Both the position numbers and the translations under genes were made by a program. From IMG/VR virus record IMGVR_UViG_3300035701_000002: 64,000 nt of DNA; one strand, 5' to 3'. The stretch's first letter is position 1. The number at the start of each line of letters is the position of its first letter. Shown piece by piece: positions 1 through 64,000 of this stretch. The DNA comes from a virus. The notes under the pieces were generated by a model. The model saw only the letters and a program-made list of their open reading frames with translations. It was not told where the DNA came from and did not search any database.

Positions 1-369
1 CAGCACGCCCGTCCTCCGGGGGATGCGCATGCGCACCTCCTCGAGGACCCTCTCGAGCTCGTCGACCTTGTCGGGCCTGAGAATCTGCCGAAGCTCCTCG
101 TAGTCGAGCTTGTTCACGGCCATGGCCGTGGCCTGGAGGGCCCTCTCGATCTTTAGGATGGTCTCCGGGATCGCATGGATCATGTCGCCGGCGACCGCGT
201 AGAGGTGATCCCGCTGGTTCGAGGCGTTGACCAGGTCCAGAGCGCGGACGATGTAGTTCTTGAGCTCATCCAGGCGGAGCCGAGCGTCGCTAAGCTCCTC
301 CTGGATGTAGATCGTGGCACCGGCAGTCCTGTGGATCATGCCAAGCGCAACCATCAAAGCCCTGAAGAC

Positions 370-809
370 TCAGCCGCGGGCGGTTACATTCCAACGCTTT
401 CCGTGCTTGACGAGGTATGAAGCGGCCCCGTCAAGCACGGAAACAGAGTCCTGGAAGTACCCCAGACCTAGATTGCACTTATGGCACAGCAAACCACGTA
501 CTTTCCCGGTCTCATGGTCATGGTCCACTGACAGACGAATGCGCTCGGGAGCGACGCTGCATATGGCGCAGACTCCTCCTTGGCTCTGAAGGAGAAGCTG
601 TACTCGTCCAGAGTGATACCGTAGACACGACGAAGATCACAGTCTATCCGGGCTTCCAGGTTGTTCTTCCTATATTCCTTGAGATAGGCCAGATGCTCGT
701 CGCGATTGTCGACATGGCGTCGCTTTGCGGCAGCGCGGAGCTTCTCCCGGTTCTCCTTCCGATAAAGATCGCTCCGCGCTTTCGCAACCGCCGGGTCTTT
801 GTACGGCAT
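370..809 (-). pseudogene. HNH endonuclease with internal -1 frameshift (phage HNH family: N-terminal basic repeats, YGITLDEY, then CAIC...VDHDHETGKVRGLLCHKCNLGLGYFQD in the -1 frame)
   Basis: The listed ORF 468..809 translates to ...RVYGITLDEYSFSF... and ends CCAISAI*. Re-translating the minus strand one frame over from about nt 600 gives QLLLQSQGGVCAICSVAPERIRLSVDHDHETGKVRGLLCHKCNLGLGYFQDSVSVLDGAASYLVKHGKRWNVTARG*, which stops at 370. The two frames join exactly at DEY|QLL, so the HNH catalytic core is out of frame. Confidence 0.6.
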
Positions 810-1864
810 CAGCCGCCGAATTGACGAGGATAAGCCTTAGTAAGCGCTTTCCGCATCTGGTCCCCCTCGGCAGCATAGAGGGCTTCGAGGAAGGTCGGAG
901 TGGCGCCGTGCTCCTTGACGTTGCTGAGCCTCTCCGCGAGCTTTCCGGAGAAGGACCAGTCGGCCGGGAAGCTCGGGTCGATCCTTCGGGCCATGCGGAT
1001 CTTCGGACTGACGGAAACGTCGATCTTCTCGGCCTTGCCGGCGGGCTTCTGAACGTGGCCGTTCTGTCCGCCGTTCTTCTTCTCGTTGCGGATGTTGCTC
1101 GTGTCCCTGACCTCGATGCCCTCGGAGACGGGCTTCGTGTGGCGGACCTTGCCGACCACCGTCCCATCGTCGTCCTGGGACACCTGCGCCCTGCGGTCGA
1201 CGGATCCGACGTTCGTCCTGATCGACACGCCCTCCTTCTGGACGGTCTTGCCGTTCGGGATGAAGCCGGACCCCGTGAGGTTCTCGAGTTTCTCCTTGAG
1301 GCCGGCCTTGCCGGCGTCGTAGACGTTGCCCTTGAAGCTGGCAGCCGTCCTGACGCGCCCAACCGTGACGCCCTCCTGCTGCTCGGCCGCGCCGGACTCG
1401 ACGCGCATGCCAGCCCGGTGGTTGTTCTCCCGGGTCATGACCCGGGGCTGCGCCCGAGGGTCGGCCTTGGTGTTCGGACGACGGTCGGCTACGTCGAGGA
1501 CGGTCTCCTCGTCGAGCGAGTCCGTCTGGAGCTGCTGAACGCCGCCGCGCTGGACCTTACTGAGGTCCCGGTTGACGGAAGTGGCGTTCGCGATGTTCCG
1601 CGAAGGCGAGACGGCGGAAACGCCGCCCTCATCGTCGGCGGACGTCGTGACCCATCCCTCCTTGACCGCCCCCCTGGTCTGCGGGGACGCGATCTCGGCA
1701 CCGCCGTACTTCAGGATGCTCCCGTCGTACTCGAACTCGTCGCCGGACTGGATGTCGACGGGGTTCGAACCGCCGACGCGGATCTTCATCCGAGCATAGA
1801 ACTTGAGGAACTTGCCCCGCTGCCACTTGATGTCCATGTGAAAGACTCCCTTCGAGTCCAACAC
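809..1864 (-). CDS. hypothetical protein (351 aa)
   Basis: Long ORF with ordinary amino-acid composition. Its stop overlaps the HNH start (ATGA). An AT-rich promoter-like island lies upstream at 1865-1911. Confidence 0.5.
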   Translation of the reverse strand: MLDSKGVFHMDIKWQRGKFLKFYARMKIRVGGSNPVDIQSGDEFEYDGSILKYGGAEIASPQTRGAVKEGWVTTSADDEGGVSAVSPSRNIANATSVNRDLSKVQRGGVQQLQTDSLDEETVLDVADRRPNTKADPRAQPRVMTRENNHRAGMRVESGAAEQQEGVTVGRVRTAASFKGNVYDAGKAGLKEKLENLTGSGFIPNGKTVQKEGVSIRTNVGSVDRRAQVSQDDDGTVVGKVRHTKPVSEGIEVRDTSNIRNEKKNGGQNGHVQKPAGKAEKIDVSVSPKIRMARRIDPSFPADWSFSGKLAERLSNVKEHGATPTFLEALYAAEGDQMRKALTKAYPRQFGG

Positions 1865-1911
1865 CCTACGACAGAGTGAGCGCGGTCGTTATAAAAATTT
1901 CAAAACGAACG

Positions 1912-2322
1912 TTACTTGATGTCGCGGCGCTTCGGAGCGCTGGTGACGACATCCTCCTCGGAGGCGTCGTCGCGCTTCTGGCCTGCGCCCGGGGACTTGA
2001 TTTCGTCGATGAAGTTGTCGACATCCTTCCTGAGGCTGTTGAGGGCCGGGACGATCTTCTCGTCCTCGGTCTGCTTCTTGGCAAAGCCGAAGGCCGAGTC
2101 GACGTCCTTCCCCTCGTCGAGGTCCCACGAGGTGAGCTCGATCTCGTCCTGGGCGAGCCTGACCATGTCGGCGGCGATCCTGCGGACGCGGTCCTCGCGG
2201 GTGAGGGCGAAGAGGACCCTCCGCAGGTCGGACCTCACAGCCCCGCGGTCCGGGCTCGCGCTGGAGTCGACTCCGGCAGCGATCTGGCGCAGAGAGGCGG
2301 CTACACGTGCGGGCGTGGTCAT
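1912..2322 (-). CDS. hypothetical protein (start uncertain; first ~35 codons of listed ORF are antisense to a TM helix of the next gene)
   Basis: ORF 1912..2427 has a charged, normal-looking C-terminal two-thirds. An internal Met at 2322 avoids overlap with the divergent gene starting at 2366. Confidence 0.35.
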   Translation of the reverse strand: MTTPARVAASLRQIAAGVDSSASPDRGAVRSDLRRVLFALTREDRVRRIAADMVRLAQDEIELTSWDLDEGKDVDSAFGFAKKQTEDEKIVPALNSLRKDVDNFIDEIKSPGAGQKRDDASEEDVVTSAPKRRDIK

Positions 2323-2365
2323 GTCGAGAGCGCCCATCAAAGGCCTCGCGAATGTCTTATCCGGG

Positions 2366-4360
2366 ATGTCCAGAAGAAGGAAAGTGCTAACGGCCGTCAC
2401 AGTAGTCCTGGTACTGGCCGCCTTCACGTGGATGTCACTCCCGTATGCGGTGAGGAGGGAGGTCAGAAGGAGGGCGGAGTCCAGAGGACTGAAGGCGGAG
2501 GTCGGGGACGTGAAAGTCCGGCCGGGGAGGATCGAGCTCCGGGACGTGAGAGTGTCGTCGGACCGGCTTCCGGTGAAGCCGTTCGTGATCGGAAAAGTGA
2601 CCGTGCTGACATCGTGGCTCGAGGCTCAGGAAGTAGAGGCGGACGGGGCGTCGCTGGAGATCGACGGGGACGCGGTAGACCTGGTCAAAAAGGTCCAGGA
2701 CATGAAGGGCAAGAGGGAGGGCGGAGGATCCGTGAGGGCGTCCGTGAAGAACTTCAGGATCACGTGGGCCGGCCCATGCTCCGGGTCCGGATCGGCGAGC
2801 GCGGAGGGAGTTTCAGCCTCGTCAGGAACACTGACCGCCGACTCGGTGAGCATATCGTGCTACGGGGTTTCGACAACCGCCCAGAACGTGTCCGCGGGGA
2901 AGGGGCAGGCGAACGCGAAGAGCGTGGAAGCCAAGTATGGTGGATACGTGCTGAGGGCGAGCGGGGTGACCGCAGGTCCGGACGAGAAAGACCTTTGGTC
3001 AAAGCCGTGGGCCAGAGCCGACTCGGCGACGCTGGAAGCGCACGGGGCGACGTTGGAGGCAAAGACAGTGAGGGCGTCGGCCGACGCCATCGAGAGGAGC
3101 GCGAAGGCGGGGGCCGGGACAGCAGTCTTGAAGTACGAAGGCCTTCAGGGCGACGTGCTGGCCGAGAACGTGGAGGTGGGGGCTTCCGGAAAGAAAGAGG
3201 GAGAGCTCGAGCTATCAGTGTCGACGAAGAGCCTCAGCGGCGTGTATAAGGCCGTGACCGGGGACGGCGTAACGGCCATGTCCCTGTCCGGGGGCGGGAC
3301 CATATCGTGGGGGAAGAACTACTCGAAGCCGTGGGGCGCGAGAGGGTGGAGGTTCGCGCTCGGAAGCGCCACAGCGTACGCCAAGGCTGAGGTCAGGGAG
3401 GACGGGTTCTCTGCGGAAGCCGCCCTCGGAGATCCGGGAGGTAGCGGAGCTGCGTGCAATGACCTGCTCACGTCCATCCCGAAGGGGATGGTCCCGAAGC
3501 TCGACGGCTTCGCCGCCGAGGGGCGCGTCCAGGCGGGCGTAAAGGTCGACATGAAAAAGGAGGCGGTCGTACAGGTGACCCTGAAGAACGGATGCAAGTT
3601 CGTCTCGTGGCCAGACAGCATGTCGCCGAAGTCATTGAAGCGAAAGTTCTCGAGGACCGTATACGGGGTGAGGGGAGAGCCCGTCGAGCTGGATTCGGGC
3701 CCCGGGACGAAGGACTGGGTTCCGTACCTGAGGATGTCAAGATTCCTGACAGCGGCCGTCCAGACGACGGAGGACCCGGGGTTCTTCAGGCACAAGGGCG
3801 TGGACGTCGGGGCGGTGGAGAACTCGATCAAGCAGGACATCGAGTCCGGGAAGTTCGTACGGGGGGCGAGCACGGTGACCATGCAGCTGGCGAAGAACCT
3901 GTGGCTCACGAGGTCCAAGACGATCTCGAGGAAAGTGCAGGAAGCGTTCCTCACAACGTACCTGGAGCAGGTTCTGACGAAGGAGGAGATACTCGAGCTC
4001 TACTTCAACATAGTGGAGTTCGGACCGATGCTGTACGGAGTAGGTCCGGCCTCAAGGAAGTACTTCGGGTCGCCTCCGGACGAACTGTCTCTCGGGCAGT
4101 CGTTGTTCCTGACGTCAGTCCTTCCGAGCCCGAAGGCGCAGTGGTTCGGACCTGACGGAAAGATTCAGGAGTCGAGGATGAAGTGGCTCCACGCCATCAT
4201 GGAGACAATGAGGAAAAGGAACCTGGTGTCGGAGGGCGAGCTTCAGGACGGACTTGCGGAGTGGCTGGTGCTAGGGAAGTCCGACCCTGACATCAGGGTT
4301 CCCGAGGCGGGGCCGGTTATCGTGAATCCGGGAGGGCTGGACCCGGACTGGGGACACTGA
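2366..4360 (+). CDS. membrane-anchored AsmA-like protein fused to a C-terminal GT51 peptidoglycan glycosyltransferase (transglycosylase) domain
   Basis: N-terminal TM segment VLTAVTVVLVLAAFTW is followed by an AsmA-like stretch (LKAEVGDVKVRPGRIELRDVRVSSDRLP...). The C-terminus carries GT51 motifs: EDPGFFRHKGVD, TVTMQLAKNLWL, and RKVQEAFLTTYLEQVLTKEEILELYFNIVEFG. The upstream 1916..2365 part of the listed ORF is Ser/Arg-rich and is taken to be non-coding overlap. Confidence 0.6.
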   Translation: MSRRRKVLTAVTVVLVLAAFTWMSLPYAVRREVRRRAESRGLKAEVGDVKVRPGRIELRDVRVSSDRLPVKPFVIGKVTVLTSWLEAQEVEADGASLEIDGDAVDLVKKVQDMKGKREGGGSVRASVKNFRITWAGPCSGSGSASAEGVSASSGTLTADSVSISCYGVSTTAQNVSAGKGQANAKSVEAKYGGYVLRASGVTAGPDEKDLWSKPWARADSATLEAHGATLEAKTVRASADAIERSAKAGAGTAVLKYEGLQGDVLAENVEVGASGKKEGELELSVSTKSLSGVYKAVTGDGVTAMSLSGGGTISWGKNYSKPWGARGWRFALGSATAYAKAEVREDGFSAEAALGDPGGSGAACNDLLTSIPKGMVPKLDGFAAEGRVQAGVKVDMKKEAVVQVTLKNGCKFVSWPDSMSPKSLKRKFSRTVYGVRGEPVELDSGPGTKDWVPYLRMSRFLTAAVQTTEDPGFFRHKGVDVGAVENSIKQDIESGKFVRGASTVTMQLAKNLWLTRSKTISRKVQEAFLTTYLEQVLTKEEILELYFNIVEFGPMLYGVGPASRKYFGSPPDELSLGQSLFLTSVLPSPKAQWFGPDGKIQESRMKWLHAIMETMRKRNLVSEGELQDGLAEWLVLGKSDPDIRVPEAGPVIVNPGGLDPDWGH

Positions 4361-4572
4361 TGAGGGTGTCCGCCAGGACCGGGCATCACTGGATGGTAAG
4401 GGTCCGGTTCATCGGGGATGGGGAGGAGTGGAACGTCGTCTACTGCGCCCGGTGCGGACACGAGATGAACATGAACTATCCGCCGCCGGACGACTGGCTG
4501 GACGTCCTGACGATGACGAAGATCCCTCCGTCGTGCGACGAAAACGCGGTCCTCAGGGTGATGGAGGACTAG
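4360..4572 (+). CDS. small zinc-ribbon protein, HDW/CxxC paralog family, C-terminal tail LRVMED
   Basis: 70 aa with ...GHHW...EEWNVVYCARCG...PSC... and tail AVLRVMED*. Its ATG overlaps the stop of the GT51 gene (ATGA). Confidence 0.5.
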   Translation: MRVSARTGHHWMVRVRFIGDGEEWNVVYCARCGHEMNMNYPPPDDWLDVLTMTKIPPSCDENAVLRVMED

Positions 4573-4853
4573 CGGGAGTAGTCGAGGACCCGGGCGGACG
4601 GGTCCGTCCCGGAGGCGACCCTGCCCATGGCGTCCTTGAAGGCCTTGCGGTCCATGACGTCCACCGGCGAGGCAATGGCGGGCGACAGCCGCCGGCCCCC
4701 GCCGCCAGGGATGCGGGCGGGCATGGCGGCGTCCTTGACCTGGAGGAGGAGGCGCTTCATCTCGGCGGCCACGGCGGCAACGCTCGGACGGCCGGACTCG
4801 TCGATCCCGTCGGCGAGAAGCCTGAGTCTTCGGGAGAGCTCGTCAGGGGTCAT
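4569..4853 (-). CDS. hypothetical protein (94 aa)
   Basis: ORF with normal composition, convergent with the 4360 gene. Confidence 0.4.
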   Translation of the reverse strand: MTPDELSRRLRLLADGIDESGRPSVAAVAAEMKRLLLQVKDAAMPARIPGGGGRRLSPAIASPVDVMDRKAFKDAMGRVASGTDPSARVLDYSR

Positions 4854-4868
4854 GAAGGACCGTACCCG

Positions 4869-5672
4869 TCATGAGTCGCCGGGAGGGGTGACGGGGCCGC
4901 CGATATACTCGGAGACGTCCACGCCCAAGGCGTGGGCGCCCGTGGCGAGCCTGACGGCCTCGGTCCGGGCGTCCTCCTTGGAGAGCCCGGCCTCGAGGCG
5001 AAGCCAGGCGTAGAGGACGAGCCACGCACCATCCGCATGGCCAAAGTAGTGATGGGCATAGATGCCTGGGGAGACAGTCTTCGCAGCCCCAACCGGGCCC
5101 ATGGCGAGGACGGAGCCGCGGAGGCCCACCCAAACGCGCGGAATCTCGAGCCCGGAGTCCGGGGACGTGGCCCACAAAATCGTCTGGCAGACGGTCTCGG
5201 CCTGCTCGGGGGTAGGCACGACGTACTTCCCTCCGGCGGCCCACGGGGCGCTCTGGATGACGTCCGTCCAGGGCCCGCCGGAGGGCGCGATCTTCGGGTC
5301 GTACGGGTTCACGGTCTCGACGCCCACGGACGGGCCGTTGTGCTGAGAGGCGTGCCACAGGAGGTCGGTCGCGAGGTCCCCGTGCTGGTATAGGGTCCCG
5401 TCCGCGTCCGCAATGAAGTGAACCCCGAGGCCCCTGCCGCCGGGGTTGGAGGCGGACTTCGGCTGAAGGACCTGGACGGTGCTCTTCCAGCTCCGCGTCA
5501 CCGTCTCATGGACGACGAACTCCGTGACCGGGGAGGTCCTCTTCTGGTTCGAGAACCTGTAGACGGAGGGGTCCAGGAAGTTCTTCACGGACACGCCGTC
5601 GGGCGGGGCCACGGGCTTTCCGTCCACGATCACCATCTCGGAATCGGAAAGATACGGGTTGTCGTCGGCCAT
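4869..5672 (-). CDS. N-acetylmuramoyl-L-alanine amidase (amidase_2 / PGRP / T7-lysozyme fold), endolysin candidate
   Basis: Motifs VVHETVT and GLGVHFIADADGTLYQHGDLATDLLWHASQHNGPSVGVETVN are present. The start is placed at internal Met MADDNPY (5672), because the upstream part of the listed 351-aa ORF is Ser/Gly/Pro-rich overlap. Confidence 0.7.
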   Translation of the reverse strand: MADDNPYLSDSEMVIVDGKPVAPPDGVSVKNFLDPSVYRFSNQKRTSPVTEFVVHETVTRSWKSTVQVLQPKSASNPGGRGLGVHFIADADGTLYQHGDLATDLLWHASQHNGPSVGVETVNPYDPKIAPSGGPWTDVIQSAPWAAGGKYVVPTPEQAETVCQTILWATSPDSGLEIPRVWVGLRGSVLAMGPVGAAKTVSPGIYAHHYFGHADGAWLVLYAWLRLEAGLSKEDARTEAVRLATGAHALGVDVSEYIGGPVTPPGDS

Positions 5673-5688
5673 GTCTGACCGTACCCGG

Positions 5689-6078
5689 TCATAGGCGGGC
5701 GACGAGCCTGGCAAACCGCTTCCTGAGATTCCTACGGGTACGCACCACGGCCCTGGGCCGGAGATCGTGCTCCCAGAGGACCCAGACGGTCCATCCGAGG
5801 CAGCGGAGCTCGCGGCGCGTCCTCCGGTCGCGAAGGACGTTCTTCCGGAGTTTGTCCTTCCAGAAGGCGACGTTGGACTTGGGCTTGCTCCCATGGAGAG
5901 GACAACAGTGCCAGAAGCAACCATCGATGAACAATGCCAGTCGGAGAGAGTAGACGACGACGTCGGGGGAGCCGGGGAGCGATGGGACGTTTAGGCGAAG
6001 ACGCCGCCCGGACAGCTCCCTCACTAGCTTTCGGAAGGCCACCTCGGGCTTGGTCCCGGAGGACCTGATCCGGGACAT
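5689..6078 (-). CDS. vsr: very-short-patch-repair-type (Vsr) DNA mismatch endonuclease
   Basis: MSRIRSSGTKPEVAFRKLV...LPGSPDVVVYSLRLALFIDGCFWHCCPLHGSKPKSNVAFWKDKLRKNVLRDRRTRRELRCLGWTVWVLWEHDL matches the Vsr family pattern. Start taken at Met 6078. Confidence 0.7.
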   Translation of the reverse strand: MSRIRSSGTKPEVAFRKLVRELSGRRLRLNVPSLPGSPDVVVYSLRLALFIDGCFWHCCPLHGSKPKSNVAFWKDKLRKNVLRDRRTRRELRCLGWTVWVLWEHDLRPRAVVRTRRNLRKRFARLVARL

Positions 6079-6147
6079 GATCTTGGAGCGTTTGCGCTTG
6101 GAGAAGACGTCCGTCACGAGGGTGAGCCTTTGGTAGAGTGATCGGGC

Positions 6148-6654
6148 ATGGCGTTCCTGGGAATAAGGGTACCCGCGGCCGCGGCGGCAGAACTGTCGTC
6201 CATCGCAGTGCCGGAAGGCAGGCGGCTCGAGCCCGGGGAGATGCACATCACACTCCTCTACCTGGGGAAGGACACGCCCCTGGTGTCGGCCCTTGGGGCC
6301 GTCATGGGATCGCACACGGTGGCCAGGGCCTGGAAGCCGTTCACGGTCCACGCCGCCCTCCTCACAAGCTTCCCCAGGAACCCGGACGACGGGGTCCCGG
6401 TGATCGTCCGCGTCGTATCGGAGGAACTCATGAAGTTCCGCGAGGAGGTACGCAGGGCGATGGACCGGATGTCAGTACCGTACTCGAACAAGTACCCCGA
6501 GTACAAGCCGCACGTGACGCTGACCTACGTGGACGAGGAGGGCGTAGCCCCGTCCAGGATCAGGCCCGTGTCGTGGACCGTGGACAGGATGACGGTCTGG
6601 GCCGGCGAGGACATGGACAGCGTCGTCTCGTCGGACGTATACCTGATGGGCTAG
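6148..6654 (+). CDS. 2H phosphoesterase (LigT / 2'-5' RNA ligase / cyclic phosphodiesterase superfamily)
   Basis: Two H-x-T-x motifs (HITL and HVTL) lie about 95 residues apart in a 168-aa protein. The gene is divergent from vsr. Confidence 0.65.
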   Translation: MAFLGIRVPAAAAAELSSIAVPEGRRLEPGEMHITLLYLGKDTPLVSALGAVMGSHTVARAWKPFTVHAALLTSFPRNPDDGVPVIVRVVSEELMKFREEVRRAMDRMSVPYSNKYPEYKPHVTLTYVDEEGVAPSRIRPVSWTVDRMTVWAGEDMDSVVSSDVYLMG

Positions 6655-6935
6655 CCGAGCATGACCTCGGCAACGGAGAGGCGGTCAAGGACGTCGTGCT
6701 CAGAGAGGCCGAAAAAGCAAAGCCTGCAAGGTCCGCCCGGGCGGGGCCAGTCCACGGTGTAGACGTTCTGTCCGCCGGCTTTGTCGAGGGCGACCTCCTC
6801 GCGGCCCTTGTTGACGGAGTCCAGGGTGGAGACGTCCATGGCGAGGTCCGCGAGTCCGACGACGGAATCGGGCGGGAGGGAGTCAAGGACCGCGGAGATC
6901 CTGACGGCAGGGTCAAGTCTACCCATCCTGGACAC
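6651..6935 (-). CDS. hypothetical protein (94 aa)
   Basis: ORF with normal composition. Confidence 0.4.
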   Translation of the reverse strand: MSRMGRLDPAVRISAVLDSLPPDSVVGLADLAMDVSTLDSVNKGREEVALDKAGGQNVYTVDWPRPGGPCRLCFFGLSEHDVLDRLSVAEVMLG

Positions 6936-6958
6936 TACCCCCGGAGCCGTAAGGGGAC

Positions 6959-7261
6959 ATGAAAGGGCTGATAGACAGAGCGCTGAGGCTGCTCATGGAC
7001 GGTCTTCGCGGAATGGCAGCGGGAAGCCAGAGGCGAATGGCAGCCAAGTCGATCGTGAAGGTCGAGGCGGACGGCGGGTACCTTCTCAAGTGCGGGTGCC
7101 TCGTGCACGTCAAGCCGACGGACCTGAGGAGGATGATGGAGAACTTCGGGCCCGAGATCGTCCTCGAGGTGGAGCTCGAGGTTGCGAGCAACCACGAGCA
7201 CGCAGGCGCTCCAGCAAGGCGCTCCCGGACGAGGAAGCCCGTGGGGAAGACCGACCCCTAG
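6959..7261 (+). CDS. hypothetical protein (100 aa)
   Basis: ORF with normal composition; short plus-strand island. Confidence 0.4.
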   Translation: MKGLIDRALRLLMDGLRGMAAGSQRRMAAKSIVKVEADGGYLLKCGCLVHVKPTDLRRMMENFGPEIVLEVELEVASNHEHAGAPARRSRTRKPVGKTDP

Positions 7262-7905
7262 TCGTCCATGATGTCCGACACGAGGCGCTCCCTCCAGCTC
7301 TGAAGGAGGTCGTCCTCGGACAGGACGTCGTGGCTAAGGTTCTCGCGGACGAAGCGCTCGAGCCTCTTCATCTGGGAGACGCGCTCCTTGGCGACGAACT
7401 CGGCGACGGCCTTCTCCACTATCGGACCGGAGGACGCGCGGGCCTCGGACACGGCGGCTTCGACGGCGGCGCTGAGGGCGGCCAGGGGCTCATTTCCGAC
7501 CATCTTGTTGAGGATCTCGAAGACGGCCTTCCTGGATACGCGCAGGGAGACGGTGGGCGTGAACGACTTCTCGAGGCGCTCGACGACGTTCCCGGCGAGA
7601 TGGTTCCATCCGGACGCCAGGAGGACCTTGCCTGTGGACCACAGCAGGACGGACGCGTTGTTCGTCACGACCGTCTGCAGGCGGTTGTCGTATCCGAGGG
7701 AGACCTTCACGGCGCAGTCCGGCCCGGCCACGCGCGAGAGAAGGAGCTCGCGGGCGTGAAACACGAACGAGGACTCGTGCCTCCGGACGTACTCGAGCGA
7801 GTCCTCATCCCCGCACATGACGGGGACGATCAGTCCGAACCGGAAGGAGAGCCTGGAGGCGAGCTGCGAGTCCAGGACCGATAGGAGGGAGGCCCGGGCG
7901 TCCAA
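7258..7905 (-). CDS. hypothetical protein (215 aa)
   Basis: ORF with normal composition; ends ...LVSDIMDD*. Confidence 0.5.
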   Translation of the reverse strand: MDARASLLSVLDSQLASRLSFRFGLIVPVMCGDEDSLEYVRRHESSFVFHARELLLSRVAGPDCAVKVSLGYDNRLQTVVTNNASVLLWSTGKVLLASGWNHLAGNVVERLEKSFTPTVSLRVSRKAVFEILNKMVGNEPLAALSAAVEAAVSEARASSGPIVEKAVAEFVAKERVSQMKRLERFVRENLSHDVLSEDDLLQSWRERLVSDIMDD

Positions 7906-7907
7906 TG

Positions 7908-8090
7908 TCAGGCCTTCTTCTTGTCGGGCACCTGCTGCACGGACCTGACGGACAGGAGGACCTCGGACAGACCCCGCTCTTCGAGAATCGCCCTGGCGCT
8001 GTCGAGCATGGCGCCGGCCCGACCGGACCTCATGTCAGCCTGAAAGGACGAGACGACCCCGTCCTTGGAGACCCTGATTTCATATTTCAT
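7908..8090 (-). CDS. hypothetical small protein (60 aa)
   Basis: Short ORF directly downstream of the tRNA; 1-nt overlap with the tRNA 3' end. Confidence 0.3.
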   Translation of the reverse strand: MKYEIRVSKDGVVSSFQADMRSGRAGAMLDSARAILEERGLSEVLLSVRSVQQVPDKKKA

Positions 8091-8163
8091 GGCTGGGGAA
8101 CTAGGATTCGAACCCAGATAGCCAGATCCAGAGACTGGCGTCCTGCCGTTAGACGATTCCCCA
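8090..8163 (-). tRNA. tRNA-Gln: tRNA-Gln (anticodon CUG), bacterial type with U1-A72, G73 and encoded CCA
   Basis: Reverse complement reads TGGGGAATCGTCTAACGGCAGGACGCCAGTCTCTGGATCTGGCTATCTGGGTTCGAATCCTAGTTCCCCAGCCA. This folds with a 7-bp acceptor stem, D stem GTCT/GGAC with G18G19, and anticodon loop CUCUGGA (U33, CUG). The T arm is CTGGG-TTCGAAT-CCTAG. Overall architecture resembles E. coli tRNA-Gln. Confidence 0.8.
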
Positions 8164-8197
8164 TCTGACGGCAGGACTGTACAGCAAGCCTACCGGA

Positions 8198-10537
8198 TCA
8201 GATCTTTACTTCCTTCTCCAGAAGCTCGGACTTGAACTCGATCTTCTGACCGTCGACGTCGACGGTCATTGTGTTCTCGTCGAGGCTCTTGAACTCGGAG
8301 AACCAGACCTGGCCGACGATGAGGCTGAAGGTCGTCTTGGCGATCTCGAAGATGAGGCCGCGGACGGTCTTCTTGGAGGCCTTCGCCTCCCCCTCGAGCC
8401 ACGCCTCGAGGACCTTGTCCTTGTCGGCCGCCTTCTTGTAGATCGGGCTCGCGAGAAAGGCCTCCGTGTCGTCGTACGCGGACTTCATCAGGAGGCCGCC
8501 CGGATTGAGCTTCCCCTTCGCCACCTGCTCGCGGAGCTCCTTCAGGGACGGGAGCTTGGACAGGCCCTTCAGGGACGTCTTGAGCTCCTTGCTCATGTAG
8601 AGGTCGGTGGACTCCGCCTGGACGGACTTCGGGTTGAAGCCGCCGTCGGTGATGCCCTGCTCCTTGAGCCAGGCCGCGGCCTCATCGCCGTACTGCGAGG
8701 CGATGCCCTCCGCCTTCTTGGAGGGGAGGAGCTCCTTGACGTATGCGTTGAAGACCTTCTGCGCGGCCTGGGCCTTCGTAAGCTCGTAGTTGCGGACGAA
8801 GAAGTCCTTCGCGCTCACGTCCTTCACCATCTTCCGGTTGATCACCGGGAGGGTGTCGAGGAAGACCAGCGCGCGCCCGTCGCCGTCGATCGTCATCGCC
8901 CCCTGAGGGACCGTGCCGTCGCGGAGGAGGCCGGTGAGCTTCTGGTTCGTCTCCTTCGAGAGCTTCACGGGGAGCGTCTTGACGTTCACGAGGCCGTCCT
9001 TGACGACCGCGTAGTTGCGGAAGACGGAGGTCGGGAACTTGGCGGGGATCCTCTTCGCGACGTCGCCCGACGCGCGCGCCGAGACGTCCACGATCCCGGG
9101 CTTGCGGACGAGGACCGAGATGTTCGGACGGTCCTCGTTGTACGTGAGGTTCGCGATAGAGTACCCGTCCGGGGCCGGATCGGCCTCGAACCTGAGAGCC
9201 TCGGGCTTGGACGAGATGGCCGCGATCTTCGAGGCGAAGTCGGCGATCTTCTTCGCGTCCTTGGTCTTCCCCATCTCGGAGGTGAGCTTCTCGACCTCGG
9301 CCTGCTCCTCGTCGGTCAGGACGGACGAGGCGTCGACGCGCCCGCGCCCGATGCGCGAGTACTTGAAGCTCGGATCCTCGAGAAGGAGCCGGTTTCCGTC
9401 GTCCTCCGAGAGGATCCGGAGCATGTCGAGGACGGTGAAAGCGTCGTCGCGCGGGACCTTGTCCGGATCCCAGCCGGCGGTCCACCGGGCCTTCGGATCG
9501 AACGCGGCCGCCTTGGCGGCGTCCATGAACTCCGAGTACTTCTGCTTTCCGAAGCAACCGCCGAACTGCTCGATGAACCGAACGTCGCCGGTCGACCTGA
9601 GGAGGGGGAGGACGACGTCCGGCTTCATGCGGACGCTGAAGAGCGACACGGCGGCGTACGCGGAGTCGACGAAGGGAACGGCCTTCTGGGCCTTCGAGGC
9701 GTCGGAGACGGACTCGGGGCTCTTGTCCCCGACGGCGCTCGGCGACAGATACCAGACCTCGGCGAGGTCCTCGGGGACGTGCGCCTTCCCGCCCTCGACG
9801 GAGAAGGTGACGAGATCGCCGGCGACGAGGGCCCAGGCGAACCCGCCGACGGTGTCGGCCTTGACCTGGATCTCCGCGCGCGGGGCTCCGGAGAGGGTCT
9901 TCTGCATGGCCGCCTCGAAGAGCGGAGCGTACTTGTCGAAGTCGTCCGCGAAGATGAGGCTGCCTCCGGCCTTCTCGGCCATCGCGGTGAGGAGGGGGCG
10001 GTCAGCGTAGTAGCCGTATTCGACGAAGGTCGACGAGGAGAAGCTCCCCGCGGCCTTCTCGACGGCCTTGAGGAGGTCCTGGCGCGGCCATTGGTTGTCG
10101 CATCCGTCGCTCATGAAGAAGAGCGAGAAGGCGCTGCCGGGGAGCTTCTTGGCGACGCGGGCGACGAGGGCGGCGGCCTCCTCGATCGGCTCCTTGAAGC
10201 CGGTCATGCCGACGGTCTTGAGCCAGCGGTCTATCGCGGCGTTCACGTCCTTGAGGTCCGCGAGGGTGGCGACGGGCTCGGCCTCGAGTAGAGTGCCGAA
10301 CTGGCCCCGTCCGGAGAACCACACGATGCTGATCGTGTCCTTCTCCTTCAGCATCTTCGGGAGCTTCTTCTTGAGCTGCTCGCGGATGCGCGGGAGGTCC
10401 GAGCACATGCTCCCGGAGCAGTCGATGACCGCCACGTGGTTGACGGGGGTCTCTACCGGCTTCTTCGGGGCGCCCTTCCCGACCTCCTGACGAACGAGGT
10501 ACAGGGAGTCGGAAACCTTGTGGGACGTGGTCTTCAT
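8198..10537 (-). CDS. von Willebrand factor type A (VWA) domain protein, 779 aa
   Basis: N-terminal MIDAS elements are present (VIDCSGSM ... FFMSDGCDN). The C-terminal region is long and uncharacterised. Confidence 0.7.
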   Translation of the reverse strand: MKTTSHKVSDSLYLVRQEVGKGAPKKPVETPVNHVAVIDCSGSMCSDLPRIREQLKKKLPKMLKEKDTISIVWFSGRGQFGTLLEAEPVATLADLKDVNAAIDRWLKTVGMTGFKEPIEEAAALVARVAKKLPGSAFSLFFMSDGCDNQWPRQDLLKAVEKAAGSFSSSTFVEYGYYADRPLLTAMAEKAGGSLIFADDFDKYAPLFEAAMQKTLSGAPRAEIQVKADTVGGFAWALVAGDLVTFSVEGGKAHVPEDLAEVWYLSPSAVGDKSPESVSDASKAQKAVPFVDSAYAAVSLFSVRMKPDVVLPLLRSTGDVRFIEQFGGCFGKQKYSEFMDAAKAAAFDPKARWTAGWDPDKVPRDDAFTVLDMLRILSEDDGNRLLLEDPSFKYSRIGRGRVDASSVLTDEEQAEVEKLTSEMGKTKDAKKIADFASKIAAISSKPEALRFEADPAPDGYSIANLTYNEDRPNISVLVRKPGIVDVSARASGDVAKRIPAKFPTSVFRNYAVVKDGLVNVKTLPVKLSKETNQKLTGLLRDGTVPQGAMTIDGDGRALVFLDTLPVINRKMVKDVSAKDFFVRNYELTKAQAAQKVFNAYVKELLPSKKAEGIASQYGDEAAAWLKEQGITDGGFNPKSVQAESTDLYMSKELKTSLKGLSKLPSLKELREQVAKGKLNPGGLLMKSAYDDTEAFLASPIYKKAADKDKVLEAWLEGEAKASKKTVRGLIFEIAKTTFSLIVGQVWFSEFKSLDENTMTVDVDGQKIEFKSELLEKEVKI

Positions 10538-10642
10538 ATTCTTCTCCGTATCGGTTTCGACGCGCCCTTATGGCGAGTCGTCAAGGACGATACCGGGCGG
10601 GCGTCCGGCGTAAGTTCCGGGACGGAGGCCGTAGAGGATGTC

Positions 10643-10909
10643 ATGAGGACAGAGGTGTGGAAGAGGGCCCTCCCGGACGGGAGCGAGGCCCGCGTCGACA
10701 AGGCTTACCCCCAGGGCGGGGATCGCAAGGAGAGGGAGTACCTCGTGGTCGTGGTCAAGCCGGACGGACACAAGGTCGGGGCTTGCCTCGTCGGGGAGGA
10801 CGGCGTCCCAAAGAGGTGGTACGACATGCAGTACGACCGCGCGGCGATCGAGTCAGCGCTGAAGGACCTCCCGGAGGCGCTGCTGGCCGAGCAGATCCAC
10901 GGGACCTGA
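10643..10909 (+). CDS. hypothetical protein (88 aa)
   Basis: Internal Met of ORF 10436..10909; the upstream part is Gly/Arg-rich. Divergent from the VWA gene. Confidence 0.4.
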   Translation: MRTEVWKRALPDGSEARVDKAYPQGGDRKEREYLVVVVKPDGHKVGACLVGEDGVPKRWYDMQYDRAAIESALKDLPEALLAEQIHGT

Positions 10910-10912
10910 GCT

Positions 10913-11881
10913 TCAGCTCTTCGGGTTGACGGCCCAGCCGCCCTTGCGGAACCAGTCCATGTTTTTCTCGAGGAGCTGGGGGTATGTGCCCACGCCGCGG
11001 TTCGACTGCGCCCGGGAGAGCGCCTCGATCTCGGACATGCCGACGTCGGAGCGCTGGTTCTTGACCAGGTGCTGAAGGAGGGCCTTCGGGGAGCCGGTCG
11101 GCGTCCCGTGCCTCTTTTCCCACTCCTTGCCCTTGGCGACCGCGGGAGGGTTGGCGAGGACGTCGGCGATGATCTGCTTGAGCTCTCGCGCGATCATCGC
11201 GGAGTCGACCTGGGCCTCGACGATGTTCTCCTGGGCGTCGATGAGGAGGTCGACGTCGCCGATGTCGACGGCGCCGGAGATGGCCCCGCCGCCGGAGCCC
11301 TCGCCCTCACCCTCGTGCGTGTCGGCGCAACCGCCGCCGAGGAGCTTGTTGTAGTAGCACGCGGTGACGTAGAGCTCGACGAGGGCCCCGCCCTTCGTAT
11401 GGCCCTTCCACGGGCCGGCCGGGGTCTCCGGGACGGCAGGGGCCTTCAGGCCCCTCGGGGGGACGGGGCGCTCAGAGTCGGGCTTCTCCGACTTGAAGAC
11501 GTGGGGGTCGTAAGTGCACTGGACGAGGATGCCGCCGATGAGGAGCTCGGCGTCCCAGGACATCGGGCGGACGCCGAAGGAGACATACCCGTCGCGGAAG
11601 CCCTTGCCCCCGGGGTTGGTGTCATAGTAGTCCCCCATGCTGAACTCGCCGGGGACTGCCTTCACAATCTCGGCCATGAGGGCATCCCTCAAGGTCAGAC
11701 CGAGGGTCCTACTGGTGGCGAGGAGGAGCCTCGCGAGCGCCGACGCGACACGGCTCCGGCTCGGCGAGTCCGACGACTCGATGACGGAGGCGATGAACCT
11801 GAGGCGGAAGGACAGATCACCCGGCTGCATGCCGTGGGGAAGGGATAGAAGACCTAGGGGGTAGGCGCCGGAGGCGGACAC
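10913..11881 (-). CDS. hypothetical protein (322 aa)
   Basis: Long ORF with normal composition and a Gly-rich acidic linker. Confidence 0.5.
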
Positions 11882-12645
11882 GTACAGGAGCTCGCGGGGC
11901 CCGGGGGGCCGACCATGCCGGGGACCCCCTGGGGCCCGGGGTCGTTCTTCGGTCCAAGGTTTCCCTGAAGGCCGGGCGGTCCCTGGGGGCCGGCGGGGCC
12001 CGCGGCACCGTCCAGGCCGCGGGGGCCCGTGGGGCCCGGAGGCCCGGACGGGCCGCGGAAGCTCGAGAAGGCGACGGGGTCCCTGACGAGGGTCGCCACG
12101 ATGTCCTTACGGAGCTTTGCGTCCTGAGAGAGCTTCGTGACGACGATGAGGCGGAAGTCGTCGTTGTTCAGCATGGCGTCCACGAGCCGCGAGATGCGCT
12201 GGGCGTCGGCCGAGTTCACCTCGGCGACGGCCGCACCCTTGGCGGACTTCGCGGACTCGGCGTCGACGCGGTCCCAGAAGGCCTTGTCGTCGGTGAGCTT
12301 CTTGACGCGACCGTCGCAACGGTCGTCCACCTTGGAGAGGAACGGACCGTCCTGGAGAAGGTCGTCGGTAGCCCTCCTCCTGAACCCGGAGTTCTCCGCG
12401 TACTCGTTCCTGACGACCTCTCGAGACCAGTCCTTGACCTGAGACTGGGCCTTCAGGGTCATGGCGCCGACGGCGAGGACGCAGACGACGGAGACGTATG
12501 GGGCGCTCTTCCGGAACGCCTCCACAAACCTGTGGAGGGCGGACGGAGGAGGCTCGGGAGGGGGCTCGGAGACGCGGACGGTCGACTCAAGGTGTATATC
12601 GGCCTCGACATGGACGTCGGATCCGGAGGGAGGGGGCTCGGTCAT
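11854..12645 (-). CDS. collagen-like (Gly-X-Y repeat) protein with N-terminal TM segment
   Basis: TM segment [16 protein letters not shown]-terminal [53 protein letters not shown] (about 18 G-X-Y triplets). Confidence 0.6.
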
Positions 12646-13295
12646 TCGGCGGCCCCCGGAGGCGCGTACGCATGGACGAGCCTCTGATAGTCAGGGCTGG
12701 GGGCGCCGGCTGGGGTCTGGGAGGCTGCATGAAGGGCGATCTCGGCGGACATCCCCTTCTCCTTCACGAAGTAGCCGGCAACGAGGGCGCCCGTCCTGTC
12801 GGCTCCGAGGGAGCAGTGGGCGTAGAGGGCGATCTTCGGTCCGGCCTCAAGGAGCTCCTGGACGTAGGAGACGAGGCCAGAGAAGTTGTACCCGGGCCAC
12901 CCGACGAAGTCGGACGGGTCCTGTCCGTCGGCAAGCCCCTCGATGGGCCACCAGATAAGGCTCGCGGCGTGGCGGCCTCCGCCGGCGTTCAGGTGCGTAC
13001 CCCAAAGCTTCCGGGAGTCATATCCCGGCTGGAGGTACGGGGGCCAGTACGATACGCCCCACTGATCTGGGAGGTCGAAGGCCTGTAGCTCGCGGAGGAG
13101 CATGGGGTGCTCCCCGGTGCAGTCGATCAGGGACACGTCCAGGAAGGCGTATTCGGAGAGGTCCACGCCGAGCTTGGACCCGATCTCCGAGTACGCGAAC
13201 GATCCGTCCGGGAGGATGGGGACCGGACCGCGGATCAGGAGGCTCTGGCCGACCGTATCGACGAGGACGACTCGAGCAGGATCGAATACTCCCAT
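12642..13295 (-). CDS. protein tyrosine / dual-specificity phosphatase (CX5R P-loop)
   Basis: Active-site signature [10 protein letters not shown] (C-x5-R). Start placed at Met MGVFDPARV (13295), because the N-terminal 226 codons of the listed ORF are Arg/Pro-rich and overlap other ORFs. Confidence 0.55.
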
Positions 13296-13318
13296 GCAGA
13301 ACGAGGGCAATCGGAGGC

Positions 13319-13498
13319 TCAGGATTTCATGATCTGGCGGACGACCTCGTCCATGCAGTCCGGCCGGGGGCGGCTCGAGTCGGGCGCACGAAAGCCGCAG
13401 ACCTGGCAGACCTCCTCCCAGTACGGCTTGCTCCCATAATGGTTGCGGACCGGCACCCAGACGTGGCCCTGAGGGTCCGGTCTTCGAGAATCGGGCAT
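13319..13498 (-). CDS. small zinc-ribbon protein (59 aa), HDW/CxxC paralog, tail VVRQIMKS
   Basis: Translated here by hand: MPDSRRPDPQGHVWVPVRNHYGSKPYWEEVCQVCGFRAPDSSRPRPDCMDEVVRQIMKS*. It is below the 60-aa cutoff of the ORF track. Confidence 0.45.
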   Translation of the reverse strand: MPDSRRPDPQGHVWVPVRNHYGSKPYWEEVCQVCGFRAPDSSRPRPDCMDEVVRQIMKS

Positions 13499-13945
13499 TC
13501 AGGATTCCATGACCTGCTTGACGGCCTTCACCCTGTCTCGGTACAGGGCGTCCGGGGCGAGAGAGTACTCGATCTCGTAGCAGTCCGGGAGCTTGGCCCA
13601 GAAGCGCTGGTTGCGGGCCGGCTTCTGGCCCTTCATCACCTTCCACGAAATGCTGTCGAAGTCGCTCCCGACCTGGAGCGCAGACTTGCTGAAGGTCCGG
13701 ATGTAGACGCGGTCGCACTCCAAGACAGAGCCCTTGGGCAAGGTCATCCTGAGGGACTTCAGCCTGCCGTACTGCGAACGGCCGGCCGCGTCCTTCTCGT
13801 ATCCGTCCCTCCACGGGTCGAACTTCGCTGGGACGAGCTTGTGCTCCTGGGCGAACTTGACGTTTCGCCTCTCGAGGTAGAGGTCGAACTCCCAGGCCTT
13901 CTCGAGGGTGATGCGGTCGCCGCACGCGGGGATGAACAGCTTCAT
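13499..13945 (-). CDS. hypothetical protein (148 aa) with C-terminal tail VKQVMES
   Basis: ORF with normal composition; ends ...RVKAVKQVMES*. Its start codon overlaps the stop of the upstream ORF (ATGA). Confidence 0.5.
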   Translation of the reverse strand: MKLFIPACGDRITLEKAWEFDLYLERRNVKFAQEHKLVPAKFDPWRDGYEKDAAGRSQYGRLKSLRMTLPKGSVLECDRVYIRTFSKSALQVGSDFDSISWKVMKGQKPARNQRFWAKLPDCYEIEYSLAPDALYRDRVKAVKQVMES

Positions 13946-14178
13946 GACTCCATGACCTCCAGGATGGCCTCACGGGCCAGATCGCCGAACAAGTGTTCCC
14001 CGAGCTTGAGGCACAGGGCCGCGACGCGGCGGAGCTCGGTCTGGAGTTCGGCGTCGGCGCGGAACTTCGACCTTCCCGACCGGAGCTTCCTCAGGAGGGT
14101 ACGCTGACGGACGGCCAGGTTCCGCCGCGTCTTGCGAAGACGGACGGCCTTCTTCCATTCCTCCTGGGTCGGCATCAT
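13942..14178 (-). CDS. hypothetical basic protein (78 aa) with C-terminal tail ILEVMES
   Basis: ORF ends ...AREAILEVMES*. Confidence 0.45.
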   Translation of the reverse strand: MMPTQEEWKKAVRLRKTRRNLAVRQRTLLRKLRSGRSKFRADAELQTELRRVAALCLKLGEHLFGDLAREAILEVMES

Positions 14179-14214
14179 GCCCGGGCTACGGCCGGACGGC
14201 GAGAACTTACGGAC

Positions 14215-14529
14215 TCAGACGAGCTCGGCGACGACGGCTCCGGCGCCGTCGTCGGACATGCGCCACGTGCGGACCACGTCGGACATGGGGACGGGCTCCC
14301 GGGACTTCCAGTATCCGTCCGTGTCCAGGTAGAACGTTGGGCCCCTCCTGACCTCGACGAGGTAGGTCGGGCGTCCGGTCTTGCGCGGATCGTCGCGCCC
14401 ATAGTTGACGTAGCTCTCGGCGGTCGGGGCGTCCTCGCTGAAGGAGGTCCCCTCGCTCTCATGGCTGTAGGAGAGGTTGCTCTTGACCGAGCCCGAGGAG
14501 GAGTGCGAGAGGTACTCGGACTCGGTCAT
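14215..14529 (-). CDS. hypothetical protein (start uncertain)
   Basis: The C-terminal part of ORF 14215..14754 has normal composition. The N-terminus overlaps ORF 14676..15119. Confidence 0.3.
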   Translation of the reverse strand: MTESEYLSHSSSGSVKSNLSYSHESEGTSFSEDAPTAESYVNYGRDDPRKTGRPTYLVEVRRGPTFYLDTDGYWKSREPVPMSDVVRTWRMSDDGAGAVVAELV

Positions 14530-14675
14530 GCCCCTGTAGGCGTGGCCGGGGCGCGTCCATCCGGAGGGGACGTCATTGGCGGCGTCCCACTCCTCCGGAC
14601 GTATGACCTCAGGCCCTGAGGCAACGCGGGCGGCTATCTTGAGGAGGTCCACGACGGTAGCGGCGCATCGGAGGA

Positions 14676-15119
14676 CTACCGATACTTCTCGCAGTAGCGC
14701 TCGAGGGACACCCTCTGGTACTCGCCGTCGGAGTAGTCCCGGAGTACCTGCCATGCCGCGCGGCCATCGTCCTTGTCCACGGCCTCCCTCACGCGCTTCC
14801 AGCCCTCGACGTCCGAGTACCAGGCCCGGAGGGCAGACGTATGGGCGGCGACCCGCTTCTCCGCGTCGGCCTTGATCGGGCCGTCCGGGAGCGCCGCGAC
14901 CTGCTCCTTCGTCATCCCCGGACCCTTCGGGGCGTCGTTGGAGGGGTCGTAGTACCAGTGGCCGTCCTTGAGGCGGCCCTTCACGACAAGGAGGGCAGCG
15001 CGGAGGAGGGACTCCTCGTCCGGGACGTGGAAGTAGACCTCGCCATGCTTCTCGTGAAGGACGAGGACGGACGGCTCGGCGACGAGCGGTCTGGGCGGCC
15101 GGGCCTTGGGCTGGGGCAT
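14676..15119 (-). CDS. hypothetical protein (147 aa)
   Basis: ORF with normal composition. Confidence 0.5.
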   Translation of the reverse strand: MPQPKARPPRPLVAEPSVLVLHEKHGEVYFHVPDEESLLRAALLVVKGRLKDGHWYYDPSNDAPKGPGMTKEQVAALPDGPIKADAEKRVAAHTSALRAWYSDVEGWKRVREAVDKDDGRAAWQVLRDYSDGEYQRVSLERYCEKYR

Positions 15120-15156
15120 GCCGTCAGGTACCCCGGCCCAGGCCGGACTTACGCGA

Positions 15157-15435
15157 TCAGACGTCCTCGAGGTCCTCGTCCTCCTCGACGATGTCCTCGT
15201 CCACTTCCTCGTCAGGGTCCTTCAGGTCCTCCGGATCCTCTCCGGAGAACTCCACCCACGCTTCCTTGAGGGCGATCTGGGCCTCGTGGCAGGCCCCCTT
15301 CCTGGAGAGGTGGGCGGAGTAGGTGAAGTACGTCCCGTCCTTCGGGAAGTCGCGGTCGGAGGAGGCGTCCCCGGCCAGGTCGGCGACCGGGTCCCCGCGG
15401 TCCTTCTGCTCGGAGAGCCACTCCGAGAAGCTCAC
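15157..15435 (-). CDS. hypothetical acidic protein (92 aa)
   Basis: Acidic C-terminus (DEEVDEDIVEEDEDLEDV). Confidence 0.45.
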   Translation of the reverse strand: MSFSEWLSEQKDRGDPVADLAGDASSDRDFPKDGTYFTYSAHLSRKGACHEAQIALKEAWVEFSGEDPEDLKDPDEEVDEDIVEEDEDLEDV

Positions 15436-15734
15436 GGCGAGGACTCCTCGAACGGGGGCCCGCTCCCCTCCAGCCTGCGGATGACCTCGTCGATCCGGGG
15501 GAAGGCCCTGCGCCGGCAGGACTCGACCTGCTCCTCGCAGAGCGCCTTCACGAACTCACGCGTCTTCGGTCCGAGGTCCAGGCCGGCCTCCGCCGCCCTC
15601 TTCTGGATCTGCTTGTCGGGGTCCTGGCCTCCCCAGTCCGTGCGGACGAGGGACTTCGACGTCTTGAGGACCTTCTGGCTCGACTCGTCCGAGAGGTCGG
15701 TCTTGCGGCGTCCCGGCTTCCTTGCTTGGATCAT
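15432..15734 (-). CDS. hypothetical protein (100 aa)
   Basis: Internal Met MIQARKPG of ORF 15432..15908; the upstream part is Ser/Thr/Arg-rich overlap. Confidence 0.4.
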   Translation of the reverse strand: MIQARKPGRRKTDLSDESSQKVLKTSKSLVRTDWGGQDPDKQIQKRAAEAGLDLGPKTREFVKALCEEQVESCRRRAFPRIDEVIRRLEGSGPPFEESSP

Positions 15735-15804
15735 GGCGTTCTCCTGTCCGGAACGAGCTCCGATAGCGAACACAGTACAGCGAGATGTGCTCGCTGTAAC
15801 AGGG

Positions 15805-16098
15805 TCATGTCTCCATGACCTGGCGAACACGCCCTTCGTCGCAGTCGTGCCGGTCGAGCTGCTCGGTCGGGTCCGGAACGATGACCTCGTCGTGGACGAA
15901 GTGGTCATATAGGACGGGCTCCGCGGTGCCGCACTCGGAGCACACCCAGAAGAGCTTCCCCTGGTTCCAAGGATGGTCCGGAGAGAACTGGGAGGCGGAC
16001 CGGGCGTGGAGCCGCTCCCGCTGGACGAAGTCCCACCGGCGCCCCCTCGAGTCCTCGTGGAAGCGCTCGTGGAAGCCCTTTCCGTTGACTTCTTTCAC
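15805..16098 (-). CDS. small zinc-ribbon protein (97 aa), HDW/CxxC paralog, tail RVRQVMET
   Basis: ...SPDHPWNQGKLFWVCSECG...HDC...RVRQVMET*. Confidence 0.5.
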   Translation of the reverse strand: MKEVNGKGFHERFHEDSRGRRWDFVQRERLHARSASQFSPDHPWNQGKLFWVCSECGTAEPVLYDHFVHDEVIVPDPTEQLDRHDCDEGRVRQVMET

Positions 16099-16153
16099 GG
16101 GCGCCGGATACGACTGAGCCCCGCAGACTTACGCCGGCGGGGCTCAGAAGGAC

Positions 16154-16618
16154 CTAAGGAGACTTCATGGCCGTTCGGATCCAGTCCGAGAACGCATCCG
16201 GGTCTTGAGTGTTGACTCCAGCCGATTTGACTGCTGAGTAGAGCTTCTGAGGGTCGACCGGATCGACAATCTTGACCGTCCCGTCCGCGAGCTTCCTTCG
16301 GCGTTGACCCAGGATGTTGTTCGGAAGGACCGATGGTTGAGCCTTGTGATGATCATGAGCACGACCCATGATGACCCCAGCCGGAATGAGAGTCTCCGAC
16401 GCGGAGGAGAGGACGCCCCTCATGACCTCGATGTTGTCGAGCTCCACCTTGGACGACTCCGTCGTCTGGTTGTTCCGAGTCTCTACCTCGTTGGGGGCCA
16501 TGAGGTCGTGGTACTGGCGAATCTTGACATTCGCTTCGTCCACCGCTCGCCTGGCGGCGGAACCCGCTTCAGCGATCTTCCCTCTAAGGATCCCGTCACC
16601 GGGAACTGCTTCAGACAT
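16154..16618 (-). CDS. hypothetical protein (154 aa), first gene after the capsid-gene terminator region
   Basis: ORF with normal composition. Confidence 0.5.
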   Translation of the reverse strand: MSEAVPGDGILRGKIAEAGSAARRAVDEANVKIRQYHDLMAPNEVETRNNQTTESSKVELDNIEVMRGVLSSASETLIPAGVIMGRAHDHHKAQPSVLPNNILGQRRRKLADGTVKIVDPVDPQKLYSAVKSAGVNTQDPDAFSDWIRTAMKSP

Positions 16619-16805
16619 GGTGTATCTCCTTTAGTTGGTCCGACACGCCCAAGAGAGCGCCGTGACGAAAGAGTCTACACTCACATGGAGCCCGAACGAC
16701 ACCCCGAAGGTTCAGGGAACTCTCGAACGAACGGACGGATGTCCGGCAGGGCCCAGCCAAGCCCGAATACTTTTCGACCCCGGCCACCGCGAGGGCGACC
16801 AGGGT

Positions 16806-16831
16806 CGAAAGGAACTAGCCGGAGCTAGTTC
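16806..16831 (-). terminator. stem-loop immediately after the major capsid gene stop (GAACUAGC-UCCG-GCUAGUUC, then CUUUCG)
   Basis: Perfect 8-bp inverted repeat gaactagc/gctagttc at 16812-16831, overlapping the MCP stop codon. A second 9-bp inverted repeat tttcgaccc/gggtcgaaa lies at 16772-16810. Confidence 0.45.
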
Positions 16832-17720
16832 AGCGCGTCACGATGAGACGGACGAGACCGCGCGGGTTGTACGCGCCGATCCCGAGGTTCTCGAACATGC
16901 TGAATCCGATCGTCCTCTCCTCGGGGTTGTCCGCCGAGAGGACCGTGAGCTCCGTACGGACCGGGATCCGGCCGAAGTGCTCGGGCTCGCAGCAGACGTA
17001 GACGACGCCGGCGGGGACGAGGCGGCTGACGATGAACTGGGCGTTCCAGCCCGTCGCCATCATGCCCGTCTTCCAGAGGGTCGCCTGCGACTCGATGTCC
17101 AGCACGTCGCGGCCGAACTTGCGGATGTCCGCGTAGTCCGTCGCGTTCATGTAGACCCGAGCCACGCGGAGGTCGTGGCGCTCGATCTCGGCGAACGCGT
17201 CCGCGAGGACGGCCGCGGAGATCGGGGCGACGACCGGGATGTCCGGGTTCGTCCCGCCCGGAAGCGAGTCGAAGCCGTTCACCGCGATTGCGTCCATGAT
17301 GCTGAAGACGCGGTCGTCCTCGGCAGCCTGGATCTGGGCCTTGCCCAGGTCCTGCATGCGCTTCAGGAGGTCGTAGCGACGCTCCTTGATCTGCGTGAGG
17401 GGCGCCTTGGGCAGGGCGGCGATCTCGAAGAGGGGGAAGATCACGCGCCGCGGCTTCATGACCGCGGTGATGCTCTCGCCTTCCTCGCCGATCACGTACG
17501 CCGTGACGTCGGGGTCCTTGTCGTAGATCGGGAGCGCGCCGTCCGGGAGCTGCTCGACGAGGAAGGTCTTGCGACCGACCGACGAGTAGTCCCTGCGCTC
17601 ACGAAGCGGCTGGATCATCGAGGCGGCGAGGCGCTTGCGGCCCGCCGAGGTCCCGATGAACTTGTCGACCATCTGCTCTTTGATCGTGTTGTCCACGACC
17701 TGTACGCCGAAGGGATTCAT
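16830..17720 (-). CDS. major capsid protein, HK97 fold
   Basis: 296 aa with the typical phage major-capsid layout. Sits in the head module and is followed by a long structured non-coding region. Confidence 0.75.
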   Translation of the reverse strand: MNPFGVQVVDNTIKEQMVDKFIGTSAGRKRLAASMIQPLRERRDYSSVGRKTFLVEQLPDGALPIYDKDPDVTAYVIGEEGESITAVMKPRRVIFPLFEIAALPKAPLTQIKERRYDLLKRMQDLGKAQIQAAEDDRVFSIMDAIAVNGFDSLPGGTNPDIPVVAPISAAVLADAFAEIERHDLRVARVYMNATDYADIRKFGRDVLDIESQATLWKTGMMATGWNAQFIVSRLVPAGVVYVCCEPEHFGRIPVRTELTVLSADNPEERTIGFSMFENLGIGAYNPRGLVRLIVTR

Positions 17721-17734
17721 TTTCGTGTATCCTT

Positions 17735-18415
17735 TCAGGCGTTCGCCGAGAGTTCGATGAACATCTCGGAAGAGGTTGCGTCGGGGGGAGAGAGGACCAC
17801 GCCCATGCGGGTGCAGTCGGACTCGAGGGCGATCCCGGCCGCGCCGGCCGGGTTGGTGCCGGCGCCACCGCTACCGGTGAGGGCGACGTCGATCCACTGC
17901 TTCTCGTACGAGTCCTGCCACCGGTTGGTGAGGTACCCGTTGACGGAGGCGTAGAGGAAGTCGCCGACCGAGTAGGCGAGGGCCGTGTTGGCGCCGATCT
18001 GGATGTTCGTCTCGTACAGCTTGACGCCGCACGCTCCGCCGCGCAGGAAGGGAGCCTTGCCCGAGGCCACCGCGGGGGTGTTCTCGAACGCGTTTCCGGC
18101 CGCGTCGTTGATGAAGAGGCCCAGGGGGCGCGTCTTCGCGACGTAGGCCGCGGCAACGAGGACCGCTCCGCCGACCGTGTTCGGCCCCGCATCGGGACGC
18201 ACGAATGCGACCGAGCCGCCCAGAACGCCCTTCTTGACGTTCACGGGAAGGGTGGTTGAGTTGTGCCCGCCGCCGCTGACGACGTTCGGGTTGCTCTGCG
18301 TGAATCCGTCCGCCGCCAACACCGGGATGGTGTCCTTGATCAGCGAATAGAGGATACGCAGGGCGCTGGTGCTCAAGCGAAAGTCGCCTGAAGCCTGTCC
18401 GCCAATTGATCCCAT
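17735..18415 (-). CDS. hypothetical virion structural protein (226 aa), Gly/Ala/Asn-rich beta-type
   Basis: Immediately upstream of the MCP gene and co-oriented with it. Preceded by a 220-nt non-coding leader. Confidence 0.5.
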   Translation of the reverse strand: MGSIGGQASGDFRLSTSALRILYSLIKDTIPVLAADGFTQSNPNVVSGGGHNSTTLPVNVKKGVLGGSVAFVRPDAGPNTVGGAVLVAAAYVAKTRPLGLFINDAAGNAFENTPAVASGKAPFLRGGACGVKLYETNIQIGANTALAYSVGDFLYASVNGYLTNRWQDSYEKQWIDVALTGSGGAGTNPAGAAGIALESDCTRMGVVLSPPDATSSEMFIELSANA

Positions 18416-18636
18416 TGTGTTCTCCAGTCCCGAAAGTCCGCCGAGTGAGCTCAGCCGCCAGAGTCCCGAAAACGGTGGCTTCAGTCCGGTTGCCCGCGAC
18501 GCCGTCCCGCCTCCTTCGCCCTGCCGTCAGTCCCCTTCGATCAAACCTCCGTGATTGTTGCCTGTCTGCGTATCGTCTATCGGTATCTTTGCCGGACAGC
18601 CCGCCCGTCTAGGGTGCGGGCCGTACGGGAAGCTTT

Positions 18637-20004
18637 TCAGGGACGGTCCCAGAGAGTCTCGAGGGCCTGATCCACGCTCGCCGGCTGGGCCTTGCGGACC
18701 TGGCCGATCTTCTTTGCGCCCTTGGAAGACGCGGTGCGGCCGACCGAGTAGCCGCCGGCTCGCGCCGACTGCTCCTGCTCCGCCGCCTTGATCTGTCGCT
18801 GCGCCTGGACCTCGGGATCGTCGGCGAAGAGGGCGTCGAGCTCGTCACCGCTCGAGGCGGTGCGGGCGTCGGGCTCGTCGTCGTCGAACGAGATCCCCGT
18901 GTCGCCGGCGATGCCGGGGATCATCGGGACGGGGGCCGCGGGGGCCGGTGCGGCCTGGAACAGAGCGGAGAGGTCGTCACCGCCGCCGTGCTCGGCCATC
19001 TCCTGGTGGAGCATCTGGTCGAGAAGAGCCATGTCGGAAGCGGGCATGCAGCCCTCGGCCGAGGTAGCTTCCTGCTCCTCTTCCTCTTCCTCTTCCTCCT
19101 GCTCCTCCTGCTGGCCCTGCTGCTGCTGCTGGCCCTGCTGCTGCTGCTGCTGCTGACCCTGCTGCTGCTGGGACTGCTGCTGCTGGGACTGCTGCTCCTG
19201 CTGGGACTGCTGCTGCTGACCCTGCTGGCCCTGCTGCTCTTCCTCCTGCTCCTCTTCCTGCTGCTGGCCCTGCTGGCCCTGCTGCTCTTCCTCTTCCTCC
19301 TCCTGCTGCTCCTGCTGCTGAGCAACATGGACGGAGGCGACGACCTTGAGCATGCCCTTGAGGGTCGGATCGTCGACGGTCATGAAGAGAGTCGCGAGCT
19401 TCTCGACGTGCTGCTCCGTGGCAGAGTCGCCGAGCAGGCGCGAGGAGAGCTTGGTGCAGGCCATCGCGCGGCGGAGCCGCGCTTCCCGGGGCATCGACTC
19501 GGTCGAGACCTTGTCGATGCTGCGGAGGGCTGCGGCCATGGCGCGATCGGGGAGGGCCATGAGCTCGAGAGCGACGTCCTCGACGACCTTGTCGTTCGAC
19601 GTGCGGAGCATGGCCCGGGCAAGGCGCTCGGCGCCGTGCGCCTTGCGCTCGGCGGCGACCTTGGCGTTGTCGTACTTGCCGGGGCCGTCCCACTTGTCCG
19701 AGTCCTTGTGCTTCCACGTGTCGTCACGGAACTCGCCCATGCCGATCTCGTTGCGCTTGACGTGGTCGCCGTCGTACTCGGCGTTGACGGTCATCTTGTC
19801 GCCGGGAACCGGCGTCTCCGCCCACGAGTCCGGACTTCCGTTCTCGTAGTCCACCGGACTCGGCTGCGGATGTTCCTGATTCATGGTGTAGATGTCGGCC
19901 TGACGCGAGGTGGCCGCCTGACGCGGAGTCTCGTTGCCGTTCTTCTGCCAGGTGGTGCGTTCGCGCATGATAGCAAGGCCTCCTACTTGAGCTGTCTTCA
20001 TCAA
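18637..20004 (-). CDS. Q/E-rich helical protein (455 aa), scaffold-like; paralog family with 22269 and 24538
   Basis: Central poly-Q/E tract spanning 19080-19320. Shares a helical segment (LKGMLKVVASVHVAQQQ) with 24538 (AVEIVRNMRSLVAQQQ). Confidence 0.55.
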   Translation of the reverse strand: MMKTAQVGGLAIMRERTTWQKNGNETPRQAATSRQADIYTMNQEHPQPSPVDYENGSPDSWAETPVPGDKMTVNAEYDGDHVKRNEIGMGEFRDDTWKHKDSDKWDGPGKYDNAKVAAERKAHGAERLARAMLRTSNDKVVEDVALELMALPDRAMAAALRSIDKVSTESMPREARLRRAMACTKLSSRLLGDSATEQHVEKLATLFMTVDDPTLKGMLKVVASVHVAQQQEQQEEEEEEQQGQQGQQQEEEQEEEQQGQQGQQQQSQQEQQSQQQQSQQQQGQQQQQQQGQQQQQGQQEEQEEEEEEEEQEATSAEGCMPASDMALLDQMLHQEMAEHGGGDDLSALFQAAPAPAAPVPMIPGIAGDTGISFDDDEPDARTASSGDELDALFADDPEVQAQRQIKAAEQEQSARAGGYSVGRTASSKGAKKIGQVRKAQPASVDQALETLWDRP

Positions 20005-20008
20005 GGTC

Positions 20009-21628
20009 TTAACAATTGGAGATCGAGGAAATCCGGCCCTTCCAGGTCAGAAATCCTCTTTCTGAGGCGGAGAGATCCCTTCCGAGTCTCGACCTGCACG
20101 CGGCAAGGTACGAGGTCTCGCTCGGGAAGTTCTTCATGGCGCCGACGTTCATTGCGACCTTGTAGAGGGCGGAATTGTACTCCCGTCCCCTGCAGCGGTC
20201 CTCGATCCATGAAAGGACTATCAAGTCCCTCGGGGTCATGCCGGCCTTCCTCACGCCTGCGGCGCCGTGCTGGTGCACGACCTTCCACGCGGAGGTGGCC
20301 CAGCGGATCAGTCTCTCGTTCCCGGGGAACTTCGACCTGAGCCTGCGCCCGAACTCCTCGGAGGAGCGGACGATACTGTCGTTCGCGGACTCGAGGTTAA
20401 CAGGCGACGAGACCGTCCCGACGTCCTCGGGCTTCGGAGCGAGCTTCTCGCCGAGCTTCTCGACCATGATGGTCATGAGCTGCTCTTGGGCCTTCTCGAG
20501 GAGCTCGTCGAGCTTGTCGGACTTGGGCTTCGATCCGGCGTCGGACTGTCCGCCCTGATCCTGTCCGCCCTGATCCTGTCCGCCCTGGTCGCCGCCCTGA
20601 TCAGATTGATCTTGACTCTGACCCGCGCCTTGATCCTGTCCGAAGAGATCTTCCTGGCCCTGGCCCTGGCCCTGGCCCCCAGCCTGATCCTGGCCCCCAG
20701 CCTGATCCTGCCCCTGGTCGGCTTGAGCCTTGCGCGTGGATGCGGCCTTCTTGACGCCGTCCATCTCGGGAATGGAGCTACGGAGGATCTGGACCGAGCG
20801 CGACCTGTCCATCTGTGCCGCGTACTGACTGGAGTCGGGGTTCAGAATGTTCCTACGGACGGCCCCGCGGAATGCCGGATTCCTGACCCAGCTGGCCTCG
20901 ATGAACTGGTTGGAGTTAGGGACGGAGACGTGCCCGATGACCTCGGACAGCGGATGCTCCACGCCGTCCTCGTCGGAGAACTTCGAACCCTTACCGTCGT
21001 ACTGGACGCACGGGCAGAGCTGGGAGTCGTCGGACGCGACGTTCCCGCACTTGGTGCAGATGGTGAAGAGGCTGATGCACCCCATGGACAGGCCGGTGAT
21101 CGCGCCCGTGAGGATGTCCGACACGAGCTGATTGTGCTTGCGGTCGGTGGCGACGAGGATGTCGATGTAGCAGCTCTTGCCGAGATCGCGGGCGATAGCG
21201 TCGACGATGAAGCCCTTGGAGAGCTCCGGGAGCTGGATGTGCTCGAGGTAGTTGTGAGCGCCGATGAAGGTGCGGTAGCTCGAGAGGAGCAGAGAGCGCT
21301 CCCATGCGTCGCCGTTGTTGTTGATGATGTCGTGGCAGTCGGGGACGATGCGGAAGTCCGGCCAGCGTGCGTCGATCTGGACGCCCCGGTTCATCGTCCT
21401 GCCGGTCTTCGACCCCTTCGGGGCGTAGCAGTCGACGGACGCGACGATCGTAGCGTGCGAGAGAAGGTACTGCTTCGGATCGCACTTGCGGAGGATCGTC
21501 TTCGCGGTACGGGCGACGAAGTCCTTGGGGACCGCGCCCTCGTTCTGGCCGCGGAGCTCCTCCATCCATTCGTCGAACGCAATGTTGGTGCGCTCAACGA
21601 TGGCGCTGGCATACCGCTTTGTGGCCAT
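20009..21628 (-). CDS. hypothetical head-module protein (539 aa) with GQDQ repeats
   Basis: Long ORF with normal composition and an internal (GQDQ)n low-complexity tract. Confidence 0.55.
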   Translation of the reverse strand: MATKRYASAIVERTNIAFDEWMEELRGQNEGAVPKDFVARTAKTILRKCDPKQYLLSHATIVASVDCYAPKGSKTGRTMNRGVQIDARWPDFRIVPDCHDIINNNGDAWERSLLLSSYRTFIGAHNYLEHIQLPELSKGFIVDAIARDLGKSCYIDILVATDRKHNQLVSDILTGAITGLSMGCISLFTICTKCGNVASDDSQLCPCVQYDGKGSKFSDEDGVEHPLSEVIGHVSVPNSNQFIEASWVRNPAFRGAVRRNILNPDSSQYAAQMDRSRSVQILRSSIPEMDGVKKAASTRKAQADQGQDQAGGQDQAGGQGQGQGQEDLFGQDQGAGQSQDQSDQGGDQGGQDQGGQDQGGQSDAGSKPKSDKLDELLEKAQEQLMTIMVEKLGEKLAPKPEDVGTVSSPVNLESANDSIVRSSEEFGRRLRSKFPGNERLIRWATSAWKVVHQHGAAGVRKAGMTPRDLIVLSWIEDRCRGREYNSALYKVAMNVGAMKNFPSETSYLAACRSRLGRDLSASERGFLTWKGRISSISNC

Positions 21629-21707
21629 GAATCCTCTGATGGATAAGGAGCATAGAAACTCTGAAGCTCCGGCCGTAAGTCACGGGAGGACGGACGTATG
21701 CCGGGGC

Positions 21708-22262
21708 ATGGCGGACAAGATAACTGAGGCCATCGGACGTGTCAGGGTGAAGAAGGTCGAGGTCGTCCTTTCGGAGGGGAAGGTCCTGCCGAGAGTCCCG
21801 ACGTCAGGCCTCTGGCCGAGGGTCACCCTGGAGCTGGACGGGACGGAGCGGACGGTTCCGCTCACATGGTGGGCTGACGAAAAGAAGGCGGCCAGCGACC
21901 CGCTCAAGGCCATCATGGAAGGGATCGGGGGCGACATCCTCAGAATGGCCGGCGGAAGGACTACAGCCTCGATGCCGAGGGGCCGGAGGCCGGCGCTCGA
22001 GTACGCGGTGTCGGAGGCGAACTCGAAGATCCGAAGAGCGGTCGACCGCGCCTCCCAGACAAAGGGAGGGGTCGGGGAGAGGCACAGGAAGGCGCAGAAG
22101 AGGGCCCTGAAGAAGAGAGTGCTGGAGAAGCTGCGCGGACAGTTCGAGAGCCTGATCCGGATGGAGAGGCTCGAACTCGAGGATCTGGGCGGGGCGGACG
22201 TGGGCCGCGCGTGGGACGACATCCTGAAGATGAAGGCCGTCCGCCACGTGATGGAGACCTAA
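21708..22262 (+). CDS. hypothetical protein (184 aa) with C-terminal tail AVRHVMET
   Basis: Internal Met MADKITEAIG of ORF 21486..22262. Single plus-strand gene inside the head module. Confidence 0.45.
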   Translation: MADKITEAIGRVRVKKVEVVLSEGKVLPRVPTSGLWPRVTLELDGTERTVPLTWWADEKKAASDPLKAIMEGIGGDILRMAGGRTTASMPRGRRPALEYAVSEANSKIRRAVDRASQTKGGVGERHRKAQKRALKKRVLEKLRGQFESLIRMERLELEDLGGADVGRAWDDILKMKAVRHVMET

Positions 22263-22268
22263 CAGGCC

Positions 22269-23234
22269 TCAGGCGATTCCTGCAGACCTCTTGATGACCG
22301 GAATGAGCGCGGGCCTGAGCTCCGGGTTCGCGTGGGCGATCCTTGTGAGGACGGACGCGAAGGCCCTACGGGAGGCGAGCGACGCGCGATCCTCCTTGAT
22401 GGAGGGCTCCACGGCGCTAAACAGCTCCTTGAGGAGGCTGATCGTCTTCTTCTCGTCGCCGGCGGCGTCGAGGAGCGACTGGCCGTAGTTCGTGACGGTC
22501 ATGGAGAGCTCGTCCGGGGAGATCTTCTTCTTGGCCGGCTTCTTCTCGCCGAGACCCTCCTCGGTGATCTCGACCTTGGCGGCCGGCTCAAGGAGGTGCT
22601 TGCGGATCCCCTTCACGAGGTTCTCGCCGTGGCGGATCAGCTTCGACACCTCCTTGAGGATGCCGTTCACGAGGCCCTTGGAGGGCTCCGTACGGGCCTT
22701 GTCCATGTCCTTGAGCACCTTCTTCACGCCGTCCGTGAACTCCTTGTGCTCGGCAGCCTCCTGCTCGACATAGTGGCCCGGGTCTGCCCAGCTGCGCTTG
22801 CCCTCGACGAACTCGTCCATCGTGGACTCATCCATCTGGTAGGAAGGCTCCATCCCGGCGGGACCGTCGTCCTCGGCAGGCTTCTCCTTCGGCTTCTTCT
22901 TCTTGAAGAGGCCCTTGAAGAAGTCCTTCACGCCGGCCGTGGAGGAGACCTTCTTGAGCATCCGCTTGAGCTCTTCGGACTCCGCCTCGGTGGCGTCGTC
23001 GAAGAACTTCGCGAACTCCTCGGCGTCGGACGAGTCCAGCTCCTTGAGGGCATTCTCGAGCTCCTCCTTGAGGGACTTGAGGACGGAGACCGTGTTCTCG
23101 AGGTTCTGCTCGAAGCTCCTGGCCTCAGGGTTGATGACGGCCACGGCGTAGCGCTCGAGCTCGTATGCGAGGAGCGGGTTGCTCGAGGCGATCCTGCGGG
23201 CGACCTTGACCATCTTCCAGATCTGGGAGCTCAT
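22269..23234 (-). CDS. K/E-rich helical scaffold-like protein (321 aa); paralog of 24538 (shared R-I-A-x-x-N-P-E...P-V-I motif)
   Basis: Internal Met MSSQIWKM. N-terminal ARRIASSNP and C-terminal RIAHANPELRPALIPVIKRS match 24538's VRLAASNPEARAFLMPVLIAAKKK. Confidence 0.5.
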   Translation of the reverse strand: MSSQIWKMVKVARRIASSNPLLAYELERYAVAVINPEARSFEQNLENTVSVLKSLKEELENALKELDSSDAEEFAKFFDDATEAESEELKRMLKKVSSTAGVKDFFKGLFKKKKPKEKPAEDDGPAGMEPSYQMDESTMDEFVEGKRSWADPGHYVEQEAAEHKEFTDGVKKVLKDMDKARTEPSKGLVNGILKEVSKLIRHGENLVKGIRKHLLEPAAKVEITEEGLGEKKPAKKKISPDELSMTVTNYGQSLLDAAGDEKKTISLLKELFSAVEPSIKEDRASLASRRAFASVLTRIAHANPELRPALIPVIKRSAGIA

Positions 23235-23923
23235 CGGACGACGTCCTTCGGGTGAATCGTGAAGCCGCAGGTCTTGCAGAGGAGGACGCGGAGGCCCTGC
23301 CTGTAAGTCCTGGGCTTCATAGTCCCCTTGCACCGGGGACACTTGAGATCGCCGGAGGATTTCTCCTGCTGCGTGACCTTGTACCGGCGCTTCTGGTCCT
23401 TCCAGTAGAGGGCGGTCCTACGGCCGAGCTCGTAGAGGTTCGCGACGGTCAGCCTGACCGCGTCGTCCCCGTAGGCATCTCCGAAAACGGAGCCCATGCG
23501 AAGGTAGGCATCGACTTCGCCCATCCCGCAGTGCCAGGCCTCGCAGGCGGCCCTCCAGAGGGGCTTCGTCGCATCCTCGTACTTCGAGACGATGCGGGAG
23601 GCGAGGGATGCGCGCCACTTCTCGTCGGACTTCACCGTCTCGGGAGAGTTTTCGTTCCTCGACTGTTCCCAGGTCGAATAGCTCTGATCGAGCGACAGGG
23701 CGGGGTAATAGTTGGAGGCGTCCCGAATGAGCTCGGACGCGGTCTCGATCTCCGCGCCCCACGGCCATTGGACCTCGACCTTCCCGGTGTCGGGGTTCGA
23801 GTACAGGACGCGGCCCACGTACGGAGTAAGGACGAAGTCGCGAAGCCCCGCCTTCCGGACAACATCGCCCGTGTTGAAGTCACGGGCTACGAGCTGATCG
23901 TCTACGAACGCAATCCTGTGCAT
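23231..23923 (-). CDS. hypothetical protein (230 aa) with C-terminal zinc ribbon (CPRCKG...CKTCG)
   Basis: ORF with normal composition. Confidence 0.5.
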   Translation of the reverse strand: MHRIAFVDDQLVARDFNTGDVVRKAGLRDFVLTPYVGRVLYSNPDTGKVEVQWPWGAEIETASELIRDASNYYPALSLDQSYSTWEQSRNENSPETVKSDEKWRASLASRIVSKYEDATKPLWRAACEAWHCGMGEVDAYLRMGSVFGDAYGDDAVRLTVANLYELGRRTALYWKDQKRRYKVTQQEKSSGDLKCPRCKGTMKPRTYRQGLRVLLCKTCGFTIHPKDVVR

Positions 23924-23976
23924 GGGCTAACCTTTCAGACACTGCGCCCCGGCCCGGAGAGGCAGGGCGGGCGGCC

Positions 23977-24495
23977 TCAGGGAGCCCAGGTCTTCTGACC
24001 GCGCGGAGCGACCGAGGCCTGACGGGTGGAGCCCTGCTTGGTGCTCTTTCCCGCGGGACCCCTGGCCCACGAAGGCTGCTTCTTGGTGCCGTCGGCCCAC
24101 TCGCTCACGTCGCGGACGGCGTACTCGTCGCGCTCGCTCACGGTCGAGGAGCGGTCGACGTCGTACGTCCCGATGCCCTTCGCGTTGAAGGACGGGCCGA
24201 CCTTGTGCATGAACTCCTCGTCGGGGTCCGTCTTCAGCGGCTTGTTGACGTTCTCGAACGTCTCCATGTACTTCTCGTCGGGATCGCGCTTCAGGACCTT
24301 CGCCATCCGGCGCTGAAGGTTTCCCTTCCCGAAGGCGGCGACCTCGAAGCGGTCGGCGAAGCCGTCGATGTCCCTGATGAGGCTCGAGGCCAGGCGGGGG
24401 TCGATCTTGCCGGACTTGGCAAGGCCCTCGAGGCGCTGAGCTGCGGTGTCGAGGTTCGACAGGATCCTGTTGGCGGTGGTCTTCTCGATGGTCAT
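23977..24495 (-). CDS. hypothetical protein (172 aa)
   Basis: ORF with normal composition. Confidence 0.5.
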   Translation of the reverse strand: MTIEKTTANRILSNLDTAAQRLEGLAKSGKIDPRLASSLIRDIDGFADRFEVAAFGKGNLQRRMAKVLKRDPDEKYMETFENVNKPLKTDPDEEFMHKVGPSFNAKGIGTYDVDRSSTVSERDEYAVRDVSEWADGTKKQPSWARGPAGKSTKQGSTRQASVAPRGQKTWAP

Positions 24496-24537
24496 GTGAA
24501 TCTCCGGGCTTCCCTGCAGGGGGTCATGAAAGACGTA

Positions 24538-26103
24538 TCACCAGTTGAGATCGCTGGAATCGATCCCGACAGAGGCCTTCTTCTTCTTTCCCTTACCGAA
24601 GGGAGGGGCCTTCTTGCCGCCGAAGGGCGGCGCGCCTTTGCCCTTGGCAAAGGGGTTCTCTTTCTTGGCCTTGGGCTTGTCCTTCTTGGACTGCTTCTCC
24701 TGCTGGCCCTTCTTCTCCTGCTGGGAAGTCTTCTTGCCCTTCTTCTTCGCCTTCTCGACCTTCTTCTTGGCGGCGATGAGGACGGGCATGAGGAAGGCGC
24801 GTGCCTCGGGGTTCGAGGCGGCGAGCCGGACGAGGGAAGAGATGTTCACTCGGACCGAGCTCGTCTTGATGTGCTTGGCAGCCTCGCCGACGTCCTTGAA
24901 GAGCTCGTCGAGACCCTTCATGAAGGCCTCGAGATCGTCCTCGCTGAGGTGCTTCTCGAGCTCCTTGGCGCCCTTCTTCTGCTCGTCGAGGAACTTCTTG
25001 ACGTCCTCATCGCTCATGTCCTCGAGACCAGAGAGGTCCGGGAGGTCCGAAGCGATGCGGCGGCCGGCGGTCTTCTTCACCGTGTCGGCGAGGTCCTTGA
25101 GGCTCTCGATGAAGTCCTCGATGTCCTTGGCGTCGAAGAGCTTCTTCGTCTCTTCCTTGAGAGCCTTGACGTCCGTCTCTTTGCCGGCGCCCTGCTGCTC
25201 CTGCTGACCCTGCTGCTGCTGGCCGTAGCCCTGCTGCTGCTGGCCGTAGCCCTGCTGCTGGCCCTGCTGCTCCTGCTGGGACTGCTGCTGCTGACCCTGC
25301 TGCTGCTGGGACTGCTGCTGCTGACCGACGGGCGCCGGGTGCATACCCTGCTCCTCGCCCTGCTGCTGAGCAACCAGGCTCCGCATGTTGCGGACGATCT
25401 CGACGGCCGCCTTCGGATCCGTCTGCCTGAGCTCACTGGCGATTCGAAGAAGGTTCTTGTATGCGTTGCTCATGGCTGAGGCACTCCTCTTGGGCGCGTC
25501 CGTGTTGGGGAGAAAGGTCTCCGAAAATTGGTCCGTTTTGTCGCCCTGAACACGGGCGAGAAGCATGTTGTAGGTCTCGACGTCGATCTTCGACTGGTAC
25601 AGACAGTCGTCCGCGGTGTGGATCGCGAGATCGAGGGCGGCCCTGAAGGGCGCGTCGGGGGCCCCGCCGGTCCACTCGTTGCTCAGCCAGTCTTCCTTGA
25701 GGAGGGACTTGGCTGAGGCGACGATAGACTCGTACTGATCCTTGCCGAAGTACCTGCTGTCGTAAGACCGATACCCGGGGTAAGGACCGTCCGGGTGGCC
25801 CTGCTTCACGACTCCGTGGTACGTGGCGGTCTTGACACTCATTTCCCTACCGGCTTGAACCCCATAAGAAGACTGAAATGTCTCGGCGACCCTGAGGGCG
25901 ATTGATCCGACGACCTTGTGGTTCAGGGACATGTCCTTGTCGTCGCTTTTGACGTCCGAGTCGTCCTCGCTCATGCGACGCCGACGATTGTCGTGCTTCG
26001 GGCCGCGCCTCGGGGCCTTCTTCCTGGAGGGGGCGGGCTTCCTGCCTATCAGGCGCTCTACCTCCTTCTCCTCCTTCTCCGACGGCTTCAGGTCGCTGGG
26101 CAT
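24538..26103 (-). CDS. Q-rich helical protein (521 aa) with Lys-rich C-terminal tail; scaffold/internal-head paralog
   Basis: Poly-Q tract at 25195-25330. C-terminal motif ASNPEARAFLMPVLIAAKKK, then a KKGKK/GKGKKKK tail. Confidence 0.55.
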   Translation of the reverse strand: MPSDLKPSEKEEKEVERLIGRKPAPSRKKAPRRGPKHDNRRRRMSEDDSDVKSDDKDMSLNHKVVGSIALRVAETFQSSYGVQAGREMSVKTATYHGVVKQGHPDGPYPGYRSYDSRYFGKDQYESIVASAKSLLKEDWLSNEWTGGAPDAPFRAALDLAIHTADDCLYQSKIDVETYNMLLARVQGDKTDQFSETFLPNTDAPKRSASAMSNAYKNLLRIASELRQTDPKAAVEIVRNMRSLVAQQQGEEQGMHPAPVGQQQQSQQQQGQQQQSQQEQQGQQQGYGQQQQGYGQQQQGQQEQQGAGKETDVKALKEETKKLFDAKDIEDFIESLKDLADTVKKTAGRRIASDLPDLSGLEDMSDEDVKKFLDEQKKGAKELEKHLSEDDLEAFMKGLDELFKDVGEAAKHIKTSSVRVNISSLVRLAASNPEARAFLMPVLIAAKKKVEKAKKKGKKTSQQEKKGQQEKQSKKDKPKAKKENPFAKGKGAPPFGGKKAPPFGKGKKKKASVGIDSSDLNW

Positions 26104-26146
26104 GTTCCATGGCCCAGGCCCACTGAAAGCTTAGGTATCGTGGAGA

Positions 26147-26368
26147 GTGTTCGGAAGACGAAAAGAGAGTCCGGGTCAGAAGGCCCGGAGGAAATCGAAG
26201 GCCTTTGAGAGGGCTCTCGGAATGAGGCCGCACGACTGGACACCAGTCGTCAAGGACGGGACTACGTGGGTCTGGCGGTGTACACGGTGCGCAGCACGGT
26301 GTGGAAAGCCATCAGAGACGCCGGGGACGTGCGGAGAAGAAGTAGTCCGGTACGTGACGGAGGTCTAG
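26147..26368 (+). CDS. small zinc-ribbon protein (73 aa; possible start at 26222), HDW/CxxC paralog
   Basis: ...RPHDWTPVVKDGTTWVWRCTRCAARCG...GTCGEEVVRYVTEV*. Very similar to 29077. Confidence 0.45.
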   Translation: MFGRRKESPGQKARRKSKAFERALGMRPHDWTPVVKDGTTWVWRCTRCAARCGKPSETPGTCGEEVVRYVTEV

Positions 26369-26565
26369 GACTCCTGGACGTCAAGGACGGCATGAAGGTC
26401 GTCCTCCATGGACTCGACATGAGCCTGGAGGTCCTGGTAAACGGTCTTACAGACAGGACAGAGCGAGTCGAGCCTACGCCGGCCTCTCTTGACGTCCGAG
26501 AGCCTGATCGTCGGATTCGCCGCCAGTTCGAACATCGGGACTTCGACCCTGCGGCCCTGGATCAT
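26365..26565 (-). CDS. small CxxC protein (66 aa), tail LDVQES
   Basis: ...LCPVCKTVYQDLQAHVESMEDDLHAVLDVQES*. Confidence 0.35.
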   Translation of the reverse strand: MIQGRRVEVPMFELAANPTIRLSDVKRGRRRLDSLCPVCKTVYQDLQAHVESMEDDLHAVLDVQES

Positions 26566-28364
26566 TCCTCGTCCTTGTCGAACCGGTCGTCTTCCTTTTC
26601 GGTCATCTTCAGGCCTGCGGACTCGGCGATGCGCTTCAGGACGTCCGTCTTCTCGACCGCCTCGTCCCCGGCCTTCGCCAGGACGGTCTTGAGGAACTCG
26701 TTGAACGTCGAGTCGTTCGGCGTGAACATGTCCTTCTTGAGCTGGGAAAGGGCGTCGTCCGAGTCGATGTTCAGAAGATCGAGGATGAAGGAGATCGGCA
26801 GGGATCCCTTCTGGTACAGGTTGAACATGAAGTCCTGCAGCTCAGTGTTGTCGCGGAGCGCGAGGCGCGTAAACTGGAGCTTCGGATACAGAAGGACACG
26901 GTTGCCGAATTCGTCCTCCTCCCAGAATCCCTTCTTCTCCGCCACCGGGGCGAAGAGCTGATCCTCGACGAACTGGGCGATGCTCTCCCGGTAGAGGAGG
27001 TACATCGTGTTCATGACGTCGAGATGAATGCGCTCGCCGGAGTAGGAGGACTCGCCCGTGAGCATTGACTCCGTAATCCGGAGGCCGATGAACAAGAGCT
27101 TGTTGGTGATGTCGTATTCTGTCGAGAGGTCGAGGAGACGGTCACGCGAGCCGATCTCGTCCCAGTGGACCTCGAAGTTCGTGACGATGGAGAAGTCCGG
27201 ATCGATGAGCGCCTGGTCGATCTGATCCCGAAGGTTGTCGGTGTCCGGCTCGGACATCTTGTCCGCCCAGACAATGCGCTTCGGGGTCATCGCGCGGGAG
27301 GCGATGGACGTCTGGGCTTGACGGAGCTTGTCCTGATAGAGGAGAGTCCTCAGGCAGCGTTCGAGAAGAGAAATCCCGCGGTCGTCGTACGCCGACTTCT
27401 TGTGCGAAAGATGGTAGCAGAAGGACGAGCAGAGGAAGTCGTCGTACGGGTTCGTGTTGAGCGGAATCGGCTGGCCGTTCAGGAGCTGCTCACGGATCTG
27501 CTCCGGGATGTCCTCGGCGATGCGGGCGGCCTCCTGATCCCCCTGCTCCTGCGCCTTCATGACGACGATCCTGTCCTTCTCGGACGGGATGAGCTCCATC
27601 TTGACGCGGTTCGTGTACTGGAAGACCTCGAGCTTCACCTGCTCCGGAGGGAGGATCTGGAGGCGCTCCCATCCGCGGTAGTGGGAGGCAACGTACTCGC
27701 GGATCGCCTTGGCCTGCTCGCTCTCGGGCTTCGGCTCCCTCTTGCGCTCCACGCGCTTCCGGGCACGGCCGGCATAGTCCACCTCGGCGATCTCTTCCTC
27801 CTTGACGTCGGAAAGCATGTCCTCGTCGATGTCGGACGTGAGGTCATGATCCTCGCAGAAGATGAAGCAATTCCCGTGGAGCCAGTACTCATGCGTCGCG
27901 TCGTAGAGAGTCTGGAAGAGGCGGACCCTCTTGCACATCTGCTCATAGAAGTGCAAGATCTGCTTGTTCCGCCTCAGGTCCTTCCCCTTGGGGAGGGACA
28001 GACGGATCTTCGACATCGGCACGTCGGTGTGGAAGTCGATGGCCGCGCCGACGATCGGGTGCGTCGTGTACCAGAACCGGAAGAGCTCGCGCTTCTCGCG
28101 CTCGGACTGGGGGAGCTCGAGGAAGTCTGTGGAGAGCTGGGGGCTGTAGAAGGCGGAGTCGGCGTTGGCCGTGGCGCCGCCGCCGGCGTTCCCGAAGTTG
28201 CCGCCGAAGGCCGCAACGCGTATGGACTGGGCTTGCTCTCTGCGGGCAAGCTTCTCCAGCTTCGTCATGCGGTTCTTCGGACGAGCCTGTTCATCAACGC
28301 GGACGACAGGCAGGTCGTTCTTGACCTGCATAACCGGGCGTACGCCGACCTTCTTCTTAGTCAT
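26562..28364 (-). CDS. portal protein (600 aa)
   Basis: Size, acidic C-terminus, and position between the large terminase and the head genes. Confidence 0.6.
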   Translation of the reverse strand: MTKKKVGVRPVMQVKNDLPVVRVDEQARPKNRMTKLEKLARREQAQSIRVAAFGGNFGNAGGGATANADSAFYSPQLSTDFLELPQSEREKRELFRFWYTTHPIVGAAIDFHTDVPMSKIRLSLPKGKDLRRNKQILHFYEQMCKRVRLFQTLYDATHEYWLHGNCFIFCEDHDLTSDIDEDMLSDVKEEEIAEVDYAGRARKRVERKREPKPESEQAKAIREYVASHYRGWERLQILPPEQVKLEVFQYTNRVKMELIPSEKDRIVVMKAQEQGDQEAARIAEDIPEQIREQLLNGQPIPLNTNPYDDFLCSSFCYHLSHKKSAYDDRGISLLERCLRTLLYQDKLRQAQTSIASRAMTPKRIVWADKMSEPDTDNLRDQIDQALIDPDFSIVTNFEVHWDEIGSRDRLLDLSTEYDITNKLLFIGLRITESMLTGESSYSGERIHLDVMNTMYLLYRESIAQFVEDQLFAPVAEKKGFWEEDEFGNRVLLYPKLQFTRLALRDNTELQDFMFNLYQKGSLPISFILDLLNIDSDDALSQLKKDMFTPNDSTFNEFLKTVLAKAGDEAVEKTDVLKRIAESAGLKMTEKEDDRFDKDEE

Positions 28365-28395
28365 GGCTGCTCACGCTGCTCCGTCAAAAGCCGAA

Positions 28396-28764
28396 TCACC
28401 GGAGTAGGCCCGGATCGGCGATGAGGACTTCGGCCTCCCCGAGGCCCTGAGAGGCGACCCTCCTGGACGAGGCGGACGACCTGACGGAGTCGACGGCCCT
28501 GGAGATGGAGGCCTGAAGAATCGGGACGCCGAGGCGCCTCGAAAGGCGTACGGCCCTGTTGGAGGGGACGGACTCGGAGACGCGGCTAAGCCGATCCACG
28601 AGCTTCTGGGCCTCGAGGAGCGCCGGGAGGGCGGACTCGAGAGCCTCGAGGGCAGCCCGATGGAGGCCCATGGCCTCCTCAAGGCTCTCCCGGCGCTCCC
28701 GGAGCTCGGACTCGGAGAGCTTCGGGATGGGCACGACGGCGGGGGCCTGACCGACTATGGGCAT
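28396..28764 (-). CDS. hypothetical protein (122 aa)
   Basis: Helical ORF with normal composition. Confidence 0.4.
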   Translation of the reverse strand: MPIVGQAPAVVPIPKLSESELRERRESLEEAMGLHRAALEALESALPALLEAQKLVDRLSRVSESVPSNRAVRLSRRLGVPILQASISRAVDSVRSSASSRRVASQGLGEAEVLIADPGLLR

Positions 28765-28772
28765 GCGGTACC

Positions 28773-29042
28773 CTACTCTCCAGGAGGTCCAAAGGCTACC
28801 CTGAAGGCGATCTTCTTGAGCCTCCGGGCTTGGACGAAATCCTCGAGGACATCCTCGAGGACCTTGACTGAGGCCATGTCGCCGGCCATCAGGCTCTCCC
28901 AGGAGCCGCCGCCCTCCCGGAAGCTCCGGTATACGGAGACAAAGTCTTTCCCGGACGTCTTCTCGTCAGGCCCATAGATATGATCCATGACCTGGCGAAC
29001 AATCCGGTAGGCAGTCGTGTCCTTTACGCCGGCGCCTTCCAT
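28773..29042 (-). CDS. hypothetical protein (89 aa; alternative start at MDHIY) containing internal RIVRQVMDH motif
   Basis: ORF with normal composition. The DNA motif cgccaggtcATGgat carries a candidate start codon. Confidence 0.4.
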   Translation of the reverse strand: MEGAGVKDTTAYRIVRQVMDHIYGPDEKTSGKDFVSVYRSFREGGGSWESLMAGDMASVKVLEDVLEDFVQARRLKKIAFRVAFGPPGE

Positions 29043-29076
29043 CAGGACGAACGCGGGATAGCAGGCCTAGCGGCCG

Positions 29077-29310
29077 TCAGGACTCTTGAACGTGCTGGAC
29101 GTAAACGTCGGCGCACGTCAGGCCTTTCTCCCCGGGGGCGGGACCGCTAACCCCTCGCTTCTGGGAGAAGGGCTTGGGGAGAACCACGAGCATGTGGGCG
29201 GGAGGCTGAACCTTGCTGATGCGGACGCACTGGCAGCGAGAGCACACCCAGGTCGTGTCCTTGGTCGGAAAGGGCCTAGTCCAATCGTGATCCGCGGGCC
29301 GGAGACTCAA
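29077..29310 (-). CDS. small zinc-ribbon protein (77 aa), HDW/CxxC paralog, tail VQHVQES
   Basis: ...ADHDWTRPFPTKDTTWVCSRCQC...LTC...VYVQHVQES*. Confidence 0.5.
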   Translation of the reverse strand: MSLRPADHDWTRPFPTKDTTWVCSRCQCVRISKVQPPAHMLVVLPKPFSQKRGVSGPAPGEKGLTCADVYVQHVQES

Positions 29311-31253
29311 CGACCCCTCCCGCGGGGGGCGGACCTTATCGACGTGCCGCCGATACCGGCGTGAAGCCTGTTCCGCATCCTGTGGAACTGGTTATATCCG
29401 TAGCGCGGGGAGTGCGTGGAGGACTGGGCGACGTGTCCGCGGGAGGAAGCCTCAAGAATCCCCGGGTTCTCTCGTATGTACTCGCTGGCCAGTAGGACGG
29501 ACCGAGCGAGCGCGTCCGACTGGTCGTCGTGCTTCCCGACGACCTTCGGGGCCTCGACGATGACTATGTTCTTGCCCGCAGAGGTCGCCTGGAGCTCCAG
29601 AAGCTCGGCAATGAGAGGGGAGTGGCGAGTCCCGGCCCCGTCCTGCGAACCGGCGGGTATCGGCCAGTCGTATATGGCCAGCTGGCGGTTGAACATCATC
29701 ATCTTCAGCGTCTGGTACATCTGAGACGAGTCCGAGGCGAAGAAGTTCCGCATCTCGAACTGGCGAAGCTGGCGCTTATGGAGGACCTGCTCGAACACAG
29801 GACCGGCCCACTGGTCGAAGACGCCCTTGTGTATGTAGAAGAGCTTGGAGAGGGCGAGGAACCACCCGGCCATCTCGTCAATGTCGAGCCTCTGGGTGTC
29901 CTGAAGGTTCAGGGCGTAGGGGACGAGCGGTGCGGAAAGGTGCGGATTCGACTCCTTCCAGCTCCTCTTCGGATACCAGACCTCGTGGTACGCCAGCTTT
30001 ATCTTCCCGTCACTGAGGTGGGTCAGGGCGATCGAGGTTCCGTCGTTCGAAAGACCAAAGTCGACCCCGGCCCAGTGCGGGTCCCTCGGAAGACCGCGGA
30101 CGGCGGGACGCATCTCCGGGACAATGCAGTCGGACAGGTCCTTCCAGTCCTCGATCCAGCCACGGACGCGGTCCGAAAACTCGGCTCCATGCTCCGTCAT
30201 GAAGGACTTCGGATCTTTGGCGTACTCGGTCTCGTAGTACTCACTAGAGAGAGTCGGGTTGACCTCCCAAGTCGGGGCTTGGATGACCAACATGGACTCG
30301 GAGGCCTTGTCCATGGACATGGCCATCTGGTACATGCGGTACAAAAAACCCTCCCGGGCATCCGGGGAAGAGATCAGGATCATGCGGCCCTCGGACGGGC
30401 CGACGGGCTTATGCTTGTTCTTCGGGTCCTTCGGGGAGAACTGGGCGAGGGACGGAAATATGGCCTTATAGACGCGCTCGGCCGAGCTCTTCCCGTCGTC
30501 CACGAAGAACGCGATCTCGTCGAGGATGGCGCAGATGATGCCGCGCCCGCGCAGGCCCTTGGCGATGGAGCTCTTGAACGTGGCCGTTACCGAGGCCTTC
30601 CCGTTGTCCCCGAACTTCTTCCGGTCGCCCTCGGTGCGAAAGCGGACGTACGTCTGAGTCGTGTTGGCGATGCTGTTCTTGAAATAGTCGACGGCCTCGA
30701 CGTGCGACTGCATGTCGCCGTAGACGATGGACGCCTGCTCTTTGTCGTTCGCGATGCAGAGAACGCGGATTTCGGAGCCCGGTATAAGGCCGTAGAACGA
30801 CTGGGGGGAGCCACGACGAAGAAGCTTGTAGAGCTCGTACGAGGCGAAGATGGCGGACAGGGCGCTCTTCCCGGACCTGCGTCCAAGGACCAGGATGAGC
30901 TCCCGGCGATGCTTCCCGTCCTGCTCCCTGACGTTGCAGCGTCCATGGTCGTACAGATACCTGAGGTACTCGGCCTCCGTGAACTCATGGAGGACTTTCT
31001 CGCCGAACCTGTCAGTGATCCGGATGGACTTGTCGACGTCGTCGAGCAGTATGTTATAGTATAGCTTGACGATGAAGCGCTGTACGGGGTAAAGACCGTA
31101 CGGGAGGAGCTTGAACTTATCGATGAACTCGATGATCGTCAGGAACTCGGTGTCCCCGTCGGAACCGCCGCTCTTCGCCTGGCGCTTCTCGTCTATGAAA
31201 GAGGTTATCTCGCTGACGAGAGTCGGTCTGAACACGGGCTCGCGTATGGGCAT
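29307..31253 (-). CDS. terminase large subunit
   Basis: Walker A LVLGRRSGKS and Walker B ICAILDEIAFF. 648 aa with a C-terminal nuclease-sized domain. Confidence 0.85.
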   Translation of the reverse strand: MPIREPVFRPTLVSEITSFIDEKRQAKSGGSDGDTEFLTIIEFIDKFKLLPYGLYPVQRFIVKLYYNILLDDVDKSIRITDRFGEKVLHEFTEAEYLRYLYDHGRCNVREQDGKHRRELILVLGRRSGKSALSAIFASYELYKLLRRGSPQSFYGLIPGSEIRVLCIANDKEQASIVYGDMQSHVEAVDYFKNSIANTTQTYVRFRTEGDRKKFGDNGKASVTATFKSSIAKGLRGRGIICAILDEIAFFVDDGKSSAERVYKAIFPSLAQFSPKDPKNKHKPVGPSEGRMILISSPDAREGFLYRMYQMAMSMDKASESMLVIQAPTWEVNPTLSSEYYETEYAKDPKSFMTEHGAEFSDRVRGWIEDWKDLSDCIVPEMRPAVRGLPRDPHWAGVDFGLSNDGTSIALTHLSDGKIKLAYHEVWYPKRSWKESNPHLSAPLVPYALNLQDTQRLDIDEMAGWFLALSKLFYIHKGVFDQWAGPVFEQVLHKRQLRQFEMRNFFASDSSQMYQTLKMMMFNRQLAIYDWPIPAGSQDGAGTRHSPLIAELLELQATSAGKNIVIVEAPKVVGKHDDQSDALARSVLLASEYIRENPGILEASSRGHVAQSSTHSPRYGYNQFHRMRNRLHAGIGGTSIRSAPRGRGR

Positions 31254-31257
31254 GATG

Positions 31258-31842
31258 CTAACCGATGTCCACGAGCTTCTTCTCCCAGTCGGCCATATCG
31301 GCCTCCATCTGCTTGAAGATCGTGTCGATGGTGCTGTCGTCGATGGACACCTTGGTCATGGACTCGTAGAGGAACTCCATCCAGAGCCTCAGGACCTTCT
31401 TGAACTCGGGCCCCTTGAGGTCAAGCCTCTCCGCCCGAGCATTCTCCTGGCGCTTCAGGAGGACGTCCGCCAGCTGCCTGAGGGAGGCGATCCTCGAGAT
31501 CGTGTAGTTCGCGGTGTTCTTTCCGTCGAGCGTGGCCTTCCGGCGCTCATACTTCAGGTGCGCGAGCTCCTCCGTGATCTCCTTGAGGACGAGATCCACG
31601 ACCTCTGAGGCCGGGGCTTTCTGGTCGATGGCCTGGACGAGCTCCTGCCTCTTGACATAGGCCTCTCGATCCCTGACATCCTTGTCTATGTCCTTGGGGT
31701 CGATGACCTCCGGAGTCGGAACTTGGCCGCTCTGACCGACGACGTACGGAACTCCGAGCTCGTCGGACGTCATGGACTTACCTCCCGGGAAGGTCAGAAC
31801 GACACCGTTCTTCTTGTCGTCTGTAGGAGGAGACTCGTCCAT
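31258..31842 (-). CDS. putative terminase small subunit (positional), 194 aa
   Basis: Helical protein immediately upstream of the large terminase and co-oriented with it. Confidence 0.4.
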   Translation of the reverse strand: MDESPPTDDKKNGVVLTFPGGKSMTSDELGVPYVVGQSGQVPTPEVIDPKDIDKDVRDREAYVKRQELVQAIDQKAPASEVVDLVLKEITEELAHLKYERRKATLDGKNTANYTISRIASLRQLADVLLKRQENARAERLDLKGPEFKKVLRLWMEFLYESMTKVSIDDSTIDTIFKQMEADMADWEKKLVDIG

Positions 31843-31939
31843 GGAGGACCGTACCCGGGCCGGACTCGCGTGCCTTCTGCGTCCTCGTTGACCCAGGACG
31901 TCAGGACCGTAGGAGGTTCTTCAGGGAAGCCCCTGAGGT

Positions 31940-33922
31940 TTATTCGTCCAGGGAGGGTCCCGAGATCTCCACAGAGATTGCCCTGGACTTCGAGCCGGAC
32001 AAGTCGACGGAGATCTCCCCCGCCAGCTCGTACTTTTCGACGGGGTTCTCGAACGGACCCTGGACCACGGGGAGGACTCTCCGGGCGGAGGCAACCCTGT
32101 CACGGACCTGGGTCGGGACCTGCCGGATCATGCCCTTGGCGAACTTCGAGCACCACCCCGGATGGGTCTGGAGGACGCACCCGGTGCACCCGGACGAGGC
32201 GAGGACGTACTGGGCGCCCCTCTTCCGGAAGTGCTTCGCGCCGTCGTCGCACCCGCGGCCGTAGTCCCGGTACGCGGTCGGATCGACGAAGTAGTGGCCT
32301 TGGACGCCGTCGTCCGCGGACGCGCGCCTGCCGACCTCGGGGACCTGCATCAGGTCCTCCCTCGAGTACCTCTGGAGAATCGCAGCCTGGAGAGACTTCC
32401 CCGACAGGCCCGTGTTCATGAGGTGGGAGATCGTCTTGCGAACCTCCTCCGGGTCCATCTCGGCCTTGGTAAGCTCCGATCCGGAAGCGCCGTTGAAGGC
32501 GGTCTGCTTGTGGCCGGTGTACGGGCTCTGCTGGACCTTCTGAGGCTGGTACAGGTTCACCTGGGCCACGATGTACTGCCAGTTCGTGGAGAGGTTCGAG
32601 GACACCTTCTCGAAAGCCGACTTCGCCTGATCAGGCTTGATCCTCTTCTGGAGGACGGCCCTCTGGAGGGCCGTCGCGAGCTCGGAACGGCCGACTGTCG
32701 GGACGTCGCGGACGAGCTTGGAGGCAGAACGGAGCTCGGAGCAAGCGCCGTCCGAGACGTCCTTGCACGAGGGGCACGAGGAGGCCCTTCGGACGACGAA
32801 GTCCGGTCCGGAGGAAGAGGATCCGCCGGAGGACGCCATGGAGCGAACGAGCTCGAGGGTGTTCCGGCAACCGCCGAGAGCGTCGGAGTCGAGGTACGTA
32901 TGGCCGATGATTCCGCACTGGGAGGCGAGACGGACGAGCTCCGGGGATCCGGACGCCGCAAGGATGTGAGAGTCGTCGTGCCCCTGCATCATGCGCCGGG
33001 CATACTTCATGTATGCGACGGACGGCATTCCGGCGACGGCCGGAGTGGCGAAGCGGCGCTCCCAGAAAGACTCGACCTCGGACGCGGTGACGGACGGCTT
33101 CGCGGCCTGGCGCTGGGTCCTTGCGACCTTTACGCCGTCCGGGTCCCTGGAGGCCGGGGACTTCAGGAAGGCGGCACGAATGCGCTCCTTCCATGACTCG
33201 GGGCTGTTCGACGAAGCCTCGGTGGCGAGAGGAAACTTGAGCGGGCGCTTCTCCGCGGCGAGGCGCGGGGCGTACGAGGCGGCGAGCTGGGCCGTGTAAG
33301 GGACATCGTCCACGACTCGCTTGTTGCCGAACGTGGAGCACATCCCGGTCTCATGGCAGCTGCATCCGTTCTTGCCGCCGCAACCGCCGATGACGAAGGT
33401 CGCGCCCTTGGCGAAGGCGGCGACGAACTTCTTCTCCTTCGGATCGCGGTGGGCGTTCGGAAAGTGGTCGGCATCGACGTACACGTTCCCGATAAGGCCG
33501 CGCTCGGAGAGGACCTCACGGATGGCGTCCCCGGCAATCCTGATGTCGCCGGGGGCGAACTCGAGGCGGATCCTCTTCTCGATGTCCGATGCGGGGAGGC
33601 CGGCCATGACCATGGCGGCGACCCTGTTGCGGATCGGGGCCGTCATGTCGACGGCCGAGGTCTGGCCGCTGTTCTCGAGAGGGTTCCGGTTGACGATCGT
33701 GTGGGGCCTCATCGGGATGATGTGCGGAATTCCGTCATCCTCGCGGAGAGCGTTCACGAGCTCCGGGATGATGTCGAGGTTCTGCTTCGGGAGGGCCTCG
33801 GCCGCGCGGTAGTCATCCTCGTCCACGGACAGCCACGACAGGTCCATGACGTTCTGGTTGTGGAGCAAGTTCGTGATGTCGCCGAGCCCCTCGTGGGCCA
33901 GGTCGGGAAGCTTCTTACTCAT
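31940..33922 (-). CDS. large Cys-repeat protein (about 660 aa) with three C-x2-C...G-x-C-S-x-[FL] units
   Basis: Repeat units GGCGGKNGCSCHETGMCSTF, SSCPSCKDVSDGACSEL and SGCTGCVLQTHPGWCSKF. Start placed at Met MSKKLPDL. Confidence 0.55.
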   Translation of the reverse strand: MSKKLPDLAHEGLGDITNLLHNQNVMDLSWLSVDEDDYRAAEALPKQNLDIIPELVNALREDDGIPHIIPMRPHTIVNRNPLENSGQTSAVDMTAPIRNRVAAMVMAGLPASDIEKRIRLEFAPGDIRIAGDAIREVLSERGLIGNVYVDADHFPNAHRDPKEKKFVAAFAKGATFVIGGCGGKNGCSCHETGMCSTFGNKRVVDDVPYTAQLAASYAPRLAAEKRPLKFPLATEASSNSPESWKERIRAAFLKSPASRDPDGVKVARTQRQAAKPSVTASEVESFWERRFATPAVAGMPSVAYMKYARRMMQGHDDSHILAASGSPELVRLASQCGIIGHTYLDSDALGGCRNTLELVRSMASSGGSSSSGPDFVVRRASSCPSCKDVSDGACSELRSASKLVRDVPTVGRSELATALQRAVLQKRIKPDQAKSAFEKVSSNLSTNWQYIVAQVNLYQPQKVQQSPYTGHKQTAFNGASGSELTKAEMDPEEVRKTISHLMNTGLSGKSLQAAILQRYSREDLMQVPEVGRRASADDGVQGHYFVDPTAYRDYGRGCDDGAKHFRKRGAQYVLASSGCTGCVLQTHPGWCSKFAKGMIRQVPTQVRDRVASARRVLPVVQGPFENPVEKYELAGEISVDLSGSKSRAISVEISGPSLDE

Positions 33923-34995
33923 TTGCGAGCCTCGATCCTCTCCAGGTCGGCCATGACCCTGGCCAGATCCGCCGCGCACCGCCTGTACACGGACGATACC
34001 CCGGGGTTCGTGATGTGGTCGATCTCGAGCTGGATGAGCCGGTCGCGGACGGAGGCGAGACGGGGGGCCCCGGATGCCTTCTTGGCGACGGGAAACTCGT
34101 CGAGGACGTCCTTGACGTAAACCTCATGACTGAGCTTGAGGCACCGGATGATGTCCGACGACAGGAACTGCGGCTCTCCCTTCTTCTGGAGAAAGGATAG
34201 GACGTGACGCTTCGTCAGCCCCTTCTTCCCGAACTCCTTGAGGAAGTCGGAGGTGAGGCCGTTGACGAGGTTGATGTTCGTGGCGGTGCGCTTCATATCG
34301 TTACCCCTGGACGCGATGACCCTTCCGCCGTCCTGAAGATCGCTTCTATCAAAGTCTACGTTCTCGGAGAAGTCCGTAGTCGGGAACCCCTGGCGGCCGG
34401 ATATGTCCTCGACCTCGTACCCGGACTGCCAGTTCCCGAGGGACTGAAGCCCGTTGTCCAGAACTTCCTCGTTCTTCATCACACCCGGAAGGGACGTCTC
34501 CGAGGTGATCTCCTGGCTGACGTAGGCCCCGGAGTCCTCCTTCGGCCAGGTGTCGCCAGTCCCGCCGGTGACCGTCTTGTCGTAGTAGTCAGAGCGGGCG
34601 GAGGGGTTCCCGGAGTCCGACGGGAGCTCCGACAGGGCGGACTTGTCCGCACGGCCGCCCTTAGAGACGGATCTGACGCGAGAGTCAAGAGAGGACATGT
34701 CGGGGTGAGCGTGGGTGACGTCGCGATCGGACTCTCCCGGAAGGTCCGCCGCCGCGAACACGCCGGTCCACCAGGAGCCTGTCCTCATGTCGGGATCGTC
34801 CGGATAGCTCAGGAGCCTGTCGGGGCTGAAGACGTCCGGAGGGCCGCCGTCGGGCAGGTTCTTCCCTGCGGGCTCCTTGACGTTGGAGTCCTCCCCGTGG
34901 TTCCCGGAGGCGTCGCTCTGGGAGTCGTACGTGCCGATGCCGAAGGTGTCCACGGCCTTGTCGACGGCGTTGTCCGTAGGGAGGGCGGCGGGCAT
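33919..34995 (-). CDS. hypothetical protein (358 aa)
   Basis: Internal Met MPAALPTDN of ORF 33919..35334; the N-terminal Arg-rich stretch is rejected. Confidence 0.5.
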   Translation of the reverse strand: MPAALPTDNAVDKAVDTFGIGTYDSQSDASGNHGEDSNVKEPAGKNLPDGGPPDVFSPDRLLSYPDDPDMRTGSWWTGVFAAADLPGESDRDVTHAHPDMSSLDSRVRSVSKGGRADKSALSELPSDSGNPSARSDYYDKTVTGGTGDTWPKEDSGAYVSQEITSETSLPGVMKNEEVLDNGLQSLGNWQSGYEVEDISGRQGFPTTDFSENVDFDRSDLQDGGRVIASRGNDMKRTATNINLVNGLTSDFLKEFGKKGLTKRHVLSFLQKKGEPQFLSSDIIRCLKLSHEVYVKDVLDEFPVAKKASGAPRLASVRDRLIQLEIDHITNPGVSSVYRRCAADLARVMADLERIEARK

Positions 34996-36281
34996 CAGAA
35001 GTCGGCGTCCCAGAGAAATGTCGTGTCGCGCTTGGCCTGCTGCGGACCGAGGCCGGGAGGGGGCTCGGGGGCGGCATGAGCCTTCATCCAGTCGACGTCC
35101 TCTGCGGTGAGCCCGCGGGCATAGTAGTCGAGGTTCTTGTCGTTGGAGCACCCGGGGAGCCATGAATAGGTCTGCCCGGCGGCGACTCTCGAGGAGATCT
35201 TCAGGACGCTCGAGTCCCCGTCGGTCGGGTTGTCGTATCCCGTCACGCCGTCCACGGTCCAGTCCTCGAGGAGCTGCTTGGACTCGTTCGTACCGCTCGA
35301 AAGGCCCTCCCCGGTCGGATCGTCCGACGGCCACACGTTCTCGTCATTGAAGTGCCCGGCTTCGTTCCCCTCGGCCGGACCGATGTGGTCGACCCTGGGG
35401 GTGAGCCCGCCGGTCGGAAGGGACGCGTCGGCGGTCCGAGACCTGGCCTTGTGCCTGCGAAGGATACGGCCGACGGCGGAGGCGTAGTTTCCTCCCGCAG
35501 GGGTCGTCGTGTTCATGACCATCTCGGGGACGGTCTTCCCCTGCTCTTGATCCCCGGTCCCGCCCGGGAGCTGAGACCCGACGTCGCCGCCCGCAGGTTC
35601 CTTTTCCTTACGCCGGCGGATCTTCTCTTCGACGATCGCGGTGTCGGTGTAGGAGGCGAATTGGTGTTGGGCCTCTTCGTTTTCGTCTTCGGACTCGTCG
35701 TCCTCGGACTCGTCGTCCTCGGACTCGTCGTCCTCGACGAGAGGGTTGAAGTCCTCCGGATCGGGGTTCTGGACGGGCTCGTTGAAGCCGTCCTCGCCGC
35801 TATCCGCGCGGAATTCGCTCTCCACGAAGGCTTCCGGGTTCTGCTTGACGTCCTCAGCGCCGTCGACGATGTCGGAGACCTGATCCTCGGCGCCGCTCGC
35901 AGACCAGTGGTCCGCGTTCACTTCATCGTGGACCGTGTCGGTGAACGACGAGAGAGTCTCGACGATGGATCCGAGACCGTTCCGCATCTCCTTGACGGAC
36001 TGAATGTATCCGCGACCGCCCAAGAGACCGTCCGGACTGAACTGGGAGGACGGCATCTTGGAGAAGAGCCTGTAGGCCGCGAGCGCATAGCTGTGCGACC
36101 TCTGGGCGGCCCAGAGGATCTTGGCAAGGTTCCGTGCGGAGTCCGGAGTCCACTCGAAGCCCTTGACGCGTATGTCGCGCCGTATCGGGCCGGTGTCCTT
36201 GACGAACTCGATCTTGCCGGCAGTCCTCAGGCGTCCGGAGGCGACGCGGGCGGCGATCTTGTCGAGGTCCCTGTCGTCCAT
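34995..36281 (-). CDS. hypothetical acidic protein (428 aa) with (DDESE)n tract
   Basis: ORF with normal composition containing DDESEDDESEDDESEDENEE. Confidence 0.55.
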   Translation of the reverse strand: MDDRDLDKIAARVASGRLRTAGKIEFVKDTGPIRRDIRVKGFEWTPDSARNLAKILWAAQRSHSYALAAYRLFSKMPSSQFSPDGLLGGRGYIQSVKEMRNGLGSIVETLSSFTDTVHDEVNADHWSASGAEDQVSDIVDGAEDVKQNPEAFVESEFRADSGEDGFNEPVQNPDPEDFNPLVEDDESEDDESEDDESEDENEEAQHQFASYTDTAIVEEKIRRRKEKEPAGGDVGSQLPGGTGDQEQGKTVPEMVMNTTTPAGGNYASAVGRILRRHKARSRTADASLPTGGLTPRVDHIGPAEGNEAGHFNDENVWPSDDPTGEGLSSGTNESKQLLEDWTVDGVTGYDNPTDGDSSVLKISSRVAAGQTYSWLPGCSNDKNLDYYARGLTAEDVDWMKAHAAPEPPPGLGPQQAKRDTTFLWDADF

Positions 36282-36283
36282 GT

Positions 36284-36547
36284 TCAGCCCTTCACAGGTC
36301 CACTGTCGTCGTCGACCAGGCGTTCGATGAAGAACCCTTCGTCGTCCTGGCCGAGCTTCCAGAAGTCCTTCTGGGAGAGATGGACGAGCCGGTCCTCCGC
36401 CAAAAGCTGGAAGCCTGCAAGCTGGTGGAGGCTCGCGACGCGGACACGTCCGGTCGTGGCAACAGCCTGCCTGAACTTCCCTTCCTGGAAGAAGTCGTCG
36501 ACGGAGCTCGACGAAAACCGAATATCTTCAATCTTGGGTCCAGGCAT
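36284..36547 (-). CDS. hypothetical protein (87 aa)
   Basis: ORF with normal composition. Confidence 0.4.
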   Translation of the reverse strand: MPGPKIEDIRFSSSSVDDFFQEGKFRQAVATTGRVRVASLHQLAGFQLLAEDRLVHLSQKDFWKLGQDDEGFFIERLVDDDSGPVKG

Positions 36548-36581
36548 GTCTCACCCTTTGCCACGGGACCCGATAGAGAGC

Positions 36582-37493
36582 CTATGGGTTTACGGTCAGG
36601 GTCACCGGGATGGACACCGGACCGTTGGATGCGTTCGGGGAGGAGATCATGACGATCTCGGAGTAGACGCCGGGTATGAGGGGGACGCCCGCCGGAACGA
36701 CGGAGAAGGTCAGTATGGCGCTCCCGGCCGGCGCTAGAGGGCCTCCGCCGACGGGGACGAACGAAAGCCACGGACTGTTGTTGTTGACCTTCGAGGCCGA
36801 GAAGGAAAGGCTCGAGTTCGGAGGGCCCGAGTTCGAGACGGTGATGGCGACGGCGCCGCCCGGAATAGCCCCGGTGATCGTGTACGACAGGGGGACCGTG
36901 GACGGGGAAACGGCGATCGAAGGCCTCGGGAGGACGACGACGTTCACGGTGATCGGGATGACCGTAGGGGGAGTCCGGTTGTCCTGAAGGTTCACATGGC
37001 CGGAGTAAGGAGATCCGGAAGCCAGAAGAAGAGCCGGGTTTATCTGGACGGTAACCTGGCCCTGATCGTTCTTGTTCAGGCCGGCTACGGTCGACGGGCT
37101 GGCCGAAAGCCACGGTGAGTCGGGGGTCGAAACGACCGTCAGGAAGGATCCGAAAGCCCCGACGTTCTGGAACGGGACGGCCGCGACGAGCGAGGACGGG
37201 TCGCCCTCAGTGAGAGTGACGCTGTAGACGGTCGGAGTCGCGCCAACCAGGGCGAGGAGCGGGGCGAGCTGCTGCTGGAGCTGAGATATGCAGCTCGCCA
37301 TCTCGAGCACGATGTCCCCGGGGATCGGGACGTCGACGGCCCCGAGCTTGCCAAACGGGGATATGATGTCGGCCACCTGGTAGACCTGGGACGAGCTCTG
37401 GACGTTCGTCGCGCGCACAGTCCAGTACCAAGTTCCGCCGACGGAAATCTTGTCGAACGTAAAACCGCCTGCGGCTACATGGCTGCCCATCAC
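36582..37493 (-). CDS. Ig-like/BACON-type all-beta repeat protein (303 aa), virion surface or decoration candidate
   Basis: Pro/Ser/Thr/Val-rich beta repeats (PVSIPVTLTVNP, PTVIPITVNVVVLP) typical of Ig-like domains. Confidence 0.5.
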   Translation of the reverse strand: MMGSHVAAGGFTFDKISVGGTWYWTVRATNVQSSSQVYQVADIISPFGKLGAVDVPIPGDIVLEMASCISQLQQQLAPLLALVGATPTVYSVTLTEGDPSSLVAAVPFQNVGAFGSFLTVVSTPDSPWLSASPSTVAGLNKNDQGQVTVQINPALLLASGSPYSGHVNLQDNRTPPTVIPITVNVVVLPRPSIAVSPSTVPLSYTITGAIPGGAVAITVSNSGPPNSSLSFSASKVNNNSPWLSFVPVGGGPLAPAGSAILTFSVVPAGVPLIPGVYSEIVMISSPNASNGPVSIPVTLTVNP

Positions 37494-37544
37494 GGACGGG
37501 CGGCGAAAAGAAGCCCAACCTAGGACGGAAGTGTACCCTGGACC

Positions 37545-38066
37545 ATGGCGCTATGGGATTGGGAGGGCGGGGATCCGAAGTGGTCGTTCGTGGTGGACAC
37601 GGACTCGTACGCCGGAAACTTCGAGCGGGAGATGAGCAGCTACATAGTCGGGCAGTGCGACGAGTACGGGGACCACCGCGGAGGCCCGTACAAGAAGATG
37701 TACATGAAGGACTTCAAGGGCAAGGACCCCTTCGAGAACCTGGTTGAGGAACGGGTCAGCGACCCGGGGGACGACGGCATTATGCGCGCCCCGATGGACC
37801 TAGCCCCGACGCCCGGATATGAGAGCAACGGCGCGGGGGGCACCCTCTATTTTGCGTCGTCATGTCCAAAACATCCGGCCTACAACTCGGTGGCGATCTT
37901 CCTTAGCAGAAGGCCGACGGCGAAGGAGCTCACGATGCTGGCCGACAGGGCCAGGAGGTTCGCCGGGGCGACGAAGATTTTCGGGGAGACGCTGAAGGTC
38001 ATCGGATGCAGGCTGGTCAAGGAGACGGTCCTGCTGGAGTCCGAGGACGTTGTTGCCCCGGAGTAG
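37545..38066 (+). CDS. hypothetical protein (173 aa)
   Basis: ORF with normal composition; plus-strand island. Confidence 0.5.
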   Translation: MALWDWEGGDPKWSFVVDTDSYAGNFEREMSSYIVGQCDEYGDHRGGPYKKMYMKDFKGKDPFENLVEERVSDPGDDGIMRAPMDLAPTPGYESNGAGGTLYFASSCPKHPAYNSVAIFLSRRPTAKELTMLADRARRFAGATKIFGETLKVIGCRLVKETVLLESEDVVAPE

Positions 38067-38322
38067 GACCGCCGGCCCCAGGAGAGAGGCCCACGACTGG
38101 GAGCACGGATGGAAGGACGTGCCGTCCGGGAAGATATACCCGTATGACCACGGACTTCCGTTCGAGGTGGCCCAAGACAGGCTCGTGAGATCCTGGAGGT
38201 GCAGGAGGTGCGGCGCATCGGAGAGTTCGAGCCGCAGGCCGTCCGTGTACAAAAAGGTCTACGCCGGAATGAAGAACCTTCTGTGCGACGAGTACGTGAC
38301 CTGGCAGGTCATGGAGTCATAG
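38050..38322 (+). CDS. small zinc-ribbon protein (90 aa), HDW/CxxC paralog, tail VTWQVMES
   Basis: ...EAHDWEHGW...SWRCRRCG...LLC...VTWQVMES*. Confidence 0.5.
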   Translation: MLPRSRTAGPRREAHDWEHGWKDVPSGKIYPYDHGLPFEVAQDRLVRSWRCRRCGASESSSRRPSVYKKVYAGMKNLLCDEYVTWQVMES

Positions 38323-38325
38323 AGG

Positions 38326-39102
38326 TCACTCGATCGGGAGTATCTGAGCGTCCCCGCGGTCCCGGAACTGAGGGAGCGAGACTTCGTGAAGGATGTTGAA
38401 GTGCTTGTCCGAGATGGCGAAGAACACGGTGTAGTACTTTCCGTACCTCGAATTCTCGATCGAATCCTCGAGGTCCTTCTCCGCCCTCTCGACCTCCTGG
38501 GAGTCCCTGCCCTGCTTCCGGAGCATATGAGCTCGGACCAGGAGCTCCTTCGCCTCCTCGGCGATGAGGTCCTTCACCTTCTGGAGCGCCCGGAAGAACC
38601 TGTGGCGGACGCGTCCCTGCGTCAGGTTCATCTGCTTGGCTATCTCCGACTGACAGGTGGTCTCATACATCCTCCACAGGATCTCACGGTCTTGATCCGA
38701 GAACTTCGGGCCGAGCTCCAGGTCGAACTGCTCCTGGTCGAGCTCCGGGATTGTCCTCAGAAACTGGATGCGCTTGATGCCGCGGTGCAGCCTGTACGAG
38801 ACGGCCGCCTGCGTGATGCGGAACAGCTTGGCTATCTGCTCCTGCTTCATTTTGTCGTGGTGGTAGAGGCGTATGAGGTCAGCCTCGCGTGGCGGGATGC
38901 GATCCAGATAGTGCTCGATGGACCCGAAGTCGAGGGACTGGCCGTCGGCGTTCAGCTCCTCTTCGGCGTCCGGAGCGAGACGGTTCTCGATCAGGTCCTC
39001 CAGGTCCTGTTCGGAATCCGGGTCATAGCCGAGACGATTCTCGTTGCTGAACCTGGACGAAAGTGACGACGGATCCTGAATGAGGATGTGAGATATAGAC
39101 AT
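38326..39102 (-). CDS. transcription factor with two tandem sigma-70 region-4-like HTH domains (no region 2)
   Basis: ADLIRLYHHDKMKQEQIAKLFRITQAAVSYRLHRGIKRI and REILWRMYETTCQSEIAKQMNLTQGRVRHRFFRALQKVKDL both match the sigma-70 r4 / ECF r4 pattern. Confidence 0.55.
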   Translation of the reverse strand: MSISHILIQDPSSLSSRFSNENRLGYDPDSEQDLEDLIENRLAPDAEEELNADGQSLDFGSIEHYLDRIPPREADLIRLYHHDKMKQEQIAKLFRITQAAVSYRLHRGIKRIQFLRTIPELDQEQFDLELGPKFSDQDREILWRMYETTCQSEIAKQMNLTQGRVRHRFFRALQKVKDLIAEEAKELLVRAHMLRKQGRDSQEVERAEKDLEDSIENSRYGKYYTVFFAISDKHFNILHEVSLPQFRDRGDAQILPIE

Positions 39103-39105
39103 CTG

Positions 39106-39130
39106 CCTCCGGCCAGCGCGTTCCCGCGCG
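39106..39130 (-). promoter_or_regulatory. 5'-leader hairpin GCGCG-GGAA-CGCGC immediately upstream of the GGAGG Shine-Dalgarno of the sigma-like gene
   Basis: Inverted repeat gcgcg ttcc cgcgc at 39115-39128. GGAGG sits 7 nt before the ATG. Confidence 0.35.
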
Positions 39131-39245
39131 AAAGTGTTCCGTATGCGTATACGTATGGGCTCAGAGCCGGGTGCGTATCCGTTTCGGTATCGGTCTCTAC
39201 GGAGGACTCAGTATGGCCGGAGGTCCGTCGAGTTAACACTACCAG

Positions 39246-40253
39246 TCAGATGTCGAGGAGCCAACTTTCTACCGGGACGGGGGTGGCGGAGCGGGGTCCG
39301 ATTTTGAAGCCCGAGAAGTCAATCGACTTCATTCCGAGGTCCTCCCGGCACAGGTCCTTGGCCGCAGAGACGTCCTCGGAGCCGGGCCTCCTGCAGGCCT
39401 CGACGTCCAGACTCGAGTCGAGGCCGACGAGGTCGAAGTTCAAGGCAACCCGGTCCCTCAGGGACACAGTGGCCTCCCGCTCGGCCTTCGAGAGACCAGG
39501 GAGGCCGGAGGCGTACAAGGATGAGACGTCCGGGTGGGAGCAAAGGGCTGCGGCAAGCTTCTTCCGGATCCGGGGGACGCCCGGGATAGAATCGGACGAG
39601 TCGCCGGTCAGGCTCTTGAACATGCGTATCTGGGACGGGAGAACGCGGACCTTGTAGAGCTTCTCCATGTGGTCACCGACGCGCTCAGCGTCAAAGAAGC
39701 CGTCGTGGCCGGGCCTGTAGAGGACGACGCGATCGTCGACGAGCTGGAAGAAATCCTTGTCGGAGGAGACGATGATGTGGACCTCCCCGGGCCTGGAGTG
39801 GACAAAGCTGGCTATCAGGTCGTCGGCCTCCTCCCGCGGATCGTGGTAGACGTCGAACCCGAGCATGCGGATGATGTGGGAGAGCAGGTCCATCTCGCCG
39901 CGAACGGTCCTCCCGTCCCTGAGGGTCATGAGCGGCATGTCGTCGGACGGGGACATCTTGATTCCATGAGCGTCCCTGCCGGCCTTATACCCGGGGTCCA
40001 TGGCTAGCCGCCGCGCCGGGGTCCCGTCGAAGAAGACCGAGACGGACGTGGGGGACTGGATGTCGTAGAGCCAGGACGAGAGCATGGAAAGGAACCCGTA
40101 GGCTATCCCCGTCGGAAATCCGGACGGGCTGCACAGGATCGGCTTCCCCTCCTTGAGCCTATTCTCCACGAAGACATAGTAAGCCCTGTGGAGAAGGTTG
40201 TTCCCGTCCACGAGGACGTTCCTGCGGATCTCCGACCCTCCGACGGACCTCAT
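39246..40253 (-). CDS. 5'-3' exonuclease / flap endonuclease (Pol I 5'-nuclease family)
   Basis: Motifs LVDGNNLLHRAYY, FFDGTPARR, SSDKDFFQLV, and H3TH LTGDSSDSIPGVPRIRKK. Confidence 0.8.
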   Translation of the reverse strand: MRSVGGSEIRRNVLVDGNNLLHRAYYVFVENRLKEGKPILCSPSGFPTGIAYGFLSMLSSWLYDIQSPTSVSVFFDGTPARRLAMDPGYKAGRDAHGIKMSPSDDMPLMTLRDGRTVRGEMDLLSHIIRMLGFDVYHDPREEADDLIASFVHSRPGEVHIIVSSDKDFFQLVDDRVVLYRPGHDGFFDAERVGDHMEKLYKVRVLPSQIRMFKSLTGDSSDSIPGVPRIRKKLAAALCSHPDVSSLYASGLPGLSKAEREATVSLRDRVALNFDLVGLDSSLDVEACRRPGSEDVSAAKDLCREDLGMKSIDFSGFKIGPRSATPVPVESWLLDI

Positions 40254-40450
40254 GTCCAGCCGTGCCTTCTAAGGAGCTCTTGATACTCGGGTCCGTCCTC
40301 GAGCATCCACTTCCCGCCGTGCATATAGAGCCTGCGCCCCTGCTCGTCATAGGTGCACCCGCCGCACCGCATGGGGGCGACCATGCTGGCCGCAAGCTCA
40401 TTGCGCTGTTCTGGAGTGAGCTTCAAGATCTGCTCGGCGGTCATCTTCAC
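40250..40450 (-). CDS. small CxxC protein (66 aa)
   Basis: ...APMRCGGCTYDEQ... Confidence 0.4.
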   Translation of the reverse strand: MKMTAEQILKLTPEQRNELAASMVAPMRCGGCTYDEQGRRLYMHGGKWMLEDGPEYQELLRRHGWT

Positions 40451-41052
40451 AGGTCCACCTTCTCGAGATACGACGCGGGAAAGTCCATGAACATGGGCTT
40501 CGACCTGAGGCTAAGGCAGACCTGGACGACCTCGCCGCCATCGTACACGCACGAGATCTTCCCGGTCAGGTTCTTGTAGCTCCCCTTCACGACCTTCACC
40601 CGGTTGTCCTCGGAGAAGCCGCCGATCTTCATGACCTTCATGCCCACACGCATTGGATCAAGGTCTTTGTCGTCGAGGAGAGAGTATATGGTCTTCCTGG
40701 CGCCGTCCACGAACGCGGACTTTGAAAGAACTGTGGAGAAGTAGGTTGTCTCCTGAAGAGAGTTGTAGACAATCCCGTCGGAGAACCTGACGAACACGTA
40801 TCCGTCCGAGTACCACGTGGTGAGCGAGTCGTCCAAGCCCTTCTGGGATATGGCCGGGACGAAGACCTCGAGCTCGCGCCGCTTCAGTATCTGATGGACG
40901 GCCCGGACGATCAGGCTGATATTCTTCTCCCTCTCACCCAGCTGCGTAAGCTGGACTACGACCCACTTTGTGGAAAGAACGAGGACCGGAGGGGGAGCGC
41001 CCTTGGCGGCCTTAGTGCGCTTTTTTGAACCTTTGGACAAAGCCACGAGCAA
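40447..41052 (-). CDS. NusG/Spt5-like transcription elongation/antitermination factor (NGN + KOW)
   Basis: NGN-type N-terminus KWVVVQLTQLGEREKN. KOW-type GMKVMKIGGFSEDNRVKVVKGSYKNLTGKISCV. Confidence 0.6.
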   Translation of the reverse strand: MLVALSKGSKKRTKAAKGAPPPVLVLSTKWVVVQLTQLGEREKNISLIVRAVHQILKRRELEVFVPAISQKGLDDSLTTWYSDGYVFVRFSDGIVYNSLQETTYFSTVLSKSAFVDGARKTIYSLLDDKDLDPMRVGMKVMKIGGFSEDNRVKVVKGSYKNLTGKISCVYDGGEVVQVCLSLRSKPMFMDFPASYLEKVDL

Positions 41053-42433
41053 ACTCCTTATCCGGGATCGGAATCCTCGACGAGTCCAACTCTACCTCTG
41101 CAGACGGACCCTGGGCAGACGAAGGAGGCTGTGTTCGCGGCGTCATCTCAATTCTTGAGTCAAGCGTCGTAAGACTCTCTTCTCTAGTGAACTTGATCCC
41201 GTCGACCTCGAGCGGGGGAGCGTGTACCTGCGGGGAGGGGATCCTGGCGACGGGAGTGGTGACGGCGGGAGTGATCGGGGTTATGGTGGAAACCGGGATG
41301 ACAACGGAAGCCGGAATGATGGTGGAAGCCGGAATGATGGTGGAAGCTGCCGCCGGGGCTGCCGCCGGGGCTGCCGCCGGGGCTGCCGCCAGGGTTGGGG
41401 CGAAGGACGGAAAGACATTCGCCGACGGGTGATCAGCAATCAGGGCAGCCTCAATGGAGGAAGCCATGGGCTTGTCCATCGATCCGAGAATTCTGGCCAG
41501 ATCCGCCCATCTCCTGCCGCGAGACTGATAGAAAGCGCTTCCGAAGGGGAAGGTAGCCCGGGCTCCGACGCTCGTCCTCAAAGCGCTAGATATGGCCAGA
41601 ACTATATTGTCACGCACCCATACCGGACCTTCTGAACCCATCAGGGCATCGAGGTCATCGAGTGCCAGGGACGGGTCAGAGTCGATTCGAGAGAGAATCG
41701 AGGCCAGAGTCTCGAGGCTCGCATACCTGAAATGGGCCTTTACGGCGTCGAGGGTAATCGACGGCGCGAGGAGCTCGAGAGTGGTGAGGCAGTTCCTCGG
41801 ACACATCTCGAGAGAGCGAGCGATGAAGCCAAGAGCCTCAGGATCGCACTGGACGCCCTCCAACCGGCACACGTAGTCCATCCTCGCGACGATCTCAGCC
41901 TCGGACGGGGCAACCACAGGGAACTCCGTGACCCTGGACCTGATGGCACCCTGGATCTTGCTTGGCTCCGTAGTACAGAGAATGACGACCAGACGCCTGT
42001 CTTCGACGGACTTCAGAAGGGCGTCCTGGGCCTGCTTGGAGAGACGGTGGGCCTCGTCCATAACGAAAACAAATGGCTTGCCGCTCAGATTCCCGTATTC
42101 AAGACCGTCCACTATCGACCGCATGTGGTCGACCGTCCCCTGGGTTGCGGCGTCGAACTCTTCGAACGAGTCAGACGACTCGTGCGTCACGGACGTGCAT
42201 GAGGCGCATTCCCCGCACGGCTCGCCGTCCCTGAGGTCGTCACAGACCACAGCTCTGGCGACTATCCTGGCGAGTGACGTCTTCCCGCACCCCTTCGGAC
42301 CACCGAACATGATAGAGCGGTCCGCAAGGCGCCCCCCGGAGGCGAGCTTCAGAAGCAAGCGCACCACCGCCTGGTTACCGACTATGTCGGAAAGACGGCG
42401 CGGACGGTACTTCAGATCGAAGTTCGGCATCAC
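41012..42433 (-). CDS. dnaX: DnaX-like clamp-loader AAA+ ATPase (gamma/tau homolog) with zinc module
   Basis: Walker A GPKGCGKTS, zinc module CGECASC, Walker B FVMDEAH, sensor SRVTEF. Confidence 0.7.
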   Translation of the reverse strand: MMPNFDLKYRPRRLSDIVGNQAVVRLLLKLASGGRLADRSIMFGGPKGCGKTSLARIVARAVVCDDLRDGEPCGECASCTSVTHESSDSFEEFDAATQGTVDHMRSIVDGLEYGNLSGKPFVFVMDEAHRLSKQAQDALLKSVEDRRLVVILCTTEPSKIQGAIRSRVTEFPVVAPSEAEIVARMDYVCRLEGVQCDPEALGFIARSLEMCPRNCLTTLELLAPSITLDAVKAHFRYASLETLASILSRIDSDPSLALDDLDALMGSEGPVWVRDNIVLAISSALRTSVGARATFPFGSAFYQSRGRRWADLARILGSMDKPMASSIEAALIADHPSANVFPSFAPTLAAAPAAAPAAAPAAASTIIPASTIIPASVVIPVSTITPITPAVTTPVARIPSPQVHAPPLEVDGIKFTREESLTTLDSRIEMTPRTQPPSSAQGPSAEVELDSSRIPIPDKEFARGFVQRFKKAH

Positions 42434-42454
42434 AGGATGTTACAGCCGAGAGGT

Positions 42455-42982
42455 CTACTTGCCTTTCAGGCAGTCCCCGAGCTCGGCGAGCCCGTCGTTC
42501 CACCTACCATTGCGCTCAGCGACTTCGGCGAACTCCTGGACTTGCGGAGGACGAATGCTGTACTTCATCTCACCGGACTTCTCGTCTTCCTCCCCAGTAC
42601 ACCTGGTGAGAAGATGGTCCACGAGGGCGGTCCGCTGGGTGGGCTGGAGCTCGTTCCACACGTCCAGGGCGACGGTCATGATGAAATCGGGCTCGTCGTC
42701 TTCCCCGTCGAAGTAGTGACCGCCAAGATGGCGCTCGAGAGGGGAAGCCTTCTTCACAGTCCCGGGGACGGGAATCCCGCCCTGCTTCTGAGACTTGTTG
42801 CGACAGAGATAGACGATATTGGCGGAGGCGATCTCGGAATGGTGCTTCGGAATGAGCTTCTCGGCGATGGTCTTGGCAGTGTCGAAGTCCGCGATGATGA
42901 GCGGGTCGGGCTCCGCCCGCTGCTTCTTGTCCGCGACCGCGTCGTTGATCTTCTTGCCATTGCTAATGTGAACAGTCGTCAT
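42455..42982 (-). CDS. hypothetical protein (175 aa)
   Basis: ORF with normal composition. Confidence 0.45.
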   Translation of the reverse strand: MTTVHISNGKKINDAVADKKQRAEPDPLIIADFDTAKTIAEKLIPKHHSEIASANIVYLCRNKSQKQGGIPVPGTVKKASPLERHLGGHYFDGEDDEPDFIMTVALDVWNELQPTQRTALVDHLLTRCTGEEDEKSGEMKYSIRPPQVQEFAEVAERNGRWNDGLAELGDCLKGK

Positions 42983-43776
42983 GCGTTCCTCCGCTCGAGA
43001 GCCTTGTTGAAGTATCGGGTGAAGGCCTCGTCCCCGACCCTCTTCCAGTAGTCGCCAGGATCTTTGTCCTTAGGCCCGATGCGAGGATATCTTACGTCGA
43101 CGACATCGAACCCGGATCCGTTCCTCTCCAAGAACGACTTCACTCCCCTCCTCCCGGCCTCATCCATGTCCAAACACATGATGACCCTACGGGCGAAGCG
43201 GCGCACAAACTGCATCTGGGACTTGCTCAGGCCGGACGTAGTGAGGGCGAGAACATTCGGCGTAGCGAGGCGCTCCATGATCAGGTGATCGCCAGGTCCC
43301 TCCACGAGGACGACCTCCTTGGAGGCCCATATCTCGCGGAAGTTCATCTGCGATCCGAAGAAATAACCCTCAGGGCGGCGCTGAAGGACGAAGGTATCGT
43401 AGGACTTCTCGGCTATGGACCTGACCTGGAACCCGACAACAGATCCGGAGTACGAGGTCAGGGGGAACACAACGCAGCCGAGAATCTTTCGGCCCACAAC
43501 ACGGTCTCTGCCGACGCCCTCAATCTCCTCCCAAACGGAGGACCACTGCCTATAACGGCACGCGTCACACCAGAAAGCCCTCTTCTCTTTGTCAGAGCAG
43601 TCGTCGGAATGGCCGGGATGCGACTGCGGGTCGACGTCGAAGTCCCCGGCCACATAACCGAGACGATGCCGGGCCCACTGGTCCTTGGACACGCCCCTCC
43701 CCGAGAGGTACGCCTGAGCTTCTTCGCTCTCCAGGAGACCGGCGTGCGCCCAGTCAAGAAACTGCTCTACGAACAT
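42979..43776 (-). CDS. DnaG-type primase core (TOPRIM domain)
   Basis: VVLVEGPGDHLIMERL and IMCLDMDEAGRRG match the TOPRIM E...DxD pattern. A Cys pair CDAC lies upstream. Confidence 0.6.
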   Translation of the reverse strand: MFVEQFLDWAHAGLLESEEAQAYLSGRGVSKDQWARHRLGYVAGDFDVDPQSHPGHSDDCSDKEKRAFWCDACRYRQWSSVWEEIEGVGRDRVVGRKILGCVVFPLTSYSGSVVGFQVRSIAEKSYDTFVLQRRPEGYFFGSQMNFREIWASKEVVLVEGPGDHLIMERLATPNVLALTTSGLSKSQMQFVRRFARRVIMCLDMDEAGRRGVKSFLERNGSGFDVVDVRYPRIGPKDKDPGDYWKRVGDEAFTRYFNKALERRNA

Positions 43777-44369
43777 CAGCCCCCGGCGGGCGGGCAGAAC
43801 GCAAACCCGTTCTTCACGTTATGAAGAACGATGCTGGACCTGCCGCCGACGAACTGAGTGTACATCCCGACGAAGTCCGGCCTCGAGAGGAATACCGGGA
43901 AGGAGACCTTGCACGGATAGACCCTACAGATCTTCCTGTACACGCCGGAGTCGGTGTCCCCGCCCATGGACTTGGACAGGGCCTCAGGGGTCCATGAGTC
44001 AGGGACGAGGCATGCGTGCGGCTGGGAGCTGACGCCGGCGGCACTCTGCACGTAGGCAAAGGCCTTGGTCGCCGCCGTCTTCCCGGAGAAGACGTTCGGC
44101 CACTTCTCTGTCAGGGAGAGAGCGTAGGCCGCGGATGCCATATCGCCGATAACGTCGTCAATCCTGTCGGAGTCGTGGGTGAAGACTCCGGAACGGATCC
44201 TGTCGTCCTTCGTCAGCTTCCTGGAGACGAGAAACTTGTTGCTGCGACTCGAGCTCACCACGGCAGGAAGGAAGCCCTTCTTCGCGGGGGTCTCCATCCA
44301 GAGGGGGACGGCGTCCAGACCCTTCTTAGACCTGTGGAGGTCGTGGTCGAGGATCTTCAGGAGAATCAC
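43776..44369 (-). CDS. hypothetical protein (197 aa)
   Basis: ORF with normal composition. Confidence 0.45.
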   Translation of the reverse strand: MILLKILDHDLHRSKKGLDAVPLWMETPAKKGFLPAVVSSSRSNKFLVSRKLTKDDRIRSGVFTHDSDRIDDVIGDMASAAYALSLTEKWPNVFSGKTAATKAFAYVQSAAGVSSQPHACLVPDSWTPEALSKSMGGDTDSGVYRKICRVYPCKVSFPVFLSRPDFVGMYTQFVGGRSSIVLHNVKNGFAFCPPAGG

Positions 44370-44977
44370 GGTTCACCGTCCTGCCCGGTCTCAGGCGGAG
44401 TGTTGGGTGACGGACTACCCCACAGGTCCTTCGAAAGAGACTCGGGCGGGAGGAGGTGCGTCGGCTTTGAGGGTCTAAAGAGCTTGGCCCGAATCCAGAA
44501 GCCAAACCGCTCGAGGAGGGTGAGAGGCAGCTCATGCACGCGCTCGCCGAGAACCCACTGGAGGGTTGCCACGTCCCTGTAGTTGTTGAAGACGTACTCG
44601 TCGTCCGCCATGAGCTCAAGGAAGTCCTGCTTGGCCTGATCGAGGTCGACCGACGGGGTGAAAACCTTGCAGGCCCTCGCCACTTCATCGCTGTCACATA
44701 TGTCGCCGTTCCAGCCGGACGGGTCTCCGGACCCGTACATGCAAAGGCATATCGGCTTGTCCTCGTTGAGGACGACGAGTGAGACCCGGCGGCTGGGGAC
44801 CATCTTGCCCTCGGCCCGCACTTTGGGCACGGGGGCGGTAGGAACGGGGGACGGCATGTGCTCATAGTTGTGAACGCAGTTCACGTGGATCCTCTGCTGG
44901 GAGGCCTCCACATACTTGCGAGCATACCTTTCCCTGAGCTTCCGAAGGCGCTTCTCTATGTCTTCCCTGGTCTTCAC
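44366..44977 (-). CDS. hypothetical protein (203 aa)
   Basis: ORF with normal composition. Confidence 0.45.
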   Translation of the reverse strand: MKTREDIEKRLRKLRERYARKYVEASQQRIHVNCVHNYEHMPSPVPTAPVPKVRAEGKMVPSRRVSLVVLNEDKPICLCMYGSGDPSGWNGDICDSDEVARACKVFTPSVDLDQAKQDFLELMADDEYVFNNYRDVATLQWVLGERVHELPLTLLERFGFWIRAKLFRPSKPTHLLPPESLSKDLWGSPSPNTPPETGQDGEP

Positions 44978-44995
44978 GAGGATCCTGGTTCTGCG

Positions 44996-45643
44996 TCAGG
45001 ACTGGTCGTCGCTGTGGCTCACTCTGAGCCTCTTCAGCTTCAAGCTCCCGTCCTTATGGCCCTCGTACGCTACGTGAGCGTGGTTCAGGAACTCAGGGTT
45101 GTGCGTGACCATGAGTATGTTCACGCCCGTCTGTTCGGACAGCTGGCGCATGAAGGAAGCGGCGAGGGGGACGTACGCGTTGGCGAGAGCCACCATTGAC
45201 TCGTCGAGGAGAAGAAGGTTCGCCATCTTCATCCTCGCCATCACGGCGATGCGAAGGACGAGGGAGATTATCACGGCCGTACCTCCACCGTAAGAAGAGA
45301 GAGGATCGCCCTCGTTGCCGTCCTCTTCGAGGACGAATCGCATGGAGAGACGGTTGTACTTGGGTTCCTGCTTGATCTTGAAGGTCAGCTCCTGATCGTA
45401 GACCACGTGCCGGAGGCCGGTGGTGGCCAGCTCGGCCATCGAGTCAACGTTCTTCTTCATCGAGTCCTCAAGCCAGGTCTTGAAGACCTCAGAGCACTTT
45501 TGGTGAAGGTCGGACCTGTAGCGGAGCTTCTTTTCGTCGGACTCGAGAGAGTCGATCTGTGCCTGCAGGACGCTCCTGTACGAGGTGAGGTGCTGGACCC
45601 CGTCGCGAACGTCGGACAGCCTTTTCTCAAGGAGGGTGTTCAC
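44996..45643 (-). CDS. SMC/RecF/SbcC-like ABC ATPase, C-terminal half only (signature, Walker B, H-loop; no Walker A)
   Basis: Coiled-coil N-terminal part, then SSYGGGTAVIISLVLRIA (signature-like), LLLLDESM (Walker B) and MVTHN (H-loop). No GxxxxGK[ST] anywhere in the 215 aa. Confidence 0.5.
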   Translation of the reverse strand: MNTLLEKRLSDVRDGVQHLTSYRSVLQAQIDSLESDEKKLRYRSDLHQKCSEVFKTWLEDSMKKNVDSMAELATTGLRHVVYDQELTFKIKQEPKYNRLSMRFVLEEDGNEGDPLSSYGGGTAVIISLVLRIAVMARMKMANLLLLDESMVALANAYVPLAASFMRQLSEQTGVNILMVTHNPEFLNHAHVAYEGHKDGSLKLKRLRVSHSDDQS

Positions 45644-46758
45644 TTGCGCTCCTTCATGCTGCTGACGAAATGCCGGGCGCGCACGGAGCCGTCGGCGGAC
45701 TCCTCGGCGATTTCCAGGACGTCCGGGAACTTCGGGTTCCCGTACTTCAGGAGAGCGCGGCCGTCACCGAGGTACTTAACTATCCCGCCCAGGGTCTTCA
45801 CAGGAAAGTCGGCGGACAGTTCAGCGCCGGCAACGAAGGACACGGGAAGGCTCGACACCTCCTGGGAGCCGTTCAGAAGGTCCATCTTTTCACCGGACGC
45901 ACGGAAGGAGATTCTCTGGGTCCCCTCCACGGCCATCGCACACCAGGTGAGGCTCTTGACGAATTGGTCCCTGTCGACGGACATGATGACCTGATACCCG
46001 GCCTCCGGGGCAAGGTGCAGAGGAGGCTTGACGGAGGAAACCCTGCTAAAGGAGACGCACGATCCGGTCGCCGGATCGGAGATGAACAGGTGCGATTTGT
46101 CCCTTCCGACCACGACGTCCGAGTCGCCCAGCCGGGCGCAGAAAGACCGGATGAGCGGGAGGTCCGCACTGACCACGGAGAGATCGAGAGAGAGCCCAGG
46201 CATCGTGGCCACAGAGGCATAAAACCGGGCGTTGGCGACAGCGCAAGACTCGTCAGGATAAAAGTGAACCTGGTTCACCCTCATGTCCTCGTCCGTCTTC
46301 GTCTCCTTTACGAGCGCGGAGCACGAGACCTGCCTGATGAGCTCTTCGAACCCGGAAGCCCGGAGAGTGGACCCGGAGATATGAGGGCGTGAGGGCATAG
46401 GGGGCCTCCTGGAGAGGTCCGCGCGCTTCCTGACGGAGGCCTGCCTTGACTGGCCGGACCCCTCGGTCCTGACCGTCAGGCCCTTCTCTCCAGTCACGAG
46501 GGAGACTGAGTCCAGGTTCGAGTCGAAGAAGGCCTGACGGTCGGCCGGAAGGAAGTATTCGTCGGAAGAAAAGCCGTCCGGGGCGTCGGAGGAAGCGGGT
46601 ACGACCTCAGCCCGCGCAAACCGGCGCCTGTCGGAGGACAGGATGGAGAGCGAACCGTCGGATATCTTCAGGACGAAGTCCCCGGTCATGGGCTTCACGA
46701 TCTTGGCGACAGCAAAGCCCTTCCTGAGGGCGTCCGGGGAGAAAGAAAAAGTCGGCAT
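45640..46758 (-). CDS. putative sliding clamp (DnaN-like, 372 aa)
   Basis: Size and the three-domain beta-rich pattern. Sits among clamp-loader and primase genes. Confidence 0.4.
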   Translation of the reverse strand: MPTFSFSPDALRKGFAVAKIVKPMTGDFVLKISDGSLSILSSDRRRFARAEVVPASSDAPDGFSSDEYFLPADRQAFFDSNLDSVSLVTGEKGLTVRTEGSGQSRQASVRKRADLSRRPPMPSRPHISGSTLRASGFEELIRQVSCSALVKETKTDEDMRVNQVHFYPDESCAVANARFYASVATMPGLSLDLSVVSADLPLIRSFCARLGDSDVVVGRDKSHLFISDPATGSCVSFSRVSSVKPPLHLAPEAGYQVIMSVDRDQFVKSLTWCAMAVEGTQRISFRASGEKMDLLNGSQEVSSLPVSFVAGAELSADFPVKTLGGIVKYLGDGRALLKYGNPKFPDVLEIAEESADGSVRARHFVSSMKERK

Positions 46759-46991
46759 TACTCGGGCCTCGGCGATTCAATGAGCTCTATCGAGAAGCCA
46801 GGAGGCGGGTCCCACGGCTCCGCCATCCTCCTGTCATGCTCCTGGGCGGCTCGGACGAGCTCGGGGGACACGTCGCGGGGAGGACGACAGTGGCCGGTAC
46901 GGCCGAGCTCAGATCGCCGGGCAAGGCAGTCAGCGCACAGGATGGGGCTACCCGCCTTGACACGGCACTCGTCGCACTCCAGGAAGTCCAA
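46758..46991 (-). CDS. small zinc-finger protein (77 aa)
   Basis: ECDECRVKAGSPILCADCLARR. Confidence 0.4.
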   Translation of the reverse strand: MDFLECDECRVKAGSPILCADCLARRSELGRTGHCRPPRDVSPELVRAAQEHDRRMAEPWDPPPGFSIELIESPRPE

Positions 46992-46993
46992 GA

Positions 46994-47287
46994 TCAGCCG
47001 ATCTCCTTGAGCATCGGACGCATCGCGGCCTCGGCGGCGTCTATGTCTGCCGAGAAGTTGTCGAGCTTTATCGCGAGGACCTCCTTGGCCCGGGAGATCT
47101 CGTCCTGAAGGTTGTCCGGGTCGTACCCGGCCTTCTTGCAGGCCTCCATCGCTTCCTTCAACGCCCTCTTTCGAGCCGACAGCTCGGCCTCCACCTGGAC
47201 CTTGCTCTGCTGGACCGTCTCTTTGCGCTTCAGAAGGGTCTTGAACCGAACATCGACGTCCTCGATCCCCTTGTCGTCTGCCACCAT
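46994..47287 (-). CDS. small coiled-coil protein (97 aa)
   Basis: Charged helical ORF. Confidence 0.4.
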   Translation of the reverse strand: MVADDKGIEDVDVRFKTLLKRKETVQQSKVQVEAELSARKRALKEAMEACKKAGYDPDNLQDEISRAKEVLAIKLDNFSADIDAAEAAMRPMLKEIG

Positions 47288-47316
47288 GGTCGTCCTCCTC
47301 TCAGGGCCAGCTTACA

Positions 47317-48165
47317 TCAGAATCCTTCAAGGTCGAACATCGAGTTCTCGATATATCCGCCCCCAGTCTCCTTGCGACGGTGGGCTATGTGCTTCCGGCC
47401 TTCCTCGCACTTGTCCTTGTAGCTGCAACGGTGGCACTCGCCGGAAGGGGTGGCGTCGAAAGACTTCAGCTGGATCTTCTTGGCTACGTCGAAGGTCTGG
47501 TCGACGGAGGCCCGCATCGCCTGGCTGTCGTATGCGACCCACTTGATCGGGTCGTCAGGGAATGACCAGAAGAGAAACCCGATCTTGGTCGGGGCCACCC
47601 GGTATTTGATGTAGTGCTGTACGGCGTACCAGATAAGCTGTTCGGCGTCGACATACTTCTCCCTGTGTTTGCTCGCCTTCCCGTCGACGATGGAGACGTC
47701 CCGCATGTCCGGACTATGGATGAAGTCGGCGCGGCCCCCAAGTTTTATGGACATCCCATACTTGTCGTTCCCGTACAGGACGGTCAGGTCAACCTCGGCG
47801 CGGCTGTTGACCGTGAGGAGCCCGAGCTTCCTGATGGTTTCGACGCCCGGCGGGATGTAAAGGAGCATGTCCTGGCGGGTCATCATGCGGAACCCCGGAT
47901 CTGTCGAAGGATCGAGCTTCTCCTCACGAAGGACGGAGTCCAGTGCGTCGTCAACGACTGCGAGGCAGGCGGCGACCGGGTCAGGCTCCGCCCACAGCTT
48001 CCTGTCGTAGAACCATTGGAACACGCGTCCGATGGCGGACCCGAAGATGGACCCGCGCGGGTCTCCGCGGCTCTTGTCCTTGAGGATGTACCTATACTTG
48101 TACTGGAGGGGGCACACCAGGTAGGACTTACGTCCGGAGTAGCTCAGGTAGATATCGTAGGACAT
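47317..48165 (-). CDS. PD-(D/E)XK nuclease of the RecB/Cas4 type with Cys cluster
   Basis: N-terminal LVCPLQYKYRYI (Cas4/RecB-type). C-terminal ECHRCSYKDKCEE Cys triad. 282 aa. Confidence 0.55.
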   Translation of the reverse strand: MSYDIYLSYSGRKSYLVCPLQYKYRYILKDKSRGDPRGSIFGSAIGRVFQWFYDRKLWAEPDPVAACLAVVDDALDSVLREEKLDPSTDPGFRMMTRQDMLLYIPPGVETIRKLGLLTVNSRAEVDLTVLYGNDKYGMSIKLGGRADFIHSPDMRDVSIVDGKASKHREKYVDAEQLIWYAVQHYIKYRVAPTKIGFLFWSFPDDPIKWVAYDSQAMRASVDQTFDVAKKIQLKSFDATPSGECHRCSYKDKCEEGRKHIAHRRKETGGGYIENSMFDLEGF

Positions 48166-48176
48166 CAGGTCGGACT

Positions 48177-49166
48177 CTACTCGTCGAGGACTCCGGCCTC
48201 GGCGGCCTCGAGGGTGGACAGGGCTAGCTTTCTGAGATCGTCAGGATATCCGTCGAGCTCCTTCTTGCGAGCCTCCATGGAGGACTCGGACGCCATGTCG
48301 GCATTGCTCCGGAGCTGAGATATGAAGTCGTCCAAGGACCTTCGTTCCTCGTCCAGGCGCTTCTTCCTGTCCAGGTCAAAAACCTGGGAGGCGTCCTCGT
48401 GAGGGACGACATGCTCTTCGACGTAGATGCCCGTAGAGTCGGCCTTGATCAGAGAGACCTTGGGCTTACGGTCCATATTCTCGAACGTAAGGGCCCCCCT
48501 GGATATGGCTCCGAGGTTCACGAACTTGACGCCTAGGTGCTCGACGACCCCCTGATCCTTGTGATAGTGGCCGAACACATAGACGTCGGGGCATCCGTCG
48601 AACACGAGGTCACGGTAGTCGAAGACGCGCTCGTTGAAGAACGATTGGATGCGCTCCTCCGGGGCCATGGCTGCGAGGGCGTGAACGAACGCGACCGTGT
48701 ACGTCTCGTCCTTCTTCCTGACGAGGTCGTGTATGCCGTCCACGTCGATGTCGGTCGTGTACGGGACGCCGACGACGCGGAGCTTCATGCTCCCGGAGAC
48801 GAACGTTTCGTCGCGCATGGGCTTGAACACGCCGGACTCGAACATGACGCCAAGGGGCTGCCCGGGGACTGAGTCGGGGTCGTTGTTCGACATGTCGTGG
48901 TTCCCGGGCATGGCGAACGTCGGACAGGGGTACTTGCGGTGGATGCGGGCGGCCATCGCCATGGTCCGCATGGTCGTCTTGTTCGCGGCCTTCACGTGGA
49001 AGAAGTCGCCGCCGCGGAGGACGGCGTCGGCCTTGAACCGCCTGGCCATGTCGCCCTGCCACTCGATCTTCTGGAGAATCGAGGCCCGGTAGTCGTCCTT
49101 CCTGAAGCCCGGGGCGAGATCTGCGAGGTGCTCGTCGGAGGAGGTCAAGAGGCGAATTTCGGACAT
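48177..49166 (-). CDS. sbcD: SbcD/Mre11-family nuclease (calcineurin-like phosphoesterase)
   Basis: Phosphoesterase motifs LLTSSDEHL, GGDFFH, GNHD, GHYH. Confidence 0.75.
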   Translation of the reverse strand: MSEIRLLTSSDEHLADLAPGFRKDDYRASILQKIEWQGDMARRFKADAVLRGGDFFHVKAANKTTMRTMAMAARIHRKYPCPTFAMPGNHDMSNNDPDSVPGQPLGVMFESGVFKPMRDETFVSGSMKLRVVGVPYTTDIDVDGIHDLVRKKDETYTVAFVHALAAMAPEERIQSFFNERVFDYRDLVFDGCPDVYVFGHYHKDQGVVEHLGVKFVNLGAISRGALTFENMDRKPKVSLIKADSTGIYVEEHVVPHEDASQVFDLDRKKRLDEERRSLDDFISQLRSNADMASESSMEARKKELDGYPDDLRKLALSTLEAAEAGVLDE

Positions 49167-49175
49167 GCGGGCATT

Positions 49176-49841
49176 TTACACCGCGGGCTCGCCCTTGAGC
49201 GCGTACTGGAACGAGACAGTCAGGCCGAAGGACGCCTTTCCCGGCTCCATGCTGACGCCGGACAGGGCCTGATGAGAGTTCGAGGCCGAGAGAGTCTTTC
49301 CGCTGACCTGGCGCTCTTCGTCGATATCCCAGGAGACGACCTCGTACGAGTCGGCGGACAGGCCGGCGGAGGCGCACTGGTTGGAGAACATCTTCTTGGC
49401 CTTGTCGAAGGCGTCGGAGAAGGCCTTGTGGTGGACCTCGATGCTCTCATCCACGTTGAAAACGGGCGTGGGGCTCTCGACGCCGACGATGCTCGTGATC
49501 GCGTCGTGGAGCGCGGTGGCCTCGGAGACGTTCTTGGCCGTAAAGGACATCGTGTACATAGCCTTGTATCCGACGAACTTGTACTCGGAGCCGGTGTGCT
49601 GATGGTCGGCGTCGACGGAGAAGGTCGTCCTGATATGGTCCTTGTCGACGCCAGCGCGCTCGGAGAAATCGCGGACGACGCCCCATATGAGGTCGACGCG
49701 CTCCTTGGCCTTGTCCTTGGCCTCCGGACCGGTGGCGCCCTTGGTGTTCACACTGGCCCTGAAGGACGTCGAGCGGAACACGGTGTCCGCGATCCCGGCA
49801 GCCCTGACTTCGATGGTCCTCGGTTCGTGGAAGTGTCGCAT
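49176..49841 (-). CDS. hypothetical protein (221 aa)
   Basis: ORF with normal composition. Confidence 0.5.
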   Translation of the reverse strand: MRHFHEPRTIEVRAAGIADTVFRSTSFRASVNTKGATGPEAKDKAKERVDLIWGVVRDFSERAGVDKDHIRTTFSVDADHQHTGSEYKFVGYKAMYTMSFTAKNVSEATALHDAITSIVGVESPTPVFNVDESIEVHHKAFSDAFDKAKKMFSNQCASAGLSADSYEVVSWDIDEERQVSGKTLSASNSHQALSGVSMEPGKASFGLTVSFQYALKGEPAV

Positions 49842-49865
49842 GCCGGAGGGTACACCGGCCGGGCC

Positions 49866-50312
49866 TCAGTCGTCGAAGCAGCCTCCGCAGTCGAGGCTGG
49901 CACGGACCTTCGGGCCCGGGATGGGAACGTCCTTCCTGACGTACCAGTTCCCATCGTCTCCCTTGGACACGAACTTTGCGCACGTGTGGCAGAGGCCGCC
50001 GTCAGGACTGTCGATGCTGCCGACGGGCCCGATGACGGGCTCCACGCCGCAGAATCCGAAGCGATTCTCGCTCCAGGGGCCGTTCTTCTTCTTGACGACC
50101 GCATGGCAGGGGGAATGGCCACCGCTGTCGTAAATGAAGGCCGCCTGGACGCCGGCGACGGGCGACGAGTCCTCGACCGTCACCTTCCTCACCAAGATTT
50201 TGCGGCGGGTAGAGGAATGGCCAACGCGCTCTTTCACGCGCATCATCATCTGCGCGTCCGTGACGTCGTCGGGCGCCTCCACCTCGACAGTCATGCGGAA
50301 CTTTCGACTCAT
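49866..50312 (-). CDS. hypothetical Cys-rich protein (148 aa)
   Basis: Cys/His-rich segments SPCHAVV, CHTCAKF, CGGCFDD. Confidence 0.45.
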   Translation of the reverse strand: MSRKFRMTVEVEAPDDVTDAQMMMRVKERVGHSSTRRKILVRKVTVEDSSPVAGVQAAFIYDSGGHSPCHAVVKKKNGPWSENRFGFCGVEPVIGPVGSIDSPDGGLCHTCAKFVSKGDDGNWYVRKDVPIPGPKVRASLDCGGCFDD

Positions 50313-50334
50313 GGGGAGAGCTTACGCTCGAGCC

Positions 50335-52623
50335 TCATGCCACATCCTCAGTCACCTCGTCGGGCAGATCAGATACGTCCGGGGAAGCGAGGACCCCGGA
50401 GTCGGCCGGATGGACGAACTCGTGGACGAGCTCCTTCAGGCGGGAGTTCCGGACGGTCTCACGGTCGTTCATGATTGCGAACGAAAACGCCCGCGGGTCT
50501 CCGAAGACGAACACCTTCTTCTTGGCGCGCGTGAGGGCCGTGTATATGAGGTTCCGGTAGAGCATGATGCCGTACTGCATGGTCATCGGAAGAAGGACAT
50601 AGTCGAACTCCTGACCCTGAACCTTATGGGCGGTGCAGGCGTAGGCGACCTTGAGGACGTTCCGAGCCTCCTCGACCTTGAAGGTGAAAACCTTGTCCAC
50701 ATACCTCGGGACCGGGGACTCGTTGTCGAACCAGTCGAAGATCTTCACCTCGACCTCGTCCTGCTTCACCGAGATCCGCTGAATCTTCCCGACCTCCCCG
50801 TTGAAGATCATGCGGTCATAGTCGTTCCGGATTACCATGACCCGGTCGCCCTCGTAGAGGTCGACGCTCCCGCTCTTCAGCTTCCCGGACTTCCCGGACG
50901 AATAGTCCGGGTTCAGGACGTCCCTGAGAGTCCTATTCAGGTTGTTCACGCCAAGGTCGCCGTCGTACATGGGGGCGATGACCTGGAAGATCTTCTCCTT
51001 GGACTTGAGCATCGAGGCCATCTTGGAGATCTCCTCGACGACCTGATCCTTCGGGTAGGAGAGAAAGATGAACTCGGAGTCCTTGTTGAAGCGGGTGTCG
51101 ACGGCGTCCCCGCGAAGGATGGAGTGAGCCACGGAGACGATGTCCGAGGTCTTCTCCTGCCGGTAGATGCGGGTGAGGGCCACATGGGGGACGTCGGGGC
51201 ACCTCATCAGGTTGTTCAGAACATACCCGGCGCCGACCGACGGGAGCTGCGCGGAGTCCCCAACCATGATGACGATGGTCGTCGGAGGCAGGGACGAGAC
51301 AAGATGGAAGAAGGTAGAGCCGTCCACCATCGACATCTCGTCCACGATGACCGCATCGCAGAAGAACTTGTTGCCAGCGTTGTTGGTCCAAGAGCCGTCA
51401 CGGCCATATCCGAGGGATCTGTGGATCGTGGAAGCAGGGCGCCCGGTCACCTGCGAAAGACGCTTTGAGGCGATGCCGGTCGGGGACATCAGCACGTAGT
51501 GCAGGTTGAACTTCTCGAACAGATGGACGAAGGCCGATATGAGGAGCGTCTTCCCGGTCCCGGGGAAGCCCGACACGACGCATACCCTGGACTTCCCCAT
51601 CATGAAGAATGACTGACGCTGTTCGTCGGACAGGGCCAAACCGTGCTTCTTCTCGAACTCCTCGAGGACGGCCTCAAGGTCGCCGAACTCCCTGGGCTCC
51701 TGGGAGACGAACTTGGAAAGGCAGTCAGCCGACTGCGACTCGTTCCACCAGTTGCGATGAAGGTATATGTGCGTCCCGTCGGAGACTACGGCGTCGGACT
51801 TCTGAAGCTCAGAAAGTGCAGTGAAGAAGTGCGAGTCCGACATGTACTCGCCGTGGGTGAACGGATCGAGAGAGTGAACCCTGAACATCCGCTTCGAGAC
51901 GTAGTCCAGAATCTGGCGGGAGGTGCAGTACATATGGCCCTCCGAAGCGGAGAGCTCGGACATGGCGAACTCGACCATAGCCCTTACGCGCCTCGGATCG
52001 TCCACCCCTATCCCGAGCTTCCTGGAGGCGGAGTCGGCGGTAGGGAAGCCGACGCCTTCGCACCTGTGAAGGCAGTAAGGATCGGCCCGGATGGCGTCCC
52101 TGGCCTCCTTCACACCGAGCTTCGTGATGACGCTCTTCACCTGGAAGGAACTCAGGCCCAGGTCGGTCAGGAATATCGCGGTGGTCCGGTTCTCGGACGC
52201 CTGGGCCCACTCGTTGATGATGGCGTCAGCCTGGCGCTCCTGAAGGAAGCTGAGCTCCCGTATCTTCTCCGGCTCCTTATCCAGGACCTCGACGAGCTGG
52301 TCCCCGAGGGCCTCATAGAGGCGGGAGGCGGTGATGGGTCCGATGGACGGAACATTGGCCTGAAGGTAGGCGATGATGCCGTTCCTGCCCTTCTCAGGAA
52401 GGATCTCGCAGCTGGCGGCCGCCAGCTGCCGGCCGTAGGTCGGGTGCTCCTCGAACTTCCCGACGAACTTCGCCTTCAGGCCGATGTTCACGGCCACACC
52501 AGGGAAGCTCCCGCGCACGGTCAGACTGCCAGAAGAGCCGTCCTGCACGGCACGCAGCACATAGAAGCCCGTGCTCCGGTTAGAGAAAACGATCCCGGAA
52601 ATTTTAGCGGTAATTTCGTCCAT
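50335..52623 (-). CDS. recD: RecD-like (RecD2/Dda-type) superfamily-1 DNA helicase
   Basis: Motif I GFPGTGKT, motif II VIVDEMSMVD, and VGDSAQLPSVGAG. C-terminal YACTAHKVQGQEFDYV. Confidence 0.8.
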   Translation of the reverse strand: MDEITAKISGIVFSNRSTGFYVLRAVQDGSSGSLTVRGSFPGVAVNIGLKAKFVGKFEEHPTYGRQLAAASCEILPEKGRNGIIAYLQANVPSIGPITASRLYEALGDQLVEVLDKEPEKIRELSFLQERQADAIINEWAQASENRTTAIFLTDLGLSSFQVKSVITKLGVKEARDAIRADPYCLHRCEGVGFPTADSASRKLGIGVDDPRRVRAMVEFAMSELSASEGHMYCTSRQILDYVSKRMFRVHSLDPFTHGEYMSDSHFFTALSELQKSDAVVSDGTHIYLHRNWWNESQSADCLSKFVSQEPREFGDLEAVLEEFEKKHGLALSDEQRQSFFMMGKSRVCVVSGFPGTGKTLLISAFVHLFEKFNLHYVLMSPTGIASKRLSQVTGRPASTIHRSLGYGRDGSWTNNAGNKFFCDAVIVDEMSMVDGSTFFHLVSSLPPTTIVIMVGDSAQLPSVGAGYVLNNLMRCPDVPHVALTRIYRQEKTSDIVSVAHSILRGDAVDTRFNKDSEFIFLSYPKDQVVEEISKMASMLKSKEKIFQVIAPMYDGDLGVNNLNRTLRDVLNPDYSSGKSGKLKSGSVDLYEGDRVMVIRNDYDRMIFNGEVGKIQRISVKQDEVEVKIFDWFDNESPVPRYVDKVFTFKVEEARNVLKVAYACTAHKVQGQEFDYVLLPMTMQYGIMLYRNLIYTALTRAKKKVFVFGDPRAFSFAIMNDRETVRNSRLKELVHEFVHPADSGVLASPDVSDLPDEVTEDVA

Positions 52624-52644
52624 AGTCCGCAGGGGCCTAGTTGA

Positions 52645-53463
52645 TTAGGGGTCGCTCCTCGGAGCGCCAAGGTCCATCATACGGTAGAGGTCCGCCTCGG
52701 ATATTACATCGACACCGTGCTTCTTGGCGCTCTTCATCTTCGAAGAGCCGGTGTCCGGATCGTTCGTAACGAGGAAGCTGGTGCCGGCTCCGACGGACCC
52801 CTTCGAAACTCCGCCGGAGTCCATTATCATCTTCTCGATGGCCTTCCTCGGCCTTGAGGTCGACCCGGTGATACAGAAGGACTTTCCGGACATCGGCCCG
52901 AGGGCCGGCCCTTTGACGTCAAGGACAGCGGCCAGGTCCAGGATCGACTGCCTGCGTGACTCGAGGCCCTCAAGGACCTGGCGTGCGGTCACTTCCCCGA
53001 CGTTCGGGACCTTCAGAAGGTCGTCGTTCGTCATGGAAAGGACCTTATCGACTGTGTCGAAACCGGCCTGGACGATGTCGGTGGCGGTCGCGACGGCGAG
53101 GTTCGGGATGTTGAGGGACGCTATCAGGAGCTCGAGGGTCACTGACTTGCTGGCATGGAGAACGTCGTGGCATTTCTGGGCGAACTTCGTCCCAGAAGAA
53201 CACGCGGCTATGTCCTCCACGGAGAGCCTGTAGAGGTCGGCTACGGAGGCGACCCTAGGGTCGTCAGGATCGGTAAGCCGGTCCACGAGGGCGTCACCCC
53301 AGTGAAGAAGGCCGAGCCTCTTAATCCAGACACGGACGGAGCCGGAGAGCTGGACGGGGCACGACCGGCTGCGGCAGTATAGAAAGTCTCCCTCCTCGGA
53401 GGCGGGGCCTCCGCAGACGGGGCAGCAGTCGGGGACGGGAAAGAGCTCCTGAAGGCCTTCCAT
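52645..53463 (-). CDS. ligA: NAD-dependent DNA ligase, C-terminal fragment (Zn finger + HhH + BRCT) encoded as separate gene
   Basis: Zn module CCPVCGGPASEEGDFLYCRSRSCP, helix-hairpin-helix segment, and BRCT GKSFCITGSTSRPRKAIEKMIMDSGGVSKGSVGAGTSFLVTND. No adenylation domain. Confidence 0.7.
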   Translation of the reverse strand: MEGLQELFPVPDCCPVCGGPASEEGDFLYCRSRSCPVQLSGSVRVWIKRLGLLHWGDALVDRLTDPDDPRVASVADLYRLSVEDIAACSSGTKFAQKCHDVLHASKSVTLELLIASLNIPNLAVATATDIVQAGFDTVDKVLSMTNDDLLKVPNVGEVTARQVLEGLESRRQSILDLAAVLDVKGPALGPMSGKSFCITGSTSRPRKAIEKMIMDSGGVSKGSVGAGTSFLVTNDPDTGSSKMKSAKKHGVDVISEADLYRMMDLGAPRSDP

Positions 53464-53499
53464 GGTCCGAGTTTACACGGACCGGACGAAGACTTTCGG

Positions 53500-54015
53500 T
53501 TACTCCTCTTCCTTCTCCCCGACCTCTTCCTCTTCCTCGCCTGCCTCTTCCTCTTCCTCGCCGGCACCCTCTTCGAGCTCTCCGGCCTCTTCTTCGCCCG
53601 CGGGCCCGGGGAACTCGGGGGTGGAGGGGAGCATCTCTTCTCCCTGTCCTCCCCCGCCGCCCTCATCTCCGTAGGTGAACGTCCTGTCCTGCATGTCGTA
53701 CTTGCCCTCGTAGAAGGCCTTCGAGAAGGCAGAGAGCTCCTCACCGATGGTCAGGACGGCCTCGGAGATACGCTCGAGGTTCGAGGACTCCTCGCCGGCG
53801 AAGTCACCCTCGAGCCTGGCGAGCTTGGCGTACAGGACGTGCGCATCCTTCAGGACGTCGGCGATGTAGGAGTGGACCCTCTGCCATTCCGCGTCCTTGT
53901 CGGACGCGGAGACCCTCGAGGCCATGAACTGCTGGACCTCGGCGGCGACGCGCGAGAACCTCGTCCTCCTTCCGGAGGAGGGAACTACGTCTGACGAGAG
54001 GGGATTGCTAGACAT
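53500..54015 (-). CDS. hypothetical protein with poly-Glu C-terminus (171 aa)
   Basis: ORF ends EEEEAGEEEEEVGEKEEE. Confidence 0.45.
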   Translation of the reverse strand: MSSNPLSSDVVPSSGRRTRFSRVAAEVQQFMASRVSASDKDAEWQRVHSYIADVLKDAHVLYAKLARLEGDFAGEESSNLERISEAVLTIGEELSAFSKAFYEGKYDMQDRTFTYGDEGGGGGQGEEMLPSTPEFPGPAGEEEAGELEEGAGEEEEEAGEEEEEVGEKEEE

Positions 54016-54064
54016 GATGGCTCCTGGACCTCTACCGGGCCGGTGACAAAGGGCCTATGAGGGA

Positions 54065-55201
54065 TTGAAGAGCTCAAGCGTACGTTACGGGATGAGCGTA
54101 GAGAGGATCTTAGAGCTGCGTGAGAGGCTCAGGGCAGCCCGAGAGGGGTACTATAACCTAGCGCCGGCGATCTCGGACCAAGAGTATGACGCCCTGAAGG
54201 ACGAGCTCTCCAAGCTCGCCCCCGACGACGACGAGGTGGTGGCCGTCGGGGCGCCGGCGCCACAGTTCTCCGTCTGGGAGAAGGTCCGGCACGAGATCCC
54301 GATGGGGTCGCTCTCCAAGGCGAACACGGAGGCCGAGTTCGACGAGTGGTCGGCCAGGGCCGCCGGAGCGGGGGCCGAGACTCTGTACATCACGCACAAG
54401 ATCGACGGGTCGTCGATGGAGCTCGTCTACAAGGCCGGGAAGCTTACGAGGTGCGTGACGCGAGGGGACGGGAAGGTAGGGGAGGACGTCACGGCGAACG
54501 TGTCGAAGGTACCGTCGGTCCCGAAGAGGCTATCCGTCCCGGTCGACCTGACCGTCCGCGGGGAGATCGTCATGTTGAAGTCCGTCTTCGCCGAGAAGTA
54601 CGCGGCGGAGTATGCGAACCCGAGGAACACGGCCGCGGCCAAGGTCCGGGAGAAGAAGGGCGGCGGGGAGGCCTGCAGGGACCTCGAGTTCCTGGCGTAC
54701 TGGATGAGCGTCCCGGAGGACCTGCCGAAGACGTTGTTCTTCGCGATGAAATGGCTGTCCAACCACGGCTTCAGGGTCCCGGAGGGGACAGCGTGCGGGG
54801 ACGCCGGGGACGTGAAGAAGGTCTTCGCCAGCACCACGGCGTCGAGGGACGCCGTCCCGTACGAGATAGACGGGATGGTGGTCACGGTCAACAACCTCAA
54901 GGTCCTCGAGGAGATGGGGGATCTAAACATGCGGCCGCGCGGGCAGATTGCGTGGAAGTTCGACGCCGCGATGGGCGAGTCCAGGGTCGTTGACGTGAGG
55001 TGGCAGGTCGGACCTTCGGGCCGCATCACCCCGGTGGCTTCCATCGAGCCCGTGGACATCGGCGGGGTGACCGTCACGAGCGTATCCCTGCACAACATCT
55101 CCCTGTTCCGAGAGCTCGCCCTCACCAGAGGGTGCAGGGTCCTGGTCTCGAGGAGGAACGACGTCATCCCGTACATCGAGAAGAACCTGGACGCTGCCTA
55201 G
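54065..55201 (+). CDS. ligA: NAD-dependent DNA ligase, N-terminal fragment (Ia + adenylation + OB domains) encoded as separate plus-strand gene
   Basis: Motif I ITHKIDGSSMEL (KxDG), motif IV EIDGMVVTVN, motif V IAWKF. Ends after the OB fold, with no Zn/HhH/BRCT. Confidence 0.75.
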   Translation: MKSSSVRYGMSVERILELRERLRAAREGYYNLAPAISDQEYDALKDELSKLAPDDDEVVAVGAPAPQFSVWEKVRHEIPMGSLSKANTEAEFDEWSARAAGAGAETLYITHKIDGSSMELVYKAGKLTRCVTRGDGKVGEDVTANVSKVPSVPKRLSVPVDLTVRGEIVMLKSVFAEKYAAEYANPRNTAAAKVREKKGGGEACRDLEFLAYWMSVPEDLPKTLFFAMKWLSNHGFRVPEGTACGDAGDVKKVFASTTASRDAVPYEIDGMVVTVNNLKVLEEMGDLNMRPRGQIAWKFDAAMGESRVVDVRWQVGPSGRITPVASIEPVDIGGVTVTSVSLHNISLFRELALTRGCRVLVSRRNDVIPYIEKNLDAA

Positions 55202-55437
55202 CCCTCGGTCTTCACGACCATCTTCTCGATGGCCTCGATCGCGTCGAACGAGATACACGTGAGGCGCACCTTCTTGCCGGCCAGGGACTTGAGGAGCTCC
55301 TGCGTGGAGAAGGCCTTCCCGTCGTCGTCCACGACCACATACTCGCCGGTGGCCCCGTCCAGCACAACCTCGCCGTCGATGATGTTCCCGGCGTCGTACC
55401 CATAGAGGTTCCTATCCCGGGCGTTGTCGTAGTCCAT
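55198..55437 (-). CDS. hypothetical small protein (79 aa)
   Basis: Internal Met MDYDNARDR of ORF 55198..55710; the N-terminal Arg/Gly/Pro stretch is rejected. Confidence 0.35.
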   Translation of the reverse strand: MDYDNARDRNLYGYDAGNIIDGEVVLDGATGEYVVVDDDGKAFSTQELLKSLAGKKVRLTCISFDAIEAIEKMVVKTEG

Positions 55438-55454
55438 GGCCGGACAGTACGGGG

Positions 55455-55781
55455 TCAGCTCGCCATGACGAGCTCGGCCTCGAGGTCCCTGGCCTTGTCG
55501 CAGTCGTCGGCCAGAACCCCGTGGTAGCCCTTGTCGAAGCCGTGCCCCGTCCCGGGGGCGCCGGCGGGGATGGTCCTGTCGGCTAGCTCCTCCTTGCTGA
55601 ACTCGCTGACGTCGTCCATCCATGCCATGGCCACGGTGAGGCGCTTCTGGAAGTCGGACCACCCGTCCGGGAAGAAGACGCGCTTCCGGCACCCGGAGCA
55701 GCGGTGCCACTCCCCGGGCTTACCGGAGCTGCTCCTGGGGTCGGTGCCGCGCTCCTCGAACTTCCAGTCGTGCTCCGTCAT
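55455..55781 (-). CDS. small zinc-ribbon protein (108 aa), HDW/CxxC paralog, tail ELVMAS
   Basis: MTEHDWKFEERGTDPRSSSGKPGEWHRCSGC...DDC...EAELVMAS*. Confidence 0.5.
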   Translation of the reverse strand: MTEHDWKFEERGTDPRSSSGKPGEWHRCSGCRKRVFFPDGWSDFQKRLTVAMAWMDDVSEFSKEELADRTIPAGAPGTGHGFDKGYHGVLADDCDKARDLEAELVMAS

Positions 55782-55797
55782 CCCTGACGGTACACCG

Positions 55798-58713
55798 TCA
55801 GCTGCAGCCGGTCGTGTTCCCGCAGGACGTGCAGAGATAGCACGACCCGTTCCGCTGGGTGATGGAGCCGCACCGGCTGCACGGCGGGGCGTCGAGGCTC
55901 TTCACCCTGACGGACGTGTGGATCTCCACCTCCGTGTCGGACATATGGGAGAACTCTGGGCCGACCGGAGGAGCCGAAGACTGAGGACCGGAGTCCGCGT
56001 CCTTCGTGATGCCTTCCTGGATGTCCTTCTGGGCGTCAAGCTGCTTGAACCTGTCCGCGAGGCCGGAGTGCTCTCCCCCGTAATACCGGTCGTCGAGAAC
56101 CTTGAAAAGATAGTCGAAGATACTCTTGGCGAACCGGATGCGCGGGTTGTTCGTCATCCCGGCGGGCTCGAAGCGCGTGTCGATGAAGCTCGCAATCAGC
56201 TTCGGGAGCGGAATCCCGTACTGAAGGCCGATCGACATCATCTGCGTGAACGCGTCCACGAGGCCGGATATGGTGCTTCCGGGCTTTCCGAGCTTGAGGA
56301 AGACCTCGCCCGGGCGGCCGTCGGGGTACTCGTTGACGACGATGTAGCCCTTGTAGCCGTCGATCAGGAACTTGTGGCGCCAACCGGTGACGTCGGCGGG
56401 AAGCTTCTCCCGCCTCGAGAAAGCGACGGGCTTGGACTTTGACTTGGACTCAGCGTGGCCGATGGAGACAGTCTCATCCTGGAAGAGGGGGACGATGGCC
56501 GGAGGGACGGGCGTGGCGGAGGACGCCTTCGTGGAGAGCGGCTGCGAGGCCTTACAGCCGTCGCGGTAGAGGGCGACGCACTTCAGGCCGAGACGCCAGC
56601 TCTCCTGGTATATGTCGGCGATCTCCTCATGGGTGACGGTCTTCGGGAGGTTGACAGTCTTGCTCTGGGCGCACGTGATGAGGGGCTGGATTGCCGCCAT
56701 CATCTTGATGTGGGCCATCGGGGTGAGGTACCGGTTCGACGTCCCGGACGGCATCGCGCAGTCGAAGACCGGGAGGTGCTCGGACTTGAGGCCGGGAGCC
56801 CCGTCGATAGAGTCGGTGTCCTCGACGTGCTTGCAGATGGAGTCCATGGCGTCTTCGGCGTACCCGAGGCCGCGAAGGGCGTCCCGGACGCTCGAGTTCA
56901 CGAGCTTCATGGATCCGCCGCCGACGAGCGACTTGTACGAGACGAGGGAGAATGCTGGCTCGATGCCGGTCGTGTTCATCCCCATGAGGAACGAGATGGT
57001 GCCGAGCGGGGCCTGCAGAGTGGCCTGAGAGATGCTGTACCCGTACTTCTCGCCGAGAGCGATGACCTCGCTCCAGACATCCGCGGAACGCGAGGCGACG
57101 TCGTCGTCGACAGGGTCCTTCGACTGGTTCCAACGCTGGTTGATGGAGGAGTCGGCCTCCTTGTGCATCCGCATGACGCGGAGCATGTCGTCGCGGTTCT
57201 TGTCGTAGTCCGCGAACGCGCCGACCCTGGCGGCGAGCTTGGCGGACGTCACGTAGACGATCCCGGTCATGAGCGAGGCCATGCGGGCGGCGACGGCGCG
57301 ACCCTCGTCCGAGTCGTAGCCGTACCCGAGCTTCATCAGGAGAGCGCCGAGGTCCCCGTAGTTCGTCCCTATGGGGCGAAGCCTGGTGGAGTTCTCGGAG
57401 ATCTCCTTGGTCGGATAGTCGGCCTTTCCGACTATCGCCATCTGGGCCGTACTGAAGATGCGGGTCGCCTGATGGAACCTGTCGTACGAGAACTTGCGGC
57501 CGTCGAAGAACTTCGTCAGGTTGATCGCGCAGAGATTGCAGGCGGTGTTGTCGACGTGGAGGAACTCGGAGCACGGGTTCGACGCACGGATCTTCCCGTT
57601 CTTGGGCGTCGTGTGCCACTTGTTCATGGTGTCGTTGAACTGGACACCAGGATCGCCGCACGACCAGGCAGCTCGGGCGATCTCCGTCCATAGCTCGCGA
57701 GCCTTGTAGTTGTGCACGACCTTCCCGCTGACGCGCTCCTTGGTCTGCCAGGTTCCGTCGTCGATCACGGCCTGCATGAAAGCGTCGGGGATTGAGACCG
57801 AGTGGTTGGCGTTCTGGTACGCAACGCGCTTGTAAGCGCCGTTCGGGTCGTCGTAGTTCGCGCTATACCCGACAGCAACGAGATCGTGAGCGAGTTTCTC
57901 CTCGGAGGCCTTGCACCGGACGAAGCCAGGGCGGCCGTCCCTGGTCTCGAGGACGTCGGGATGGTCCATGTCCATGACGACCATCTTTGCCGCGTTGCGG
58001 GTCGCACCGCCGGACTTCATGGCGCCGGCGAACTGATCGTTCCCCTTCATGAAGGAAAGAGGGCCGGACGTATAGGATCCGGCCGAGAGCTTCTCGTAGG
58101 AGGAGCGGAGGTTCGAGAGGTTCGCACCGGAGCCGGATCCTCCGCGGAAGATCGTGAGCTCCGACCTCTGGTAGTTCATGATGTCGTCGAGCGAGTCGTC
58201 GACGGACGAAATGAAGCACGCGGAGGCTGCCTGGGCGCGCCCCGGTATCCCGAGGTTGAACCAGACGGGCGAGTTGAAGGCCCCGTACTGGTGGACGAGA
58301 GCGTACAGGAGCTCCTCCTCGTAGGTCCTGGCGTCCTTGTCCGTGTTGAAGTAGTTCTGCTCGACGGCCCAAGCGCAGATCGTGCGGGAGACTCGGAGGA
58401 AGATCTGCCTGACGGAGCTCTCCCGGACGCCGCCGATGACGCGGAAGTACTTGTCGGCGACGACGTTGACGGCGTTCTGGCTCCACCAGGCCGGGACCTC
58501 GACGCTCTTCTGCTCGAAGACAACGTCGCCCTTGGGGCTGCGGATTTCGGCATCCACGATCTTCCACTCGACCTGGTCGAAGGGGTGGACGCCCTCGGTG
58601 GTAAAGACCCTGGGCCAGTGGCCCGCGTCGCGCGACACTTCCTTACCGGCCTGATGTGCCCTCGGCAGATCATATACAGAAGCCGGTGAAACCGCGCTAG
58701 CGACGCTTGACAT
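55798..58713 (-). CDS. nrdJ: class II (adenosylcobalamin-dependent) ribonucleotide reductase with C-terminal zinc ribbon
   Basis: Active-site NPCSEF. C-terminal CSRCGS...CYLCTSCG. About 970 aa. Start placed at Met MSSVASAV to limit overlap with the upstream gene. Confidence 0.85.
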   Translation of the reverse strand: MSSVASAVSPASVYDLPRAHQAGKEVSRDAGHWPRVFTTEGVHPFDQVEWKIVDAEIRSPKGDVVFEQKSVEVPAWWSQNAVNVVADKYFRVIGGVRESSVRQIFLRVSRTICAWAVEQNYFNTDKDARTYEEELLYALVHQYGAFNSPVWFNLGIPGRAQAASACFISSVDDSLDDIMNYQRSELTIFRGGSGSGANLSNLRSSYEKLSAGSYTSGPLSFMKGNDQFAGAMKSGGATRNAAKMVVMDMDHPDVLETRDGRPGFVRCKASEEKLAHDLVAVGYSANYDDPNGAYKRVAYQNANHSVSIPDAFMQAVIDDGTWQTKERVSGKVVHNYKARELWTEIARAAWSCGDPGVQFNDTMNKWHTTPKNGKIRASNPCSEFLHVDNTACNLCAINLTKFFDGRKFSYDRFHQATRIFSTAQMAIVGKADYPTKEISENSTRLRPIGTNYGDLGALLMKLGYGYDSDEGRAVAARMASLMTGIVYVTSAKLAARVGAFADYDKNRDDMLRVMRMHKEADSSINQRWNQSKDPVDDDVASRSADVWSEVIALGEKYGYSISQATLQAPLGTISFLMGMNTTGIEPAFSLVSYKSLVGGGSMKLVNSSVRDALRGLGYAEDAMDSICKHVEDTDSIDGAPGLKSEHLPVFDCAMPSGTSNRYLTPMAHIKMMAAIQPLITCAQSKTVNLPKTVTHEEIADIYQESWRLGLKCVALYRDGCKASQPLSTKASSATPVPPAIVPLFQDETVSIGHAESKSKSKPVAFSRREKLPADVTGWRHKFLIDGYKGYIVVNEYPDGRPGEVFLKLGKPGSTISGLVDAFTQMMSIGLQYGIPLPKLIASFIDTRFEPAGMTNNPRIRFAKSIFDYLFKVLDDRYYGGEHSGLADRFKQLDAQKDIQEGITKDADSGPQSSAPPVGPEFSHMSDTEVEIHTSVRVKSLDAPPCSRCGSITQRNGSCYLCTSCGNTTGCS

Positions 58714-59665
58714 CCTTTGCCTCCTCAGACAGACGAACAATCTCAGATTCAAGGCCAAAGCGGACGAACGAGTCGCCGCGCTTGTGGGCGACATCGAGGT
58801 CGCAGAGAGCTTCGAGACCCGCCTTCAGCGAAGGCCGCGACCAGAGCCCCCCTCTGGCGATACGGATCTTACGGAACACGAAAACGGGAACGCCGAGAGC
58901 AGCCGAGGAAACGTCATCAGACGCCTTCTGGCCGAGAAGCAGCTCGAGCTTGAGCTGCTGAATGACGTGACGCTGCATGTATGCTATGACCCACCCGGTC
59001 TCGTCGCCGCCGTCCTGAAGCTTGTCGTAGAAGGCGAGCGCCCGCGCCGTGTGTCCTTCGCATACCGAATCCACTACTTCTTTCGGTGTGAGCTCCGTGG
59101 AAAAGCACATGAGAGGGCGGGCGTCCTCTGGAGAGACGACCGTCCCCCCGGGGACTGCCATGGAAATCTTTTCGATCTCAGAAGACAGCTTCCGGAGACT
59201 GCCTCCCGAGTTCACAAAAAGAGCACCCGCTATCCTGCTTAGATCTATGTTGAAGCGCTCGCCCTCTTTTGTGATCCAGCGCACCACGTCATTGTTGTCC
59301 GAGTAGGACTTAAGCTTCGGGAACTGAACGGAGCGGGCGGCCTTCGGGTCCTTCAGGACCTTCTTCCCGGAGACGACGATGAAAAGGTCGTCCCCGACGG
59401 CGGGGACGGGAGGAACATCCTTGGCGCCCCAGAGGATGAACGCCCGCTTGCACGGGTCGAGAGGGAAGGTCTGAGACTCGAACAGAAACCTGTCCAGGTG
59501 GCCCGGAAGATCGTATTCGAGCACCTCAGAGGAGAGGGACAGGACAGCCTCCTCTCTGGCCGCCCTCTCAACAAGGAATTCTTCTTCTCCGGATATCAGG
59601 ACGAGGGTCGACACGGGAGACGACCTTACAGCGAGACAGACATGCGGGCGGCGGCTCGCACCCAA
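58697..59665 (-). CDS. putative clamp-loader delta-like subunit (HolA-like)
   Basis: Size and position next to the delta'-like gene. Motif support is weak. Confidence 0.35.
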   Translation of the reverse strand: MGASRRPHVCLAVRSSPVSTLVLISGEEEFLVERAAREEAVLSLSSEVLEYDLPGHLDRFLFESQTFPLDPCKRAFILWGAKDVPPVPAVGDDLFIVVSGKKVLKDPKAARSVQFPKLKSYSDNNDVVRWITKEGERFNIDLSRIAGALFVNSGGSLRKLSSEIEKISMAVPGGTVVSPEDARPLMCFSTELTPKEVVDSVCEGHTARALAFYDKLQDGGDETGWVIAYMQRHVIQQLKLELLLGQKASDDVSSAALGVPVFVFRKIRIARGGLWSRPSLKAGLEALCDLDVAHKRGDSFVRFGLESEIVRLSEEAKDVKRR

Positions 59666-60417
59666 TGCGTGGAAGGGCTCACGGAGACGGAAGACGACAG
59701 CGTTGAGCAGAATGACAAGACGGCCTTCACGGACTCAGGTCGGCCCGCGGATGAGAGGGCCGCAAACCTGCACAGGTGGGAGACTACCGAACGGTCGTCC
59801 GGGTTCGAGATCTTCTCTATCGCGTCCGGGACGGGGGACTGGAACGGATCAACAGAACCTGATATGGACGCCACGACAAAGGCGAAAAGGTCCTTGTAGT
59901 AAGACTTGGAGTGAGTAAGGCTGTAGAGGCCCGGACGGCCTCGGACGATGCGGGCGAGATCATGGTCGGGAGGTTCTATCGTGGAGACGAACAGGTCCAT
60001 GTCCGGGACAGACAGCGGTGACCACCGGATGACACGGCTGAGCCGGGACCGCATGGCCGGATGAAGAAGGCCGTCGTCGGACGTTGTCACGACAATCCTC
60101 AAGGACGGAGGAGGTTCTTCAAGAAGCTTCAGATAAGCGTCCTGGGCTGGTTCCGATAGCGAGGACGCATCCTCGACGGCCAGAATCCTAAAGTCGCCAT
60201 GGACGGGCTCGACGAACGCAAAGTCTCGAGCCTCGCGGGCGCCGTTCGGGCCGGAGGAGGCGAACATCAGGTCCTGGTCGGAGGCCATGGACGGGAGCTC
60301 CTCCCTCAGGAACGAGGACTTCCCTATGTGCGGATCACCGGACAGGCACAGGACCTGAGTCCCTGATCTCAGTAGGTCCAGAAAGAGGCTCTGCTGCCGG
60401 GAGTTGCCGTATATCAT
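59626..60417 (-). CDS. clamp-loader delta'-like AAA+ protein (degenerate Walker A, SRxxR sensor)
   Basis: GDPHIGKSSF, LAVEDASSL, MRSRLSRVIRW. Confidence 0.5.
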   Translation of the reverse strand: MIYGNSRQQSLFLDLLRSGTQVLCLSGDPHIGKSSFLREELPSMASDQDLMFASSGPNGAREARDFAFVEPVHGDFRILAVEDASSLSEPAQDAYLKLLEEPPPSLRIVVTTSDDGLLHPAMRSRLSRVIRWSPLSVPDMDLFVSTIEPPDHDLARIVRGRPGLYSLTHSKSYYKDLFAFVVASISGSVDPFQSPVPDAIEKISNPDDRSVVSHLCRFAALSSAGRPESVKAVLSFCSTLSSSVSVSPSTHWVRAAARMSVSL

Positions 60418-60556
60418 AGGATGAGGGCAGGGGGCCGCCGATCTGGCGAATCTCCACGTGCACCTCGAAGATACAGCGGCAAGGCACGCACACCATCCGG
60501 TTGGCCCCTCCGACCTGAGTGAGGGAGGCCGAGCAAGTCGGACAGAAGAAGGTCAA
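60335..60556 (-). CDS. small zinc-ribbon protein (73 aa), overlaps the start of the delta'-like gene
   Basis: CPTCSAS...CVPCRC. Confidence 0.3.
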   Translation of the reverse strand: MTFFCPTCSASLTQVGGANRMVCVPCRCIFEVHVEIRQIGGPLPSSYDIRQLPAAEPLSGPTEIRDSGPVPVR

Positions 60557-60568
60557 GCGGCGTCCCCG

Positions 60569-60760
60569 TTATACCCCTACGAAGGAACCGCCCAGTGGGA
60601 CGTTCCAGGAGAAGCCGCACTTCTTGCACTTGAACGAGGCGACGGAGGAACCGGGCTGGCTGAGCTGGTAGGCCAGCTTGCTGTCGCAAGACTCGCCCTC
60701 CGTGAGCCGGTCAGTTCCGCGCTTGCACTTCACCATCACCTCGGGCTTTTCGTCGGACAT
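60569..60760 (-). CDS. small C-terminal zinc-ribbon protein (63 aa), TFIIS/RpoM-like ribbon
   Basis: VKCKRG...CDS...FKCKKCGFSW. Confidence 0.4.
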   Translation of the reverse strand: MSDEKPEVMVKCKRGTDRLTEGESCDSKLAYQLSQPGSSVASFKCKKCGFSWNVPLGGSFVGV

Positions 60761-60778
60761 GTGTTACACTACCGGGCT

Positions 60779-61120
60779 CTAGAACGAGCTCCTGTCCGAA
60801 AATGCTTCCCGCAGGCTGGCCGCAATGCGGCCGAGGACGTCGGAGTCCGGCTCGGACGGGAAAGCGCGGGGCTGAGGCGCGAACTTCTCCGCGACAGCAC
60901 GGATGCGGTCGAAGTCCTGGGACAGGACCGTCATCCTCTCGCCGTCCGGCATCGTCATGTGGACCAGCCATATGCCGTCCGGAGTGAGAGGAGCGTCCAC
61001 GCGGAGGACACCGAGCGCGAGCCGGAATACGTACCTAGGGAAGACCTCAGTGGCGCGCGAGACGGAGGCAAGCCCTATCCTCTGACCACCGAAGACGAAG
61101 TCCCTTACGGCCCCGTCCAT
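60779..61120 (-). CDS. hypothetical protein (113 aa)
   Basis: ORF with normal composition. Confidence 0.45.
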   Translation of the reverse strand: MDGAVRDFVFGGQRIGLASVSRATEVFPRYVFRLALGVLRVDAPLTPDGIWLVHMTMPDGERMTVLSQDFDRIRAVAEKFAPQPRAFPSEPDSDVLGRIAASLREAFSDRSSF

Positions 61121-61124
61121 GGGT

Positions 61125-62378
61125 TCACCTCGCGGCGATAGAGAGCCACCTCGCGGCGACCCTCGAGGCTACCTGAGACTGAGACTCCTCCCCCTCGGGC
61201 TGAGCCTTGCCCTTCTTCTCCTTCTCGGTCGGCTCCACGGGGGCGATCGCGCTGACGTCGACGCCCTCCTTCTTGAGCTTGTCCTCGAGGTTCTGGAAGG
61301 ACTTCTTGGCCTTGGGGTCGAGGAGGCCCTGCTGGTCCTTCCACTTCTCGCGGCCGTACTTGCGCTCGTCGAGGCCGCGCTGGTACTCGCCCTTCTCCTT
61401 CTCCTTCTTCTCGCGGAAGGACTTGACGTCCTTCGGGGACGTCTCGGAGAAGAAGGTGTCCCGAAGAACCTCGTAGTCACCCGGGGTCATGTGCTTGTCG
61501 ATGAAGTCCCAGATCTCGTTGAGGAGCTTCTTCCGCGTGTCTCCGACGAAGCCGGCCCACCTCTTGGCGTTCGCCTCATAGATCTTGACGCCCTCGGGCG
61601 TAGACATGAGCTTGTCCTTCAGGGCGGAAGCCTGGCCCATGTTCTCCTTGATGTCGGAGCCGAAGGTCCCGACATTCTCGTCGAAGACGAGCTGAAACAG
61701 GGCGCGGGAGGCCGGGGTCAGCGAGGACTTGAGCTCCGGGATGTAGCTGTCGATGAGGTCGATGAACTCCTTGATCGCGACCTTGTCGTCGAGAGCCTTT
61801 CCGAGGGGAGTGTCCGTAGGGGTCGGCATGCGGGCCTCGCCGCCCTCCGGAGCGCCGCCGCCCTCCGGGCGAGTCCCGAACGCCTTGTCGATGTCCTTCG
61901 TACGCTTCTGGGCCTTCGAATACCCCATCGACTGGGACATTCCGCGGAGGCGGATGTTCGAGTAGATGGCGCTGAGGGCCTCCTCCCACGTTGAGAAGTC
62001 CTTCTTGAAGTTCCACGGCGCGGGCGTCCTGCGGGGGACGCGAGCGGGCTTCCCGGACTCGGGATCCTCCTCATAGAGGTACTTCCCGGTCTCCGGATCC
62101 TTCTCGTACTCCGACCCGGTGGTGATGTACGTCAGGAAGTCCTGAAGAGCGTCCATCGACCTCTGCGGGTCGCTCTGGTTCTGCTTGCGCGAGATGGCCA
62201 TCATCTTGTGGCCGACCTGCGCGGGGTTCGCCGTGACGTCCTGGTCAGGATACTGCTTCTTCAGGATGTCGACGACAGCCTGCCCGAAGCCGGTCTCGAT
62301 GTCGGCGGAGAGACGGAACATGGCGAGGATCAGACGAACGGATGCGGCGATCCTGACGTCGGGCGTATGGGTGTCCAT
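61125..62378 (-). CDS. hypothetical protein (417 aa), KEKEK-rich C-terminus
   Basis: ORF with normal composition. Confidence 0.5.
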   Translation of the reverse strand: MDTHTPDVRIAASVRLILAMFRLSADIETGFGQAVVDILKKQYPDQDVTANPAQVGHKMMAISRKQNQSDPQRSMDALQDFLTYITTGSEYEKDPETGKYLYEEDPESGKPARVPRRTPAPWNFKKDFSTWEEALSAIYSNIRLRGMSQSMGYSKAQKRTKDIDKAFGTRPEGGGAPEGGEARMPTPTDTPLGKALDDKVAIKEFIDLIDSYIPELKSSLTPASRALFQLVFDENVGTFGSDIKENMGQASALKDKLMSTPEGVKIYEANAKRWAGFVGDTRKKLLNEIWDFIDKHMTPGDYEVLRDTFFSETSPKDVKSFREKKEKEKGEYQRGLDERKYGREKWKDQQGLLDPKAKKSFQNLEDKLKKEGVDVSAIAPVEPTEKEKKGKAQPEGEESQSQVASRVAARWLSIAAR

Positions 62379-62402
62379 CGCCTGAGAGGGACCAACAAAG
62401 GC

Positions 62403-63806
62403 CTAGGCCTCGGAGTCGCTCGACTCGCGAAGCTTGTTCATGGCGGAAGTGCGGACTCGATGGACCCGCGGGACCGGCTTCCCGACCATGTTCGCGTACT
62501 GGCGGACGGTCATGTCGCCAAGATCGACGTGGAGGAGAGCATGGGACTCCTCCTCGGTCAGGTCCGACTCCTCGAGGAGCCTGGCCAGGTCGTGGGCGTT
62601 CTCGAACTCGGAGAACTTGGACAGAGCCCGCACGTCCCGGATGACGCGATCGCCGCGCGACTCCTCGCCGTCGCCACCCTCCCAGGCGACGGACTCAGAG
62701 TCCGAGAACTCGGGGGAGACCGACTTGTTGAGGACAGAGCATGAAAGGTCGTCCGACCTGGCCATGCGCTTGAAGTCGTTGTACACCTCATGGTCAATGA
62801 CCATCTCAGCGTACTTGAGGAGCCCGGCGGTTATGCCGGGCTTCGGGCTTGTACGCATGATGTACTGGGGGCTAGCGAAGACAGTGTTCGTCTTCCTCCA
62901 GTCGCGGAGGAACCCCGCGAGCTGGGAGTCGTTCCAGCGGAGCTTGGCGGCCAGCACGGACGCCGACGGACCCGACCAGTCGTCGGCCAAGGACAGACCC
63001 CTGGAGCGCAGGAGTCCTATGCCGTGCTCGCAGCCGGGGCACGCGCTCGGGGGAGCGCCGATGACACCCTTACGCTTGCAAGCGTGCTCGGTAAGCTCGG
63101 CGGGGAGGAGGCGACCCTGCCGCTGCATGGACTGAAGGACCGAATAACGGCCGGGCTCGCAGCCCATGAGGCGAAGAACCTTGTCCGAGTCGATCGTGTG
63201 GTTCTGGATCGAATAGTAGTACCGCTCATAGTCGAAGCGGGCGAAGTCGAGCAGATCGCCGACCCGCCACATGGAGCTGTCGCAGGAGCGGACGCACCCG
63301 TGGCCCTTGACGAAGTTCTTGACGCAGCGATCCTCGTGGATGCGACGGACACCGTCATCGCCGATCCGGGCGAGGTGCGGCGCGCTCTTGGCGGGTCCTC
63401 CGCCGGCGATGTGGGCGCAAACGTCCGAGATCTCGGCTTCGGAGAACTGGAGGCGGTCGAGCTTCGTGCGGAGGCACGACCAGTTCACGACGTCCGCCGG
63501 ATGGAGGGACCCGACGAATACGATAGGGACGCGGCCTCCGAGGATGGACTCGGCCTGAGCCTTGTCCACGAGGTCCTCGCGCAGGTGCTTGAAGAACCAC
63601 CGGCCGATGAAGTCCTTCGAGATGAGCCTCAGACGGACGTTCTGGGCCGTGTCAAGGATCCGCTCCTTGTCCCTCTTGAAGTGCCTCGCAACCTTTCCGT
63701 GAATCCAGGGATGCCACTGGGTCAGGAACGTCTGGTTCGAGGGGACGGGGACAGGTACGAACGCGGAAAGACCTTGGTTCATCTTCATCCTCCATGCGGC
63801 AATCAC
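62403..63806 (-). CDS. sigma-70 region-4-containing protein (467 aa) with N-terminal Cys clusters; candidate phage sigma/transcription factor
   Basis: C-terminal LLHVDLGDMTVRQYANMVGKPVPRVHRVRTSAMNKLRE (r4 HTH). Cys clusters CVKNFVKGHGCVRSC and CPGCEHG. Confidence 0.5.
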   Translation of the reverse strand: MIAAWRMKMNQGLSAFVPVPVPSNQTFLTQWHPWIHGKVARHFKRDKERILDTAQNVRLRLISKDFIGRWFFKHLREDLVDKAQAESILGGRVPIVFVGSLHPADVVNWSCLRTKLDRLQFSEAEISDVCAHIAGGGPAKSAPHLARIGDDGVRRIHEDRCVKNFVKGHGCVRSCDSSMWRVGDLLDFARFDYERYYYSIQNHTIDSDKVLRLMGCEPGRYSVLQSMQRQGRLLPAELTEHACKRKGVIGAPPSACPGCEHGIGLLRSRGLSLADDWSGPSASVLAAKLRWNDSQLAGFLRDWRKTNTVFASPQYIMRTSPKPGITAGLLKYAEMVIDHEVYNDFKRMARSDDLSCSVLNKSVSPEFSDSESVAWEGGDGEESRGDRVIRDVRALSKFSEFENAHDLARLLEESDLTEEESHALLHVDLGDMTVRQYANMVGKPVPRVHRVRTSAMNKLRESSDSEA

Positions 63807-63912
63807 TTTGCCGACTGAGCGGAGTTACGCGGCGGTCTGAAAGATTTTCAGATCATTCGCGGGAAAAGCCACATTAGCACGCCGTGCATGACTTGACAAT
63901 ACCCTGCGGGGG

Positions 63913-63960
63913 CCGTCCACGGAGAGGCCTGTGGACGGCCTGTGGACGGCCTGTGGACGG
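63913..63960. repeat. three perfect tandem 11-mers cctgtggacgg preceded by an inverted partial copy (ccgtccacgg)
   Basis: Tandem copies at 63928-63938, 63939-63949 and 63950-63960. Inverted copy at 63913-63922. Lies in the non-coding region upstream of the 62403..63806 gene. Confidence 0.7.
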
Positions 63961-64000
63961 ACCTACGGGTTCAGGGCGACAGTCGACGACTGGGCCGGAG

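Follow-up and report, generated by a model that had tools for sequence, protein, structure and literature searches.

In its canonical form, the NAD-dependent DNA ligase LigA (TIGR00575; E. coli LigA, PDB 2owo) is a single chain with six modules. In T5-like phages, a fission in the linker that joins the OB fold to the Zn finger divides LigA into an NTase-OB piece of ~320-370 aa (subunit A, which ends '...VIPCIVERVYD') and a Zn-HhH-BRCT piece of ~250-270 aa (subunit B, which starts 'MKIEIPTQCPSCGS'), and subunits A and B from this family have been co-deposited as a two-chain structure (PDB 9hu3/9i5i). The corresponding genes occupy one strand, A then B, sometimes next to each other and sometimes with small genes inserted between them. 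The division of LigA into domain groups is thus already known from T5-like phages, where it has a solved structure (PDB 9hu3). Broader parallels are found in phage genes fractured by free-standing homing-endonuclease genes (as in the outgroup loci L077 and L091; compare Dassa et al., 2009), in which the break in an essential replication gene falls between domains, where it is tolerated, and in intragenic invertons and Hin/Gin-type segments, in which an inversion end inside a coding sequence alters the protein products; the locus described here resembles both.

The stretch of virus DNA that was analysed (64,000 nucleotides, hereafter the window) encodes a ligase that is cut at the same OB/Zn-finger linker and retains both of the T5-type pieces, along with all six modules and the key residues of canonical LigA, but as two polypeptides. 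The halves match PHROG 3359 and 3498 end to end. Whereas the T5-like loci L011 and L012 read A(+) then B(+), the order here is LigC(-), X(-), LigN(+), through an inversion. It is this opposite-strand arrangement that is new, together with a phylogeny in which fused and split forms are interleaved; no description of a LigA split between opposite strands was found in the literature searched, and two broad reviews of jumbo-phage replication and of viral NAD systems are silent on the matter. Judging from sequence comparisons, the locus probably represents a two-gene NAD-dependent ligase of a huge-phage clade, born by a ~1.7 kb inversion, whose two proteins associate non-covalently.

The preliminary description had assigned the adenylation and OB domains to a plus-strand ORF (54065..55201), the Zn finger, HhH and BRCT domains to a minus-strand ORF, and a poly-Glu ORF to the space between them. 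Domain matches bear out this layout, including the mutually exclusive domain content of the two halves, and the motifs KIDGSSMEL, EIDGMVVTVN and IAWKF are indeed found in the plus-strand ORF (Table 1). The N-half gene lies where it had been placed, but its most likely start is the ATG at 54092, called by three pipelines (JGI, ENA and Logan); the TTG at 54065 is an alternative start that would give 378 aa. The view of this gene as an island in a minus-strand run also stands, LigN being the sole credible plus-strand gene from ~38 kb to 64 kb.

Table 1. Positions of the ligase genes, their neighbors and the inversion junctions in the window
Feature	Positions	Strand	Content or basis
RecD2-like helicase	50335..52623	-	Pfam AAA_30, HHH_RecD2, SH3_13, OB_YrrC; synteny
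LigC	52645..53463	-	Cys4 Zn finger, HhH domain, BRCT; 272 aa
X-LigC spacer (inner inversion junction)	53464..53499	-	36 nt
X	53500..54015	-	171 aa, acidic tail; conserved
Divergent X/LigN control region	54016..54091
LigN	54092..55201	+	Domain Ia, adenylation/NTase domain, OB fold; 369 aa
Outer inversion junction	55198..55201		LigN and S80 stop codons overlapping
S80	55198..55437	-	79 aa, as in gene calls; flanks inverted block on the ribonucleotide reductase side
Class II ribonucleotide reductase	55798..58713	-	Pfam families on called genes of identical contigs; synteny

LigN covers positions 1-379 of the 652-position LigA profile TIGR00575 and matches Pfam PF01653 (DNA_ligase_aden, E 4e-53) and PF03120 (DNA_ligase_OB, E 3e-21), as well as LigA of known structure (PDB 1v9p/2owo, E 1e-50 to 1e-57). 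Nucleotidyltransferase motifs I-V are present, including the adenylated lysine of KxDG (K103-I-D-G), and residues K103, D105, G106, R124, E158, R252, D260 and K289 are invariant in 137/137 split homologs. In domain Ia, Y20, D29, Y32 and D33 align to the E. coli NAD-contact residues Y22, D32, Y35 and D36; three of these (Y20, D29 and D33) are invariant in the same 137 homologs and Y32 is Y or F. The E. coli K290-equivalent is S, T or R among LigN homologs and likewise in related fused phage enzymes, and a catalytic defect at this position (T265) was dismissed, given that it is equally variable in the fused forms.

LigC spans TIGR00575 positions 387-652, carries Pfam BRCT, HHH_5 and HHH_2 domains, and matches residues ~402-669 of PDB 1dgs/2owo as well as 9hu3_B, 'DNA ligase subunit B'. 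Its C14, C17, C30 and C35 are invariant in all 37 standalone homologs, as are the HhH and BRCT signatures. The TIGR00575 scores, 323 bits for LigN and 121 bits for LigC, each fall under the cut-off of 444, and the two ORFs, being on opposite strands, yield no equivalog-level LigA match as one polypeptide.

The inverted block and its breakpoints

Fused relatives are rare (n=5, from four lineages of the same clade) and display the order RNR(+) S80(+) X(-) LigA(+) RecD2(+), with a full-length LigA. The sole difference between the window and these genomes is the inversion of a block comprising the N-half of LigA and X. Both X and S80 are homologous across the two arrangements (E 1e-34 to 1e-42); S80, with homologs in L006_78 and L008_85 and in nearly all loci, is collinear across split and fused genomes. 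The flanks are likewise fixed, with the RecD2-like helicase directly downstream of LigC and the class II ribonucleotide reductase on the opposite side. In the fused genomes of the in-group, and also in outgroup phages, whose ligA is fused, recD2 comes next after ligA on the same strand. This direct synteny test supports the earlier proposal that an inversion split an ancestral ligA, and the comparison with the ligA of related phages that had been suggested as a check reveals the unflipped order in the fused relatives.

In the junction alignment the break falls exactly at the OB/Zn-finger linker without loss of residues: LigN ends 2-8 residues past the OB fold, and LigC starts 3-10 residues before the Zn finger. 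We envisage that a block of ~1.7 kb, consisting of the 5′ half of ligA and its divergent neighbor X, was inverted between one breakpoint in this flexible linker and a second at the 3′ end of X, beside the small gene S80. LigN would thereby have retained its original upstream control region while becoming the only plus-strand gene of the module, and LigC would have gained its own start codon, 36 nt downstream of X and ahead of RecD2. At the outer junction, LigN (+) and the convergent S80 (-) share the palindrome CTAG, in which their stop codons overlap.

T5-type and window halves share only 25-30% protein identity, and in the tree the T5-like sequences branch outside a large set of fused LigAs from phages, the in-group having fused relatives of its own. 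Because identity is this low and fused relatives lie between both groups, the split described here is, on phylogenetic grounds, taken to be independent of the T5-type split. Two further LigA fissions at the same linker, in L077 and L091, are independent same-strand events with an inserted TnsA-like endonuclease gene; these remain collinear, whereas the N-half is inverted in the window, and no endonuclease gene is present at the junction here. Two other candidates for collinear splits (L060 and L086) were rejected, each being one uninterrupted ORF (631 and 630 aa, respectively). Phages have thus used one linker for fission in at least three independent ways, namely T5-type collinear splitting, endonuclease insertion and inversion. 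In the outgroup phages L077 and L091, the TnsA-like genes occupy exactly the LigA linker position.

A probable single ligase from two genes

None of the catalytic, NAD-binding or Zn residues that were checked has been lost from either half, and both are under purifying selection (dS saturated, dN 0.12-0.34), with LigN, LigC and RecD2 equally conserved. Since the residues of both halves are kept, and conservation equals that of the neighboring helicase, the favored reading of these comparisons is a two-subunit ligase assembled in trans; the co-conservation of the halves and the T5-type precedent point the same way. Most likely, LigN and LigC would associate non-covalently, with LigN performing NAD-dependent self-adenylylation and catalysis and LigC supplying the Zn/HhH DNA clamp and the BRCT domain, so that the two together could seal nicks, as is presumed for the T5-type subunit A/B enzyme. 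Stoichiometric co-expression would not be guaranteed, since the genes are on opposite strands and presumably in different transcription units.

That same separation into transcription units might instead signify that the halves are functionally separate, LigN acting alone as a minimal ligase or adenylyltransferase and LigC serving as a DNA-binding/BRCT scaffold with X and RecD2. LigC does have an operon-like relationship with X and RecD2 (the X-LigC spacer measures 6-38 nt in 20/22 split loci), and LigN has a conserved upstream box of its own. However, LigN and LigC lie within 1-3 kb of each other in every split locus examined and are conserved to the same degree, the ligase-specific residues that are kept in both include those of the Zn finger and HhH domain, and the T5 halves were deposited as a complex. 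Furthermore, in LigA domain deletions (Shuman laboratory; Timson and Wigley), NTase-OB fragments reportedly self-adenylylate but seal nicks poorly without Zn/HhH. We therefore regard functional separation as unlikely and retain the two-subunit enzyme. If so, an inversion has severed an essential multi-domain replication enzyme at one linker between domains, and the enzyme is predicted to have remained functional over long evolutionary time. For annotation, isolated 'NTase-OB only' and 'BRCT/HhH only' genes of huge phages would be paired as one ligase and not called truncated or misassembled.

Changes of state within the clade

Fused and split forms are phylogenetically interleaved in this clade. 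Fitch counts on neighbor-joining trees, built from saturated, star-like data, give at least three changes of state in 299/300 bootstraps for the N+X block and in 200/200 for a set of 144 N-halves. Fused L008 and split L027 are paired with a bootstrap of 100 in the concatenated tree; individual fused/split sister pairs in the flipped block alone have support of only 66-88%, and gene conversion between the arrangements could blur the history. Given the interleaving, the block seems to have flipped, or to have been re-fused, at least three times in the clade, as opposed to undergoing one simple inversion. The direction of change, repeated fission or re-fusion, was sought in tails and linkers; the linkers of the fused forms carry no internal Met scar, and the tails do not offer enough length. 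It is conceivable, if rather doubtful, that the [LigN + X] block flipped repeatedly and thereby toggled an essential enzyme between one-chain and two-chain forms, through fission and re-fusion at a single permissive linker. Homing endonucleases directed at the linker may have set off such flips through double-strand breaks, and every flip would switch which gene, X or LigN, opposes transcription of the module. Were repeated flipping true, the clade would provide a series of naturally matched ligases of one and of two chains, with which to gauge what the covalent OB-Zn link adds when the clamp closes around nicked DNA and to follow the course of gene fission and fusion in viruses.

Recurrent changes at the same two junctions might also be expected of a programmed inverton that flips within phage populations and restores the fused gene in some genomes, an explanation that we consider improbable. 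Unlike Hin/Gin-type invertons, the block is not bracketed by detectable inverted repeats, and its states are fixed in diverged lineages. Only background-level imperfect repeats flank it in the window, and local alignment of the LigN 3′ end with the LigC 5′ region across 22 split loci gives z ~0, that is, no similarity; on these results a repeat-mediated inverton was rejected. Searches of repeats and junctions found no mechanism for recurrent flipping, and the nearby ORFs that were scanned yielded no recombinase. In addition, simple re-inversion would not yield one ORF, because LigN now ends in a stop codon and LigC begins with a start codon of its own. A single orientation is seen in 12/12 independent assemblies of this phage, and fused and split forms differ by ~40% in protein sequence and are therefore not variants within one population.

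Post-translational joining of the halves by a split intein, as in the fractured-gene arrangement often met in phage replication genes (Dassa et al., 2009; PMC2677866), was rejected despite an intein in the RNR of the relative L098, because the margins at the break (2-8 and 3-10 residues, with no extra sequence) are too short to accommodate intein halves. Also refuted, with nothing found in its favor, is an artefact of assembly or scaffolding, which the preliminary description had raised as a possible refutation, or a decaying, pseudogenised ligase: the layout is identical in 12 contigs of this phage from three assembly pipelines (ENA/MEGAHIT, Logan and JGI) and at least 7 samples, it is common to ~22 further diverged huge-phage contigs from IMG/VR and to contigs of as much as 436 kb from JGI, ENA and Logan, and the ORFs are intact, with invariant catalytic residues and dN/dS far below 1. 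Standalone N proteins and standalone C proteins, each forming more than 100 clusters, are also encoded together on the same long contigs. Deposited phages gave no match in a near-identity DNA search, and there is accordingly no cultured relative.

Gene X and the leader sequences

X is always divergent from LigN and travels with it in the inversion, so that it sits directly upstream of LigC in split genomes; in L006 and L008, the ORF transcribed away from the fused ligA shares 67-70% identity with it. Its GC3 of 0.83 is of the coding type. X has no Pfam or PHROG match, and none of its 167 homologs is annotated. An AF2 model places helices at residues 19-69 and 75-102 (pLDDT ~95), predicting a helical hairpin with a disordered acidic tail, and a Foldseek comparison of this model with the PDB gave no fold match, its hits being only generic helical hairpins (E > 0.8).

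The 36-nt X-LigC spacer contains no Shine-Dalgarno sequence. TGTAA is located at -13 from the LigC ATG, inside the hairpin GGTCCG-TGTAAACT-CGGACC (53464-53483), and GTA recurs at -12 to -14 in 18 of 21 LigC leaders. LigN is similarly preceded by GTA at 54080-54082, -12 from its ATG, and the element can be written (T/C)GTA(A/C)-N8-ATG. A scan of 52.4-55.9 kb for sigma-70 promoters and terminators found nothing in the divergent X/LigN spacer. This control region does contain a conserved box, CAAAGGGCCTA, at 54047-54057, of which the window holds a single exact copy; with no more than two mismatches, the box is found upstream of LigN in 13/26 in-group loci, split and fused, compared with 1.3% of random windows.

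Ligase halves on opposite strands

The preliminary description of a NAD-dependent DNA ligase divided between two strands around a poly-Glu ORF is confirmed, and all three ORFs were found where it had placed them (see table). The gene for the N-half, LigN, aligns with positions 1-379 of TIGR00575, the 652-position LigA equivalog, and that for the C-half, LigC, which carries the Zn finger, HhH and BRCT domains, aligns with positions 387-652. Gene callers of three public pipelines begin LigN at the ATG at 54092, giving a product of 369 aa, and this is the sole credible plus-strand gene from about position 38 kb to the window end. The ORF between the halves, here called X, has a coding-type third-position GC and no match in Pfam or PHROGs.

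The window also codes for a prohead protease, an HK97-like capsid protein, a portal, a large terminase, a clamp loader, FEN, the RecD2 helicase and a class II RNR, at a GC content of ~63%. Given this gene content, the lack of any deposited phage that is close at the DNA level and the occurrence of relatives on contigs of 240-436 kb (IMG/VR and metagenomes), the window belongs to an uncultured huge-phage lineage. Two of its ORFs, with GT-51 and VWA domains respectively, are unusual, large accessory genes. In a fused-ligase relative (L098) the RNR harbours an intein that includes a LAGLIDADG endonuclease, and the RNR of the window is intein-free.

Features of the window and of compared loci
Feature	Coordinates	Strand	Remarks
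GT-51 ORF	1916-4360	+	814 aa; glycosyltransferase-51 (PBP-type transglycosylase) domain at C-terminal end
VWA-domain ORF	8198-10537	-	779 aa; end-to-end match to function-unknown phrog_2426 (E 5e-185)
Portal	26562-28364		
Large terminase	29307-31253		
RecD2	50335-52623	-	
LigC	52645-53463	-	BRCT and HhH family matches
X	53500-54015	-	171 aa; Glu-rich tail
Conserved box CAAAGGGCCTA	54047-54057		~35 nt upstream of LigN start
LigN	54065-55201	+	PF01653 LigA adenylation domain (E 4e-53); PF03120 LigA OB fold (E 3e-21)
LigN T265	54884-54886	+	equivalent of E. coli K290
LigN/S80 stop overlap	55198-55201		palindrome CTAG; outer junction
S80	55198-55437	-	79 aa
Class II RNR	55798-58713	-	
GTA-element start codons, 47317-55781	48165, 49166, 49841, 50312, 53463, 54092, 55437, 55781		
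Further GTA-element start codons	15119, 28764, 31842		
TnsA-like gene, L077	7091-7906		PD-(D/E)xK endonuclease; exactly at LigA OB|Zn linker
TnsA-like gene, L091	7100-8086		as in L077
Class II RNR, L098	1836-5855		1339 aa

An assembly artefact, the possibility that had been named as fatal to this arrangement, is excluded. The identical N-half occurs on 12 contigs from at least seven samples, assembled by several pipelines (ENA/MEGAHIT, Logan, JGI), and every one of these that is sufficiently long reads RecD2(-) LigC(-) X(-) LigN(+) S80(-) ... RNR(-). Some 22 more distinct IMG/VR contigs share the split architecture with N-halves just 51-68% identical to that of the window, as do JGI, ENA and Logan contigs of 393, 436 and 377 kb. 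In the protein database, too, both halves turn up as standalone proteins, the N-half (362-400 aa) and the C-half (258-299 aa) each in more than 100 clusters, and they lie on the same long contigs.

Inversion of the N-half together with X

Five fused enzymes of 630-657 aa, from four lineages of the same clade, permit a direct comparison. All five loci are ordered RNR(+) S80(+) X(-) LigA(+) RecD2(+), which in the orientation of the window is RecD2(-) LigA(-) X(+) S80(-) RNR(-); the sole difference is that the block comprising the LigA N-half and X is flipped. S80, a small gene next to the block, is conserved in both arrangements, and the poly-Glu ORF proves to be the small ORF divergent from fused ligA (67-70% identity, E 1e-34 to 1e-42). 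Synteny with fused relatives and the homology of X in both states thus support the inversion proposed earlier. In more distant huge phages (37-43% identity), ligA is a single gene and recD2 comes next on that strand, in some cases with S80 immediately upstream of ligA and no detectable X; the fused, collinear state is therefore ancestral overall.

When concatenated N- and C-halves are aligned with fused proteins, the break falls in the short linker that joins the OB fold (ending in NDVIPYIExNLD) to the Zn finger (beginning with F.IP..CP.C), with no residues lost. The junction alignment leaves no room for intein halves. At the outer junction, which is extremely tight, the stop codons of LigN and S80 overlap, setting convergent transcription units head-on without spacer or terminator. 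Several split relatives carry inserted DNA in the flipped block or on its border, between X and LigN (~2 kb in L018 and L066; 0.5-0.7 kb in L019, L029 and L031) or between X and LigC (0.8 kb in L036/L042), so that these junctions are hot spots for insertion as well.

The domain split as such is already known, and structurally solved, in T5-family phages. Annotations of T5 and its relatives list NAD-ligase subunits A and B (PMC3632103, PMC6813398, PMC4319617), PHROGs keeps each of the two halves as a family of its own (phrog_3359 and phrog_3498), and PDB entries 9hu3 and 9i5i contain a "DNA ligase (NAD(+))" of 339 aa with a "DNA ligase subunit B" of 248 aa, which the T5-like subunits match at E 1e-106 and 1e-79 and whose chain B is matched by the LigC of the window at E 5e-10. 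In two outgroup huge phages, L077 and L091, LigA is split at the OB|Zn linker by an inserted TnsA-like endonuclease gene (46% identity between the two inserts), leaving collinear, intein-free N and C genes on one strand. Together with the T5-type split, these loci identify the linker as a recurrent, evidently tolerated fission point. In Salmonella phage LVR16A (T5-like) the subunit genes are adjacent on one strand, and in Vibrio phage Javier (T5-like) two small genes lie between them, whereas opposite strands reached through inversion are the window clade's own feature. No description of an opposite-strand split LigA was found in the searchable literature, two broad reviews included. Three things are new here: the inversion is demonstrated via fused relatives, the arrangement extends across a broad clade, and there is evidence that the state changed repeatedly.

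Evidence for repeated changes between split and fused states

A single inversion should make the split forms monophyletic, and in neighbour-joining trees they are not. In a tree of N-half, C-half and RecD2 (1323 columns, 42 loci), where the in-group of split and fused relatives has 100% bootstrap support, fused L008 and split L027 are sisters (bootstrap 100), and split L017 falls with fused L100 and L101 (82, within a clade at 98). Because recombination of the flanks could mimic this pattern, the test was redone on the flipped block alone (N-half and X). There, at least three state changes are required in 299 of 300 bootstrap trees, and this minimum also applies to 200 of 200 trees built from 144 in-group N-halves. 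These results are to be read in light of the neighbour-joining method, the saturated, star-like divergence, the modest support for individual pairs within the block (66-88%) and gene conversion that may have occurred between the arrangements. Parsimony would give the in-group a split ancestor with about four subsequent re-fusions, the alternative being ten or more independent fissions. No repeats able to mediate flipping were found. The one pointer to a trigger comes from the L077 and L091 inserts, which suggest, speculatively, breaks made by linker-targeting homing endonucleases.

Selection on the separated genes and their putative expression signals

Between relatives, synonymous sites are saturated and dN is 0.12-0.34, and LigN, LigC and X are as conserved as RecD2. 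When mapped onto the E. coli and T. filiformis LigA, the adenylated lysine K103 together with D105, G106, R124, E158, R252, D260 and K289, and the domain Ia NAD contacts Y20, D29 and D33, are invariant in 137/137 split N-halves, and fused relatives keep the same residues. In LigC, 37/37 sequences retain unchanged the four cysteines of the Zn finger and the signatures of HhH and BRCT. These patterns show, at the sequence level, that both genes are selected for a ligase-type function. The equivalent of E. coli K290 (motif IV), a residue essential in E. coli, is S, T or R whether the phage enzyme is split, fused or from the outgroup; its variation is therefore unrelated to the split and may reflect a slightly different active-site arrangement across the whole phage group.

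X is clade-specific, with 167 homologs, all unannotated, and is always linked to, and divergent from, the ligase N-terminus. Its highly conserved core of ~75 aa is predicted to form a long helical hairpin (pLDDT ~95), with no fold match found for the model; beyond the core come a Pro/Gly-rich stretch and then a disordered, strongly acidic tail. A role as ligase partner or DNA mimic is pure speculation.

The box upstream of LigN, which has one exact copy in the window, recurs with at most two mismatches in 13/26 in-group loci, split and fused, as against 1.3% of random windows. It is probably a promoter or operator specific to this gene, travelling with the N-half. No Shine-Dalgarno sequence was seen in 22 LigC leaders; instead, 18 of 21 distinct leaders contain (T/C)GTA(A/C), the G lying at -12 to -14 relative to the LigC start. 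At fixed distance (G at -13 or -12) this GTA element precedes 10 of 47 window genes, against ~0.7 expected by chance. It stands before LigN and eight consecutive replication-module genes, none of these eight having a Shine-Dalgarno sequence. It may serve transcription as a -10-like element of near-leaderless mRNAs, mark a site of RNA processing or act as a translation signal of non-SD type. In 20/22 split loci only 6-38 nt separate the X stop from the LigC start. From the GTA element, this short spacer and the upstream box, LigC has the appearance of a gene with normal signals in an X-LigC-RecD2 unit, and LigN that of a separately controlled one. A short hairpin sometimes carries the GTA element in its loop.
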